Assembly (NCBI GenBank): GCA_963817295.1
Contig: CAWFOF010000002.1
Location: forward strand, 3,683 to 67,682
Length of the DNA stretch: 64,000 bases
Source: an uncultured Solirubrobacteraceae bacterium
GTDB taxonomy: Bacteria; Actinomycetota; Thermoleophilia; Solirubrobacterales; Solirubrobacteraceae
Reading direction: 5' to 3'
This document shows, piece after piece, positions 1 to 64,000 of the stretch (its first letter is position 1; every line of letters begins with the position of its first letter). Below the pieces are notes generated by a model. It was not told the origin of the DNA and ran no database searches. It saw only the letters and a list, made by a program, of their open reading frames with translations. Position numbers and translations under genes: made by a program.

Positions 1-282
1 TCGGGCTCGCGGGCTTTCTGAACCAGGGACAGGAAACGTGCCGACTGTAGCGTCGGCACGAATCCATCGAACAGTCTCGACTTCTATCTCAGCCGAAACC
101 GCCCCCTCGGTGACAAGCACGGCCAGGCCGCCTTCATCTGGGCCGCATGGGCGATGCTCGATTAGGACTGCATCGCACTGTAGCCGCAGCCGTCCCGGCG
201 GGTTCGTGAGGTACCGCCAATCCGAAGCAGCCGCCGAGACAGCGGCCGCTACAGAATAACTTGTCAAAGAACAACTCCACGC

Positions 283-305
283 GGGCCCCGGGCAATTCGG
301 GGCCC
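283..305 (+). terminator. GC-rich stem-loop, possible intrinsic terminator
   Basis: GGGCCCCG (283-290) pairs with CGGGGCCC (298-305) around a 7-nt loop and is followed by ACTTTCTT. There is no convincing plus-strand gene upstream inside the window. Confidence 0.3.
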
Positions 306-320
306 ACTTTCTTCCCCGAG

Positions 321-411
321 ATGACAAGGTGAGGGGGCGACAAGGTGACAAGAGAGATTTGTTCCGTTTTCGTTGTCACCTTGTCACCTTGTCACCCCTT
401 CACCTTGTCAT
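321..411. repeat. Near-perfect 32-bp inverted repeat built from TTGTCACC units, directly 3' of apt
   Basis: 321-352 (ATGACAAGGTGAGGGGGCGACAAGGTGACAAG) is complementary to 380-411 at 30 of 32 positions. TTGTCACC occurs three times in tandem at 373-396. The apt stop codon (408-410) lies in the right arm. Confidence 0.85.
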
Positions 412-935
412 GCCCTAATACTCCGAACACCGAAATACACCGGCGCGCCGCCAAGCTTGCTGCGGCCGTTCAAGCCGGTCAGCTCGATCAGCACCGCCAC
501 CCCGCAGATCTTCCCGCCGAGTTGCCGCACCAGGTCGCAGGATGCCTGCATCGTGCCCCCGGTCGCCAGCACGTCATCGCACACCAGCACGCGCTGTCCC
601 TTGCTGATCGCGTCGGCGTGCATCTGCAACGTGTCCGTCCCATACTCCAGGCTGTACGTCGTCGAAACGCACTTGGCCGGCAGCTTCCCAGGCTTGCGCA
701 CAAGCGCGAAACCGGCCGACAGGCAGCACGCCACCGCCGTCCCGAAAATGAACCCCCGACTCTCCGCCCCCACCACCAGGTCCACATGTTTCCCGCGAAA
801 CGGATTGGCCAGCAGCTCGATCGACAGCGCCAGCCCCGAGGGGTCAGCCAGCAGGGGGGTGATGTCGCGGAAAAGCACGCCTCGCTTCGGGAAATCGGGA
901 ATGTCCCGGATCAGCTTCTTCAGTGTTTCTGGCAT
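408..935 (-). CDS. apt: Adenine phosphoribosyltransferase
   Basis: ORF 408..1025(-). From the internal Met at 935 it reads MPETLKKLIRDIPDFPKRGVLFRDITPLL ... VLVCDDVLATGGT (PRPP-binding motif). At ~175 aa this is a typical APRT length. The start could also be 1025. Confidence 0.9.
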   Translation of the reverse strand: MPETLKKLIRDIPDFPKRGVLFRDITPLLADPSGLALSIELLANPFRGKHVDLVVGAESRGFIFGTAVACCLSAGFALVRKPGKLPAKCVSTTYSLEYGTDTLQMHADAISKGQRVLVCDDVLATGGTMQASCDLVRQLGGKICGVAVLIELTGLNGRSKLGGAPVYFGVRSIRA

Positions 936-1006
936 GCCGGGCGATTGTACGGACCGGGCGTGCATGGACAAAACATCCCCGGCTTCGATCCTCCGATCGA
1001 ACAGAT

Positions 1007-1776
1007 TCACGTCCAAATTCCCCAACCCGCGATGCTTCGCATCGCCGCTAACCGCCGGAATCGTCCGAGGAGATAGTCCTTCGACGGCTCATGCGTCACC
1101 TCCAGCCCGATTTGCTCGTCGCCATCTGCGCGCATCGGTGGTCGATCGGTGGCTGAACTCCCTGTCGCTTCACTTACATCCTGTTCGTCCGAAACGGGTT
1201 CGTTTTGCACATTTTCCATCGCCGCCCGCTCCGCTTCGATCACCGCCCCGGCGAAGTCGCTGAGCAGCCCGCGCTGCTCATCTTTCTTCAGCTTGCGGAG
1301 CTGCTCCATGGCGCGATGCATCATGTTGGCCAGACGCTGCTCGTATTTCTGGAGCCGCTCGAAGTCCGGAGCTGTCCCAGATCAGGTTGCCCATGACATA
1401 GCCGATGTCGATCTCTGCGGTCGGATCCATTCGCCGCAGTTCCTGCCAGGCGGTCGCGGTAGACTTCCAGCTCGGCCAGTTGAAGGCGCGTCGTTTCCAG
1501 CCGGCCCGGACGATCTGGTCGGCGAACTGGAGTTCCAAAGCATCGCGTGGATCGGCCCGCCGCAGGATCGAGATGCGGTATTCGCGGTAGGCGTTGCGGT
1601 CCTCGCCTTCGATGCAGATCTCCTGGGCGAAGATGCCGTGGGTGGTGGCATTTCTCGACGATCTCGCCTTGCCTTCGGGCGTTTTTGGCCCGGTGGATTT
1701 GCGGGCATTTCGGCGATTGGCGCGAAGCTGCGGGGGGAGAGGCGGGATGAATCGGACTGGGGGGAATTGCTACCAT
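1007..1776 (-). CDS. Hypothetical protein (TPEGKA...THG-type family), needs frame switches as assembled
   Basis: AGGAGG lies 5 nt upstream of the ATG at 1776. Manual translation gives ANRRNARKSTGPKTPEGKARSSRNATTHGIFAQEICIEGEDRNAYREY...ALELQFADQIVRAGWK, which runs into ORF 1278..1538 and then ORF 1007..1324 (MMHRAMEQLRKLKKDEQ...). At least two frame switches are needed. Confidence 0.45.
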
Positions 1777-2442
1777 ACGAGCCTCCTGATGAAGGGATGG
1801 GGTGAAACGGGTTGGGGGGGGGTCATTAGTTCCCATTCGTCGTCGAGCGCACTGCGCTGCTCGGACGGCGGGACGACGCGGTCGCCCCACATTTTGTCCG
1901 CGATGGGATTGTCGGGGCATCGATCCGGCCAGTGCGCCCCGGGCCTTTCCGCAGACCCCGCAGCGGGGGGATCATGTGCGGCGCATAGTCCCGCGGGTCG
2001 GGCTCTGGCCTCCAAATCCTTGTAGTAGACCAGCTTGTTTGCCGGTAATCAAAGACGCATTTGTCGCGGGCGGCTGCCGGGATGGATGGGCAATCATGGG
2101 CCCAGTGGAGCCCCGGCCGTGCCTGGCAGAGCGGGCAGGCGGGGATGTAGCGCGCGTGGGGATCGGGGGAGGTTGGATAGGCTTCGAGCATTGGAAGCAG
2201 GGTCTGCAACTGCTGAGGATGAGGCCCAGGGCGAGTGTGGTCTGCCTGCGATTGGTGAATCCCACAGGTCTGCCGACGGCGTGACGGAGCACGCTGGCAG
2301 CACTTGTGAGGGATTGTCCCACGTCCTGAACGATGCGGCCTTGCCGCTCCTTGACCGGCAGCGGCGGCTCGCATTCAGGGCTGGGGACATCGGATGGTAC
2401 GAAACTGGCGGAAGATGACGAATCGCTACGGTGATCAGACAT
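1770..2442 (-). CDS. Hypothetical protein(s), reading frame uncertain
   Basis: AAGGAG lies 7 nt upstream of the ATG at 2442 (MSDHRSDSSSS..., inside ORF 1972..2547). Protein-like stretches continue in ORF 1826..2374 (ACPLCQARPGLHWAHDCP) and ORF 1770..2015 (CPDNPIADKMWGDRVVPPSEQ). No family recognised. Confidence 0.3.
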
Positions 2443-2589
2443 GGCGGACTCCTTCGTGTTGTGCGTGCGCACAAAGCCCTTCCCCCACGGAATGTGGGTA
2501 TGCGGCACGACTTTGGAATGATAGAACAAAGACCTAACAAAAGTCAAGTGAAATCGCGGGATTATTGGGGAAATTGGCGGAAAACGAAC

Positions 2590-2608
2590 CGGCCCGTGTT
2601 ACGGGCCG
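2590..2608 (-). terminator. Stem-loop at the compositional junction, terminator-like on the minus strand
   Basis: CGGCCCGT-GTT-ACGGGCCG forms a perfect 8-bp stem. On the minus strand it is followed by GTTCGTTTTCC. Confidence 0.4.
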
Positions 2609-3573
2609 CTGGCCGTTCCCGAAGCGCAGTTCGGTGGCATCGCGCAGCGGATACCGGACATGAGCCCCGACGGCCGGCGCGTGCTCTTCGCGACGGGGGC
2701 CGCCCGCCGCGGTGTTCTCCTCGGCGATGGCGTCGACCTGTTCCTGACCGACATGTCGCCGGGCGTCGGCCGCGAGGAGGGCACGATCGAACTCACGCGG
2801 GACGGCGTGTCGCCGCCGCAGGCCGGGTTCAACATCGACGGCTATGCGATGTCGGCCGACGCCCGCTGGGTGGCATTCACGAGACGTTCAGGACGCAGTT
2901 CGTACTCGCGGCGTACCCCTTGGCGGGGACCGCGCGGACCACGGCGGACCAGCGCGACCTGTATCTGCTCGACCTCTCAGCTCACACGATCGAGCGGGCG
3001 GTGCGGGCGTCCGGCGGCGGCGATGCCAACGGCTCGGTCGGCAGCGTCCCCGCGATCAGCGACGACGGGACGGAGGTGGCGTTCACGTCCGACGCGTCGA
3101 ATCTCTTCTTCGGTGACGCGAACGACCGCGCGGATGCATTCCTGATCCGTCGTCAGGACGCCGCGCCCGCCGAACCCGCGCCACCGGACGCCGCGCAGGA
3201 CACCATCGAGACGCCGGACGCGCCCGACGCGCCGGCGCGCGAGGACCGGCTGACCGTGACGGTCCGCCGATCCCAGGCCGGTCAGGTGGTCCTGCTCGTT
3301 CGCGCGCCGCGCGCCGGGCGCGTCGCGACCGTGGTCCGCGGCCGCCGGGCTCGACTCGAGCGGGAAGGTCTCCGGCAGCGCGCGGACGCTCGTCCGGGGC
3401 GAGACGCGGGCGACACGTCGCGCACAGGTCACGGTGAAGCTGAGGCTTTCCCGGCGACTACGCGCTCCCGCCTGCGCATCGCCGGGAAGCTCGTCGCTCA
3501 GGCCGACGTGCGATTCGTCGCAAAGACCGGTCCGCCGGCAGCTCGCCGCGTGACCGTGAAGTTCCTGCCGTGA
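2609..3573 (+). pseudogene. 5'-truncated PD40/TolB-like beta-propeller repeat protein with a C-terminal basic module
   Basis: No start codon is present. The frame is open from 2552 and protein-like from ~2609. SPDGRRVLF (ORF 2660..3145) and ISDDGTEVAFTSDASNLFFGDAND (ORF 2431..3573) are PD40-type repeats. There is a frame switch near 2885 and an out-and-back switch around 3350-3440. Confidence 0.6.
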
Positions 3574-3646
3574 ACACAAAGTGAACTCGATGTGGGCGTC
3601 CGGAGAACATTTGGTGAACGCCCTAGAACCGAACGGTGACCAGCGC
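3570..3646. promoter_or_regulatory. Array of 11-bp-phased GTGAAC-type direct repeats (PHO-box-like operator) upstream of the PstS-like gene
   Basis: Units start at 3570 GTGAACACAAA, 3581 GTGAACTCGAT, 3592 GTGGGCGTCCG, 3603 GAGAACATTTG, 3614 GTGAACGCCCT, 3625 AGAACCGAACG and 3636 GTGACCAGCGC. The 11-nt phase is exact, and the array lies in the intergenic region before ORF 3685. Confidence 0.6.
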
Positions 3647-3684
3647 TACTGTTTCTATCCGGTGAATCGCACCCTGATCGCTCT

Positions 3685-5709
3685 ATGCCGCGCCTACGCT
3701 GCCGCCGTTCCCTGTCGGCTCTCTCGGAAAGGACCGAGGCTCTTCATGACTCTCACATCTCGCAGCGCCCGATCGGCACGGACTGCCGGCGTCTTCGCGC
3801 TGCACTGACCGGTGCGCTCGCACTGGCGCTCGGAGCGCCCGCCGCGCAGGCCGCGTTCACGACGTCGCCGTGCCTGGGCGGGGCGATCACCGGCAACGGC
3901 GCCTCGTTCCAGAACACGGCGCAGAACTCCCTGTGGTCCGCGCCGACCGGGAGCTTCGCCGCCTACTGCACCGCGGTCGGCGTGAGCGCCCCCGCCGTGA
4001 CCTACACGGGCGGCGGCTAGCGGCGCCGGCATCTCCGCGATGAAGAACCGCGACGCCGCGCAGCGGTTCGCAGGCACCGACGACCCGATCAGCACCGACG
4101 ACATCACGACGATCAACAACGGCAAGACCGCGGCCGGCGACGAGGGCAAGATCGGACGATTCCGGTCGCGATCGGCCGCGAAGACGCGATCATCGTGAAC
4201 GTCCCCAACGTCGTCAGCGCCGCCGGCACGGTGGGCGCCGGTCCGGCCTGTGTGGTCCCGAGCGGTCTCCAGACGGACTCGGGCGACGTCAACCGCACTC
4301 GGCTGCGGCTCACCCAGGCCCAGGTCGAGGGCATCTTCGCCGGCACGATCACCACGTGGGGCGCGCTCGTCTCGGGCATCGCCAACCCCGCCGGCGACGT
4401 CCTCGCGACGCTGAACGCGAACTACTGCTCGAACTACCCGATCACGCGCGTCGTGCGGCTCGACTCGAGCGGCACCACGTTCGTGCAGAAGGACTTCCTG
4501 AGCACGCTGGCCCCGGCCACGTGGAAACCGCTGAAGTCCACCGTCGAGTCGCTCAACACGGCGTGGCCGCTCGTGGGTCAGCTCTACACGTTCGACTTCA
4601 ACAGCGACGGCGACACCGCTGACGGCGGTGAGGCGAATCAGCCGCAGCTGCGTCGCGGCTTCACCGCCGGCAACGGCGGCCTCGTCCAGGCCGCGAGCAC
4701 GACCGACGGCAGCATCGGCTACTCCGATCTCGCAACGGCGCGCAGCGGAGCGTCCGGCGCATTCGTACGTGCGGCCGGAGCCGACGACACCTACTGGGTC
4801 GAGGTCGGCAAGCCGGGCGACCCGTCGTCCTATGTCGACCCTGCAACCGACCAGGTGGACGGTTTCACCCCGGCGGCCGGTGCCGACCCGACGAAGAAGG
4901 GCTCGAACTGCGCCAGCGCGGTCGTCAGCGGCGTGCCCACGGGTGATGACCCGACGCTGAAGAGCTGGAGCGCTGCGGGCACCGCCAACACGGGCGCCTA
5001 CGCGATCTGCGGTCTCACGTACGCGCTCGCGTTCGACGACTACAAGGGCGTCTACTCCTCCGCGGCCGGCTACAACGAGGCCCTCGAGGAGCAGAAGGCC
5101 CGGACGGTCAAGGACTACCTGACGTCGATCATCGGTGGAGTCGCCGTCGGCGGCAGCCCGTTCAACCAGGGCCAGACGGACCTCTCGAAGTTCGACTACT
5201 CGCCGCTCCCGACCACGCCGGGCGGCCTGCGTGACATCGCGAAGGCGGCCGTCGCCTCGATCGATTGGGGCAAGGCCCCGACCGGCGGCGGTGGTGGCGG
5301 CGGTGACACCGGCGGTGGCGGCGGTGGAACGACCACCACGCCGGTGACCACGACCACGACCCCGGCCCCGGCCGTGGTCGCACCGAGCAACGCGTTCACC
5401 TTCTCGAAGCCGCGTGCCTCGAGCGGGAACCTGCTGCTCACGCTGCAGGTGCCGGGCGCCGGAACCATCACCGTGAAGGCGACGACCAAGGTCGGCAAGA
5501 AGACGATCACGTTCGCGACCGGCAGGGCGACCCGCTCGGCGGGTGGCACGGCGAAGCTCACGCTGAAGCCGACCGCTGCCGCCAAGAAGGCGCTGAAGAA
5601 GAGCAAGCGCCTGAAGGTCTCGCTCTCGATCACGTTCGCGCCGACCGGCGGCACCGCGAAGACGACGGCGGCATCGCTGACGGTGACGACGCCGAAGGCG
5701 AAGAAGTAG
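3685..5709 (+). CDS. Secreted PstS-family (phosphate-binding-protein fold) protein with a Gly/Thr linker and C-terminal basic module; frameshifted as assembled
   Basis: Signal peptide LTGALALALGAPAAQA, then ITGNGASFQNTAQNSLW (ORF 3685..4020). Manual frames across 4015-4195 read GGGSGAGISAMKNRDA...IPVAIGREDAIIVNVPN. ORF 4195..5709 contains RLDSSGTTFVQKDFL and YAICGLTYAL. The start may be 3746 (MTLTSRSARS). Confidence 0.6.
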
Positions 5710-5807
5710 GGGCCACGACCCCGCAGGCACACACCTGACGCCCCCGGGGCTTCCGGCGGACCTTCCGCCGGGAGCCCCGTCGGTCGTCACGACCCGAGAC
5801 GAGAGCC

Positions 5808-7813
5808 ATGAACCAGCCCCAGAAGAAGAAGTCGGTCATCGAGGAGCGCCAGTCGACCAGCTACAAGGTTCGCGAGCGCCTCAGCACCATTGGGAACGGC
5901 ATCCTCAAGATCCTGCTGAAGGATCCGCTGGCCTGGTTCCTGCTGATCGCGGCCGTCGCCCTGATCATCACCTTCTTCACGCTGCTGGGGCAGATCAAGC
6001 CGAGCTCGCCCGGTCGCGCGGCCACGCTGTCCGAGGTCACCAAGCTCGCGCAGGACAAGCAGATCAGGACGGTGCTCCTGCTGGACCAGGACAACCGCGT
6101 CATCGTCCGCACGCGCACGGGCGAGACCATCTGGGCGGCCTATCCGTCGGCCGGCGCCAACACCGGCCAGCTTCTCTCGCGCTTCCAGCAGGCGGGCGCG
6201 ACGGTCGCGGTCGACCAGCAGGCCGACATCCCGACGAAGAAGATCCTCGTCCAGTTCCTCCTGCCGATCCTGCTGCTCGTCACCCTGTTCGCGTTCTTCA
6301 TGCGCCTCAGCGACGACGAGGGCGCGGGCGGGATCGCGTCGTTCTCGAAGTTCACAGGCCGTCGCCGCAAGAGCGGCGAAGGCAGCGGGATCACGTTCGC
6401 GGACGTCGCCGGCAATCCGGAGGCGCTCGCCGAGCTGAAGGAGATCCGCGACTACCTCGCCGACCCGACGAAGTACTCGAGCATGGGTGCGAGCGCGCCC
6501 AAGGGCGTGCTGCTGGTGGGCCCGCCCGGCACCGGCAAGACGCTGATCGCCCGCGCGGTGGCGGGCGAGGCCAACGCGAACTTCTTCTCGATGTCCGGAT
6601 CGGACTTCGTCGAGTCGCTCGTGGGTGTGGGGGCGGCGCGCGTCCGTGACCTCTTCGCCCAGGCACGCAAGGTCGCGCCGACCATCATCTTCATCGACGA
6701 GCTCGACGCCGCCGGCCGCAAGCGCGGCGCGGGCATCGGCCAGGGCAACGATGAGCGCGAGCAGACGCTCAACCAGATCCTCGTCGAGATGGACGGGTTC
6801 GGCGGGGACGCCGGTCTCGTCGTCATGGGCGCGACGAACCGCCCCGACATCCTCGACGACGCGCTTCTGCGCCCGGGCCGCTTCGACCGTCAGGTCACCG
6901 TCGACGTTCCGGACGTGCACGGCCGCTACGAGATCCTCGGTCTCCACGGGAAGGGCAAGCCGTTCGATCAGGACGTCGACCTGCGCGAGATCGCGAAGCT
7001 CTGCCCGGGCTTCTCGGGTGCAGAGCTCGCGAACGTCATCAATGAGGCGGCGCTGTTGACCGTTCGCGAGGGGCGTACCCACATCGATCAGGCCACGCTC
7101 GAGGAGGCCATCGACCGCGTGGTCGCGGGCCCGGCGAAGAAGACGCACATCCTGACTCCCGACGAGCGCTGGGTCATCGCGATCCACGAGGCCTGCCACG
7201 CCGTCGTCACGCGCAGCGTCGGGCAGACCATCAGCGCGCAGAAGCTCTCGATCGTCGCGCGCGGGCGCACGCTGGGGACCGCCGCGCACATGCTGACCGA
7301 CAAGGACCAGACGGTCCGCCAGGAACCCGACCTGCTCCGCGAGCTGACATCGGTGATGGCCGGCGCCGCGGGTGAGAAGCTCGAGTTCGGCTTTTCTCCA
7401 CCGGCGTCCACGACGACCTGCACGCGGCGACGGCGCTGGCGCGGGCGATGGTGACCGCGTACGGCATGTCCGACGAACTCGGGCCGGTGACGATCGGCGA
7501 GAAGCAGGGGGAGGTCTTTCTCGGCAATTCGCTCCAGGACCTCGGTCAGATCAGTCCCGACACGCTGAACACGATCGACCGGGAGGTCGAGCGCCTCGTC
7601 GGCGAGTCGATGTCGCATGCCGCCGCCGTGCTGAAGAGCAACTGGCAGGCGGTCGTCGAGGTCGCCGAGGCGCTGCTCGAGCACGAGACGCTCTCCGGGG
7701 TGGCGCTGGACGCGCTGCTCTCCACGGTTCATGCGATGCCGGTCGCCGGTGACGCGCTCCCTTCGACCCCGGACTCCCGCGCCACGGATGCGCCTTCAGG
7801 TCCCGGCGCTTAG
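5808..7813 (+). CDS. ftsH: ATP-dependent zinc metalloprotease FtsH (one frame switch near 7390)
   Basis: ORF 5808..7454 carries GPPGTGKT (Walker A), [29 protein letters not shown] (SRH) and HEACHA (zinc site). It continues in ORF 7448..7813 ([14 protein letters not shown]...). The junction [26 protein letters not shown] was read manually. Confidence 0.95.
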
Positions 7814-9488
7814 GCCGCGCCGCGCTGTCGCGGCGCTCGCGGGGCCCGTGACGGCCCTGGCGCTGCTGGTCACCCCGGCAGCGGCGAGCGCCGCCGATTC
7901 GCTGTGGAGGCTCGAGCAGCCGGCGCCGCCGGCCGGCGCCCCGTTCAAGGTCGCGCTCGGGGCGCCCGGTGACCTCCAGTTCTGGTCCCGCAGCAGGGGG
8001 CTGCTGGCCGTGTCCGGGAATGCGGTGATCCCGCGCGGGCTGTTCTCCTGGAACGGGTCCGCCTGGCGCCAGCTTGCGGTCGTCTGCGGGGGTTCCGGCG
8101 ACACGACGCGCATCGCCTGGGCCGGCCCGGCCGAGTTCTGGGTGATCAGCGCCCCGAGCCGGCCGCGCATCGGCGACGGCATCGCCCTGTGTCACTTCAA
8201 GGACGGACAGGTCGTCGCGTCGTACGGAACCCTGCCGAATGCCGCCGACCCGTATCAGGTGATGAATGCGGCGACGTGCGCCTCGGCGAGCGACTGCTGG
8301 TTCGGCGGCCCTTCGGCCGCCGATCCGACCGGCGGCCGGTCCGGGGCGTTCCGTCTGCATTGGGATGGCCAGTCCCTGACGACGAGCTACGGCCCGCAGG
8401 GTCGCGGGATCACCGACCTTGCAGCGTTCGCGGGGACGATCTTCGAGTCCGTCCTCGTCGGGCCCGCGCCGGAAGTCCGTGACGTCCCGCAGAACCGGGA
8501 GCCGGAGAGCGCGCCGCGGCTGCTGCACCGGCTCGATGGCAGCGTGTTCGCCGGCGATCCCTTCCAGCCGAGCGAGGCGCCCGGCGGGACGGAGCTGCTC
8601 GGGCTTGACGCGCGCGAGGACCGCATGTGGGCTGTCGGAGGCGGCGCGGCCTCGGGGCCCGACGTCCCGGACGGCGGCGTGGTCGACCGGCCGCCGCTGG
8701 CCGCGACGCGCGGCCCGGGGGATGCCGCGGTGCACGAGGTCCCGCTGATCGCGCCGGGGGGGACGTTCTCGCCCGGCGACCGGTTCTCCGACGTCGCCGC
8801 CGTTCCGGGCACGAGCACCGCGTGGGTCACGGTGCAGCCCTTCGCGGACCGCAAGAGCGTGAACGCCAAGGCCCGTGTCGCCCTGATCGACGCAGCGACC
8901 GGTCAGGTGACGCAGCAGCGGCTGCCCCTCTCCGGCGGCGGCCGCGGATCGGCGGCGCGCATCGCCTGCCCCGCGGCGAACGACTGCTGGCTCGCGACGT
9001 ACGGCGGCTGGCTGTTCCACTACAGCGACGGGACGCCGGAGCCGGTCGAAGACGATCCGGCGTTCGGAAGCCTGATCACGTTCCGTCCGAACGAGGCGGC
9101 GGCGCAGTTCGTACCGGACACGCCGCCGGTCGACGACTCGCTGCTGCTCGCCCCGCCGCCGGTCGAGATCCAGCCCGCGGTCGTGCCGCCGGCGACGAAG
9201 GTCAAGAAGGTTCCGGCGGTCATCCGTGATGTTCGCAAGCCGAAGCTGCGCGGGACGACCCTGGTCTTCCGCTTCCGCCTCACGCGCCGCGCCCGCGTCT
9301 CGATCGTCGCGCGGCGCAGGGGGCAGGTCGTCGCGCGGACGAAGCTGCGGTTGCTGCCGAAGGGGCATGCGACGCTGAAGCTGAAGCTGAATCGCAGGCA
9401 CTGGCCGACGAAGCTGTCGTTCGTCGTGCGGATCCCGGGTCAGACACCCGGCGGCGGGGCCGACACCGGCGACTCGGTGACGACATGA
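7788..9488 (+). CDS. Secreted hypothetical protein, beta-propeller-like, with C-terminal basic module
   Basis: ORF 7731..9488. The internal Met at 7788 gives [35 protein letters not shown] (signal peptide). Motifs of the type SDCWFGG / NDCWLATYGGWLFHY recur. The C-terminus reads LVFRFRLTRRARVSIVARRRGQVVARTKLRLLPKGHATLKLKL. The start overlaps the ftsH 3' end. Confidence 0.6.
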   Translation: MRLQVPALRPRRAVAALAGPVTALALLVTPAAASAADSLWRLEQPAPPAGAPFKVALGAPGDLQFWSRSRGLLAVSGNAVIPRGLFSWNGSAWRQLAVVCGGSGDTTRIAWAGPAEFWVISAPSRPRIGDGIALCHFKDGQVVASYGTLPNAADPYQVMNAATCASASDCWFGGPSAADPTGGRSGAFRLHWDGQSLTTSYGPQGRGITDLAAFAGTIFESVLVGPAPEVRDVPQNREPESAPRLLHRLDGSVFAGDPFQPSEAPGGTELLGLDAREDRMWAVGGGAASGPDVPDGGVVDRPPLAATRGPGDAAVHEVPLIAPGGTFSPGDRFSDVAAVPGTSTAWVTVQPFADRKSVNAKARVALIDAATGQVTQQRLPLSGGGRGSAARIACPAANDCWLATYGGWLFHYSDGTPEPVEDDPAFGSLITFRPNEAAAQFVPDTPPVDDSLLLAPPPVEIQPAVVPPATKVKKVPAVIRDVRKPKLRGTTLVFRFRLTRRARVSIVARRRGQVVARTKLRLLPKGHATLKLKLNRRHWPTKLSFVVRIPGQTPGGGADTGDSVTT

Positions 9489-12400
9489 TGCCGAAGCGCC
9501 GACGTGTCGTCGCGCTCGGTGTCCTCCTGCTGGCCCTCGTGCTCGTCCCCACCGTCCTGGTGTTCGGCTCCGCACCCGGCGTGGGCGACGACGCGGTCGC
9601 GCCGACGGCGCTCCCGCTCCTCGGGGTGGCCGATCGCGGCACCACGATGATGGGCGCGGTCACGAGCGGGCCTGCTACCGGTGAGACCTGGGCCTTCCGC
9701 CGCCTCCCGCTCGACACGCCCACCGCCGTCTTTGGCTCGGCGACCCTGGCATACGGGGCTCACGGGTCGGGCTCCACCCCGCCGCAGCTCGCCTTCCTGC
9801 GCCAGTCGGGCGACGAGGGCTGGCAGATCGCGCAGACGCCGCTCGACGAGCACGGCGAGCCGTACCGCGGCCCCAATCCCAATCCGCGCTCGGCGCGGCT
9901 CACGGCGTCAGGCGGAGGCGTGCTCGTCGGGCAGGACGGCGCTCGGCCCGCGTCCTCGCAGCTCGTGGTACTGCGGCGCCAGCCCGGCGGGGTCTTCCGC
10001 GCGCTCGGCGCGCCGCCGCCCGATGTCCTGCTGCCTGCCGACTCGCCCGCCCAGGGTGCGCCGGCCGAGCAGCTCGCCGGTGAGCGCGGCGGGGGCAAGG
10101 TCAACGTCGCGGCCGTCGACCGGGCGGACAAGACGATGCTGTTCTTCGTCCCGGTCGGCCGCGACGTCGAGGGAGCCGTGATCGCGAACGACGGCGGAGA
10201 CGACGCCGCCGCCTGGCGACGCGAGCCGATCACGCTCGGTGCGGAGACGTCGTTCTCGGTCTTCGGCATCGCCGCGACGAGCCCGGAGAACGCCTGGCTC
10301 GTCGCCGGATCCCCCGGTGCGCCCGTACGGCTGATCCACCGCGTGCCGGGCGACTCCCCGACGTGGGACGAACTGAATCTGCCCGCGTCGATCTTCACCG
10401 ATCCGACCGCCGCGACGGCTGCGGGGATCACGAAGGTCGAGCCGCTCGGCGGCCAGGCCCAGACCATCACCGTCACGAACGACGGGGTCTGGCTCGACCT
10501 GCGCCTCACGACCGCCGCCGGGAGCGTCGATGCGACGATCTTCGTACGACCTGGTGCCGCGCTCGCCGATCGGGTCGAGTCCTGGTGCGACCTCGCCACC
10601 TGCGATCACCCGTTCGGGGCGGCGTTCTCGACCACCGACGGCTACCGCAGCTTCGCGTGGCCCGGCGCCGGTGCCGGCACGCGGGTGATCACGAACGCGC
10701 TCAGCCCGTCCCACGACCCGACCAGCGGCCGCGGGACGTACCTCAGCCTCGGCGGCGACGTCTTCCAGCGGATGCCCGGGGGCGGTGTCGTGCTGGCGCC
10801 GAGCGGCGCCTTCTCCGCCCCGGACCGCGGGTGGCTGGAGGGGCCGGTCCAGGTGGGCCAGGTGACGGCGCCACAACTGCTCGCCCGCTGGCCGGTGGCC
10901 CTGCGCGCCGCGCTGACGGCCGCGGTCGGTGCTCCAGGGGCCGGCCCGGGCGACGCGCAGTCGGGGGCGCTCGCGGTCGGCGTGGACGGGGCCGTCGCAC
11001 GCTACGCGCCCGCCACCGGCTGGACGCCGGAGTTCCTGCTGAGCGCGAACGGGAACGTGGCCAAGGCGAATCTGCGCGGCGTCGCGTGGCCGGAGGCCGC
11101 GCGCGCACATGCGGTCGGCGATCTCGGCGCGATGTGGATGTGGCGCGGCGACACGGGACTGTGGGAGCGCGATCCGGCCGCGCCGGTCGGCTTCGAGGGC
11201 AACCTCATGTCGATCGCGTTCGACCCCGCCGACCCGCAGCGCGGGTTCACCGTCGGCAAGCAGGGCGCCGTCATGCACTACGACAAGACCTGGACTCCCG
11301 ACGCACTGCCGGACGGCTTTGAGACCGCGAACTTCACGTCGGTGGCCTTCGCCGGCCGTCAGGCGATCGCCGTCAGCGACCAGGGCGTCATCGTCAACGA
11401 GGCGGGCACGTGGAAACGCGATCCGGGCGTCGATGCGCTGCTCGCGGCGCTCCCGCCCGAGCAGCCGCCGCTGCTCGTGGTCGCGGCGGGCCTCCCGGAC
11501 GGCGGCGCGGTGATCGCCGGCAGGGGCATCGTGATCGAGCGCGACTCGGCGGGGGGGACGTGGCGGTTCGCTCGCCAGCCGCTGCTGGGGCAGACCGTCG
11601 TCGCTGCGGCTGCGCTGCGGGACGGTGACAGCGTCCGTGCGCTCGTGGCCTCGGCCCCGAGCGCGATCTACCCCACGCCCGACCCGTCGATCGAGGTCGA
11701 TCCGAACACCCCGACCCCATTGCTGCCTCCGTTCAGGGTTCCCGGGGACGGGTACGTGCTGCGCGAGACCGCCGCCGGCTGGCGCGACGAGCAGCGGACC
11801 GCGTTCGCCGGCTCGGGTGACGACCGGCCGCTGAAGGCCGATCCGATCCTCTCCTTCGTGGTCTCGCCGTCGGGTGACGGCTGGGCGATCGGGGGCTGGA
11901 GCGGTGACGCGGATTCCGCGGGCCGCGGCACCTCTGCGCGTGGCGCGAACGCGAACGCGGCTCGCGAGCGCGTCCAGACGAGCGGCGTCTACCGCTACAG
12001 CCCTGCCGGCTCGCCGGCCGGGCCCTCGACCGAGACCGCCGCTCCGGTTCCGCTCCCGCCCGGGCCGGTGCGCTTCGCGGTCGGCGGCCACGCGATGTGT
12101 GAGGCCCCGTGCGCCGATCTCGCAAATCAGCAGATCGCGCCGGACCGGATCCTCGGAAGCACACTCGACCTCGCCGCCGGCCTCGCCGCGCGAGACGGCG
12201 GTCCGCGCGCGTTCCTGTACACGGGCGGGCGGGTGAACCCCGCCGCGGGTGCGCTTGGGGACCCGACCGAGGAGGCGCGCTACGGCCAGCTGCTCGGCGC
12301 GCGCCCGAACCTGCCCGTGTTCGGCACCGTCGCCGAGGGCGACGTGGCGGCCGGGGGAACCGCGGCGTTCCGCCAGGCGTTCGCCCGCGCATCAGCCCCG

Positions 12401-13982
12401 TTCGGGGCGACCGCGACACCCGGGGTGGACACGAGCGGCGTCCCGGGACTTCCGACGACGCCCGGCGGCGGCGCGCGAACGCACTACGCCTTCGACTCGA
12501 CCGGGCAGGGCGGAACCGTCCGGGTCGTCGTCATCGACAACTCGAAGGGGTCACTGGCGGCATCGATCCCTTCCAGAATCCGTCCGAGCCGCAGCTCCCC
12601 TGGCTCAGGTCGGTCCTCGACGACGCCAGGGCCGACGGGGTGGCGGCGATCGTCGTCGGCAGCCGCGACCTGAACCCCGGCGCGCGCCCTGCGCTGAACG
12701 TCGCCTCGACGGCGACCAGGTCGCCCAGGTACTGCTGGACCATGGCGCCTCGGCGTACTTCTTCGACCGGCCGGAGGAGAATCGCACCGGCGTCATCCCG
12801 GCGGGAGGCACCACGACGATCCCGGAGTTCGGGACGGGCACCATCGGGTACCGCTCCTCGATCGAGAACGCCGAGAGCATCGGCCGGCCCGATGCGCTGT
12901 TCGGTGACACCGGGTTCCTGCTCGCCGAGGTCAACGCCGCCGCCCGGGACGCCGCCACGAATCGCGCGCCGGTCTCCGTACGGCTGATCCCGGTGATCGA
13001 CAGCCTCTCCCTCAACGCGCTCGACGGAACGCTGCTGCGCCGCAGCCGGCCGGCGTTGTTCCAGGGGCTGGGCCGCAAGCCCGTGGCCGGCGACCGCTGG
13101 GGCCCGTCGACGAGCGACGTTCCGGATCCGGCCGGGTCCAGTCCCTATACGGAGTTCCCACAGGATCGCTGCGACGTCCCCGGCTGCTCGACACGGATCT
13201 CGCCGGAGTACTCGTTCAGCTCGAAGGACCCGGACATCCTCGACTTCGTGCAGCAGGACCACGGCATCGGCCAACCTGCGCAAGCCACTCATCGGCCCAG
13301 GGGACAAGGTCGTCACCGACGCCTCCTCCGGGCTCGTGTGTCCGTTCAACGCAGGCCCGACGACCGTCACCGTCAGCGCGGGCGGCCGAGCCTTCACGAG
13401 CCAGGTGACGTGCTCCCGGGGACGGTTCAGCGGCCATGCGGCACGCGGCCGCTGAGTCCCGACAAGATCCGCCGTCAGGCGGCCGCGGCCGGCGCGCCGG
13501 CGACGCCGCCTCCGCCTGCGAGCGCGCCGCCCGCCGACGTCCTGCCCTCCGTGGTCCCACCCCCGCCGCCTGCTCCGCCGGCGGCGAAGGCTCCGGCGAA
13601 GCCCGTGGTGAAGCCGGAGGTCCCGCTGGCGCTGTTCGGGCCTCTCGCGGCCGCACCCCAGCTGTCGTCCTCCGCTGCCGTCTCGCCGCCGCCGCCACCG
13701 CCGACCTTCTTCGCCAACCCGATTCCGCCCGGGGGCGCGACCGTCCGCGTCCAGGAGGAGAAGCGCGAGGAGGAGATCGCGCCCGAGTCGTCGGCGGCGT
13801 TCGCCACCTACCGCTCGGACGACCGGCTCCCGCTTCAGCCGTTCGTCTTCGGGATCGTGCTGATCGCGGCGCTCGCCGGCATCGGGCTCCGTCTGCCCCG
13901 TCGCCGCGCACCCGCCTACGCGGTGTCGCGCGTTCGCTATGACCAACCCCGAGATCACCGTCTCAGGAGGAGACGCCCATGA
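9485..13982 (+). CDS. Giant (~1500 aa) surface protein: N-terminal anchor, propeller-like repeats, metallophosphoesterase-like segment, Pro-rich region, C-terminal TM helix; several frame switches
   Basis: The ATG at 9485 overlaps the upstream stop (ATGA). The gene is read from ORF 9485..12673, then the 12109..12987 frame (DPFQNPSEPQLPWLRSVLDDARADGVAAIVVGSRD), then the 12249..13982 frame (QVAQVLLDHGASAYFFDRPEENR ... PPPPAPPAAKAPAKPVVKPEVP ... PFVFGIVLIAALAGIGLRLPRRR). Confidence 0.55.
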
Positions 13983-14765
13983 TGCTTCTCCCGCTCCGCT
14001 GCTGCACTGCGCAGCCACGCCTCCGGCGCGGCGCTCCTCATCTCCTGCCTCGCGCTCGTGGCGTCCTTCACCGGAGCCGCCGACGCTGCGCGGAAGGCCG
14101 TCTCGGTGGCAGCACGAAGCCCAAGCCGTTCGGGCTGCTGCGGCTCGGCAAGAACGCGAAGTTCCCGGCCTCCGCGATCCCGACCGTCGGGTCGGCCAAG
14201 CGGCTCGGCACGCTCAAGCCGGCCGACGTGCAGCCACGAGCTGTGACGCCATCACGGTCGACATGGGCACGTGGTGCCTGATGACGAGCACGTTCGCGGT
14301 CCCGCCCGCCGACCAGGGGAAGAACAACTGGTTCTACGCGACGCAGGCCTGCGCAAACGACGGCGGGTACCTCCCGACGGCGGCCCAGCTGGTCGGCGCC
14401 GCCGCGAGCGTCAAGCTCGCCTCGACGATCGACGACAGCCAGCTGACGGCGTCGATCGACCTCGATCCGACCGACGGGCTCAAGGACCGCCGTGAGATGA
14501 GCGCGACGCTCGTCACGACGCAGGCCGGGTCCAGCGCGGCCGGGCGCTCGGTGTCTCCGACGGCTCGAAGGGCAATCCGAAGACCGGCGAGCCCGACCCC
14601 GCGACGCTCCCGGCGGTCCCGGCCCCGGAGACGCTGCAGTACGTGACGGTCTACGACAACAAGGACAAGGGCGGCTTTTCCGGGAGCAAGCCCGTCTCAC
14701 AGCCCGAGGACTTCCGCTGCGCCTACAACAAGCGGCAGGGTCCGCCACGCGGGGGGGAGGGCTGA
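13979..14765 (+). CDS. Small secreted hypothetical protein, multiple frame switches
   Basis: The ATG at 13979 overlaps the upstream stop. Fragments are STKPKPFGLLRLGKNAKFPASAIPTVGSAKRLGTLKPADV (ORF 13979..14281), TVDMGTWCLMTSTFAVPPADQGKNNWFYATQACANDGGYLPTAAQLVGAA (ORF 13939..14646), and a manually read tail ...YVTVYDNKDKGGFSGSKPVSQPEDFRCAYNKRQG with its stop at 14763-14765. Confidence 0.4.
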
Positions 14766-14779
14766 GCGGATCCCCGAAG

Positions 14780-15147
14780 TCAGCGCGAGCTCCCAAGGAA
14801 GTGGGCGACGTCGTCGAGCGCGCCGGGGCGCACGTAGTAGTAGACGAACAGGCCGTGCTTCTCGCTGTCGAGGACGCCGGCGTTGCGCAGCACCTTGAGG
14901 TGGTGGGCGAGCGTCGGCTGGCAGATGTCGAACAGCGGGAGCAGCTCGCACGGGCAGAGCTTGCCGGGGTGCGCGCGCAGCACGTCGACCAGCTGGATGC
15001 GCACCGGGTCGGCCAAGGCCTTGGCCAGCGCGGCGATGCTCGCGCGGCCTGTGCCGAGCTGACGTCGGGCGCGGGCGGCGCGCAGTCGCAGCTGCTCGCC
15101 GGCGGCCCGCTTGCGTCTTGGGGGTGATCTCGAGCTGCGGCTGGCAT
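14780..15147 (-). CDS. arsR: ArsR/SmtB-family metalloregulator (frame switches near the N-terminus)
   Basis: ORF 14780..15253(-) reads IAALAKALADPVRIQLVDVLRAHPGKLCPCELLPLFDICQPTLAHHLKVLRNAGVLDSEKHGLFVYYYV. The N-terminus in the ORF 14068..15147 frame (MPAAARDHPQDASGPPASSCDCAPPAPDV) parallels the CC-containing N-terminus of the second ArsR. Confidence 0.8.
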
Positions 15148-15156
15148 CGGCGTTCA

Positions 15157-15399
15157 CGCCGCCGGCGGCGAGCAGGCGCTTGACGCGCGTCGACGTCGGG
15201 GACGTTGCCGGAGCATGACGGGTGCCGTCGATGGCGAGCGCCGGGGTGCTCATGACGCCGCGCTGCGGCCATCTGCGCGTAGTCGGTGACCTTCTCGACG
15301 CTCGGCGTCCAGGCCGAGCTCGTGCGATGGCCTTGCTGGGTGACGAGCGCGAGCGCCTCGCAGCGCTTGCAGCCGGGGCCGAGGACTTCGGGTGTTCAT
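15157..15399 (-). CDS. Thioredoxin-like small redox protein (redox-active disulfide protein 2 type), heavily frameshifted as assembled
   Basis: Manual translation from the ATG at 15399 gives MNT.EVLGPGCKRCEAL...VEKVTDYAQMAA..GVMSTPALAIDG...NVPDVD..VKRLLAA. The CxxC motif and the VMSTPAL(A/V)IDG motif are present. It is ~80 aa. Several frame switches make the ends approximate. Confidence 0.55.
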
Positions 15400-15418
15400 G
15401 GGTGGCTTTCCTGGTCGG

Positions 15419-16489
15419 TCAGAGGATGAGGTTGAAGAGCAGGCCGATCGCGATGATCGACACGGCGACGGTGGCGGCCCAGATGGCGATCAGCTTCACC
15501 ATCAGCACGCGCCGCAGCAAGCATCATCTCCGGCAGCGACAGCGCGATGACGGCCATCATGAACGCGAGCACCGTGCCCATCGCGACGCCCTTGGCGTGC
15601 AGCACCTGCGATCAGCGGAAGGACGCCGGCGGCGTTCGAGTAGAGCGGCACGCCCATCAGGACGGCGGCGGGCACAGCGAGCGGGTTGTCCGTGCCGGCG
15701 ATCGAGGCGAGCGCGTCGGCCGGCACCCACCCGTGGATGACGGCACCGAGCGCGATCCCGACCAGCAGATAGGGCCAGACCCGTCCGAGGATGTTGCGCA
15801 CCTCGTCGCGCGCGTACGCGAAGCGGTCAGCCAGCTGCAGCCCGACGGCGGGGTCGATGCCCAGGCGGCATGTTCGTCTCGAACACGAACGGCTCGACGT
15901 AGCGCTCGAGGCTCATCCGTCCGAGCACGACGCCGGCGAGGATCGCGATGCTCAGCCCGGAGACGATGTACAGCGCGGCGACCTGACGCCGAACATGCCG
16001 AACAGCAGCACGATCGCGACCTCGTTGACGAGCGGGGAGGCGATCAGGAACGACAGCGTCACACCGAGCGGCACGCCGGCTGAGACAAACCCGATGAACG
16101 CCGGGACCGCCGAACATGAGCAGAACGGGGTCGCGACGCCGAGCGTGGCTGCGAGCACGTTGCCGACACCCTCGCGCCTGCCGCCCAGAAGCGCCCGGGT
16201 GCGCTCGACCGACATGTACGAGCGAAGCACGCGACCGCGAACACGATGCCCGCCAGCAGCAGCAGGATCTTGGTCGTGTCGTAGAAGAAGAACCGCACCG
16301 GCTGCCGACGGGAGCAGTCAGGTCAAGCCCGGCGACGCCACCGAGCAGCCAGTCCCACAGCGGTGCCAGCGCCTTGATGGCCGCAAGCCACAGCACGCCG
16401 AGCACCCCGAGGGTCACGAGCGGATGCCGTCGCGCCATTCGCGGACGGGTGGGCCGCAGTCCGACGTCGAGCGTTGCGCGGGTGGCCAT
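15419..16489 (-). CDS. ArsP-like predicted permease (PF03773-type), frameshifted as assembled
   Basis: Fragments: ORF 15827..16489 N-terminus (HPLVTLGVLGVLWLAAIKALAPLWDWLLG), ORF 16059..16298 (RFFFYDTTKILLLLAGIVFAV), ORF 15952..16230 (GVATPFCSCSAVPAFIGFVSAGVPLGVTLSFLIASPLVNE), ORF 15502..15801 (ILGRVWPYLLVGIALGAVIHGWVP) and ORF 15396..15605 (GVAMGTVLAFMMAVIALSLPEMM). Confidence 0.7.
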
Positions 16490-16500
16490 CCTGCCCCCTC

Positions 16501-16526
16501 AATCTATTGACAACTATCGATAGATT
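16501..16526. promoter_or_regulatory. AT-rich palindrome, candidate ArsR operator in front of the permease gene
   Basis: AATCTAT (16501-16507) and ATAGATT (16520-16526) are inverted. The inner sequence CTATCGATAG (16514-16523) is a perfect palindrome. The site lies between the arsC stop (16534) and the permease start (16489) in otherwise very GC-rich DNA. Confidence 0.5.
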
Positions 16527-16533
16527 AGCACGG

Positions 16534-17172
16534 CTACAGGCGCGCGTCGTCGAGGTCGCGCAGCAGCGCACGTACGCGGTGCTCGATCGCGCCACGGATG
16601 GTGCGGACCACCTCGAGGCTCTGTCCCGCGGGGTCGGGGAGATCCCAGTCCTGGTAGCGCTTCCCCGGATAGACGGGACACGAGTCCCCGCACCCCATCG
16701 TGATGATCACGTCGGCTGCGCGCGCGACCTCGTCCGTGAGCGGCTTGGGGAACGCCACGTCCAGGTCGAGCCCGATCTCGCGCATCGCCTCGGCGACCAC
16801 GGGGTCGACCTCGGCTGAGGGATGGGACCCGGCGGAGCGTGCCTCGATCCGCTCGTCGGAGAGATGCCGCAGCAGCGCGGCGGCCATCTGACTTCGGCCG
16901 GCATTGTGCACGCAGACGAACAGCACCTCCGGCTGCGTCTTGGCGATCAGCCCCTCCGCCTGGCCGAGCGCGCGCAGCCGGTCCCGCGCGAAGCGCTCGG
17001 TGAGCAGCGGCAGATAGATGTCGATCCGCGCGCTGAGGCGCAGCTCGCGGTAGGTCTCGCGCACGAGCCGCTCCACGGTCTGCGGCGAGAGAATGCCGCG
17101 ATACGCCTCTGCAAGCCGCTCGCAGATTGCGCGAAGTTGGGCTTCGTGGGTGCTGGGGCCGGTGGCGTGCAT
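16534..17172 (-). CDS. arsC: Arsenate reductase, LMW-PTP (thioredoxin-coupled) type with ~70-aa N-terminal helical extension
   Basis: Intact ORF of 212 aa. It carries VLFVCVHNAGRSQMAAALL (the CX5R(S) P-loop) and DVIITMGCGDSCP. AAGGAG lies upstream of the ATG. Confidence 0.85.
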   Translation of the reverse strand: MHATGPSTHEAQLRAICERLAEAYRGILSPQTVERLVRETYRELRLSARIDIYLPLLTERFARDRLRALGQAEGLIAKTQPEVLFVCVHNAGRSQMAAALLRHLSDERIEARSAGSHPSAEVDPVVAEAMREIGLDLDVAFPKPLTDEVARAADVIITMGCGDSCPVYPGKRYQDWDLPDPAGQSLEVVRTIRGAIEHRVRALLRDLDDARL

Positions 17173-17205
17173 CAGTGCTCCTTGTCGTCGATGGCGTTTT
17201 GGACG

Positions 17206-18475
17206 TCAGGTGCCGGCGAGCGGGTCGCGGCTGGGACTGCGGCGTGACTGCTCGCTCGGCAGCAGCAGCGAGAGCGCGCCGGCCGCGAGCACGAAGGCCG
17301 ACCGACGCCCACAGGCACGCCTCGAGCCCCTGCCACTGGTAGAGGAGACCGGAGAGGAGCGTCCCGGCGAGCCGCCCGCACGCGTTGGCCATGTAGTAGA
17401 AGCCGACGCTCATCGCCACCTGGTCGCCGTCCGCGTACGCGAGGATCAGGTACGAGTGCACGGCCGAGTTCAGGGCGAACACGATCCCGAACAGGATCAG
17501 CCCGGCGACGAGGACCGTCGTCGGGTCGATGCCGGCGCCGAGCGCGATGGCGATGACGGCGGGGAAGGCCGCGAGCACGAACGCCAGGCGCGCCGCGGTG
17601 CGCCCGTCGGGTGCGCCGTGCTCGGCGCTGCGCTCGCGCACGAGGCGCGGCGCCGACGCCTGCACGATGCCGTAGCCGATCACCCAGACCGCCATGAAGG
17701 TGCCGACCTGCCAGAAGCGTCCAGCCCAGGACGGTGCGCAGGTAGACCGGCAGGCCGACGACGAACCAGACGTCGCGCGAGGCGAAGAGGAAGATGCGCG
17801 CCGCCGCGAGGATGTTCACCGCGCGGTTGTTGGAGAACATGTGGCGGAACTTCGCCTTGGCGTCGCGCGCGGCCGAGGCTGCCGGTCATGAACGGCACGG
17901 TGAGCACGAGCGCGCCGAAGACCATCGCGGCGAGCAGCAGCATCGCGGTCTGGAAGCTCGTGACCGTGAGCAGCAGGCCGCCGAGGAAGAAGCCGACGCC
18001 CTTCAGCGCGTTCTTCGATCCGGTGAGGATCGCCACCCAGCGGTAGAGCGCGCCCGGCGCGTCGTCCGCGACCACGAGCTTCACGGCGCTCTTGGAGCTC
18101 ATCTTCGTGAGGTCCTTCGCGATGCCCGAGAGCGCCTGCGCCGCCATGACGTACCCGACGACGAGCCAGCCGTCGGGCGCCAGGCCGAGCATCAGCAGCG
18201 CGAGCGTCTGGATCAGCAGCCCCATGACGAGCGTCGTGGTGAGGCCGAACCGCGCCGCGAGGAAGCCGCCGACGAGGTTCGTGACGATCCCGAAGATCTC
18301 GTAGAACGCGAAGACCGTCGCGAGCTGGAACGGGGTGTACCCGAGCCCGTAGAAGTAGAAGAGGACGAGCAGCCGGATCGCGCCGTCGGCGATCGTGTCG
18401 GCCCAGTAGGCGGCCGTGACGAGCGCGTAGTTGCGCAGGTCCCCGTCCTGGCGCTTGGCGGCTGCCGGTGCTCAT
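17206..18475 (-). CDS. arsJ: Organoarsenical (1-arseno-3-phosphoglycerate) efflux MFS transporter ArsJ, frameshifted as assembled
   Basis: The manually read N-terminus is DLRNYALVTAAYWADTIADGAIRLLVLFYFYGLGYTPFQLATVFAFYEIFGIVTNLVGG. It continues through ORF 17680..18225, ORF 17172..17840 (NRAVNILAAARIFLFASRDVWFVVGLPVYL) and the ORF 16514..17695 frame (MAVWVIGYGIVQASAPRL...FYYMANACGRLAGTLLSG). It lies 4 nt downstream of a dedicated GAPDH gene. Confidence 0.75.
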
Positions 18476-18479
18476 GGGC

Positions 18480-19497
18480 TCAGCTGAGGCTGCGGGCGAC
18501 GATCGCGGCGAGGTCGACGAGCCGGTTCGCGTAGCCCCACTCGTTGTCGTACCAGGCGAGGATCTTCACCTGCGTGTGGTCGGTGACCTTGGTGGAGAGC
18601 GCGTCGACGATGCCCGACCGCGGGTCGTCCTTGAAGTCGATCGAGACCAGCGGGCGCGTCTCGTAGCCGAGGATGCCGGCGAGCGGCCCGGTCGGCCGCG
18701 GCGGCCTGCGCAGCAGGCCGTTCACCTCCTCGACGGTGGTGGCGCGGGCCACCTCGAACACGCAGTCGGTCAGCGAGGCGTTGAGCAGCGGCACGCGGAT
18801 GGCGAGGCCGTCGAGCCTGCCCTGCAGCTCGGGGAAGATGAGGCCGATCGCGGTCGCCGACCCCGTCGTCGTCGGGATCAGCGACATGCCGGCGGCGCGC
18901 GCCCGGCGCAGGTCCTTGTGCGGCGCGTCGACGATCGTCTGCGTGTTCGTGAGGTCGTGCAGCGTGGTGATCGAGCCGCGGTCGATCCCGAGTCCCTCGT
19001 GGATGACCTTCACGACGGGCGCCAGGCAGTTCGTCGTGCAGGAGGCGGCGGTGACGATGTCGTGGGCGGCCGGGTCGTACCGGTCGTCGTTCACGCCGAC
19101 GACGACGTTCAGCGCGCGGTCGTCCTTGACCGGTGCGGCGACGATGACCTTCCGCACGCCGCGGTCGAAGTAGGGCGCGAGCGTCTCCGGCGTGCGGAAC
19201 GCCCCGGTGCACTCGAGGACGAGATCGACGCCGAGGTCGTCCCACGGCACGTCCCCGGGCGCGGCGTGACCCGTGTACGCGAGCGTCGCGTCCCCGATCG
19301 TCAGCTGGTCGCCGTCGCCGTGCACGCCGCGGTCCCAGCGGCCGTGGACGGAGTCGAAGGTCAGGAGGTGCGCGGCGGTCGCGGCATCGCCGTGCAGCTC
19401 GTTGACGTGGACGACGGTCGAGGTCGTCGCGGTCCCAGGCGGCGCGCAGGGCGAGCCGGCCCATGCGTCCGAAACCGTTGATGGCGATGCGGGTCAC
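18480..19497 (-). CDS. gap: ArsJ-associated glyceraldehyde-3-phosphate dehydrogenase (one frame switch near 19410)
   Basis: [14 protein letters not shown] (ORF 18472..19497) joins ORF 18480..19325, which carries [15 protein letters not shown] and [14 protein letters not shown]. This is the second GAPDH in the window; the housekeeping copy is at 43052. Confidence 0.85.
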
Positions 19498-19543
19498 GTG
19501 GCCCCCTGTCGTGATCGATCGGCTCAGGCTGCTGGGGCGGGTG

Positions 19544-20656
19544 TCACGGGCGCGGCGCCGGTGGGCGCGTCCGTCCGTGCGGCTCAGGCCACCAGCGGCG
19601 CCGCAGCCACAGCGCGACGTAGACGAGGCCGACGAGGACCGGCACCTCGATCAGCGGGCCGACGACGCCGGCGAGCGCCTGACCCGAGGTGGCGCCCCAG
19701 ACGCCGACGGCGACGGCGATCGCCAGCTCGAAGTCGTTGGAGGCGACGGTGAAGGCCATCGTCGCGGTCTTCGGGTAGCCGAGGCTGCATCGCGCGGCCG
19801 ACGCCGAACCCGAGGATCCACATGATCAGGAAGTACGCGAGCAGCGGCAGCGCGATCCGCGCGACGGTGAGCGGGTCGGCGGTGATCGCGTCGCCCTGGA
19901 TGGCGAACAGCAGGACGATCGTGAACAGCAGCCCGTACAGCGTGATCGGCGCGATCCGCGGGATGAACCGCGTCTCGAACCACTCGCGCCCGTGCGTGCG
20001 CAGGCCCCAGCGGCGGGTCAGGTAGCCGGCGGTGAGCGGGATGCCGAGGAAGATCAGGACGGTGCGCGCGACCTCCCAGATCCCGACCTGGAAGCCCTGC
20101 GGTGTCGAGGCCGAGCAGGTCGGGCAGCGCGTTGAGGTAGAACCAGCCGAGCACGCGCGTAGGCGACGACCTGGAAGATCGCGTTGAAGACGACGAGGAC
20201 GGCGGCGCGGTCGTTGTCGCCTGCCGGCGAGGTCGTTCCAGACGAGGACCATCGCGATGCAGCGCGCGAGGCCGACGACGATCACGCCGGTCCGGTACGC
20301 GGGCTCGTCGGCGAGGAAGATCCAGGCCAGCGCGAACATCAGCGCCGGGCCGACGACCCAGGAGAGGAAGAGCGACGACGCCGAAGATGCGGCGGTCGCC
20401 CTGCGCTGCGCATCTTGCCCATGTCCTCGTAGCGGACCTTCGTCAGGACCGGGTACATCATGAGCAGCAGCCCGAGCGCGATGGGCAGGCTGACCGTTCC
20501 GACCTTGAGCTTGTCGAGGCCGTCGTTGAGCCCGGGGATCACCGATCCGAGCGCCAGCCCGGCGGCCATCGCCAGCGCGATCCAGAGCGGCAGGAAGCGG
20601 TCGAGCGTCGACAGCCGGCGAAGGACGGCCTGCTCTTCGGGGGCTGTCGTCGCCAC
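19544..20656 (-). CDS. acr3: ACR3-family arsenite efflux transporter, frameshifted as assembled
   Basis: ORF 20339..20656 reads [26 protein letters not shown]...[14 protein letters not shown]. The ORF 19584..20681 frame reads [20 protein letters not shown]...[17 protein letters not shown]...[16 protein letters not shown] 19544..19759 reads [22 protein letters not shown]...[13 protein letters not shown]. Confidence 0.85.
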
Positions 20657-20674
20657 TGAGTCCGAGACTATCCA

Positions 20675-20712
20675 TTGACAATCGTCATTTCAATCGATAT
20701 TTGTTTATCGAT
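20675..20712 (+). promoter_or_regulatory. Candidate promoter (TTGACA-17-TATTTG) overlapped by an ATCGATA/TATCGAT inverted repeat (candidate ArsR operator)
   Basis: TTGACA at 20675-20680, a 17-nt spacer, then TATTTG at 20698-20703. ATCGATA (20693-20699) and TATCGAT (20706-20712) are inverted. The site is in the divergent acr3 / arsR-arsM intergenic region. Confidence 0.5.
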
Positions 20713-21065
20713 GCCCGTCGATATGGAACTGACCCCCAAGCGCAAGCGACCGGCCGGCGAGCCGTGCTGCGAGCCCGTCGTCTACCCCGACGTCGAGCGC
20801 GGAGCAGGCGCTGCGGATGGCGGAGGTCGCCAAGGCGCTCGGCGACCCGATCCGCCTGCAGCTCGTCGACGTCCTGCGCAAGCACGCGGGGAAGGTCTGC
20901 GTGTGCGAGCTGGTGCCGCTCTTCGACGTCGCGCAGCCGACGCTCTCCCACCACCTCAAGAAGCTCCGCGAGGCCGGGATCGTCGACTCCGAGCGCCAGG
21001 GCCTCTGGGCCTACTACTACGTCCGTCCCGAAGCTCTGAAGGAGCTGACCACATGGCTGAGCTGA
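20711..21065 (+). CDS. arsR: ArsR/SmtB-family metalloregulator (one frame switch near 20800)
   Basis: MPVDMELTPKRKRPAGEPCCEPVVYPDVERG (ORF 20675 frame) joins ORF 20817..21065, which reads MAEVAKALGDPIRLQLVDVLRKHAGKVCVCELVPLFDVAQPTLSHHLKKLREAGIV. Confidence 0.85.
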
Positions 21066-21853
21066 CCGACACCGAGATCCGCGAGACCGTCCGCGAGCGC
21101 TACGCCGCCGCGGCCCAGGCCGTCGCGGAAGAACCAGGGCTGCGGCTGCGGCCCCGCGGCCGAGAACTCGAGCTGCTGCGGCACCGACACGCTGACCACC
21201 GACGCTCAGCGGCGAGCAGGTCTTCGGCGAGGCGATGTACGACCGCGGCGAGGTCGAAGGCGTTCCCGCGGACGCCGTCCAGGCCTCGCTCGGGTGCGGC
21301 GTGCCCGACCGCCGTCGCCGATCTGCACGAGGGCGAGACGGTCCTCGACCTCGGGTGCCGGCGCGGGCGCCGACGTCCTCATCTCCGCCGGCCGGGTCGG
21401 CCCGACCGGCAAGGCCATCGGCCTGGACATGACCGACGAGATGCTCGCGCTCGCGCGCGCCAACGCGGAGCAGGCCGGCGTCGAGAACGTCGAGTTCGTC
21501 AAGGGCTACATCGAGGACCTGCCGCTCCCCGACGCCTCGGTCGACGTCGTCATCTCCAACTGCGTGATCAACCTGTCCGGCGACAAGCAGCAGGTGCTGC
21601 GCGAGGCCGCGCGCGTCCTGCGCCCCGGCGGGCGCTTCGCCGTCTCGGACGTCATCGCCGACCCCGACATGGACGAGGCCACCCGCGCCGACATGGCGCA
21701 GTGGACCGGCTGCATCGCCGGCGCGCTGACCGCGGCAGGAGTTCGACGGCGGCGCTGACCGCCGCCGGCCTCGTCGACGTCGAGATCCGCGAGACGCACC
21801 GCGTCCACGAGCACGCCGCCTCGGCGATCATCCGCGCGCGGAAGCCCGCATGA
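21053..21853 (+). CDS. arsM: Arsenite S-adenosylmethionine methyltransferase, frameshifted as assembled
   Basis: [21 protein letters not shown], then a manually read Cys-rich stretch GCGCG..SSCCG, then ORF 21294..21758 ([71 protein letters not shown]...[11 protein letters not shown]). The tail [26 protein letters not shown] ends at 21853. Confidence 0.85.
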
Positions 21854-22688
21854 GCGACGAGGACATCCAGCTCAACGACCCGCAGACGCTCTACCGCCGC
21901 TGGGAGGACTCCCAGTGGAACCCGTTCGAGATCGACCTCGGCGCCGACATCGCGCAGTGGGAGAGCGCGGACGACGGCCAGCGCGGGCTGCTGCACTTCG
22001 TCCTCTCCTCGCTCATGGTCGCCGAGGAGCGCATCACGACGAAGTTCTCCGGGCTCGTCGGCGCACACGGGTCGGAGGAGGAGGCGACGTTCCTCGCCAC
22101 CCAGCAGGTCGACGAGGCGCGCCACATGCAGTTCTACGCGCGCTTCCAGGACGAGGTCGTCGCCGACCCGGCCACGATCGCCGCCCATGTCGACCGCGCC
22201 CGGGCGAGCGTCTCGGACGCCTTCCGGCAGATCTTCGACGTCGCGCTCGTCGAGGCCCACGAGCAGCTCGTCGCCGCGCCCGCCGACCTCGCCGCCAAGG
22301 TCCGCTTCGTCACGATCTACCACCTGATCCTCGAAGGCACGCTCGGCCTGACGACGTTCAAGTTCTCCACGGACTACCTCAGCCGCGAGGGGCTGCTCCC
22401 GGGCTTCGTCGAGGGCTACTCGAAGATCCACCACGACGAGACCCGGCACATCGGCTACGGCGTCTGGTACCTGCGCGAGACGGTCCGCGAGCACCCGGAG
22501 ACGGCCGAGGTCGTGCGCGCCACCCTGCGCGAGCTGCTGCCCTCGGTGGCGGAGTCGCTGCGGCCACCGGCCGACGGGGCCGGGCGTGCTCGGGCGTGAG
22601 CGAGGACGACCTGCGGACGTTCGCGCTCGACGGGCTCACCCGCCGCCTGAAGATCATCGGCGTCCCGCTCGAGAGCGTCTTCGCCTAG
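21850..22688 (+). CDS. R2-like ligand-binding oxidase (ferritin-like dimetal-carboxylate protein, RNR-R2 superfamily); one frame switch near 22570
   Basis: ORF 21850..22599 plus the tail of ORF 21915..22688. Motifs: QWNPFEIDLGADIAQWES, LMVAEERI, EEATFLATQQVDEARH, YHLILEGTLGL, IHHDETRHIGYG. The full E/EXXH/E/EXXH ligand set is present. The ATG overlaps the arsM stop (ATGA). Confidence 0.7.
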
Positions 22689-23333
22689 CGCCGGCGCTTC
22701 AGCGCGATGCCCTCGAGCAGGTGCGCGACGTGCTCGCAGGCGTCGATGCTCGCCTCGAGCGAGGCGAAGATGTCCTTCCAGCGGATCACGACCATCGGGT
22801 CGATGCCGTTGGCGAAGAGCGAGGCCATCGCCTCGCGGCTCAGCCGGTCGCCCTCGTTCTCCAGGCGGTGGATCTCGACGAGCGCCGGGCCGACGTCGTT
22901 GCCCGGTGCGCAGCCCGCGCAGCGCCTCGGCGACCTGCTCGCCCGCGCCGACGAGGACGTCGCACATGCGGTCGGCCTGTTCCATCGGCGCCTCGACGTG
23001 GTAGACGCCGAGCGTGTCGGCGGTCTGCTCGGCGTAGTCGACGACGTCGTCGAGCGCGGTCGCGAGGGCGTAGCCGTCGGCGAAGTCGAACGGCGCGCGG
23101 ACCTTGCCGGCGCCGAGCCGGTGGATGATGTCGTGCGTGATCCGGTCGCCCTCGTTCTCGCAGATGACGAGGTCGTTCGCGAGGTCGGCGCGCTCGGGGT
23201 AGTCGCTCAGGACGTCGCGCAGCAGCATCGTCGCGCGCTGCACGGTGCGGCCGGACTCCTCGAACAGGTCCAGGAGCTCGAGGTCGTAGCTGCGGCGAAG
23301 GAGCGCATCGTCCGGCCCAACGGTACGACGCAT
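22686..23333 (-). CDS. DUF47-family (PhoU-like, Pit-accessory type) protein; one frame switch near 22910
   Basis: ORF 22455..23333 reads LDLFEESGRTVQRATMLLRDVL...LVICENEGDRITHDIIHRL. The manually read C-terminus is IHRLENEGDRLSREAMASLFANGIDPMVVIRWKDIFASLEASIDACEHVAHLLEGIALKRR. No pit gene is adjacent. Confidence 0.7.
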
Positions 23334-23353
23334 CGCGCGGCGATCGCCAGGAC

Positions 23354-23386
23354 GTTCACGAGTCGTTCACACGCGTCTTCACGGGT
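23354..23386. promoter_or_regulatory. PHO-box-like direct repeats in the DUF47 / winged-helix divergent region
   Basis: GTTCACGAGTC (23354) and GTTCACACGCG (23365) are exactly 11 nt apart. A third, degenerate CTTCAC follows at 23377. Confidence 0.55.
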
Positions 23387-23395
23387 GCGTAACCC

Positions 23396-23795
23396 GTGGC
23401 GCCGGCCAGCTGCGGACGTGGAACTCGGCGGGAATTCCGGCCTCACGGAGGCGTGGACGTCCTGCACGTCGGTGCGCTCGAGATTCGCCTCGGCGAGGGC
23501 CTCGCCCTCGCCGGCGGGCGTGCCCTGCGCCTGTCGGTGCGCGAGTTCGGCCTGCTCGCCGAGCTCGCCCGTCACGAGGGCCGGATCGTGCGCCGCGAGG
23601 ACCTGTACGAGCACGTGTGGGGCACGCCGCTGCGCGCCGGCGACCGGACGATCGACGTCTACGTCCGCAAGCTGCGCGTGAAGCTCGAGCAGTCGCTGCC
23701 GCGAGTGGCGCTTCATCCACACCCACGTCGGCTTCGGCTACCGGTTTGCGCCCGAGCGTTCACACGACTTTCACACGGACGCGACAACTCGATAA
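23396..23795 (+). CDS. Stand-alone OmpR/PhoB-type winged-helix DNA-binding protein (no receiver domain); one frame switch near 23700
   Basis: ORF 23396..24133 reads LEIRLGEGLALAGGRALRLSVREFGLLAELARHEGRIVRREDLYEHVWGTPLRAGDRTIDVYVRKLRVKLEQSLP. The +1 frame then reads EWRFIHTHVGFGYRFAPE... with a stop at 23793-23795. Only ~60 nt of non-coding DNA lies upstream. Confidence 0.65.
23758..23779. promoter_or_regulatory. PHO-box-like direct repeats upstream of pstS
   Basis: GTTCACACGAC (23758) and TTTCACACGGA (23769) are 11 nt apart, ~80-100 nt upstream of the pstS ATG (23856). The RBS GAGGAG is at 23845-23850. Confidence 0.55.
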
Positions 23796-23855
23796 CAGAC
23801 TGTCGCGACCACGCTGTGAGCCTGCGAGCAGGCATGACACGACAGAGGAGATCAC

Positions 23856-24940
23856 ATGAGGTATTCCTGGCTGGCCGCCGGTGCGGCCGCCGTCCTCGCG
23901 CTCGGCGTCACCGCGTGCGGCAGCGAGCAACTCCAGCAGTTCCAGCAGCAAGTCCGGCGGGTCACTCACCGGAGCCGGCTCGACGTTCGTCGCTCCGTTC
24001 TACAACGAGCTCGCCTCGCAGATCAAGAGCAAGGACGGCCTCACGGTCAACTACAACGCCGTCGGTTCCGGCGCGGGTGTGGCGCAGTTCACGCAGAAGA
24101 CCGTCGATTTCGGCGGGAACGATTCGACCCTGAAGCCCGAGGAGATCACCGCGGCCAAGACGGCCGGCGGCAGCGCTCCGGTGCAGATTCCCGACCGTCC
24201 TCGGCGCGATCACGATCTCCTACAACGTCTCCGGCGTCGAGAAGGGCCTGAAGCTCGACGGCCCGACGATCGCCGACATCTTCTCCGGGAAGATCACGAA
24301 GTGGAACGACCCGAAGATCGCCTCGCAGAACTCGGGCACGAGCCTGCCCAGCACGGACATCACGACGTGCCACCGGTCGGACTCGTCGGGTACGACGAAG
24401 GGCTTCACCACCTACGTCGCGATCTACGACTCGACGTGGGAGAAGAAGATCGGCGTCGACAAGACGGTCAAGTGGCCCGGCGGCACGGGGGCCAAGGGCA
24501 ACGACGGCGTCGCCGCGTGCGTGAAGCAGAACGACGGCGCGGTCGGGTATGTCGAGGAGGCGTACGCGCTGCAGAACAACTTCGACACCGCCGCGGTGAA
24601 GAACAAGTCGGGCGCCTACATCGCTCCGACGCTGGACTCGACGAGTGCGGCCGGCGACGGCGTCGAGGTCGCGGCGGACAACACGTTCAGCCCGCTCGAC
24701 TCGCCGAACCCTGCGGCGTACCCGATCACCTCGACGACCTACATGCTCCTGTGGCAGGACGCCTGCAAGGCGGGGCAGAGCAAGGAGACCGCGACGGGCG
24801 GGCAGACGTTCGCGAGCTTCGCGCTCGGCGAGGGGCAGAGCATCGCCAAGCAGCTCTACTACGCGCCGCTGCCGTCGAACATCAAGACCCAGGCCCAGAA
24901 GTCGGTTGACGGCCTGCAGTGCGACGGCAGCGCCCTCTAG
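23856..24940 (+). CDS. pstS: Phosphate ABC transporter substrate-binding lipoprotein PstS, frameshifted as assembled
   Basis: MRYSWLAAGAAAVLALGVTACGS (lipobox), then GAGSTFVAPFYNELA...VGSGAGVAQF (ORF 23881 frame), a manually read middle (TVLGAITISYNV...CHRSDSSGTTKGFT), and ORF 24521..24940 (PITSTTYMLLW). Confidence 0.9.
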
Positions 24941-24966
24941 CGGGCTGACGAAGGGAACCTGGTCGC

Positions 24967-26013
24967 ATGGAAGCCGGAGCCGTCAGCAGCAGCAGCAACG
25001 GGACCCCGCCGTCCCCGTTGCATCGCTCGCTGGCGGCCCGGCTTCCCGACCGGGCGCTGCGCTGGACGCTCGGGGCGGTCGCCGTCGGCATCCTCGTCCT
25101 GCTCGTCTACTTCTTCTACACGCTCTACGACGAGTCCCGGCCGCTGCTGAGTCAGGTCGGGATCCTCGACTTCGTCACCACGAACGACTGGAACCCGGCG
25201 AAGAACCAGTACGGAGCCTGGGCGCTGGTCGTCGGCACGCTGATCACCTCGGCACTGGCGCTGCTCATGGGCGTGCCCGTCGCCGTCGCCGTCGCGATCT
25301 TCTCGGTCGAGCTCGCGCCGCTGCGGGTCAAGCGCCCGCTGACGGTCCTGATCGAGCTTCTCGCGGCTGTGCCGTCGGTCGTCTACGGCCTGTGGGGCGT
25401 GTTCGTCCTGATCCCGCGTCTCAAGCCGGCCGAGCAGTGGTTCTCCGACACGTTCGCGTTCCTGCCGTTCGTCGGTGGGCCGGTCGCGGGACCGAACTAC
25501 TTCATCGCCGGACTGATCCTCGCGATCATGATCCTGCCGATCGTCAGCGCGATCTCCCGCGAGGTCATCCTGACCGTTCCGGTCGAGCTGAAGGAGGGCG
25601 CGCTCGCGCTGGGGGCCACCCGGTGGGAGATGATCAGGATGGGCGTCCTGCCCTATTCGTGGGGTGGGATCGCCGGCGCCGGGATGCTCGGCCTGGGCCG
25701 AGCGCTCGGTGAGACGATCGCCGTGGTGCTCGTGATCGGGAATGCCCCGCGGATCGGCGAATCGATCTTCTCGCAGGGGTACACGCTCGCCGCCGTGGTC
25801 GCCAACGAGTTCGGCGAGGCCGCTGACAACAACCTGCACAAGGCGGCGCTGATCTCGTGCGGCCTCGTGCTGTTCATCCTCACGCTGATCGTGAACTTCA
25901 TCGCCCGCTGGATCGTCGAGGGCGCCGAGAGGCGCCGCCACGCGGGCGCACCGCCGGCCGAGCCCGTCGAGGCTCAGCCGTCGTTCACCCCCACGCAGAC
26001 CGGAGCGGCCTGA
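24967..26013 (+). CDS. pstC: Phosphate ABC transporter permease PstC
   Basis: Intact 348-aa ORF with multiple TM segments. It carries LKEGALALGATRWEMI and GLGRALGETIAVVLVIGN. Confidence 0.9.
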   Translation: MEAGAVSSSSNGTPPSPLHRSLAARLPDRALRWTLGAVAVGILVLLVYFFYTLYDESRPLLSQVGILDFVTTNDWNPAKNQYGAWALVVGTLITSALALLMGVPVAVAVAIFSVELAPLRVKRPLTVLIELLAAVPSVVYGLWGVFVLIPRLKPAEQWFSDTFAFLPFVGGPVAGPNYFIAGLILAIMILPIVSAISREVILTVPVELKEGALALGATRWEMIRMGVLPYSWGGIAGAGMLGLGRALGETIAVVLVIGNAPRIGESIFSQGYTLAAVVANEFGEAADNNLHKAALISCGLVLFILTLIVNFIARWIVEGAERRRHAGAPPAEPVEAQPSFTPTQTGAA

Positions 26014-26016
26014 ATC

Positions 26017-26890
26017 ATGGCGACGACCCACGCGACGCTCCTCGCCCGCCGCCCGAGCACGCGGCGGCGCGTCGTCGACAAGGCGATGCGCGGCATCACG
26101 ATGCTCGCCTCGTGCGTCGCGCTCGTTCCGCTGCTCTTCGTCATCTACTACCTGGTCTCGAAGGGCCTGCCGGCCTGGAACGTCGACTTCTTCACCACGG
26201 ATCCGACCGGCAGCTTCCTCGGCGACCCTGGTGGGATCAAGAGCGCGATCGTCGGGTCGGTCGTGATCGTCGCGATCGCGACGATCCTCGCGGTGCCGCT
26301 CGGCATCGCCATCGCGATCTGGCTGACCCAGTACGGAACGACCAGCTGGTTCGCTCGGCTCATCCGCTACCTCGTCGACGTCATGACCGGTGTGCCGTCG
26401 ATCGTGTTCGGCCTCTTCATCTACGGCGTCCTCGTCGTCGGCGGCGGCGGGTTCGCAGGCTGGAAGGGGTCGCTCGCGATCGGCCTGCTGATGCTCCCGG
26501 TCGTCGCCAAGTCCGCCGAGGTCGCGCTGATGCTCGTTCCGAACCTCCTGCGCGAATCGGCACTGGCGCTCGGCGCGCCGAAGTGGCGCGTGATCTTCAG
26601 GGTGGTGTTGCCCACCGCGTCGGGCGCGATCCTCACCGGGGCGCTGCTCGGCGATCGCGCGCGGTGCAGGTGAGACGGCGCCGCTGCTGTTCACCGCCTT
26701 CGGCCAGCGCGGCTCCACCACCGACCCGTCGCAGCCGATGAACGCGCTCCCGCTGCAGATCTTCAACGACATCGGCCAGCCGAACGACGCGCTCGTGGAG
26801 CGAGCATGGGGCGCCGCGCTCCTGCTCGTGGTCGGCGTCCTGGCCCTGACCCTCATCGCCCGCTTCATCCAGAGCCGAAGCAAGGTGTGA
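26017..26890 (+). CDS. pstA: Phosphate ABC transporter permease PstA (one frame switch near 26655)
   Basis: ORF 26017..26673 (LRESALALGAPKWRVIFRVVLPTASGAILTGALL) continues in a manually read frame: AIARAAGETAPLLFTAF...IARFIQSRSKV, with a stop at 26888-26890. Confidence 0.85.
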
Positions 26891-26994
26891 CACGATCGTG
26901 ACCGAACGCATGTCGACAGAACAGCCCGAGTCCCAGCCCGATCCGCCGGACACGCCAGCGCGCCGAGCCGCCGCCCGTCCCGGAGCGCGCAGAG

Positions 26995-27820
26995 GTGGCA
27001 CGCCCGGTCGCGCGTGAGCGCGCCGGCCGAGGAGCCGGCCGTCGGCCGTGGCGGAGGCGACCGGGCCACTCGATCTCGATGCGCGACCTCAACGTCCACT
27101 ACGGCAAGAACCACGCCGTCAAGGACGTCTCGATGGAGTTCGCGGGCAACGAGGTCACCGCGCTGATCGGCCCGTCCGGCTGCGGGAAGTCGACGGTGCT
27201 GCGGGCGATCAACCGCATGCACGACGAGACGCCCGGAGCTCGCGTCGAGGGCGAGATCCTGCTCGACGGCGCCGACATCTACGCGCCCGGACGTCGACGT
27301 CACCGCGGTGCGCCGCGTCATCGGCATGGTCTTCCAGAAGCCGAACCCGTTCCCGACGATGTCGGTCTACGAGAACGTCGCCGCGGGCCTGCGCCTGTCC
27401 GGCACGAAGGCCCGTGGCAAGCTCGACGACATCGTGGAGCAGTCGCTGCGCGGCGCCGGGCTGTGGAATGAGGTGTCCGACCGCCTGAACGCCCCGGGGA
27501 TCAGCCTCTCCGGCGGTCAGCAGCAGCGGCTCTGCATCGCGCGCGCGATCGCCAACGAGCCCGAGGTGATCCTGATGGACGAGCCGTGCTCGGCCCTCGA
27601 CCCGATCGCCACGCTGCGCATCGAGGAGCTCATCAACGAGCTCAAGCAGCAGTACACGATCATCATCGTCACGCACAACATGCAGCAGGCCGCGCGCGTG
27701 GCCGACACGACCGCGTTCATGCTGCTCGGCGACCTCGTCGAGCACAACCCGACCGGCAAGATCTTCAGCAACCCCGACGACTCCCGCACCGAGGAGTACG
27801 TCACCGGGAAGTTCGGTTGA
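26995..27820 (+). CDS. pstB: Phosphate ABC transporter ATP-binding protein PstB (one frame switch near 27290; start uncertain, conservative Met at 27079)
   Basis: ORF 26995 frame: [42 protein letters not shown] 27308..27820: [10 protein letters not shown]...[32 protein letters not shown]...[11 protein letters not shown]. Confidence 0.9.
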
Positions 27821-27843
27821 CGATCGTGGAGGACGCGAGCCGC

Positions 27844-28530
27844 ATGCCCACTCGTCAGCACTTTCGAGATCAGCTCGTCGCGCTCGAGGGCCAGGCCCTC
27901 GGCGCGCTCGACATCGTCGTCGAGCAGCTCGACCGCGCGCTCGAGGCGCTCGAGCACAAGGACTCCGAGCTCGCGACCTTCGTGATCGCCGACGACGACC
28001 GCGTCGACGGCCGCTATCTCGAGGTGCACCAGGGGATCCTCTCGCTGCTCGCGCTGCAGGCGCCGGTCGCGACCGATCTGCGGCTCGTCGCCGCGCTCCT
28101 GCACGTGATCAAGCACGCCGAGCGCATGGGCGACCAGTGCGTGAACATCGCGAAGCTGATCCCGCTCGTCGGCAACGAGCCGCCGGTGGTGCCGGAGCTG
28201 CTCGAGAAGGTGCTGCGGATGGGCGCGGCGGCGCGCGCCGAGGTCGTCGAGGCGAAGCTCGCCTTCCACAGCCGCGACACCGACCTCGCCGCGGACCTCT
28301 CGCGCCAGGATCGCGAGGTCAATCGCCTGAACAAGGAGGTCTTCCGCCTCGCCGTCACCGTCGGCGACAACGAGGACAAGCGCGAGTGGGCGATGATGAT
28401 GACGCTGGTCGCGCGCGCGATCGAGCGCGTCGGCGACAACGCGGTCGGTGTCGGCGAGCAGGTCATCTTCGTCGAGACCGGGCTGTTTCGCGAGTATCCG
28501 ACGGACGAGGACGGGGACGAGCCCGGCTGA
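27844..28530 (+). CDS. phoU: Phosphate signalling complex protein PhoU
   Basis: Met at 27844 within ORF 27586..28530. Motifs: DDRVDGRYLEVHQGILSLLALQAPVATDLR and ARAIERVGDNAVGVGEQVIF. Intact. Confidence 0.85.
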   Translation: MPTRQHFRDQLVALEGQALGALDIVVEQLDRALEALEHKDSELATFVIADDDRVDGRYLEVHQGILSLLALQAPVATDLRLVAALLHVIKHAERMGDQCVNIAKLIPLVGNEPPVVPELLEKVLRMGAAARAEVVEAKLAFHSRDTDLAADLSRQDREVNRLNKEVFRLAVTVGDNEDKREWAMMMTLVARAIERVGDNAVGVGEQVIFVETGLFREYPTDEDGDEPG

Positions 28531-28533
28531 AAC

Positions 28534-28553
28534 GGCGCGGGCTCACCCGCGCC
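28534..28553 (+). terminator. Stem-loop just after phoU
   Basis: GGCGCGGG-CTCA-CCCGCGCC forms a perfect 8-bp stem 4 nt after the phoU stop. There is no U-tract. Confidence 0.4.
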
Positions 28554-28557
28554 GCCT

Positions 28558-28579
28558 GTGAACAAGTCGTGAAACGCGC
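28558..28579. promoter_or_regulatory. PHO-box-like direct repeats (inverted orientation) upstream of the response regulator
   Basis: GTGAACAAGTC (28558) and GTGAAACGCGC (28569) are 11 nt apart, 50-70 nt upstream of the ATG at 28628. Confidence 0.5.
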
Positions 28580-28627
28580 GGGTGTGAGCCTCCAATCGCC
28601 CGCCGGTCCCCCTAGACTGCCGTCGTA

Positions 28628-29480
28628 ATGAGCTCCTGGACCAGCGCTCGCCCCGACACGGAACGTCCGGGCTCAGCAGCAACAGGCCCATCCCTCAGGG
28701 TCGCCGTGATCGACACCGACTCCGGGTTCCTGCAGGTGCTCGGCAAGCGCCTCGACCGCCTCGGCTGGGAGCACCGCACGCTCGCGGGCCCCGTGCCGAT
28801 CGAGCAGATCGTCGCGATGCGGCTGAGCGCGCTGATCGTCGACCTCACCGTCTTCGGCCCGCGCGCCTGGGAGGAGCTCGAGCGTCTCTGTGACGAGCTG
28901 CCCGGCCTCGGGATCATCGTCTGCACCGGCCGCTCGACCGTCGCCCAGCGCGTCCGCGGCCTGCGGATGGGCGCCGACGACTGGCTCACCAAGCCGTGCC
29001 ACCCGGAGGAGCTGATCGCGCGCGTCGAGGCCGTCGTGCGCCGCCGCCGGCGCACCGAGTCGCGCCAGGACGCGGAGCCCGTGCAGGCCGGCGAGCTCGA
29101 GATCCGCTCGGATCGCTTCCAGGCGTTCGTCGCCGGCCGCTCGATCGACCTGACGCGGCGCGAGTTCGAGCTGATCGAGCTGCTCGCCGAGGCCGGCGGC
29201 CGCGTGCTCGAGCGCGAAGAGGTCTACCAGCGCGTCTGGGGCTACGCGATGGCCCGCGGCGACCGCTCGGTCGACGTGTTCGTGCGCAAGCTGCGCCAGA
29301 AGCTCGAGAAGGCCTCGCCGCGACTGGCGCTACATCCACACGCACTTCGGCGTCGGGTACCGCTTCGCCCCGGAGCCCGTCGACGGCGCCGCGATGGTGC
29401 CGGACGCCCCGCCCGCCGACCTCGTTCCCGCGGCCCAGCCGGCGGACGAGCTGCCGGCGGCGCGTACGCTTCCTGCGTGA
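28628..29480 (+). CDS. OmpR/PhoB-family response regulator (PhoP candidate); one frame switch near 29320
   Basis: The receiver domain carries VAVIDTD, ALIVDL, IVCTGRS and WLTKP. The DNA-binding domain reads LTRREFELIELLAEAGGRVLEREEVYQRVWG...GDRSVDVFVRKLRQKLEKASP, then the +1 frame reads DWRYIHTHFGVGYRFAPE... with a stop at 29478-29480. No histidine kinase gene is adjacent. Confidence 0.8.
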
Positions 29481-29830
29481 CCACTGCGCGCAACGTCGCG
29501 ATCGTGGCCGTCATCGCGGCGGCCATCGCCTTCCTGCCTGGCGGCGGCGACGTCGCGGCCGTCGTGTCGCGCACGCTCGCCCTGGCGTTCTCCGGCGTGA
29601 TCCTGTGGGCCGGCTGGTGGGCCTACCGGCGCTTCGCGATGGATCTCGACGTGCTCCCGCACGGCTTTCGGGCGCTGCTCTACGCGGCACTCGGGGTCAT
29701 CGTCCTGGCCGTGGCGGGCTCGGCCAAGCTCACGGCCACGACGTCGGGGAGCCTCGTCTTCATCGTGATGCTCGCGGGTGCCGCGGTCGCGCTCGTCGCC
29801 GTGTGGCGCGCGCACCGCGAACTGGGCTGA
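29477..29830 (+). CDS. Small integral membrane protein (about four TM helices)
   Basis: The GTG at 29477 overlaps the regulator stop (GTGA). Sequence: VTTARNVAIVAVIAAAIAFLPGG...LAFSGVILWAGWWAYRRF...LLYAALGVIVLAVAGSA...LVFIVMLAGAAVALVAVW. Confidence 0.5.
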   Translation: MTTARNVAIVAVIAAAIAFLPGGGDVAAVVSRTLALAFSGVILWAGWWAYRRFAMDLDVLPHGFRALLYAALGVIVLAVAGSAKLTATTSGSLVFIVMLAGAAVALVAVWRAHRELG

Positions 29831-30021
29831 CCGCGTTCACAGACTCGCTACATCGGTGCGACGGATGCGCGCAACGATGTGCGCAGTTCAGCGGTCCCCA
29901 GATGCTCGCGGTGAGCTTTTCCTCCTCAGACCGCGGCCGCGCTGAACAGCGCTCGGCACACATCGGGGCGTCCGCCTCGTGGCAGCACGCGGCGGACGCT
30001 CGTGCCGGGCCCCTGCCACCG

Positions 30022-30444
30022 TCAGGTGGTCTTGACGACGAACACCGAGCAGGGTGCCTTGTGCGTGATCGAATTCGGGACGCTTCCGAGCACGCGGCGC
30101 TCCATGCCCTTGTTCCCGATGACGATCACGTCGGCATCGTGCTTCTCGGCCAGGCGCAGCAGGACCTGGGCGGCATCGCCTTCGGCGGCATCGGTGCGAA
30201 CCCTGAGCCCGCGGCTGATCGCTCGTTCCTCGGCCTTCTGCAGCGTGATGTCGACGGTGTCGGCGGGGTTGGTCAGCCACTGTTCCTCCGGCGGCGCGCC
30301 GCTGTGCGCGAGGTGCTCCTTGGCGGAGTAGGCGCTGATCACGACCACGCTGGCGCCGTACTTGTCAGCGAGGTCGAAGGCGGCGTCCACCGCGCTGTCT
30401 GCGGTCGCCGAGCCGTCGGTTCCGACCGCGATGGTGTGAATCAC
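30022..30444 (-). CDS. Universal stress protein (UspA family)
   Basis: Intact 140-aa ORF reading MIHTIAVGTDGSATADSAVDAAFDLA...DVIVIGNKGMERRVLGSVPNSITHKAPCSVFVVKT. Confidence 0.85.
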   Translation of the reverse strand: MIHTIAVGTDGSATADSAVDAAFDLADKYGASVVVISAYSAKEHLAHSGAPPEEQWLTNPADTVDITLQKAEERAISRGLRVRTDAAEGDAAQVLLRLAEKHDADVIVIGNKGMERRVLGSVPNSITHKAPCSVFVVKTT

Positions 30445-30508
30445 TGCGCCTCCATGAGGATCGAAGAAGCGGCGAGTATCGACGAACGACCATCCGTCGC
30501 CAGGACGC

Positions 30509-30576
30509 GATCACAGACTGTTCACAGGTCCCCTCCTCGAGCTGCCGCTCGCGGCGTCACGGAATGTTCACGGGCC
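30509..30576. promoter_or_regulatory. Two pairs of PHO-box-like direct repeats in the usp / metallophosphoesterase divergent region
   Basis: GATCACAGACT (30509) with GTTCACAGGTC (30520), and CGTCACGGAAT (30555) with GTTCACGGGCC (30566). Each pair is exactly 11 nt apart. Confidence 0.55.
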
Positions 30577-30650
30577 GGCGACAGGAGCACCACATCCCAG
30601 CTGGGGACGGCGCATAGCGTCGCGCTCGTTCCCGACTGAGAGGTGCACAA

Positions 30651-31844
30651 GTGATGAGACGTCTCGTTCTGAGCGTCGCCACCCTGGCGGCGCTGCTGGT
30701 CCCGGTCGCGGCTGCGTCCGCGCACGACGACGACCACGGCGATCGCGGTCGCGGTCCGGTGGACTACGCGATCATCGGCGACACGCCGTACGGCCTCACC
30801 GGCCAGACCGGGCTCTCGGCCTTCCCGAGCCACATCGCGCAGATCAACGGCGATCCGTCGGTGAGCCTCGTCGTCCACCTGGGCGACATCAAGAGCGGCT
30901 CGACGCGCTGCGACACGTCGTACTTCGACACGATCCGCGCGAACTTCGACGCGTTCCAGGACCCGCTGGTCTACACGCCGGGCGACAACGAGTGGACCGA
31001 CTGCCACCGGGCGAACAACGGCGGCTACCAGCCCGCCGGAGCACAGGACGACGCGGATCTCGCGCTCGCGGGCCCGATCCACAACGGCACCGCGCCGACC
31101 GTCGCCGGCGCTCCGGCTCCGTCGCGCCTGAGCGAGATCCGGCGGATCTTCTTCCCGCAGCCGGGTCGCACACTCGGGCAGCGCGGCCGCAGGGTGCAGG
31201 CGCAGCGCTGGCCCTACGTGGAGAACGTGACCTGGAACGAGGCGCGCGTGCAGTTCGGCGTCCTCAACGTCCCGGGCTCCAACAACGACCTGCTGCCGTG
31301 GTTCTGCCCGACCACGACACTCGCGACGTGTCTGCCTTCGGCCTCGCTGCTCCCGGGCATCCAGGCCGACGAGTACGCGGGCCGCAACGCGGCCAACCTG
31401 AAGTGGCTCGACCGCATCTTCGACGAGGCACGTGACGAGCACGCGAAGGGCGTGGCGATCGGCATCCAGGCCGACATGTGGGACCCCGCGATCACCGGCG
31501 ACCCGACGCAGTACTCCGGCTACACGCAGTTCGTGAACGAGCTCGCGCGCCAGTCGGTGCGGTTCCGGAAGCCCGTGCTGCTGATGAACGGTGATTCGCA
31601 CGTGTACAACGGCGATGCCGGCGACCAGCCGCTGGCGAACCCGTCGGCGCTGAACAGCACGATCTACGGCGTCGGCTACGCCGTGCCGAACCTGCGGCGC
31701 GTGGTCGTCGACGGCAGCACCACGACGGTTCCGCCGGCGACCCCCGGGGGCGTCGCGGTGCAGGACTACCTGAAGCTGCACGTCGATGCTTCGGCACCGG
31801 GCGTGTTCTCGTGGCAGCGGGTGCTCTACACGCCGGTTCCCTGA
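30651..31844 (+). CDS. Secreted calcineurin-like metallophosphoesterase (candidate phosphate-starvation phosphatase)
   Basis: Intact 397-aa ORF. Signal peptide MMRRLVLSVATLAALLVPVAAASA. Motifs: YAIIGDTPYG, VVHLGDIKSG, YTPGDNEWTDCHR. Confidence 0.7.
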   Translation: MMRRLVLSVATLAALLVPVAAASAHDDDHGDRGRGPVDYAIIGDTPYGLTGQTGLSAFPSHIAQINGDPSVSLVVHLGDIKSGSTRCDTSYFDTIRANFDAFQDPLVYTPGDNEWTDCHRANNGGYQPAGAQDDADLALAGPIHNGTAPTVAGAPAPSRLSEIRRIFFPQPGRTLGQRGRRVQAQRWPYVENVTWNEARVQFGVLNVPGSNNDLLPWFCPTTTLATCLPSASLLPGIQADEYAGRNAANLKWLDRIFDEARDEHAKGVAIGIQADMWDPAITGDPTQYSGYTQFVNELARQSVRFRKPVLLMNGDSHVYNGDAGDQPLANPSALNSTIYGVGYAVPNLRRVVVDGSTTTVPPATPGGVAVQDYLKLHVDASAPGVFSWQRVLYTPVP

Positions 31845-31860
31845 CGTCACATCCACCGAG

Positions 31861-31894
31861 CTGGGCGTTCGTGCCTCAGGGCGCGAACGCCCAG
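31861..31894 (+). terminator. Strong stem-loop after the metallophosphoesterase gene
   Basis: CTGGGCGTTCG (31861-31871) pairs perfectly with CGAACGCCCAG (31884-31894), 17 nt after the stop. There is no U-tract. Confidence 0.5.
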
Positions 31895-31959
31895 TGACGT
31901 GACGCTTTCGTGACGATCGCGCCGTAGCGCCGTCACCTGCGCCCGGGCAGGCTCGGGCC

Positions 31960-32301
31960 ATGCGCGATCACGGATCCGAGGCGGGGCAGGCGAGCGTCGA
32001 GCTCGTCGCGCTGCTGCCGATTCTCTTCGCGGTCCTCCTCGCCTCGTGGCAGGGCGCGGTGGCCGGGCAGGCCTGGTGGCTCGCCGCCGGTGCGGCGCGC
32101 GCCGGTGCTCGCGCGGACCTCGTCGGGGGCGACCCGCTCGCGGCCGCGCGGCGCGAGCTTCCGGCCGGCCTGCGCCGCCGGCTCACCGTGCGCCGGGGCG
32201 GCGGCGAGCTCGTCGTGCGTCTCGGAATCCCGGCGATCGCCGGGCTCGGGCGACTGGGCACGGCGACCGCCCGCGTGCGCGCGGCGGAGACCGGCTCGTG
32301 A
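31960..32301 (+). CDS. TadE-like pseudopilin
   Basis: Intact 113-aa ORF with N-terminus MRDHGSEAGQASVELVALLPILFAVLLASWQ (TadE-type hydrophobic N-terminus). Confidence 0.65.
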   Translation: MRDHGSEAGQASVELVALLPILFAVLLASWQGAVAGQAWWLAAGAARAGARADLVGGDPLAAARRELPAGLRRRLTVRRGGGELVVRLGIPAIAGLGRLGTATARVRAAETGS

Positions 32302-32627
32302 GCGAGCGCGGGCAGGCGAGCGTGGAGCTCGCGGCGTTCCTGCCCCTGCTGCTGCTCGTCGTCCTCGTCGTGGCGCAGCTGCTCGCCGCAGGGCGGTGCC
32401 GTGAGCTGGTCGGGCAGGCCGCGGGCGCCGGCGCGGCGGCCCTGCTCCAGGACGAGGATCCGGCCCGGGCGGCCCGCCGCGCACTTCCGGGATGGTCACG
32501 CGGTCGCCTCGACGTCGCGGTGCGCGGCCGCGTCGTCGCGGTGGTGCTGCGGCCGCCAGGGCTGGTGCCCGGGCTGGCCGGCCTGCTGCAGGCCCGCGCC
32601 CGCGCGGACGCGGGGCCGACCCCGTGA
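32298..32627 (+). CDS. TadE-like pseudopilin (second copy)
   Basis: The GTG at 32298 overlaps the upstream stop (GTGA). Sequence: VSERGQASVELAAFLPLLLLVVLVVAQLL..., within ORF 32046..32627. Confidence 0.6.
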   Translation: MSERGQASVELAAFLPLLLLVVLVVAQLLAAGRCRELVGQAAGAGAAALLQDEDPARAARRALPGWSRGRLDVAVRGRVVAVVLRPPGLVPGLAGLLQARARADAGPTP

Positions 32628-33190
32628 GCGCGGGTGACCGCTTCGACGTCGCGGTCGTCGGGCGGGCCGCCGACGTCACGGCGGTCGCGGCCGCTGCGGC
32701 GAGCATCCTGGCGGCGCGCTCGGCGTCGCGTGCGGCGCTCGTCGTCGGCGCGGGCGAGCGCACGGCAGGGGGCCGCAGGCCCCGCGACGGCTCCGGCGCG
32801 CCGGCTGCGCGAGCGCGTCGCGGCGCGCGACCTCGACGCACGTGCGCGGGGCCGGATCGTGTGGTGCGCGGTCGACGCCGGCGAGCGCGACCCCGTCCGC
32901 GGCCGCGTGTCGCGCCGCTGCGGTCGGCGGGCCCGGTCGTCCTCGCCGTCTGCGGGCCGCGCGCCGCGTGGGTCGAGCCGCTGATCGACGACGCGGCGCT
33001 CGTGCTCGTGGCCGGCGACGCGGGTGACCCGCTCACCGCGCTCGCCGTGTCGGGGCTGCAGGCGCGCGGCCTCGCCGCCGCGAGCGTCGCCGCCCCCGAG
33101 GGCCTCGGCGCCGTGCTCGCGCGGATCGGTCTCGGAAGCACCGGGACGTGGCAGGGTGCACTTCCGGGCGCGCTGAGCGAGCGCGCATGA
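32624..33190 (+). CDS. Hypothetical protein of the Tad-like operon (possible CpaE-like N-terminal-domain relative without ATPase); frame switches
   Basis: The GTG at 32624 overlaps the upstream stop. Sequence: VSAGDRFDVAVVGRAADVTAVAAAAASILAARSASRAALVVGAG ... PVVLAVCGPRAAWVEPLIDDAALVLVAGDAGDPLTALAVSGLQARG (ORF 32492..33190 with a middle part in other frames). Confidence 0.35.
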   Translation: MSAGDRFDVAVVGRAADVTAVAAAAASILAARSASRAALVVGAGERTAGGRRPRDGSGAPAARARRGARPRRTCAGPDRVVRGRRRRARPRPRPRVAPLRSAGPVVLAVCGPRAAWVEPLIDDAALVLVAGDAGDPLTALAVSGLQARGLAAASVAAPEGLGAVLARIGLGSTGTWQGALPGALSERA

Positions 33191-34452
33191 CCGATCGCCG
33201 GGACCGTGGCCAGGCGACGCTGCTGCTGATCGGCGGCCTCTTCGTCATCGTGGCCGGCGGTACGGCGCTGGCGCTGATCGCGTCGGGCGTGACCGCGCAT
33301 GGAGCCCGCCAGCGCGCCGCCGACCTCGGCGCGCTCGCGACGGCGCGGGCGCTCGTCGACCTGCGTCCGCGCGCCCTCGAGCCGCGGCGCTCGCCGCGGT
33401 ACCTGACGCCGGCCGCCTACATCGCGGCCGCACGCGACGTCGGTCGCCGCACCGCGCTGCGCAACGGCGGCGCCGGCATCGAGGTGGACGTGTCGGACGG
33501 CCCGCTGCCCGACCGCGCGACGGTGACCGTCAGCGCCGCGATCGAGCTTCCGGGCGGCGCGCGCATCGGCGGGCGGGCGCGTGCCGTCGCCGCGGTCGCC
33601 GCGGAGGGCGCGGCGATCGGCGACGGCGAGTACCCCGGTCCGTTCGCGCTGCGGCAGGGCAAGCCGATGCGGCCCGACACGGCGCTGGCGTTCGACCGGC
33701 TCGCCGCGGCGGCTCGCACCGCGGGCCTGTCGCTCACGATCGCGAGCGCATTTCGCACGGATGCGGAGCAGGCGCGACTGTTCGCGGCACATCCCGACCC
33801 CAAGTGGGTGGCGCGGCCGGGAACGTCGCTGCATCGCCTGGGGACGGAGCTCGACCTCGGCCCGCGGGCGGCCTACGGCTGGCTCGCGGCGAAGGCGGGG
33901 CGGTTCGGCTTCATCCGGCGCTACGCGTGGGAGCCGTGGCATTTCGGCCTGGGCGCGTCGCCGGGCAGCGCGTCCGTCGGGTTCGGTCTTCCCGGCGGCT
34001 CGGTGGCCGGAGCCGTCCCGGGGTTCGTCCCGGCACGGTTCGCGCCGCCGCTGCGCGCGGCCGCGATCCGCTGGAGCGTCGGCGCCGCGCTGCTGGCGGC
34101 GCAGCTCCAGCAGGAGTCCGGGTTCGACCCGCGCTCGCGCTCCTCGGCGGGTGCGCTGGGGATCGCGCAGTTCATGCCGGGCACGGCCCGGCTGTACGGC
34201 CTCGCCGACCCGTTCGACCCGGAGGCCGCGATCGACGCGCAGGCGCATCTCATGCACGACCTGCTGCGCCGGTTCGGCTCGGTGCCGCTCGCGCTCGCGG
34301 CGTACAACGCGGGCGCCGGCCGCGTCGCCGCCTGCGGCTGCGTGCCGCCGATGGCGGAGACCCAGGCCTACGTGCAGCGCATCGTCGCGCTCGCGCGCGG
34401 CGCCGGGGGAACGACCGGTGTGGCCGGCCCGCCGGTCCGCCTCGTCGGCTGA
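33187..34452 (+). CDS. Fusion protein: TadE-like (Rv3654c-type) N-terminus, VanY-like D-Ala-D-Ala carboxypeptidase (M15B) and SLT lytic transglycosylase
   Basis: Intact; the Met at 33187 overlaps the upstream stop (ATGA). Segments: RGQATLLLIGGLFVIVAGGTALALIASGVTAHGARQRAADLGALATA; then SAFRTDAEQARLF...PGTSLHRLGTELDL...WEPWHF; then LQQESGFDPRSRSSAGALGIAQFMPGT...AAYNAG. Confidence 0.7.
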   Translation: MTDRRDRGQATLLLIGGLFVIVAGGTALALIASGVTAHGARQRAADLGALATARALVDLRPRALEPRRSPRYLTPAAYIAAARDVGRRTALRNGGAGIEVDVSDGPLPDRATVTVSAAIELPGGARIGGRARAVAAVAAEGAAIGDGEYPGPFALRQGKPMRPDTALAFDRLAAAARTAGLSLTIASAFRTDAEQARLFAAHPDPKWVARPGTSLHRLGTELDLGPRAAYGWLAAKAGRFGFIRRYAWEPWHFGLGASPGSASVGFGLPGGSVAGAVPGFVPARFAPPLRAAAIRWSVGAALLAAQLQQESGFDPRSRSSAGALGIAQFMPGTARLYGLADPFDPEAAIDAQAHLMHDLLRRFGSVPLALAAYNAGAGRVAACGCVPPMAETQAYVQRIVALARGAGGTTGVAGPPVRLVG

Positions 34453-34458
34453 CCGGTC

Positions 34459-35020
34459 CTAGTACCCGTTCGCGTGGATCGTCGCGAACGCGTCGGCGAG
34501 CGGGAAGCCGAGCGATTCGCGCACGCCGCCGATGTGGCAGGTGCCGTGCGGGGTCGTCGTGCCGCGGATGACGACCCAGATGCCGGCGAGCCGTGTCGGG
34601 CCGACGTAGGCGGCCTTCAGCGCGCCGCCGCTGAACTTCGCGATGCGCCAGGAGGCGCCGCCGTTCGTGCCGGACCCGTACGTGGTGCCGCCCTTGACCT
34701 GCTCCGCGAGGACGGCGGCCGAGGTCGTCGCCGTCGACGCGACGAGCGCCGGCGCGATCGTGCCGGTCGAGTGGCAGGTGCCGACCGGGCCGAAGCTGAT
34801 CCGGGTCTTCGCCTTGTTGTACTTCGGGCTCCAGCGGTCCGGGAGCAGCATCCGCGTGAGCCGGGCGCTGTGCGTGCCGGCCGCGCCCTCGACGGTGGCC
34901 TTGCCGTTGTAGAGGGCGTAGCTGTGCCAGCCCGAGCCCGTCGACGCGGCGCCCGCGGGCGCCGCGAACGCGGCGGCGACGAGCACGGAGATCAGGAGGG
35001 CGGGGAGCGAGGAGGCGCAT
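34459..35020 (-). CDS. Secreted hypothetical protein
   Basis: C-terminal part of ORF 34459..36111(-): LPALLISVLVAAAFAAPAGAASTGSGWHSYALYNGKATVEG...TCHSTGTI...TPHGTCHIGGVRESLGF. The probable ATG at 35020 (ORF 34250..35020 frame, MRLL) needs a frame switch right after the start. Confidence 0.45.
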
Positions 35021-35097
35021 ACAGAGTCCAACGCCCCGGGCGGCCGAAAGTTACGTCGAGGCCCGCACGGCGCCCGTGTTCGCCAGACTGCCGCGCG

Positions 35098-35532
35098 ATG
35101 CCCGCGTTCACCTGGACCATCCGCGTGCGCTACCACGAGTGCGATCCGCAGGGGATCGTCTTCAACGCGCACTACTTCACGTTCTTCGACATGACGATCA
35201 CCGAGCTGCTGCGGGCCGCCTTCCCGGAAGGCGGCTACGGCGAGATGGTCGAGCGGGCTCGGCGTCGACATCGTGGTCGCCGAGGCGACCGCGCGCTTCC
35301 ACGGGTCCGCCCGCTTCGACGAGGACCTCGAGCTGAGCGCCACGGTGACCCGGCTCGGCACCACCGGGATGACGACGGCGCTCACCGTCGCCCGCGACGG
35401 GCGACCGTCGCTCGTCGAAGGCGAGCTGCGCCACGTGTTCGTCGATGCGACCACATGGACGAAGACCCCGATCCCGGACGCCGTCCGCGCCGCGCTCGCG
35501 CCGTGGTCCGATGGCCGGCGCGTCGAACCTGA
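35098..35532 (+). CDS. Acyl-CoA thioesterase (4HBT/YbgC-like); one frame switch near 35265, 3' end uncertain
   Basis: MPAFTWTIRVRYHECDPQGIVFNAHYFTFFDMTITELLRAAF (ORF 34474 frame) joins MVAEATARFHGSARFDEDLELSATVTRLGTTGMTTALTVARDG...GELRHVFVD (ORF 35273 frame). Confidence 0.7.
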   Translation: MPAFTWTIRVRYHECDPQGIVFNAHYFTFFDMTITELLRAAFPEGGYGEMVERARRRHRGRRGDRALPRVRPLRRGPRAERHGDPARHHRDDDGAHRRPRRATVARRRRAAPRVRRCDHMDEDPDPGRRPRRARAVVRWPARRT

Positions 35533-35605
35533 AAACGGCATAAGGCCCGGCGCGCCAGCGCAACTTCCCTTGCTACGGTCGGTTTCAGTCAGCGGCACGC
35601 AGGGA

Positions 35606-37766
35606 ATGCGCGCCCCTCGACCCCTTCGGAGGACTTCGAACGTGCGCAGGACCCTCGTCGCTCTCACGGGCGCCACCATGGTGGCGCTCGCCCTCATTCC
35701 GGCCGCCGCTCCTGCGGCGACGGGCAGCGGTGCGCGCGGTTGCGACCCGCTCGACGCCAAGCGCTGCCTGCTTCCGTGGCCGAACAACGCGTTCACCGTG
35801 TCGGACGTGCGCACGGACACCGGCCGCCGCGTGAAGCTGCTGCCGTCGCAGATGCCGAAGAACGCGAAGGGCAAGCGGATCGACCCGACCGACTTCAACC
35901 GCGCGGACGGCTTCAGCCCCGGCTCGTCGATCCTCACGTACGTCCCGAACCTCAGTCTCAAGAAGACCGGCGCCGTTCCGGTGACGAACCTGCGCAAGGC
36001 GCTCGACCGCACCCAGCCGATCGCCGTCGTCAACGCCCGCACCGGCGCGCGGACGCTGATCTGGGCGGAGATGGACAGCACGAGCAAGCCCGGCGAGCGC
36101 CTGCTGATCATCCACCCGGCGAAGAACCTCTCGCGCGGGCAGCGCTACATCGTCGCGCTCAGCAACCTGAAGGACACGAAGGGCCGGCTGATCAAGGCGC
36201 CCGCGTCGTTCCGCGTCTTCCGTGACCAGCTGCAGACCAAGAGCCGGGTGCAGGAGCGCCGGCGCCTGACCTTCGAGAAGAACTTCGCCGCGCTCGCCAA
36301 GGCGGGCGTCAAGCGCAAGAACCTCTACCTCGCGTGGGACTTCACGGTCGCCAGCACGCGCAACATCACCGAGCGCTCGCTCGCGATCCGCGACAACGCC
36401 TTCGCGGTCCTCGGCGACGTCAACCTCGTGGACCGTCAGGTGAAGGGCGGCGCCCCGCGCTTCGCGCTCGACGCGCCGCAGGAGTTCGCGCCCTGCGGCT
36501 CCGACGGCTGCCAGGCGGGGGAGAGCGACCAGCTCGCGCGCAAGGTCACCGGCACGATGACCGTGCCGTGCTACCTCGACAAGCAGGGCTGCCCGGTCGG
36601 CTCGCGGTTCCGCTACGAGCACCTCAAGAAGATCGCCAACTTCCAGGCGAACCGCTTCGTCTACGTGCCGGACCGCATCAAGAACAACACGATGCAGGTG
36701 CCGTTCACGTGCATCGTCCCGCGCGCGGCGCTCAGCAAGCCCTCGCGCCTCGCGCTCTACGGGCATGCGCAGTTCAGCGGCCAGGACGACGTGCTGCGCC
36801 CCGACGTCCAGGCGCTCGCGCAGGAGGGCGACATCACGCTCTGCGCCGCGCGGCGAGGCCGGATACGCCAGCGAGGACGCGGCGCTGCTGCGCTCGAGCT
36901 TCGCGGACGCGAGCCGCTTCGCCCAGGTCGCCGACCGGCTGCAGCAGGGCGCCGTCAACAACCTCATGCTCGGGCGGCTGATGATCCACCCGAAGGGCCT
37001 CGTCTCCCAGCCGGCGTTCCGCACGCCGACGGGCGGGCCCGCGGTGGACACCTTCGAGCTCTACTACGACACGACCTCCGGCGGCGCGTTCGGCGGCATG
37101 GTCGCCGCGCTCTCACCGGACGCCGTGCGCGCGTCGCTCGGCACCGGCGGCATGAACTACAGCCTCATGCTCCCGCGCAGCGTGAACTTCCAGCCGTTCG
37201 AGGCCGGCTTCGCGAAGGCGTACCCGAGCCGCCTGGACCGCATGCTGATCCTGTCGATGCTCCAGGGCCAGTGGGACCGCGCCGAGACCGAGCGGCTACG
37301 CGCAGAGCCTCACGCAGGACCCGCTTCCCAACACGCCGCTGCACACGCTCCTGTTCCAGGCCGCGGTCGGCGACCATCAGGTGCCGACGGTGGCGACCGA
37401 GGCCGAGGCCCGCTCCGTCGAGGCCGTCGTGCGGGCCCCCGAGTTCGACGCGGGCCGCTCGCCCGACCTGATCCCCGGCTACTCGCTGACCGAGACGAGC
37501 CAGCTCGAGCTCGGCTCCGTGCTCACGATGTGGGACGGCGGGCCGGTGCGCGACGGCGGCGCCTCCGGGACGCCGATCGCGCCGACGGCCGACGTGCCGC
37601 CGACCGCCGGCAAGGACCCGCACGATCTCCCGGCACAGACGCCGGCCGCGCGCACGCTGCGCTCGAACTTCATGCACCCGGACGCGCGCTTCGTCGATCG
37701 CGTGCCCGCCGGCCCGCGCGTGCCGCGCGGCCGGCTGGGGCTACTGCCCGGCAGCGCGGGCGCTAG
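35606..37766 (+). CDS. Large secreted hypothetical protein (possible alpha/beta-hydrolase-like), frameshifted as assembled
   Basis: ORF 35273..37471 from the Met at 35606 (or GTG at 35642). Signal peptide VRRTLVALTGATMVALALIPAAAPAATG. Also CDPLDAKRCLLPWPNN...LALYGHAQFSGQ. It continues in ORF 36765..37766 (ELYYDTTSGGAFGGMVAALSPD) and ORF 37381 frame (PTVATEAEARS...GKDPHDLP). Confidence 0.45.
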
Positions 37767-40026
37767 ACCGCGGCCGGCTGGCGCGCCGGCGCGAGCGTCA
37801 CCGGAATCCCGTTCAGGACGGCGTTGCCGGTCAGCGCCTCGAGCGTGCCGGAGTCCCCGAGCACGTTCACGTTCACGCCGGCGTGCTCGCGCGCGACGTC
37901 CATGTCGACGCCCTCGAGGTCGTGGCCCCAGCCGTGCGGGAATCGAGATGACGCCGGGCATCATGTCGTCGGTCACGAGCGCCTGCAGCTCGATCCGCCC
38001 GTTGGCGCTCGAGACGACGGCGGTCTCGCCGTCCGCGACGCCCGACCCGCTCCGCGTCGCCCGGATGCACGAGCACGGTGCAGCGCTCGGGCCCGCTCAC
38101 GAGCTTCGGCAGGTTGTGCATCCAGGAGTTGTTCGAGCGCAGCTGACGGCGGCCGATCAGCAGCAGCCGGTCCGGGTCGGCGGCGGCGAGCGCGTCGCGC
38201 AGGCGCGGCACGTCCGAGACGAGCAGCTCCGGGGCCAGTTCGATCATGCCGCTCTCGGTGCGCAGGACCTCAGGGATCCGCGGCTGCAGCGCGCCGAGGT
38301 CGATCCCGTGCGGCGCGGCCTCGAGCTTCGCGAGCGTCAGCCCGTCCTCGCGCGCGCCGAAGAGGTCGCCGTACGGCCCGCTGCGCAGCGACAGGTCGAG
38401 CAGGCGCTCGGGGCCGACGCGCGGGGCGACGGCGTCGAGGAACTCCTGCGGGTCGCGGCCCTCGAGCTCGGGCTGGCGGGTCGCGCGCCGCGCCAGCTCG
38501 GCCGCGACGAAGTCGTCGATCGCGGCGATGTCGGCGTCGGGTCCCGCGCCGGAGGCGATGCCGGCCAGCCGCAGCATGATCTGCCACTCGTCGAGCACGC
38601 CCTCGGGCAGCGGGTAGGTCGGCGGCGAGTAGTTCGCGACGTTGCGGACCGCGAACGCGTAGAGCGCGATGTCGAAGTGCCCGTTCATGAGCGGCGACGG
38701 GCCCGGCAGGATCACGTGCGCGTGCCGCGTCGTCTCGTTGCGGTACACGTCGATGCTGACCATCAGGTCGAGCGTGTCGAGCGCCTCGGCGAGCCGGTCA
38801 CCGCGCGGCGTGGAGAGCACCGGGTTGCCGGCGATCGTGAAGAGCGCGCGGATCTGCCCGTCGCCCGGGGTCTCGATCTCCTCGGCGAGACACGCCGCGG
38901 GGAACTCGCCGAACACCTCGCCGCGCCCGCTGACGCGCGAGGTCCAGCGGTGCGCCAGCACGCCGCGGCCCCGGCCGGGGGTACCGGAGGTGTTCCCGGA
39001 CCCGGCGGCGGGCTTCGTGAACATCGCGCCGCCCTCACGGTCCAGGTTGCCGGTGAGGACGTTCAGCACGTCGATCAGCCAGCTCGCGAGCGAGCCGAAC
39101 TCCTGGGTCGTCGTGCCGATGCGGCCGTAGACGGCGGCCGACGGCGCGGCGGCCAGCTCGCGGGCCATGCGGCGGATCTCCTCGGCGGCGATGCCCGTCG
39201 CAGCCGCGACCGCGTCGGGGGTGAACGGCGCCGCCAGCTCGCGCACGGTCTCGAGGCCGGTCAGATGCGGCGACAGGTGCGCGCCCGGATCGGCGAGGTC
39301 CTCGTCGAACAGCACCTGCGCGAGCGCGAACAGCAGCAGGGCGTCGGTGCCGGGGCGGATGAAGTGGTGCTCGTCCGCCTCGCCGGCGGTCCGCGAGCGA
39401 CGCGGGTCGACGACGACGATCTTGCCGCCGCGCGCGCGGATCGCGCGCAGCCGGCCGCGCGCATCGGGAGAGGTCATGAGCGAGCCGTTGGAGACCATCG
39501 GGTCCGCGCCGAGGATCAGCAGGTGACCCGTGCGGTCCAGATCGGGGATCGGCACGCTGAGGCCCGTGCCGAACATGAGGCCGGACGCGAGCTGCTTGGG
39601 GTACTGGTCGACCGTGCTCGCGCTGAAGATGTTGCGCGTGCCGAGCGCCTTCGCGAGCACGCGGCCGTAGAGCACGAGGCCGAGGTGGTGGGCCGCCGGG
39701 TTGCCGAGGTACATGGCCATCGCCTCGCGGCCGTGCTCCGCGTCGATCGCGCGCAGGCGCTCGTCGATGAAGGTGAACGCCTCCTCCCACGAGACCTCGT
39801 CGAAGCCGCCGTCCGGGCGCCGCAGCTGCGGCGCGCTGAGGCGGTCGGGATCGTGGTGCAGCTCGCCGAGCGACGCACCCTTGGGGCAGATGAACCCGTG
39901 GCTGAAGACGTCGTCCTTGTCGCCGCGGACCCGCGTGATGCGGTCGTCCTCGATCGTCAGTTCCAGGCCGCAGGTGGCCTCGCAGAGCGGGCAGGTGCGG
40001 ATGGCGGTGCGCGTGGCGGAGGGCAT
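37763..40026 (-). CDS. Molybdopterin-dependent oxidoreductase (formate-dehydrogenase-like family), frame switches near the C-terminus
   Basis: ORF 37873..40026 carries the N-terminal Fe-S motif CPLCEATCGLEL, plus FICPKGASLGE, LLILGADPMVSNGS and IVVVDPRRSRTA. The C-terminus was read manually: ADGETAVVSSANGRIELQALVTDDMMPGVISIPHGWGH...NGIPVTLAP, with a stop at 37763-37765. Confidence 0.8.
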
Positions 40027-40076
40027 CGCCGAAACCTACGCCCCGGCGCGGCGCGGGTCCAACCTATCCTGGCAAC

Positions 40077-41972
40077 GTGGCCTCCGGTGAACAGCTGACC
40101 GGTCGTGAGGAGCGCCTGAAGGCGCTGCGCCGCGGCCTGCCCGACGCGCCCGGCGTCTACTTCTTCAAGGGCTCGGGCGACGAGGTGCTCTACGTCGGCA
40201 AGGCCCGGTCGATCCGCAAGCGGGTCGCCTCGCACTTCTCGAACCCGGTGACGCGCGGCGACGTCGAGATGGTCGCCCTCGCACAGGACATCGAGGTCCT
40301 CGTGCTCGCGAGCGACGCGGAGGCGCTGCTCGCCGAGAACCGGCTGATCAAGCGCCACCAGCCGCGCTTCAACATCCGCCTGCGCGACGACAAGAGCTAC
40401 CCGTACGTCGCGATCTCGATGGACGAGGACTTCCCGCGCGTCTACTTCACGCGCGAGCGCCATCGCCGCAACCGCCTCTACTTCGGCCCGTACTCCAACG
40501 CGAAGCGCACGCGCGCGACGCTCGACGTCCTCGGCAAGGTCTTCCAGGTCCGCTCGTGCCAGGGCGCGGAGCCCGGCCGGCGGACCGGCTCGCCGTGCCT
40601 GGACTTCCACATCGACCGCTGCGGGGCGCCGTGCGTCGGGTACGTGACCAAGGAGGAGTACCGCGAGGCGGTCGACGGCGTGATCGCCTTCCTGTCCGGG
40701 CGCTACAAGGAGGTCGAGGCGACGATCGAGGAGCGCATGGCGGCCGCCGCCGCGGCGCAGGAGTACGAGCAGGCCGCGCGCGAGCGCAACCGCCTGCGCG
40801 CGATGCGCTCACTGCTCGAGCGCCAGCGGATCGTCAACGACGCGGTCGGCACGCTCGACGCGATCGCGCTCGCCGTGGACGGGACGGACGCCAACGCCCA
40901 GGTCTTCCAGCTGCGCGACGGCGTGCTCGCCGACCGCCAGTCGTTCTACCTCGAGAACGCCGGCGGGCTCGGGCTCGGGCAGGCCGCGCTCGAGTTCGTC
41001 TCGCAGTACTACGCCGACCGCCCGTCGGTGCCGGCGCAGGTGATCGTCCAGACGGCGATCGAGGAGGAGGACCGGGAGACCCTGGCGCAGGCGCTCGCGG
41101 TGCGGCGCGGCGGCCCGGTCGAGGTGCGCGCGGCCGAGCGCGGCGACAAGCGGCGGATCCTCGAGCTCGCCGAGCGCAACGCGCTGCTGGCGCTCGACAC
41201 CGAGCGCCTGAAGGCCGAGCGCAGCCGCCAGCAGCGCGTCGAGGCGCTCGACGAGCTGCAGGCGGCGCTGCACATGGACGTGCTGCCGCTGCGGATCGAG
41301 TGCTACGACATCTCGACGCTGATGGGGACGAACACCGTCGCCTCGATGGTGGTGTTCGAGGGCGGGGCGCCGAAGAAGAGCGACTACCGGCGCTTCACGA
41401 TCCGCTCGCTGGGGGAGGGGGTCAGCGACGACTTCGCCGCGATGCGCGAGGTCCTGACGCGCCGGATGCGCTCGTGGGACAGCCAGCGCGACCTGAGCCC
41501 GCACGACCCCGCCTACGACGAGTCGTTCGCCACGCTGCCCAACCTGATCGTCATCGACGGCGGCAAGGGGCAGCTCGCCGCGGGCCTCGAGGCGCTCGAC
41601 GACGCCCGCGAGCGCGGGGTCGCGGTCGTCTCGCTCGCCAAGCGGATCGAGGAGCTGTTCCTCCCCGAGACCCCGGACCCGATCGTGCTCGCGCACGACA
41701 CGCCGGCGCTCCAGCTCGTGCAGCGCGTCCGCGACGAGGCGCACCGCTTCGCGATCGCCCACCACCGCAGCCGGCGCGACAAGGCGATGACCGCCTCCGT
41801 GCTCGACGGGCTGCCCGGGATCGGGCCGTCGCGCAAGCGCGCGCTGCTCGCGCACTTCGGCTCGCCGGACGCCGTGCTGAAGGCGAGCCGCGAGGAGCTC
41901 GAGGGCGTGCCCGGGCTCCCGTCGAAGGTGGCCGGGGATCTGCACACCCATCTGCGCAGCCCGACGGCGTAG
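40077..41972 (+). CDS. uvrC: Excinuclease ABC subunit C
   Basis: Intact 631-aa ORF. GIY-YIG motif PGVYFFKGSGDEVLYVGKARSIRKRV. C-terminal HhH region LDGLPGIGPSRKRALLAHFGS. Confidence 0.95.
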   Translation: MASGEQLTGREERLKALRRGLPDAPGVYFFKGSGDEVLYVGKARSIRKRVASHFSNPVTRGDVEMVALAQDIEVLVLASDAEALLAENRLIKRHQPRFNIRLRDDKSYPYVAISMDEDFPRVYFTRERHRRNRLYFGPYSNAKRTRATLDVLGKVFQVRSCQGAEPGRRTGSPCLDFHIDRCGAPCVGYVTKEEYREAVDGVIAFLSGRYKEVEATIEERMAAAAAAQEYEQAARERNRLRAMRSLLERQRIVNDAVGTLDAIALAVDGTDANAQVFQLRDGVLADRQSFYLENAGGLGLGQAALEFVSQYYADRPSVPAQVIVQTAIEEEDRETLAQALAVRRGGPVEVRAAERGDKRRILELAERNALLALDTERLKAERSRQQRVEALDELQAALHMDVLPLRIECYDISTLMGTNTVASMVVFEGGAPKKSDYRRFTIRSLGEGVSDDFAAMREVLTRRMRSWDSQRDLSPHDPAYDESFATLPNLIVIDGGKGQLAAGLEALDDARERGVAVVSLAKRIEELFLPETPDPIVLAHDTPALQLVQRVRDEAHRFAIAHHRSRRDKAMTASVLDGLPGIGPSRKRALLAHFGSPDAVLKASREELEGVPGLPSKVAGDLHTHLRSPTA

Positions 41973-42009
41973 TCCGCGCCGCGCGGCGCGCCGTGCTTGA
42001 CTCCCGCGT

Positions 42010-42904
42010 GTGACCAGCGTGCCGGAGCCTCCGCTCGAGGACCTCGTCGTCATCACCGGCGTCTCCGGCGCGGGCAAGTCCACGGCGATGCAGGTGTTCG
42101 AGGACGCGGGGTACTTCTGCGTGGACAACCTGCCGCCGGAGATGATCCGCGGTCTCGTCGAGCTGTTCCTCCACGAGGGCTCGAAGGTGCGGCGGGCGGC
42201 GATCGTGTCGGATGCCCGCGGCGGCGCGTACTTCGAGCAGATGTCGGCGGTGCTCGACGAGCTCGACGCCGCCGGGGTGGACCACCGCGTCGTCTTCCTC
42301 GACGCGAGCCGCGAGGCGCTGATGACGCGCTACAAGGAGACGCGCCGCCGTCATCCGCTCAGCCCCGAGGGCAGCGTGGCCCAGGGCATCGCCACCGAGC
42401 GCGAGCTGATCGAGCCGCTGCGCGCCCGCGCGGACCTCGTCATCGACTCCACCGGCCTGAAGGCCGCACGAGCTGCGCCGCAAGCTCGCCGACGACCTGC
42501 TCCCGCGCGGCGGCGCGACGCGCATGGCGGTGACGTTCGAGAGCTTCGGCTTCAAGCACGGGCCGGCGCGCGACGCGGACATCGTGCTCGACGTGCGCTT
42601 CCTGCCGAACCCGCACTACGTGCCGGAGCTGCGCCCCCTGACCGGTCGCGACCAGCGCATCGTCGACTACGTGGCCCAGGACGGCCACCTCGAGGCGTTC
42701 TACGAGCGGCTGCTGCCGCTGCTCGACTTCCTCCTGCCCGAGTACGTGGCGGAGGGCAAGGCGCATCTGACGATCGCGATCGGCTGCACCGGCGGCCGGC
42801 ACCGCTCGGTCGCCATCAGCGAGTTCCTCGCGAGGCGCTTCGCGGACAGCCCGGACCTCGTCGTCGACGTCGTGCACCGCGACGCGGACGTCACGCCGGT
42901 CTGA
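42010..42904 (+). CDS. rapZ: RNase adapter protein RapZ (one frame switch near 42465)
   Basis: ORF 42010 frame: VVITGVSGAGKSTAMQVFEDAGYFCVDNLPP. ORF 42524..42904: FESFGFKHG...DVRFLPNPHY...IAIGCTGGRHRSVAI. Confidence 0.9.
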
Positions 42905-43051
42905 CGAGCCTGCGGAGTACTACGGACGCGGCGCGCGGGAACGCCCGGGCGCCGCAGCGCAGAGCGCTGGGATAGCCTTGGCCCTGCCGCCGGGTTCCTC
43001 GCTTCGCCGCCGGCTGCCCCAGACAAGCCCCTCAGGAAGGACCTGCCACCA

Positions 43052-47521
<4,470 letters not shown>

Positions 47522-47529
<8 letters not shown>

Positions 47530-48175
47530 GCACGTCCTTGACCCAGGCCGGCAGCTCGCCAGCGACCGCGGGTCCACGTGGTGGGCCGCGTCGCTCTCGT
47601 CGTACTGCACGTCGAGGCCGCCCTCCGTCAGCAGGTCGCGCGCCGCGCGGCCGAACTCGACGCTGATCACCGGGTCCATGCGGCCGTGGGCGATCCAGAC
47701 CGGCAGGCCGGCGCGCGCCGGCAAGGTCGGCGCTCCAGCCCTCGACCGTCGGCACGAAGCAGCTCAGCGCGACGATGCCGGCGGGGCGCGGGCGCCCGCT
47801 GCCCAGGCCGGTCGCGTAGGACATCACGCCGCCCTGCGAGAACCCGCCGAGGACGATGCGCTCCCACGGCACGCCGAACGCGTCCGGCACGGCGTCGAGG
47901 AACGCGCAGAGCACGTCATAGGTGGCGTGGAACGTGTCGTGGTCGGGGTAGCCGACGCGCGGCACCGCGTACCAGTGCCGGCCGCCGGGCGGCAGGTGGA
48001 GCGGCCCGCCCGGCGTGATGCCGACGAGCCTGCGCCCGGGGTCGAGCAGGTCGAGGAAGGGCAGCAGGTCGTGCTCGTCGGCGCCGCGCCCGTGCAGCAG
48101 CACGATCGCCCCCTGCGGGTCGCCCGCGGCCGGGCGGACGACGTGGGGGAGGGTGTCGGGCAGCCCGTCGCTCAC
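47522..48175 (-). CDS. Phospholipase/carboxylesterase-family hydrolase (MhqD-like); out-and-back frame switch
   Basis: The GTG at 48175 overlaps the upstream stop. Motifs: AIVLLHGRGADEHDLLP, GGFSQGGVMS (nucleophile elbow), and PVWIAHGRMDPVI from ORF 46936..47724. Confidence 0.7.
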
Positions 48176-49098
48176 GCCGGGGCGCCGCGCGGGTTCGCGA
48201 TCGGGGTGAGCACCTGCTCGAGCCGCGCGCGCAGATGCTCGTGCTGCTCCGGCAGCTTCAGCTCCTGGCCGAGCGTCACCGCGGGCTCGTCGACGGTGAA
48301 GCCGATGTCGCGGGAGGCCAGCTCGAAGAGGACGCCGCTCGGCTCGCGGAAGTAGACCGAGTGGAAGTACTGGCGGTCGATGATCGGCGTCGTGTGGGCG
48401 CCGGCGCCCGCCGCCTTCGTGCCGAACTCCCGCAGTTCGGCGTCGTCGGCCACCGACCAGGCGACGTGGTGCACGGTCCCGGCGCCCTGGATCCCGCGGT
48501 CCGGCGGCGGCCGGTCGTAGCAGAGGAGCGCGTGCCGCCGGGCGCCCTCGAGCCGCCAGTGCTCGCCCGCCTCGTCCTGGGAGGCGAACCCCAGCGCCGC
48601 GAGCAGGTCGGAGCTGCGGTCCGGCAGCGCCGCGTAGACGCGGATGCCGTGGAAGCCCTGGAGCGCGTGCTCGTCGGGGATGTCGGCGGCGTGCGCGGCG
48701 AGCGGCGGGTCGTCGCCGTGGGCGACGAGCAGTTCGTGCGCGAGGCCCTCCGGGTCGCGGAACAGGAGGACGTCGCCGTCCCGCTCGGCCGCGACGCCCT
48801 CGCCCGCGAGCCGCCGCTCCCAGAACTCGATGGCGGCGGCGGAGCCGACGCGCCAGCGGATCGCGTGGATCATGCCGTCGCCGGCACGTCCGGGCGCCGC
48901 GCCGGGGAACTCGAAGAAGGTGAGGATCGACCCGGGCGCCCCGATCTCGTCGCCGTAGTACAGGTGGTAGACGGTCGGCTCGTCGAAGTTGACCGTCTTC
49001 TTGACGAGCCGGAGCCCCAGCAGCCGCGCGTAGAAATCGACGTTCCCGGGTGCGTCGGCGGTGATCGCGGTGATGTGGTGAAGACCCTCGAGTGCCAT
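48172..49098 (-). CDS. Ring-cleaving dioxygenase / glyoxalase (VOC) family, MhqE/MhqO-like
   Basis: Intact 308-aa ORF reading MALEGLHHITAITADAPGNVDFYARLLGLRLVKKTVNFDEPTVYHLYYGD...GTVHHVAWSV...SVYFREPSGVLFELA. Confidence 0.75.
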   Translation of the reverse strand: MALEGLHHITAITADAPGNVDFYARLLGLRLVKKTVNFDEPTVYHLYYGDEIGAPGSILTFFEFPGAAPGRAGDGMIHAIRWRVGSAAAIEFWERRLAGEGVAAERDGDVLLFRDPEGLAHELLVAHGDDPPLAAHAADIPDEHALQGFHGIRVYAALPDRSSDLLAALGFASQDEAGEHWRLEGARRHALLCYDRPPPDRGIQGAGTVHHVAWSVADDAELREFGTKAAGAGAHTTPIIDRQYFHSVYFREPSGVLFELASRDIGFTVDEPAVTLGQELKLPEQHEHLRARLEQVLTPIANPRGAPA

Positions 49099-49206
49099 GC
49101 GCGGAGCACGCTATCAGTGCTATATTTGCATGTGCAACCATTCTTCCGCAGGCGCCGCCTCCACTGGTACCGTCGCCCTTCCGGACCCGTCCCGGCACCC
49201 ACCGCT

Positions 49207-49725
49207 CATGGCCACAGCTCCAGCACGAACCACCGACCGTCACCGCAGCCGACAGCTTCACCGACCGTGAGCTGCGCGCCTGGCGCGGGATGCTGCGGGC
49301 ACACGCCTCGCTGACGAAGGCGCTCGACGCCGACCTCGAGGCCGAGCACGGGCTGCCGCTCAGCTCCTACGAGGTGCTGCTGCACCTGGACAACGCCGAC
49401 GGCGAGCGCATGCGGATGAGCGACCTCGCGCACACGGTGATCCTCAGCCGCAGCGGGCTGACCCGGCTCGTGGACCGGATGGAGCGCGAGGGCCTGCTGG
49501 CGCGCGAGTCCTGTCCGAGCGACGCACGCGGCTCCTTCGCGCGGCTCACCGAGGCCGGCCGGGCGACAGCTCGACGCCGCCCGCCGCACGCACCTCTCCG
49601 GTGTCCGCGAGCGCTTCCTCGACCGGCTCACCGCCGACGAGCTCGACGTGCTCGGGGACTGCTGGGACCGGGTGATCCCGCCCGGCACCGATCCCGGGCC
49701 CGCCTGCGGCTCCGCCGAATCGTGA
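49207..49725 (+). CDS. MarR-family transcriptional regulator (divergent from the dioxygenase operon); frame switches
   Basis: Within ORF 49092..51599: FTDRELRAWRGMLRAHASLTKALDADLEAEHGLPLSSYEVLLHLDNADGERMRMSDLAHTVILSRSGLTRLVDRMEREGLLARESCPSDARGSFARLTEAG. The manually read tail ends at stop 49723-49725. Confidence 0.75.
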
Positions 49726-50406
49726 ACAACCTCGGCCTCTACGTCGTCTGCCTCGGCATCCCGCTCGTCATCGGGCTGTGGACGCAGCATCGCGTCAAGA
49801 GCACGTTCCAGCAGTGGTCCGAGGTGCCCGAGGACACCGGCATGACCGGCGCCGAGGTCGCGCGCCGCATCCTCGACGCGAACGGCCTGCAGAACGTCCC
49901 GGTGCAGGGCGTCGCCGGCGCGCTCACCGATCACTACGACCCGCGCACGCGCAGCGTGAACCTGTCGGAGCCCGTCTACGCGGCGGCGACGATCAGCTCG
50001 ACCGCGGTCGCCGCGCACGAGGTCGGGCACGCGATCCAGCACGCGAAGGCGTACGTGCCGATGACCGTCCGCTCGGCGCTGTGGCCGGTGACGGCGTTCG
50101 CCTCGAGCACCTGGACGATCCTGCTCCTGATCGGCGCGGTGATGGGCGCCCTCAACCTCGTGCGTCGCGGCGATCGTGCTGTACGCCGCCGTCGTGCTGT
50201 TCCAGATCGTCACGCTGCCGGTCGAGTTCGACGCCTCACGCCGCGCGGCGATCCAGCTGAAGACGCTCGGCATCGCGAACCCCGACGAGTCGGTCGGTGT
50301 GCGCAAGGTGCTGACCTCCGCGGCGCTCACCTACGTGGCGGGCGCACTCGCCGCGCTGTCGCAGCTGGTCTTCTTCGCCATGACGTTCCTCGGCGGCCGC
50401 AACTGA
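49722..50406 (+). CDS. YugP-like zinc metallopeptidase (membrane); one frame switch near 50165
   Basis: The GTG at 49722 overlaps the marR stop. Motifs: HRVKSTFQQWSEVPEDTGMTGAEVARRILDANGL...LTDHYDPRTRSVNLSEPVY...AAHEVGHAIQH. ORF 50176..50406 reads VLFQIVTLPVEFDASRRA. Confidence 0.8.
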
Positions 50407-51599
50407 CCCTCGAGATCGTCGGCCGCGACGCGCAGTCGCAGGCGCGCGCGGGCGTCCTCACCACCGCGCACGGCGACGTCCGCACGCCCGCGTTCGTGCC
50501 CGCTCGCCACGAAGGCGACCGTCCGCGGGCTGCTGCCCTCCGAGGTCGCCGCGCTCGGCTACGACATGGTGCTCGGCAACACGTTCCACCTGCACCTGGA
50601 GCCGGGGGACGAGCTGGTCGCGCGCCAGGGCGGGCTGCACCGCTTCATGGCCTGGGACGCGCCGATCATCACCGATTCCGGCGGTTTCCAGGTCTTTTCG
50701 ATGGGTCACGGCACGGTCGCCGACGAGGTGAAGGGTCGCGCGCCCCGCGGAGGGCGACCGCTCGGGCGCGGATCCTCGCGATCGAGGAGGACGGGGTGCG
50801 CTTCCGCTCCTACCTCGACGGCGGCGAGCGCTTCATCGGCCCCGAGAAGGCGATGGAGATCCAGGCGAACCTGCACTCCGACATCGCGCTCGTCTTCGAC
50901 GAGTGCACCCCGTTCCACGTCGAGCGCGAGTACACGCTGCGCTCCACCGAGCGCACGCACCGCTGGCTCGACCGCTGCCTCGCCTGGCACGACGAGCACG
51001 GTCCGCGGGACCAGCTCGTCTACGGGATCGTCCAGGGCGGGGTCTACGAGGACCTGCGCGTCGAGAGCACGCAGGCCGTCGCGGCGCGCGCCTGCGACGG
51101 CATCGCGATCGGCGGCTCGCTCGGCGCCGGCAAGGAGCAGATGTACGAGGTCGTGGGCTGGGCGACCGGCGCGCTCGACGCGGCCGGGGACGTGCGGCCG
51201 CGGCATCTCCTGGGCATCGGCGAGATCGACGACCTCGTCGCCGGGGTCGTGCGCGGCATCGACACGTTCGACTGCGCGATGCCGACGCGGCTGGCGCGGC
51301 ACGGGATGGCGCTGGTGCCGGATCCCGCCGGGCGCTGGCGCGTGGACCTCGCCAAGGCGGTGCACCGCGACTCCGACGAGCCGATCATGGAGGGCTGCCC
51401 GTGCCCGACCTGCGCGATCGGCTGGACCCGCGGCTACGTCCGCTACATGGCTTCGAACCGCGAGCTCACGATCGCGCGCGCGCTGACGCTGCACAACCTC
51501 GCGTTCGTGCAGCGCGTCGTCGCGCGGCTGCGGGCGGCGATCCTCGACGGGACCCTGGCCGACACCGCCGCCGCGCTGCTCGGCGGCGAGGCGCCCTAG
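50403..51599 (+). CDS. tgt: Queuine tRNA-ribosyltransferase (frame switches in the first third; start codon uncertain)
   Basis: Motifs: [20 protein letters not shown]; [11 protein letters not shown]...[11 protein letters not shown] (ORF 50566); and LVFDECTP...GIVQGG...LLGIGE...FDCAMPTR...CPCPTC (tail of ORF 49092..51599). Confidence 0.9.
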
Positions 51600-51605
51600 C
51601 GCGCC

Positions 51606-52793
51606 TCACTGGGTGTTCTGGCGGATCATGTCCTGCATCTTGCTCACGGTCTGATCCACCTGGTCCTGGACGACCTTCTGCAGGCGCAGGGTGTTGCTCT
51701 CGCGCGTCACGATCCCGGCGATCACGGCGCCGCCGGCGATCAGCACGACGAGCAGCACGACCACGGGGGCGAGCCGGCGCTTGCGGCGCGCCTGCGCGGG
51801 CAGTCGGCGCGGGCGCCGGGCGCGGCGAGCGGGGCGACCGGCCGGCTCGGCGGCAGCGGCTGGCGCTGCTGCACGGGCGTCGCCCGCGCCCGGCGGGAAC
51901 GGCGACCGCGCGGGTCACGCTGGTGGCGGGCTCGGCGACACGGGTCGCCCGCGTCGCGGTGCCGACGCCGCGGGCGCCGGCGACGAGCGCCTCGCGCAGA
52001 TCCTCGGCGGTCGCGAAGCGGTCGGCCGGCTCGAGCGCGAGCGCGCGATCGACGGCGGCCGCAAGCTCCGGCGTCACCTCGGGGTTCACGTGGTCGAGCA
52101 GCGGCGGGGCCTCGCGCTGCTGCTTCAGCGCGAGCTCCGTCAGCGTCGTCGCCTCGTACGGGAGACGGCCCGAGAGGAACTGGTAGCTGACGACGCCGAG
52201 CGAGTAGATGTCCGAGCGCGCCGTCGCCTCGACCCCGGTCGCCTGCTCGGGCGCGAGGTACGCGGCGGTGCCGAGCACCGAGCCGACCTGCGTGATCGAC
52301 GACTCCTCGCTGAGCGCCTTCGCGATGCCGAAGTCGGCGAGCTTGACGACGCCGTCGGTCGAGCGCAGGAGGTTGCCGGGCTTCACGTCGCGGTGCACGA
52401 CCCCGTTGCGGTGCGCGTAGTCGAGCCCGCGGCAGGCCTGGGCGACGATGCCGAGCGCCTCGGCGACGGGGAGCATGCCCCGCTCGCGCAGGATCTCCGC
52501 GCCCGACTGGCCCTCGACGTGCTCCATGACGATGTAGTGCCGGCCCGTCGCCTCGTCGAGCCCGAAGTCGAACACCTGCACGATGTTGGGATGCACGAGG
52601 CGCGCGGCCGACAGCGCCTCACGGCGAAAGCGCGAGACGAACTGCGTGGTCGTCGGCGAGGTGCTCGGCGAGCAGCTTCACGGCGACGTGCCGCTCGAGC
52701 CGGCGGTCGAGCGCGAGCACGACCGTCGACATGCCGCCGCTGCCCAGGCGCTCGCCGAGCTCGTAGCGACCCGCGAGGAGCTGGCGCGCTCAC
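51606..52793 (-). CDS. Ser/Thr protein kinase with a single C-terminal TM helix, no PASTA domains; frame switches
   Basis: The GTG at 52793 forms a GTGA overlap with the upstream stop. The manually read N-terminus is LLAGRYELGERLGSGGMSTVVLALDRRLERHVAVKLL. ORF 51466..52596 carries VVHRDVKPGNLL, KLADFGIAK and AAYLAPEQ. The manually read tail is RKRRLAPVVVLLVVLIAGGAVIAGIV...MQDMIRQNTQ. Confidence 0.8.
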
Positions 52794-53326
52794 GGGGTCG
52801 CCCCACGTCGTCGTCTGCCCGGGGCTGACGCCGCCGTTGGGGCCCGTCGAGCGTGGTCGCGGCGGCGTGGTCGTGGTCGTCGGCGTCGTGGTCGTCGTGG
52901 TGGGCGTGCGTCGTGGTGGTCGTCGTCGAGCTCGTCGTCGTGGTCGTGGTCGGCTCGGTCGTCGTGCTCGGCGTCGTGGCCGTCGTGGTCGTGTCGTCGG
53001 CTTGGCCTGCTCGGCGATCGCCTTGCACTGCGGGCCGACGGTGACCGCCAGCTGCTGGAGACCCTGCTTCAGCCGCGCGGTGAGACGCGGGTCGACGCTC
53101 GCGGGCAGCTTCGCGTAGGCCTGCTGCGCGTCTGCAGCGCGTCCTGCGCCTGCTGGCAGTCACCGGCGCCCGTCGCGTCGGCGACCTGCTGGAGCGCGGT
53201 GTCGAGCCGTGCTGGCCTGGTCGGCCGGCAGCAGCTTGTCGCTGTTCCCGCAGCCGGTCGCGCCGCCGACCGCGCGCGGCCGCGATGACGACGGTGAGCA
53301 GCGGAAATGTGCGCTGCAGCCGACAT
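52790..53326 (-). CDS. Lipoprotein with a Thr-rich low-complexity tail; frame switches
   Basis: The ATG at 53326 (within ORF 53069..53464) is followed, by manual reading, by LLTVVIAAARAVGGATGCGNSDKLL (lipobox). Further segments: LDTALQQVADATGAGDCQQAQDALQ and TTTTATTPSTTTEPTTTTTTSSTTTTTT (ORF 52678..53163). Confidence 0.4.
52853..52999. repeat. GTC/GTG trinucleotide-rich low-complexity tract (poly-Thr codons on the minus strand)
   Basis: The sequence runs ...GTGGTCGTGGTCGTCGGCGTCGTGGTCGTCGTGGTG...CGTCGTCGTGGTCGTGGTC... with 3-nt periodicity. Confidence 0.8.
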
Positions 53327-53328
53327 CG

Positions 53329-54065
53329 TCACTGACCGTACTGGAGCCGCTCGGCGAGCGAGTCGGGTAGCCGGGCCGCCCGGATCGCGGCGGCCGCGCC
53401 GTCGACGTCGTAGGTGGTGCGCCGCCAGAGGCGGACGCCGCGGACGAGGTCGAGCAGCAGCCACGCCGCGCGCGGGTCGCCGTCGCGCGGCTGTCCGACG
53501 CTGCCGGGGTTCAGCAGCCAGCGGCCGGCCGCGACGTCGGCGCTCGTCGTCGCCCCGGCGCGAGCTGCCGGTGGCCGGCTCGCCCTCGGGGCGCGTGAAC
53601 GAGCACGCGACGTGGCTGTGCCCGAGCAGGCCGATCCGCTCGTCGAAGCGCGTCGAAGCAGAGGTCGGCGAGCAGCGCGCTCAGCACGTACTCCCAGACC
53701 GGGTCGCGCGGGCTGCCGTGGAAGAGCCCGGTGTCCTCGCGCGCTGCCGCGCGGCTCGAGCCCGGCCAGCCAGTCGAGCTGCGTCCGGGTCGATCACCTC
53801 CTGCGTCCAGCGGGCGGCCATCGCGGCGCCGGGCGAGAACTCGTCGAGCGGGATCTCGCCCGTGACGCCGAGGTCGTGGTTGCCGGCGAGGCACACGGCG
53901 GCGCTGCCGCGCACCAGCTCGACGCAGTCGTTCGGATCGGCGCCGTAGCCGACGACGTCGCCGAGGCACCAGATCTCGCGCGGCGGCCGTCGCCGCCACG
54001 TCCGCGAGGACGGCCTCGAGGGCGTGCCGGTTGGCGTGGATGTCGGAGAGGACCGCGACCTGCAT
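53329..54065 (-). CDS. Metallophosphoesterase-family protein (YfcE/MJ0936-like); several frame switches
   Basis: ORF 53511..54065 starts MQVAVLSDIHANRHALEAVLADV. The next part was read manually as IWCLGDVVGYGADPNDCVELV. ORF 53681..53914 reads CLAGNHDLGVTGE. Further manual readings: GLFHGSPRDPVWEY, LLGHSHV, and the C-terminus NPGSVGQPRDGDPRAAWLLLDL. Confidence 0.7.
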
Positions 54066-54101
54066 AGGGCTGGACCGACCGCCGACGGTAGCGGCAGCGA
54101 C

Positions 54102-54411
54102 CTAGAAGTCTTCGCGCTCCTGCTCGATCTCGGGCAGGTTCTTGATGCTCTCGCGCGGCACGCCAGCGCCCGTAGTTGTCCTCCATCGCGTCGATCAGCT
54201 CGCGCATGAAGCGGGACGAGAGGTTGATCCGCGAGACGACGACGCCGGGGATGACGTCGTCCTCGACCTCGTGGTCCACCCGCGCGAACGTCAGCGTGAA
54301 CTCGTAGTCGGAGTGGCTCACGTTCGCGAAGTTCGCGTAGAGGCCCGCCATCTTCTCCGGCTCGATGTGGATGTTGATCTGTCGCTCGGGCTCTTGGGGG
54401 GTGTCGGCCAT
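54102..54411 (-). CDS. DUF3467-family protein (one frame switch near 54160)
   Basis: ORF 53794..54411 N-terminus: MADTPQEPERQINIHIEPEKMAGLYANFANVSHSDYEFTLTFARVDHE...VVSRINLSSRFMRELIDAMEDNYGRW. The manually read tail is ESIKNLPEIEQEREDF, with a stop at 54102-54104. Confidence 0.65.
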
Positions 54412-54433
54412 GGTGCGCCTAGTATCCCGCCTC

Positions 54434-54842
54434 GTGAGGATCCTCGTCGTCGCCGTCGGCCGCCTCCGCCCGCCCTACGTCGACGACGTGCAGCACTACC
54501 AGCGGCTGATCGCCCGGCACGCGCGCGTCGAGCTGATCGAGGTGCGCGAGGACGACCAGGTCGAGAAGCGGATCCCCGAGCGCGCGTTCACCTGCCTGCT
54601 GGACGTCGGCGGCGCGCACGTACGACAGCGAGGGCTTCAGCGGCTTCCTCGAGGAGCGGCGGATGAGCGGGCTCGACCTGTGCTTCGTCGTCGGCGGCCC
54701 GTACGGGCTCGCGCTCCCCGGCGCGACGCACAAGATCTCGCTCGGCCCGATGACGCTGCCGCACCAGCTCGCGCGCGTCGTCCTGCTCGAGCAGCTCTAC
54801 CGCGCGCACAAGATCCTCGCCCGCGAGCCCTACCACCACTAG
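54434..54842 (+). CDS. rlmH: 23S rRNA (pseudouridine1915-N3)-methyltransferase RlmH (one frame switch near 54615)
   Basis: [37 protein letters not shown] (ORF 54365 frame). The rest was read manually: [25 protein letters not shown]...[35 protein letters not shown]. Confidence 0.8.
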
Positions 54843-54887
54843 TGGCCCTTCTCGGAATGCGTCGACCGACGTCGCGCGAAGACACTG

Positions 54888-55903
54888 ATGCCCGGCCGCG
54901 GAGACCTCCGGCCCGTTCCTGCGGGCGCTTCGCGCGTCGTCGTGCTCGGCGCTCGTCGGCGCTGCTCGCCGCGGGCACGCTCGGCCTACACGCTGTTCGA
55001 GAACGTGAACGTCTGGGACGGGTTCCTCTGGTCGCTCGACACGATCGCGACCGAGGGCGCGCGCAACAAGCCCGACAGCGTCGCGGCGAGATCACGTGGG
55101 TCGTCCTGATCGTGCTGGGCGTCGGTACATTGCTCTACGCGCTGGTGACGCTGGTCGAGCTCCTCGTCTCCGGGCACCTGCGCACCCTCCTCGACGAGCG
55201 CCGGGAGCAGCGAGCCATCGACGCCCTGACCGACCACGTGATCATCTGCGGCTTCGGCCGCGTCGGCCGGCAGGTCGCCCGTGACCTGCGCGCATCCGGG
55301 GAGCGCTACGTCGTGATCGACCCGCGGCCGCAGCAGGCCGAGGAGGCACGGCACGTCGGCGTCCGCTTCATCGAGGGCAATGCCTCCGAGGACGAGTCGC
55401 TCATGCTCGCGGGCATCGAGCGCGCAAGCGCGGTGATCGCCTGCATCGACTCCGACGCGGAGAACGTCTTCGTCGCGCTCTCCGCACGGCAGCTGAACGC
55501 CGACGTGCCGATCATCGCCCGCGCGTCGAACCCGGACGCCGAGCCCAAGCTGCTGCGCGCCGGCGCGACGCGCGTGATCTCGCCCTACCGCACCAGCGGC
55601 ACCGAGATGGCCCGCGCGGCATTGACCCCGCAGGTGTCGGGGGCGCTCGAGGTCGCGCCCGAATACCGGCTCGAGGAGATCGAGGTCGAGGCGGGCTCGC
55701 CCGCGGACGGGCGCGCCATCGTCGACGTGCGCGGCGATGCGATCATCGTCGGTGTGCGCCACCGCGACGGATCGTTCCTTCCGCAGCCCCCGAGCAGCAC
55801 CGGCCTGCATGCCGGTGACGTCCTGCTCGCGCTCGGGCACGTCCAGACGCTGACCCGGCTGGAGCGCGCACTCGGGCCGCACGGCAGCGCGGCGGCGTCG
55901 TGA
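54888..55903 (+). CDS. MthK-like two-TM channel with RCK (TrkA-N/TrkA-C) domains and a non-canonical pore signature; frame switches in the N-terminal part
   Basis: ORF 54888..55109: YTLFENVNVWDGFLWSLDTIATEGARNKPDSVA. ORF 54365..55903 tail: GEITWVVLIVLGVGTLLYALV...HVIICGFGRVGRQVARDL...VIACIDSDAENV...IEVEAGSPADGRAI. Confidence 0.7.
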
Positions 55904-57539
55904 CCGAGCCGCTCGCAGACCTCCGCGCCGCGCTCGACGCGGCGGTCGCCGACGTCGCCGGTGACGGCGGCGCCCCGCCGACCGCCGCCGGCGCTCGACC
56001 GGCCCCGCCAGGCCGAGCACGGCGACTACGCCACGAACGCCGCGATGCTGCTGACCAAGCGGCTCGGGCGGCCGCCGCGCGAGATCGCGCAGCGGATCGC
56101 CGCGGCGCTCGGCGAGCAGCTCGGCGCCGTCGCTGACGAGCGCCGACGTCGCCGGGCCCGGGCTTCCTCAACCTCGTCCTCGACGACGCGTGGTACGCCG
56201 CCGCGGTCGCCGACGTCCTCGCCGCCGGTGACGCGTGGGGCGGCGGCGGCGCCGACGCGCCGCTGGCCGTCAACGTCGAGTTCGTCAGCGCGAACCCGAC
56301 CGGCCCGGTGCACGTCGGCGGCACGCGCAACGCCGCCTACGGCGACGCGCTGGCGCGGCTGCTCGCCTTCCAGGGCCATCGCGTCCACCGCGAGTTCTAC
56401 GTCAACGACTTCGGCAGCCAGACGCGCCGGCTCGGCGAGTCGATCCAGGCCCGCGCACGCGGGGAGGAGCCGCCGCCCGACGGGTACAAGGGCGAGTACG
56501 TCAGCGACCTCGCGCGCGGCGATCGACGGCGCGGCGGACCTGCCCGTGGACGACGTCGCGCGGCGCGGCGTCGAGCTGATGGTGGCGCAGGCCGAGACGT
56601 CGCTCGCGCGGTTCCGGATCACGTTCGACCACTGGTTCAGCGAGCGCTCGCTGCACGAGGGCGATCCGACCCCGGTCGCGCACGCCTTCGAGGTGCTCGA
56701 CGGGCAGGGCCGCACGTTCCGCGAGGACGGCGCGCTGTGGCTGCGCACGACCGACTTCGGCGACGACAAGGACCGCGTGCTCGAGCGCTCCAACGGCGAG
56801 CACACCTACTTCGCCAGCGACATCGCCTACCACCAGGAGAAGCGCGAGCGCGGCTTCAACCTGCTGATCGACGTGTGGGGCGCCGACCATCACGGCTACG
56901 TCCAGCGGATGCAGGCGGCGTTCCAGGCGCTCGGCGGCGCGCCCGAGCAGCTCGAGCTGCTGATCATGCAGTTCGTGCATCTCGTCGAGGGCGGCGAGCG
57001 CGGCAAGATGAGCAAGCGCGCCGGCGAGTTCGTCACGCTCGACGACCTCGTCGACGACATCGGCGTCGACGCGGCGCGCTGGTTCCTGCTCGCGCGCTCG
57101 CACGACACGTCGATCGACCTCGATCTCGAGCTCGCGCGCAGCCAGTCGAGCGACAACCCCGTGTACTACGTGCAGTACGCGCACGCCCGGATCGCGTCGG
57201 TGCTGCGCAAGGCCGGCGAGGCGCGCGTCGCCGAGGCGCTGGCGGCGCCGGCGCAGGTGCCGGCGCACCGGGCTGCACCCGAGCGAGCGCGCGCTCGTGC
57301 GGCGGCTGCTCGACTTCCCGGAGGAGGCGCGCGAGGCCGCCGACCGCCGCGCGCCGCACCGGATCGCCGCCTACGCGCTCGAAGCCGCGCAGCTCTTCAG
57401 CGCGTTCTACCGCGACTGCCAGGTCGTCGGCGTGCCGGCCGACGAGGAGACCCTGCGCCTGCGGCTCAGCGTCGCGACGCTGAACGTGCTCGCGCGCGCA
57501 CTCGACCTGCTCGGTATCGAGGCTCCGCAGGAGATGTAG
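55900..57539 (+). CDS. argS: Arginine--tRNA ligase (several frame switches)
   Basis: Motifs: [13 protein letters not shown]; [30 protein letters not shown] (ORF 56308 frame); [10 protein letters not shown]...GKMSKRAG (ORF 55961 frame); and the tail ORF 57297..57539 ([21 protein letters not shown]). Confidence 0.95.
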
Positions 57540-57544
57540 CGTCG

Positions 57545-59063
57545 CCGGGCACGGTGATCGCGCCGCGCTCGACCGTGATCTGATCGCCCGGCGGGTCGGC
57601 CTCGAGCGGAAGCCACGGGGTCCGGCGCCGGTCGCTGCAGCGCCTGCGACCGCGAGCACCGCGCCCGCCGCGCCGGCCGCGACGAGCAGCGGCAGCACGC
57701 GCAGGTTGTGCCGTGCCTGGGCGACGAAGACGGCGTTGACGGCGGTGCTCGTGACGACGGGGGTGAGGACGAGGATGAGGCCGGCGCGGCGACCGCGGGC
57801 GAGCGCGAGACCCGCGACCGATCCGGCGAGCGCGAGCCCGACGAGCAGCAGGTGCCAGGCGGTCAGCCAGCCGCGCGGGTTGCGCGTGCCGCCGCGGTAG
57901 TAGCCGCCCCACATGCGCGTGACCTTGCGCGCCTCCATCGCCGCGAACGCGACCGGCCGGTGCACCGCGTACGTCTTGAGGTTGCGGCGGGCCTCGAAGC
58001 CGAGCGCCCAGCGCAGCTTGTCCTCGGGAATCGCGCGGTACGGCCCGGGCACGAGCTCCGGGTGGCGCTCACGGATGTACGCGCGCAGGACGTACTCGCC
58101 GCGCAGGTTGCTCGTGCGCACGTTCGTGAGGTTCGGCATGTTGCGCCGCACGTACAGCTGCAGCTGCTGGCGCACGCCGCCGAGCTTGCCGTCACCCGGG
58201 AGGTAGGTGCCGACGAAGAGGGTGGAGGGGCCGCTGCCTGCGACGGGGATGAAGCGACCGGCCTGCAGCGACGCGTAGGTGCTCCAGGGGGCGGCGACGA
58301 GCAGCGGGACGGCGACGAGGAGCACGGCCTGGCTCAGCGCCGTGCGCGTTCCCGCGCGGCCGCGCGCGAGGAGGAACCAGACGGCGCCCAGGACGGCGGG
58401 GAGGACGAGCAGGTCGGCGCGCACGAGCAGCGCCACGCCGAGCGCCGCGCCCGCGAGCGCGATGCGCCACGGCTGCGGTCTGCGCCACGCCGTGAGCAGC
58501 GCCAGCGCCGCGAGCGTGAGCGTCAGCGCTCCGAGCGGTTCGCTGACGAGGTCGCCGGTCGCGCGGATCAGCGGCGGGTAGGTCGCGACGGCGCCGGCGG
58601 CGAGCAGTCCCGCGAAGCGGTCCCGCGAGGCCCGCGGCGAGCAGGAAGACGACGAGGATGAGCGCGGTGCCGATCAGCGCCTGCGCCCAGAACGCGCTGT
58701 GCAGCTGCGCCGCGCCAGCCGTCGCCGTCGGCGCCCGGGGCGAGCAGGTGCGCGGCGGCGAAGACGGCGGGCGTTCCGGGCGCCCAGTGCCACGGGTCGG
58801 ACGAGCCCGGCGCGCTGTACCCGTCGCCGGCGGCGAGGTTCAGCGCGATCCGCGCATAGGAGCGCTCGTCGGACGAGAGGTAGCGGCCCGGGTCGGCGGC
58901 CTGCGCCGCCGCGCAGCGCGCCGCCGAGCGCGACGATGGCGATGAGCGCGGCGATGACGACGCGCCGCGAGGGGGCGCGCACGAGACCGCGGCCGGCTCG
59001 CGTCGCAGCGGTCGCTGCGGCGCGGTCCGGCGAACGGGGAAGCTCGCCGCGGAACGTGGCCAT
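57545..59063 (-). CDS. GT39/ArnT-like phospholipid-carrier-dependent glycosyltransferase (membrane); frame switches, 3' end not resolved
   Basis: ORF 58674..59063 N-terminus: VVIAALIAIVALGGALR. Manually read: DERSYARIALNLAAGDGY...PWHWAPGTPAVFAAAH. ORF 57033..58436: LLVRADLLVLPAVLGAVWFLLA...VAVPLLVAAPWSTYAS...FVGTYLPGDG. All three frames stay open into the argS 3' end. Confidence 0.55.
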
Positions 59064-59133
59064 CAGCGCGGGATTCGCGCCAGCCGCGGTGCGCCCCTTG
59101 CCTGGGCGCTCAATTGCAGCGGGCCGGGCGCGA

Positions 59134-59883
59134 CTACAGGTTGTAGATGCCGTCGAGCCCGATGCTCTGGAGGAACTGCTGGGCCTCGATGTTGAGCCGC
59201 GTGAGCTCGCCCGACAGGATCAGCGCGCCCATCACGATCAGGATCGCGCCGGAGATGAAGGTCACCGTGAGGTAGTGGTCGCGCAGCCACGAGAAGGCGC
59301 CCGTCGCCTTGTCGAACGCGACCGCGGTCAGCAGGAACGGGACGGCCAGGCCGAGCGAGTAGAACGCGAGCAGGACGCCGCCGTGCGCGACGGAGTCCGC
59401 GGTCGAGGCGGCGGCGAGGATCGAGGCGAGCGTCGGGCCGACGCACGGCGTCCAGGCGATCGCGAACGCCAGGCCGGCGATGATCGGCCCGCCGGTGCCC
59501 GCGCGCAGCATCAGCGCGTCCGGCCGCCAGTCCTTGTTGAGCCGCGGGACGAACGGCGTCAGCACGAAGAAGATCCCCATGCCGATGATCAGCAGGCCGG
59601 CGATCGTGTCGAGCGTCTGCTTGTGATCGCGCAGCGTCGAGCCGAGGCCGGTCGCGCTCATCCCGAGCGCGACGAACATCAGCGTGAACGAGAGGCAGAA
59701 GACGATCGCGGGGGCGAGCACGTGCGAGAGCCGGTGCTCGCCGGCGCGCATCTCGGCGATGCTGATCCCCGAGATCGCCGACAGGTACCCGGGCACGAGC
59801 GGCAGCACGCACGGGGAGAGGAACGAGATGAACCCGACCGCGAACGCGGCGAGGATCGTCGTGTCGGCCGTCGCGATGATCAC
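59134..59883 (-). CDS. ccdA: Cytochrome c biogenesis thiol-reductant transporter CcdA (DsbD family)
   Basis: GTG at 59883 within ORF 59134..60237. Motifs: FAVGFISFLSPCVLPLVPGYLS and GLAFAIAWTPCVGPTL. Reads intact from this start. Confidence 0.85.
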   Translation of the reverse strand: MIIATADTTILAAFAVGFISFLSPCVLPLVPGYLSAISGISIAEMRAGEHRLSHVLAPAIVFCLSFTLMFVALGMSATGLGSTLRDHKQTLDTIAGLLIIGMGIFFVLTPFVPRLNKDWRPDALMLRAGTGGPIIAGLAFAIAWTPCVGPTLASILAAASTADSVAHGGVLLAFYSLGLAVPFLLTAVAFDKATGAFSWLRDHYLTVTFISGAILIVMGALILSGELTRLNIEAQQFLQSIGLDGIYNL

Positions 59884-60008
59884 CGCGTGTCGAAGCGCGC
59901 GAGCTCGTCGTCGAGCCGCCGCCGGTCGCCGTCGTCGATCGTCACGAGCGGGCTGTCCGGCGGCGGGCTCACGGGAGCGCCGTCGCCAGCGCGGGAGCAG
60001 CACGAGCA

Positions 60009-60353
60009 TCAGGCGAGCAGGAGCCCGGCCGCCACCAGGATCGGCACGAGGTAGGCGGCGAGGCTGAAGCCCTTCTTCTCCGGCAGCGCGAGGATCGCCG
60101 GCCCGTACCGCGCCTTCAGGGTCGCCTTGACCTGCGCCTTCGTCTCGCCGCGGGCGATCAGCACGCGGATCTCGCGGCGCAGCTGGTCGGCGCGCGGCGA
60201 CTCGGCGATGTAGAGCGGCACGTTGCACGTGTCGCACATCACCTCGTCCTCGACGTCGGGGAACGACGCGCGCGGCGTCGCGGCGAGCGCGGTCCCCGCG
60301 GGCGCCAGCGCGAGCAGGCAGAGCAGCAGCGCGAGCAGGCGGGCGCGGGTCAC
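60009..60353 (-). CDS. ccmH: CcmH/NrfF-like cytochrome c maturation protein
   Basis: The GTG at 60353 overlaps the upstream stop. Sequence: VTRARLLALLLCLLALAPAGTALA...VEDEVMCDTCNVPLYIAESPRADQLRREIRVLIARGETKAQVKATLKARYG...FSLAAYLVPILVAAGLL. Confidence 0.75.
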   Translation of the reverse strand: MTRARLLALLLCLLALAPAGTALAATPRASFPDVEDEVMCDTCNVPLYIAESPRADQLRREIRVLIARGETKAQVKATLKARYGPAILALPEKKGFSLAAYLVPILVAAGLLLA

Positions 60354-60917
60354 GCCGCCGCCTGGTCCTTCAGCGCGCGGTCGATCGCGCCGTTCAGGAA
60401 GGGCTCCCGGATCTCCCCGCGCGAGATCGCGACGACGCGGCCGCGGCGGTCGAGCACGAACGTCTCGGGCAGCTTCGAGGTCCCGAACTTCGGGGCGACC
60501 TGCAGCTTGTCGTCGCGCAGCGAGGGGTAGGTGACCTTCAGCTCGCGCTCGAACTTGCGCGACTCGTCGGCGAAGTCCTTGTACGTGACGCCGAGCACCG
60601 TGCCCTTGCCGCTGCGCTGCAGGCGCTGCTGCGCGCGCTCGAGGATCGGGGCCTCGGCGCGGCACGGGTCGCACCACGAGGCCCAGAAGTTCAGCACGAC
60701 GACCTTGCCCCGCAGGTCGGCCAGCGACGTCTTCGTGCCTGCCGTCCAGCGCGGGGAGCGACACGGTCGCGGCCGGCGCGACGGGCCGCTTGCCCTGCTT
60801 GACGGCGCTGTCGAGCGACGTGTCGTCGCCCGTGTTGAGGACGCCGTAGATGATCAGCCCGGTGAGCATGACGGCGAGCAGCACGACGGCTCCGGTGGCG
60901 AACGGCGGACGTTTCAC
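60350..60917 (-). CDS. TlpA/ResA-like thiol:disulfide oxidoreductase (membrane-anchored thioredoxin fold); one frame switch near 60720
   Basis: N-terminal anchor VKRPPFATGAVVLLAVMLTGLIIYGV (ORF 60009..60998 frame). ORF 60350..60697 reads LNFWASWCDPCRAEAPILE...LPETFVLDRRGRVV. The start could be 60998. Confidence 0.8.
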
Positions 60918-61025
60918 GGACGGCGAAGGGTAGATGCGTGCGGTTTCCGGGGCGCCGACGGGAGGAGATCCACCATGTGTGCGAAACCTCTTGAGCATCT
61001 TGACGTTCTTGTCGATGTGCCCCTC

Positions 61026-61265
61026 ATGAGACCGCTCGCCTCACCCACCCGCCCGTCGCGCCGCCGCGCGCGCCGTGCCGGACACCCCGCGCCGGTCGTC
61101 GCCGCAGCACCCGCCAAGCCCGCCCCGACGCCGGAGGAGCGCGCCCGCCGCGCCGGCGGCCCCGAGGATCGCGCGCTCTACACGTGCGGCTGCGGCACCG
61201 CGTTCGACGCAGCCGTGCTGATGGACGTCACCTGCCCCGCCTGCGGGGCCGCGCAGAGCTGGTAG
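61026..61265 (+). CDS. Small zinc-ribbon-like protein
   Basis: Tail of ORF 60531..61265: MRPLASPTRPSRRRARRAG...YTCGCGTAFDAAVLMDVTCPACGAAQSW (CxC...CxxC). Confidence 0.4.
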   Translation: MRPLASPTRPSRRRARRAGHPAPVVAAAPAKPAPTPEERARRAGGPEDRALYTCGCGTAFDAAVLMDVTCPACGAAQSW

Positions 61266-61269
61266 CGCC

Positions 61270-61653
61270 TACTTCACCTGCGAGAGGTTCGCGAGCAGCG
61301 CCTCGCGGCATCCCGCCTTCGGTCGAACTTCACGCCGACGTCGTCCGAGCTGTTCGTGACGACCAGCGCGTCCTGGGAGGTCCGCTGCTTCAGGACCTCC
61401 GTCGTGCGTCAGCAGGATCATCGTGACCCTGCACCCCGTGGGGTTCGTCCAGGTCCCGTCGGCGTTCTCCGTGAAGCCCGCGATCTTCGGCCACCTGCGC
61501 GGCCGTGTAGCGCGCCTTCGCGGTCGTCGTCGGCGGCCGTCGCGTCGCGGTGCTCGTCGCGGTCGCGTCGTCGCTCGAGCCGCACGCCGCGAGGGCGAGC
61601 GCGGCGAGCGCGAGCAGCAGCGCTGCCGGGCGGTGTCGCGCGGTGCGGATCAT
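61270..61653 (-). CDS. Small lipoprotein, hypothetical (frame switches)
   Basis: Met at 61653 in ORF 61390..61725: MIRTARHRPAALLLALAALALAACGSSDD (lipobox). The manually read continuation is ARYTAAQVAKIAGFTENADGTWTNPTGCRVTMILL... Confidence 0.45.
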
Positions 61654-61696
61654 GGCCCGGGAACCTAGAGCTGCCGCGGGTGTACCGTCCAGAGCC

Positions 61697-61942
61697 ATGA
61701 ACGACGCCGACGTCCTGAACCACATCGACGAGCTCGTCGCCGAGGAGCACCGGCTGCTGGACCAGGGTGCCTCCGAGCACGGTCTCGACGCCGACGGCCA
61801 TGCGCGCCTCGCCGACGTGAAGGTCCAGCTCGACCGCTGCTGGGACCTGCTGCGCCAGCGCCGCGCACACGAGGAGTTCGGGCTCGACCCGGACGAGACG
61901 TCCGAGCGGCCGGCGGACGTCGTCGAGGGCTACGAGCAGTAG
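61697..61942 (+). CDS. DUF2630-family protein
   Basis: Met at 61697 in ORF 61550..61942: MNDADVLNHIDELVAEEHRLLDQGASEHGLDADGHARLADVKVQLDRCWDLLRQRRAHEEFGLDPDE. Confidence 0.6.
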   Translation: MNDADVLNHIDELVAEEHRLLDQGASEHGLDADGHARLADVKVQLDRCWDLLRQRRAHEEFGLDPDETSERPADVVEGYEQ

Positions 61943-61953
61943 CCGACGCCGCG

Positions 61954-62507
61954 ATGGGCGAGCAGCGCGAGCGCATGGTCGCCGGGCTGCCGTACGACCC
62001 GGGCGATCCCGAGCTCGTCGCCGAGCGCGCCCGCTGCCGCGCCGTCCTGCAGCGGTTCGAGCGCGCCGCGAGCGAGGCGGACGGGCATGGAGGTCCTGCG
62101 CGGGCTGCTCGCGCGCGTCGGCGACGGACGCGATGGTCATCGGGCCGCTGCGCTGCGACTACGGCTGGAACGTGACGCTGGGCGACCGCGCGTTCCTGAA
62201 CTACGACGTGGTGATCCTCGACTGCGCGCCGGTGCGGATCGGCGAGCGCCGCGCTCCTCGGCCCGCGGGTCCAGCTGATCGCCGCGGACCATCCGCGGAC
62301 CGCCGAGGGTCGCGCCGCCGGGCCTCGAGTCGGCGGCGCCCGGTGACGGTCGAGGACGAGGCGTGGGTCGGCGCCGGCGCGATCGTCCTGCCCGGGCGTG
62401 ACCGTCGGGCGCGGCAGCATCGTCGGCGCCGGCAGCGTCGTCACCCGCGACGTCCCGCCGGCGTCGTCGCGGCCGGGAATCCGTGCCGGGTGCTGCGCGA
62501 GCTCTGA
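61954..62507 (+). CDS. Maltose/galactoside O-acetyltransferase-like hexapeptide-repeat acetyltransferase (many frame switches)
   Basis: MGEQRERMVAGLPYDPGDPELVAERARCRAVLQRFE (ORF 61954), LRCDYGWNVTLGDRAFLNYDVVILDCAPVRIGE (ORF 62133), and VTVEDEAWVGAGAIVLPG / VTVGRGSIVGAGSVVTRDVPP (ORF 62398). Tail: VVAAGNPCRVLREL. Confidence 0.7.
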
Positions 62508-62511
62508 CCGC

Positions 62512-63010
62512 TCAGTGCACCAGGGCCTTGAGCAGGACGACGGCGCCGCCGAGCGCGACGGCGATCACGGTCGAGAGGATCGTGATCCGCGGTGCCCGCT
62601 CCCGACATGCGTGCCGCGTAGGCGCCCGCCCAGCCGAGCTCGGCGAGGGCGATGAGCGTCGCGATCAGGATCGCCGTCCTGTCCGCCAGGACCCCGGCGC
62701 CGCCCAGCGCGAGGACGACCACGAGCGGCGCCGTGACCTCCACCAGCGGCCAGTCGTGGCGCAGCGCCTCGCCGCATCTCCGGCCCGGTCAGCATCCGGC
62801 GCCGGGCGATCGAGCGCGAGAGCACGCGGGAGTACACGTGCGCGAGCCAGAACACGATCCCGGTGACGAGCACCGTGAACCCGATGATCCCGGCGTCCGT
62901 CGAGTCGTACTCGCGCGAGACCGCGATCACCGAGGTCGCCAGGATCAGGCCGTAGATGCCCTCGGTGACGCTCCCGGTCGTGCGGACGACCCGCGGGCGC
63001 CAGCGTCCGG
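62512..63010 (-). CDS. Integral membrane protein, hypothetical (frame switches; start unresolved)
   Basis: ORF 62565..62930: IAVSREYDSTDAGIIGFTVLVTGIVFWLAHVYSRVLS. ORF 62441..62743: VEVTAPLVVVLALGGAGVLADRTAILIATLIALAELGWAGAYAARMSG. The manually read tail is ILSTVIAVALGGAVVLLKALVH, with a stop at 62512-62514. Confidence 0.45.
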
Positions 63011-63036
63011 GCGCGTGCGGTCCGTCTGCCGGCGGC

Positions 63037-63625
63037 CTAGACAGCGGAGCCTCCGGTGCCCGCCGGACGCAGCAGCCGCATCGTGTAGTCGACGACCTCG
63101 TCGAGCGTCCAGCGGCCGTCGGCGATGTTGCCGGTCAGGTAGATGACCGGCCCGCCCCAGGTGGCGAGGAGCTCGCGCTGGTCGAGATCCTGCCGCAGGA
63201 GTCCCTGCTCCTGGGCGACCGCGAACAACCGGGCCGGCGATCGCTCCGATCTCTTCGCGGCGCCGGCGCTCGGGCGTTCCCGGCGAGTAGGCGGGCGCCC
63301 AGCCGTACGTGCGCCACGTGAGGTTGATCTCGTAGACCCGGCGCACGAGCGCCTCGACCTCCGACAGCGGATCGTCAGCGCCGAGGTCGGCCTCGAGGAC
63401 CGCGGCGTGGACGTCCTTGATGGAGGCGTCGTGCAGGGCCGCGATGAGCGCCTCACGGCTGCGGAAGTGGCGGTAGAGCGTGACGCGGTGCACACCCGCG
63501 TGAGCGGCGACGACGCCGAGCTGCGCGCTCGAGTCCTCGGCGAACACGTCGCGGGCGGCGACCAGGATCGCGTCGATGTTGCGGCGCGCATCTGACCGCA
63601 GAGCCTCCCCCTCAGTGCCCACCAT
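63037..63625 (-). CDS. TetR-family transcriptional regulator (one frame switch near 63240)
   Basis: ORF 62945..63625: SDARRNIDAILVAARDVFAEDSSAQLGVVAAHAGVHRVTLYRHFRSREALIAAL. The tail from ORF 63037..63780 frame reads RLFAVAQEQGLLRQDLDQRELLATWGGPVIYL. Confidence 0.8.
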
Positions 63626-63679
63626 GCGACCTTAACGCCCGTCGGGGGTGATCCGCGGCCTGCGGAGTAGGGTCGCCGA

Positions 63680-64000
63680 ATGGACGTCAGCAGGAGCGAC
63701 GCGCGCAGGAACGTCGAGGCCATCCTGCTCGCCGCCCGCGACGTGCTGGCCGACAGTCCCAGGGCCGAGCTCAGCACCATCGCCGCACGGGCCGGCGTGC
63801 ACCGGGTGACGCTCTACCGCCACTTTCGCACCCGCGAGGATCTGATCGCTCGCCTCTACGAGTCCTATCTCGACGACGCCGAGCGCGTCATCCGGGACAC
63901 GGACCCGCAGGCCGACGACCTGCTCGGGGAGATCGCGGACCTGACGCGGCGGCTCTACGAGGTCAACCTCACCTGGCGGGCGTTCGCGTGGGCGCCGGCG
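63680..64000 (+). CDS. TetR-family transcriptional regulator, paralogue of the preceding one, 3'-truncated by the window end
   Basis: Manual translation from the ATG at 63680: MDVSRSDARRNVEAILLAARDVLADSPRAELSTIAARAGVHRVTLYRHFRTREDLIARLYESYLDDAERV...LYEVNLTWRAFAWAP. It is absent from the ORF track because no stop lies in the window. Confidence 0.75.
   Translation, partial: MDVSRSDARRNVEAILLAARDVLADSPRAELSTIAARAGVHRVTLYRHFRTREDLIARLYESYLDDAERVIRDTDPQADDLLGEIADLTRRLYEVNLTWRAFAWAPA

Follow-up and report, generated by a model that had tools for sequence, protein, structure and literature searches.

A conserved R2lox-like branch that typically ends arsenic operons of soil Thermoleophilia: a candidate arsenic gene of the R2 superfamily

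What does a two-metal carboxylate protein of the R2 superfamily do at the end of an arsenic operon? The question is raised by a contig of an uncultured Solirubrobacteraceae bacterium (assembly GCA_963817295.1, contig CAWFOF010000002.1), of which a stretch of 64,000 nucleotides, here called the window, was analysed. [quoted passage not shown] R2lox proteins have been the subject of more than 15 years of structural study and have, to our knowledge, no agreed physiological role.

The gene, referred to as R2l in the following, does not form the continuous reading frame that had been described for it, as frameshifts were overlooked. Translated from its ATG, the uncorrected frame ends at a stop at 22599 after 249 amino acids; a different frame, closed by the TAG at 22686-22688, encodes the final 31 residues. 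Alignment with an intact relative (L167, 92.5% identical) located two 1-nt insertions in R2l; arsM contains six, arsR a single one and the intergenic region another, in total ten insertions and zero deletions over 2.1 kb. Dropping the two bases from R2l gives an intact protein of 278 amino acids, and acr3, gapdh, arsJ, pstS and pstB of the window are likewise frame-broken. The breaks are thus most likely assembly errors of the public contig rather than traces of gene decay, and a pseudogene reading was rejected on the same two grounds. Intact orthologues of 277-281 amino acids with approximately 80% identity are abundant.

The features of the locus are collected in Table 1. The overlap of the R2l start codon with the arsM stop codon, as claimed before, is indeed present, and so is a divergent promoter/operator region: between acr3 and arsR lies a perfect inverted repeat which ends in the arsR start codon and which we take as the putative ArsR operator. 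In 970 kb of related loci, 35 of the 36 matches to the consensus of this 20-bp palindrome are located at an arsR start. A scan of positions 20500-22900 for sigma-70 consensus promoters and terminators returned no match, so that the case for an operator rests on the conserved palindrome; judging from the sequence, arsR is probably leaderless. The arsM assignment is backed by the intact orthologue of locus L001, which passes the NCBIfam model NF008823 (283.5 bits, cut-off 263). Scans of the window for Rfam families and for tRNAs were both empty. Further upstream, the island contains an ArsP_1-family permease. ArsP is a methylarsenite efflux family, and its presence was counted in favour of methylarsenite as substrate; as a recurrent neighbour of R2l, ArsP is absent from all 80 loci compared below.

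Table 1. Features of the arsenic island and of the R2l gene, in window coordinates
Feature	Position	Strand	Basis and remarks
Second arsR-like gene	14780-15253		after the ArsP_1-family permease
ArsP_1-family permease	15254..16489	-	assembled across several frameshifts
Second ArsR-type palindrome-like site	16502-16521		
arsC, low-molecular-weight phosphatase-type arsenate reductase	16534..17172	-	domain match; N-terminal Phosphatase-like_N domain
arsJ-type MFS transporter	17300..18453	-	two frameshifts
gapdh, ars-island glyceraldehyde-3-phosphate dehydrogenase, ArsJ partner	18486..19497	-	one frameshift
acr3, arsenite efflux permease, divergent from arsR	19583..20656	-	two frameshifts; synteny with related loci
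Palindrome ATCGATA-N6-TATCGAT, perfect inverted repeat	20693..20712	.	sequence; ends in arsR start codon
arsR, ArsR/SmtB-family repressor	20711..21065	+	N-terminal CC pair and CVC motif; 1-nt insertion 20801
arsM, arsenite S-adenosylmethionine methyltransferase	21056..21853	+	six 1-nt insertions: 21131, 21208, 21307, 21353, 21737, 21751
ATGA overlap	21850..21853	+	sequence; R2l start ATG 21850-21852, arsM stop TGA 21851-21853
R2l, R2lox-like two-metal carboxylate protein (ars-linked clade)	21850..22688	+	278 aa after removing 1-nt insertions 22582, 22591
AEERIT motif	22021..22038	+	AEE 22021-22029; ligand Glu59 (22024-22026); Ile62 (22033-22035) at R2lox cross-link Val position
DEARHMQFY motif	22111..22137	+	DEARH 22111-22125; ligands Glu89 (22114-22116), His92 (22123-22125); Tyr96 (22135-22137) at His+4
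YHLILEGTLG motif	22318..22347	+	LEG 22330-22338; Tyr157 at cross-link Tyr position; ligand Glu162 (22333-22335); Gly166 at tunnel position
DETRH motif	22435..22449	+	ligands Glu197 (22438-22440), His200 (22447-22449)

By sequence and model comparison, the product of the corrected frame is a two-metal protein of the R2 superfamily with R2lox as its nearest characterised relatives. The reading frame matches Pfam PF00268 with 68.7 bits, and the PDB sequences matched are GkR2loxI (4hr0, E 5e-20) and M. tuberculosis Rv0233 (3ee4, E 5e-17). When an AF2 model of the protein (pLDDT 86, pTM 0.87) was used as query, ranks 1-34 of the Foldseek result were all R2lox structures with a TM of approximately 0.82. 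The four motifs named in the earlier note (AEE, DEARH, LEG, DETRH) were all found, and the six metal ligands align to E69, E102, H105, E167, E202 and H205 of GkR2loxI. The ligand set E/E/H/E/E/H, with Glu instead of Asp in first place, is invariant throughout the clade. The block-wise alignment to Rv0233 given in that note was checked at the level of the HMMER match to 3ee4 and of the alignment to GkR2loxI. The best NCBIfam matches are again R2lox models, yet the protein reaches 121-124 bits (best 123.6) and intact orthologues 118-121 bits, while the five curated models (NF006198-NF006202) have cut-offs of at least 194 bits. On these cut-offs and on two conserved residues, Ile for Val and Tyr for Phe, strict membership in R2lox was rejected. 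The earlier designation as an R2lox protein thus stands with respect to ligands, fold and nearest relatives, and fails with respect to the family itself. A weak match to the Pfam family of AurF and distant ones to ADO were also obtained.

Three positions around the metal site characterise the clade. The valine which forms the cross-link in R2lox is described as "completely conserved" there (PMC6060897) and is replaced by Ile in 111 of 120 clade members, as counted by motif; in a V72I mutant of GkR2loxI the cross-link still forms, and Mn specificity is lost (PMC6060897, PMC6399176). Tyr96 is present in 120 out of 120 members, at a position that holds Phe in all 119 members of a sister clade and in 33 of the diverse relatives. 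In class Ia/Ib RNR R2, the radical Tyr resides at this His+4 position, where R2lox and R2c have Phe. Gly166, finally, aligns to Ala171 of GkR2loxI; the tunnel position is occupied by Ala in R2lox and by Phe in all RNR R2 groups (PMC6399176). With this small residue instead of the tunnel-blocking Phe, the metal site would be kept reachable for an outside ligand. Approximately 91% of the clade members are free of cysteine, and the last helix of the AF2 model ends at residue 276 of 278, leaving no C-terminal tail.

In GTDB, 362 species genomes contain pattern-matched relatives. The gene context was evaluated for the best 80 species-level loci, the genomes of which are related, so that the counts do not represent independent events. 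The adjacency is not unique to the window: ars genes are located within 6 kb in 69 of the 80 loci. These loci comprise 33 with arsR-arsM-R2l, one with arsM-R2l, 12 with arsR-R2l and no arsM, and 23 with other ars genes within 6 kb; the remaining 11 show none. Where arsM lies directly upstream (34 loci), both genes overlap by 4 nt in 17 cases and are separated by at most 19 nt in 33; arsR-R2l pairs overlap in 8 out of 13 cases. The operon position is kept in 46 of 80 loci, R2l is normally the last gene, and the flanking genes vary from locus to locus. At least five architectures were observed, among them arsR-arsM-R2l, arsR-R2l and arsR-arsM-MFS-R2l. No relative with more than 35% identity was found among 72,556 plasmids. 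At the level of sequence, the co-direction and contiguity with arsR and arsM, the recurrent ars location and the operator palindrome make a strong case for an operonic association. R2l represents a distinct, highly conserved branch of the R2lox family that typically ends arsenic operons of soil Thermoleophilia in hundreds of species, and is for this reason a credible candidate for an arsenic gene.

Is R2l a dedicated partner of ArsM? The operonic position with arsR and arsM holds, but what R2l is linked to is the ArsR regulon more than ArsM as such. This is indicated by the 12 arsR-R2l loci without arsM, by the arsM remnants that remain between arsR and R2l in two loci (L073, L053) and suggest that R2l was retained after the loss of arsM, and by the reverse count: R2l follows in 13 of 66 informative related arsM loci (approximately 20%), which marks it as an accessory gene and not an obligate ArsM partner. 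No recurrent substitute gene was found downstream of arsM in the loci without R2l. In loci that contain both, the R2l protein is the more conserved one, with a median identity of 74.5% versus 65.3% for ArsM. About 8-11 of the best 80 loci have no arsenic context, and in nine of these no other conserved partner gene was found.

A comparison with the sister clade narrows the association further. These proteins (P0137/P0272 type, approximately 300 amino acids, from the same Thermoleophilia) are 41-46% identical to R2l and share the ligands and the cross-link Tyr, but retain Val and Phe as in R2lox in 119 out of 119 cases. Relative to them, the R2l clade shows the exchanges F to Y96, V to I62, Q to F170 and A to G166. 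None of six sister-clade contexts is ars-linked, as opposed to 69 of 80 for R2l (Fisher p 2.6e-5); instead, the sister clade adjoins TetR/EthR-type regulators or unrelated genes. We propose that a new function arose after duplication, giving a distinct paralogous clade with Tyr96, Ile62 and the loss of cysteine.

The gene is apparently undescribed as an arsenic gene. No paper connecting R2lox with arsenic turned up in our search, and the earlier statement that no named ars gene encodes a protein of this kind is borne out by the searchable papers and the curated arsenic-gene lists, including catalogues such as AsgeneDB. An arsenite oxidiser considered as a lead, 'Conexibacter arsenicoxydans', was dropped, as it has no NCBI taxonomy entry and no paper on it was found. 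NCBI and JGI name the homologues 'ribonucleotide-diphosphate reductase subunit beta', which by sequence and model is a mis-annotation.

Putting these observations together, we consider R2l to be a cytoplasmic O2-activating Mn/Fe or Fe/Fe carboxylate oxidase, a paralogue of the R2lox branch recruited to ars operons, which oxidises trivalent arsenicals; we assign this reading a probability of roughly 40%. Its fold, ligands, clade-specific residues, operon position and operator palindrome are observed, whereas induction by arsenic, metal content, substrate and direction of the chemistry are predicted. In such a scheme, arsenic would cause ArsR to leave the palindrome at the start of arsR, and the enzyme would be made together with ArsM. 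The reduced metal centre, held by Glu59, Glu89, His92, Glu162, Glu197 and His200, would react with O2, and an outside ligand could reach the metals past Gly166. From the gene context we infer that this ligand is a trivalent arsenical, likeliest methylarsenite or dimethylarsenite originating from ArsM or from the soil, with arsenite as a further possibility. Oxidation would yield its pentavalent form, which is far less toxic, and the centre would be re-reduced by a second substrate molecule or by a general cellular reductant. The clade-specific Tyr96 may transiently carry a radical or a hole. The scheme is in agreement with the two-electron oxidations carried out by R2lox centres (PMC6060897, PMC9314684). 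The O2-dependent oxidation of trivalent (methyl)arsenicals thus seems the likeliest function, and the ArsH-like oxidation of MAs(III) and DMAs(III) that was proposed at first is a reasonable candidate activity. Against it speak the many related ArsM proteins that do without R2l, and the loci that lack arsM or any arsenic context.

The same observations have been considered with a different substrate in mind. R2l could be an arsenic-induced protective enzyme, a member of the ArsR regulon that does not touch arsenic and limits oxidative or membrane damage by acting on a hydrophobic, lipid-like compound or a peroxide. A hydrophobic non-arsenical substrate is conceivable because long-chain (hydroxy) fatty acids are the ligands of those R2lox proteins that have been characterised, C16-C18 hydroxy fatty acids being co-purified, and because GkR2loxI was in one report described as an alkane hydroxylase (PMC9314684, PMC10867098). 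The neighbourhood of the sister clade points in the same direction: regulators of the TetR/EthR type typically sense hydrophobic ligands. That R2l persists without arsM and is optional for ArsM would also be expected. On the other hand, the second-sphere exchanges at Y96, I62, F170 and G166 set the clade apart from its sister in a lipid context and coincide with the entry into ars operons, the start/stop coupling to arsM and arsR is tight across architectures, and the near-total loss of cysteine fits direct contact with thiol-reactive arsenicals. We regard such a protective role as unlikely, albeit worth keeping in view.

Still less probable is a cytoplasmic arsenite oxidase. The As(V) that it would form from As(III) would be turned by GAPDH into 1-arseno-3-phosphoglycerate for export by ArsJ, a molybdenum-free route of arsenite removal. 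In favour of it, gapdh-arsJ lies divergently beside arsR-R2l in the window and in about 10 loci, L071 and L081 show arsJ-gapdh divergent from arsR-R2l with neither arsM nor acr3 in the flank, and a two-electron oxidation suits R2lox chemistry (PMC6060897). However, gapdh-arsJ is limited to these approximately 10 of 80 loci, the commonest direct partner is arsM, and about 50 of the 80 loci also contain arsC, several of them acr3. With arsC present, the oxidation of arsenite to arsenate would amount to a futile cycle, while that of methylarsenite would still make sense.

Equally doubtful is an oxygenase that tailors or degrades organoarsenicals, be it by hydroxylation or cleavage of C-As or C-H bonds, as in an ArsI-like demethylation, or by a part in forming a lipid-linked arsenical from ArsM products. 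Ferritin-like two-metal oxygenases are capable of C-H hydroxylation, N-oxygenation and C-C cleavage, which is where the AurF and ADO matches would fit; the gene adjoins arsM, and the tunnel of R2lox holds long alkyl chains (PMC9314684). Yet a demethylation straight after methylation would be futile, no recurring biosynthetic genes (radical SAM, acyl-handling) occur in the 80 loci, and a monooxygenase cycle would need a reductase, for which gene maps and neighbour clustering yielded no recurrent partner gene. Finally, a genuine RNR beta subunit, or a decaying gene that merely lies beside arsM, is very improbable in spite of the public names, the Tyr at the radical position and the frameshifted window copy, given 33-35 bits against RNR beta cut-offs of 237-310, Gly166 in place of Phe, the missing C-terminal tail, the lack of an RNR alpha gene among the called genes of the mapped loci L001, L002 and L167, the similar insertions in the neighbouring genes, the abundant intact orthologues and the kept operon position.

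From a biological point of view, R2l is a tightly conserved offshoot of R2lox with an unambiguous context, namely arsenic operons under the control of ArsR, and with few candidate substrates, all open to direct assay. A candidate ars gene is added that occurs widely among the aerobic Actinomycetota abundant in soil, with pattern-matched relatives in 362 species-level genomes and thousands of metagenomic proteins. If methylarsenite is indeed oxidised, this would matter for arsenic speciation in soil and for the way in which methylating soil organisms cope with the toxic compounds they make. Only tentatively do we suggest a third, hitherto undescribed kind of arsenic oxidase, a cysteine-free two-metal protein of the R2 fold that would oxidise trivalent (methyl)arsenicals with O2 and neither flavin nor molybdopterin, perhaps with a tyrosyl radical at the RNR site, and with it the first physiological substrate class for the R2lox branch.

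Among known systems, R2lox itself (GkR2loxI 4HR0, Rv0233 3EE4, SeR2lox 7QBP) is closest. Both share the fold (TM approximately 0.8), the Glu/Glu/His/Glu/Glu/His ligands with Glu first, the cross-link Tyr and a small tunnel residue. They differ in that R2l is 22-28% identical, scores below all five curated cut-offs, has Ile for the invariant Val, Tyr for the radical-site Phe and Phe for Tyr175 of GkR2loxI, and is about 35 residues shorter; its clade is specialised on ars operons, an arsenic context that R2lox lacks. The next-best structure is the class Ic RNR beta subunit (Chlamydia trachomatis NrdB, R2c; TM 0.77-0.78), which also has Glu as first ligand. R2c, however, carries Phe at the radical site, a Phe blocking the tunnel and a C-terminal alpha-binding tail, and has NrdA as partner; none of these is seen in R2l.

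On the side of function, two accessory enzymes of ars operons invite comparison. ArsH, the NADPH-FMN organoarsenical oxidase and the proposed functional analogue, oxidises MAs(III) to MAs(V), a role cited in PMC9623898. It is not homologous: ArsH is a flavoprotein of the flavodoxin fold which uses NADPH, while R2l is a two-metal protein of the ferritin fold with no operon partner that supplies a cofactor. ArsI, the Fe(II)-dependent C-As lyase, resembles the proposed enzyme: it is an O2-dependent non-haem metal enzyme, is encoded in ars operons and has trivalent organoarsenicals as substrates. Its mononuclear-iron glyoxalase/dioxygenase fold is unrelated, and the demethylation it catalyses would oppose ArsM.

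The gene R2l, which encodes an R2lox-like two-metal carboxylate protein 3' of arsM, keeps its association with arsenic genes across related genomes. In a tblastn survey of seven ars-island proteins of L001, a related locus from another genome, against the best 80 R2l loci, we find the colinear order arsR-arsM-R2l in 33 of 80 loci, arsM-R2l in one and arsR-R2l without arsM in 12; these 46 loci bear out the adjacency to arsM/arsR from which the earlier note had argued. Another 23 carry other ars genes within 6 kb, in arrangements such as arsR-arsM-MFS-R2l, metallophosphoesterase-MIP-R2l, or R2l followed by arsC or MIP. An ars gene was not found in 11 loci; in three of these a MIP channel or the order arsM-MFS still lies upstream. 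The 80 loci are phylogenetically related, and the counts represent persistence of linkage through rearrangements, not independent acquisitions. Flanks beyond the ars block vary from locus to locus. In 17 of 34 pairs the stop codon of arsM overlaps the start of R2l by 4 nt, and the gap is at most 19 nt in 33 of 34. Of the 13 arsR-R2l pairs, 8 overlap.

As a control we used the sister clade, R2lox-like paralogues from the same taxa (41-46 % identical, Val and Phe kept). Across its six distinct contexts no ars gene was found (Fisher p 2.6e-5), the neighbours being TetR/EthR regulators or unrelated genes. In L083, L085 and L086 a divergent TetR/EthR-type regulator is recurrently paired with the paralogue, and this repeated pairing suggests that the paralogue's inducer is small and hydrophobic.

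The 970 kb of loci contain 36 copies of a 20-bp palindrome (consensus ATCGATATAyGTAgATmGAT); 35 of them sit at an arsR start, most often ending in the ATG. As judged from sequence, this placement fits a putative operator for ArsR and a leaderless arsR transcript. The arrangement shows that R2l is operonic and lies under a conserved arsR-associated palindrome.

The connection to ArsM is looser. Among 80 metagenome loci with relatives of the window ArsM (62-84 % identical), 66 had informative downstream sequence, and only 13 of these (20 %) carry R2l downstream of arsM; a recurrent substitute gene at that position was not found in these arsM loci. R2l thus belongs to the ArsR regulon as an accessory gene, and ArsM does not depend on it as an obligate partner. 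Median identity in the same loci is higher for R2l (74.5 %) than for ArsM (65.3 %). In L073 and L053 short remnants of arsM persist between arsR and R2l, indicating loss of arsM with retention of R2l.

The R2l start does overlap the arsM stop, as the earlier note had it, and the AEE, DEARH, LEG and DETRH motifs are all found in the ORF. A single frame from 21850 to 22688 does not exist: a stop at 22599 ends it after 249 aa, and a different frame encodes the final 31 residues. Alignment of window 20.6-22.7 kb to L167, a fully intact locus of the same gene order (92.5 % identical), reveals ten 1-nt insertions and zero deletions. Removing the two in R2l restores an intact 278-aa protein ending in ...PPADGAGVLGVSEDDLRTFALDGLTRRLKIIGVPLESVFA. 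Frame breaks also affect acr3, gapdh, arsJ, pstS and pstB. Since many genes are broken and identity to orthologues between breaks is 80-96 %, we read the breaks as probable insertion-type assembly errors of the deposited contig rather than gene decay. NCBI/ENA lists the 249-aa product in this form, from a 74.9-kb contig. Single-base insertions are also frequent across the wider 17300-28000, where essentially all genes are frame-broken.

Coordinates of features in the window and in related loci
Feature	Position	Strand	Remark
Second arsR-like gene	14780-15253	-	follows the ArsP_1-family permease gene
ArsP_1-family permease	15254-16489	-	229 bits after piecing across frameshifts
ArsR-type palindrome-like site ATCTATTGACAACTATCGAT	16502-16521		precedes the permease gene
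ArsC	16534-17172	-	low-molecular-weight phosphatase fused to an N-terminal extra helical domain (Phosphatase-like_N, PF21234)
Palindrome, window copy	20693-20712		arsR start
1-nt insertion, intergenic			n=1, alignment to L167
1-nt insertion, arsR	20801		n=1, alignment to L167
ArsM, short form	21056-21853		about 265 aa, no N-terminal extension; also in L002, L167
1-nt insertions, arsM			n=6, alignment to L167
arsM stop/R2l start	21850-21853	+	ATGA
1-nt insertions, R2l	22582, 22591		n=2, alignment to L167
Phosphate-uptake block	22700-28530		convergent PhoU_div/DUF47 gene, then pstS, pstC, pstA, pstB, phoU
G+C-rich stretch (2 kb)	32001-34000		79.6 % vs about 70-74 % around; strong negative AT skew
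YfcE-like metallophosphoesterase	L019 4159-4890; L001 1976-2749		about 243 aa
ArsC, cluster 2	L031 2537-3154		C-terminal three-helix bundle, MSMEG_6209_Nter; many related loci
ArsM, long form	L001 7114-8004		296 aa; N-terminal extension with several CC pairs
TetR/EthR-type regulator	L083, L085, L086: 5282-5917 / 5301-5903	-	sister-clade neighbour

The permease, the palindrome-like site and the second arsR-like gene form a second small arsenic unit of the window; ArsP was found within 6 kb of R2l in none of the 80 related loci. The phosphate-uptake block adjoins the arsenic island, a neighbourhood that L001 and L002 do not share. A YfcE-like metallophosphoesterase occurs in 14 related ars loci (L019, L001, L045 and L029 among them), sometimes arranged metallophosphoesterase-MIP-R2l; we are aware of no named ars gene that encodes such a protein. 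Between arsM and R2l in L014, L026, L031, L040, L047 and L052 lies a gene for an MFS transporter (about 370 aa) that has no specific family assignment and may be an organoarsenical efflux pump.

R2l homologues number thousands of matches among 5.8 billion proteins, the top 120 being 277-301 aa long and 78-94 % identical. In a 50 %-identity representative library the ars-linked clade is a single full-length cluster (P0121), and the closest full-length proteins beyond it reach only 38-42 % identity; the clade and these relatives both miss the R2lox cut-offs. Clade-specific peptide patterns match 362 GTDB species genomes, and the best 80 of these are all Thermoleophilia (Solirubrobacterales, Thermoleophilales) or unclassified Actinomycetota MAGs. 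One genome holds two copies about 90 kb apart (L021 and L045, contig CAVYPO010000004.1), both downstream of a MIP channel gene.

We propose that R2l synthesis would be induced by arsenic, and that the protein would activate O2 at a Mn/Fe or Fe/Fe centre and oxidise a trivalent arsenical in a two-electron reaction. Methylated As(III) species are favoured over arsenite, because no gene adjoins R2l directly as often as arsM does and because the genes for resistance to environmental methylarsenite (ArsH, ArsP, ArsI) occur with or without arsM. A recurrent reductase gene was not seen in the R2l gene maps, which fits an oxidase taking electrons from its own substrate. Cysteine loss (91 % of ars-linked clade members are cysteine-free in motif counts) fits exposure to thiol-reactive arsenicals. 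A protective role directed at lipid or peroxide is an unlikely alternative to this arsenical oxidation. Arsenite oxidation feeding GAPDH-ArsJ is quite improbable; arsC, co-located in about 50 of 80 R2l loci, would render it futile, which again favours a methylated substrate. Tailoring or cleavage of organoarsenicals by R2l is equally doubtful.

Full-text searches on R2lox with arsenic or arsM, arsM with ribonucleotide reductase, ferritin-like proteins with arsR/arsM, and methylarsenite oxidases returned nothing relevant, and the 59 arsenic gene families of AsgeneDB include no ferritin-like or RNR-like entry. The public record names the protein RNR beta subunit. We classify it as an oxidase related to R2lox that has an active-site signature of its own and a biological setting both new and well defined.

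The R2lox identity proposed in the earlier note stands as to fold, nearest solved relatives and ligand set, while the score lies below the NCBIfam cut-offs and three positions differ. R2l is assigned to PF00268; the five R2lox models are its top NCBIfam matches, at 123.6 bits where the lowest cut-off is 194, and its score with RNR beta models is only about 35 bits. Geobacillus R2loxI (GkR2loxI; E 5e-20) and M. tuberculosis R2lox (E 5e-17) are the nearest solved relatives. With a confident AlphaFold2 model of an intact orthologue (pLDDT 86, pTM 0.87), Foldseek against the PDB gives R2lox structures at every rank from 1 to 34 (TM about 0.82), and Chlamydia R2c, a class Ic RNR beta subunit, comes next (TM about 0.78). 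In window numbering the six metal ligands are Glu59, Glu89, His92, Glu162, Glu197 and His200. The fold is thus shown to be of R2lox type, and the two-metal site to be complete and accessible.

The tunnel position, Ala in R2lox and Phe across every RNR R2 group (PMC6399176), is Gly166 in R2l, so that a ligand from outside should be able to reach the metal site. The Tyr175 position of GkR2loxI is Phe170. The cross-link Val, described as completely conserved in R2lox (PMC6060897), is replaced by Ile62; in motif counts Ile marks the ars-linked clade and Val the sister clade. Engineered V72I R2lox retains the cross-link and loses Mn selectivity (PMC6060897, PMC6399176), a hint that R2l, which has Ile by nature, is less selective for Mn. 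At His+4, motif counts on fetched sequences give Tyr in 120 of 120 ars-linked clade members and Phe in 119 of 119 of the sister clade. These clade-specific second-sphere changes coincide with recruitment into ars operons. Both R2lox and R2c have Phe at this position, whereas R2l, with Tyr96, resembles class Ia/Ib R2 proteins, which carry their radical Tyr there.
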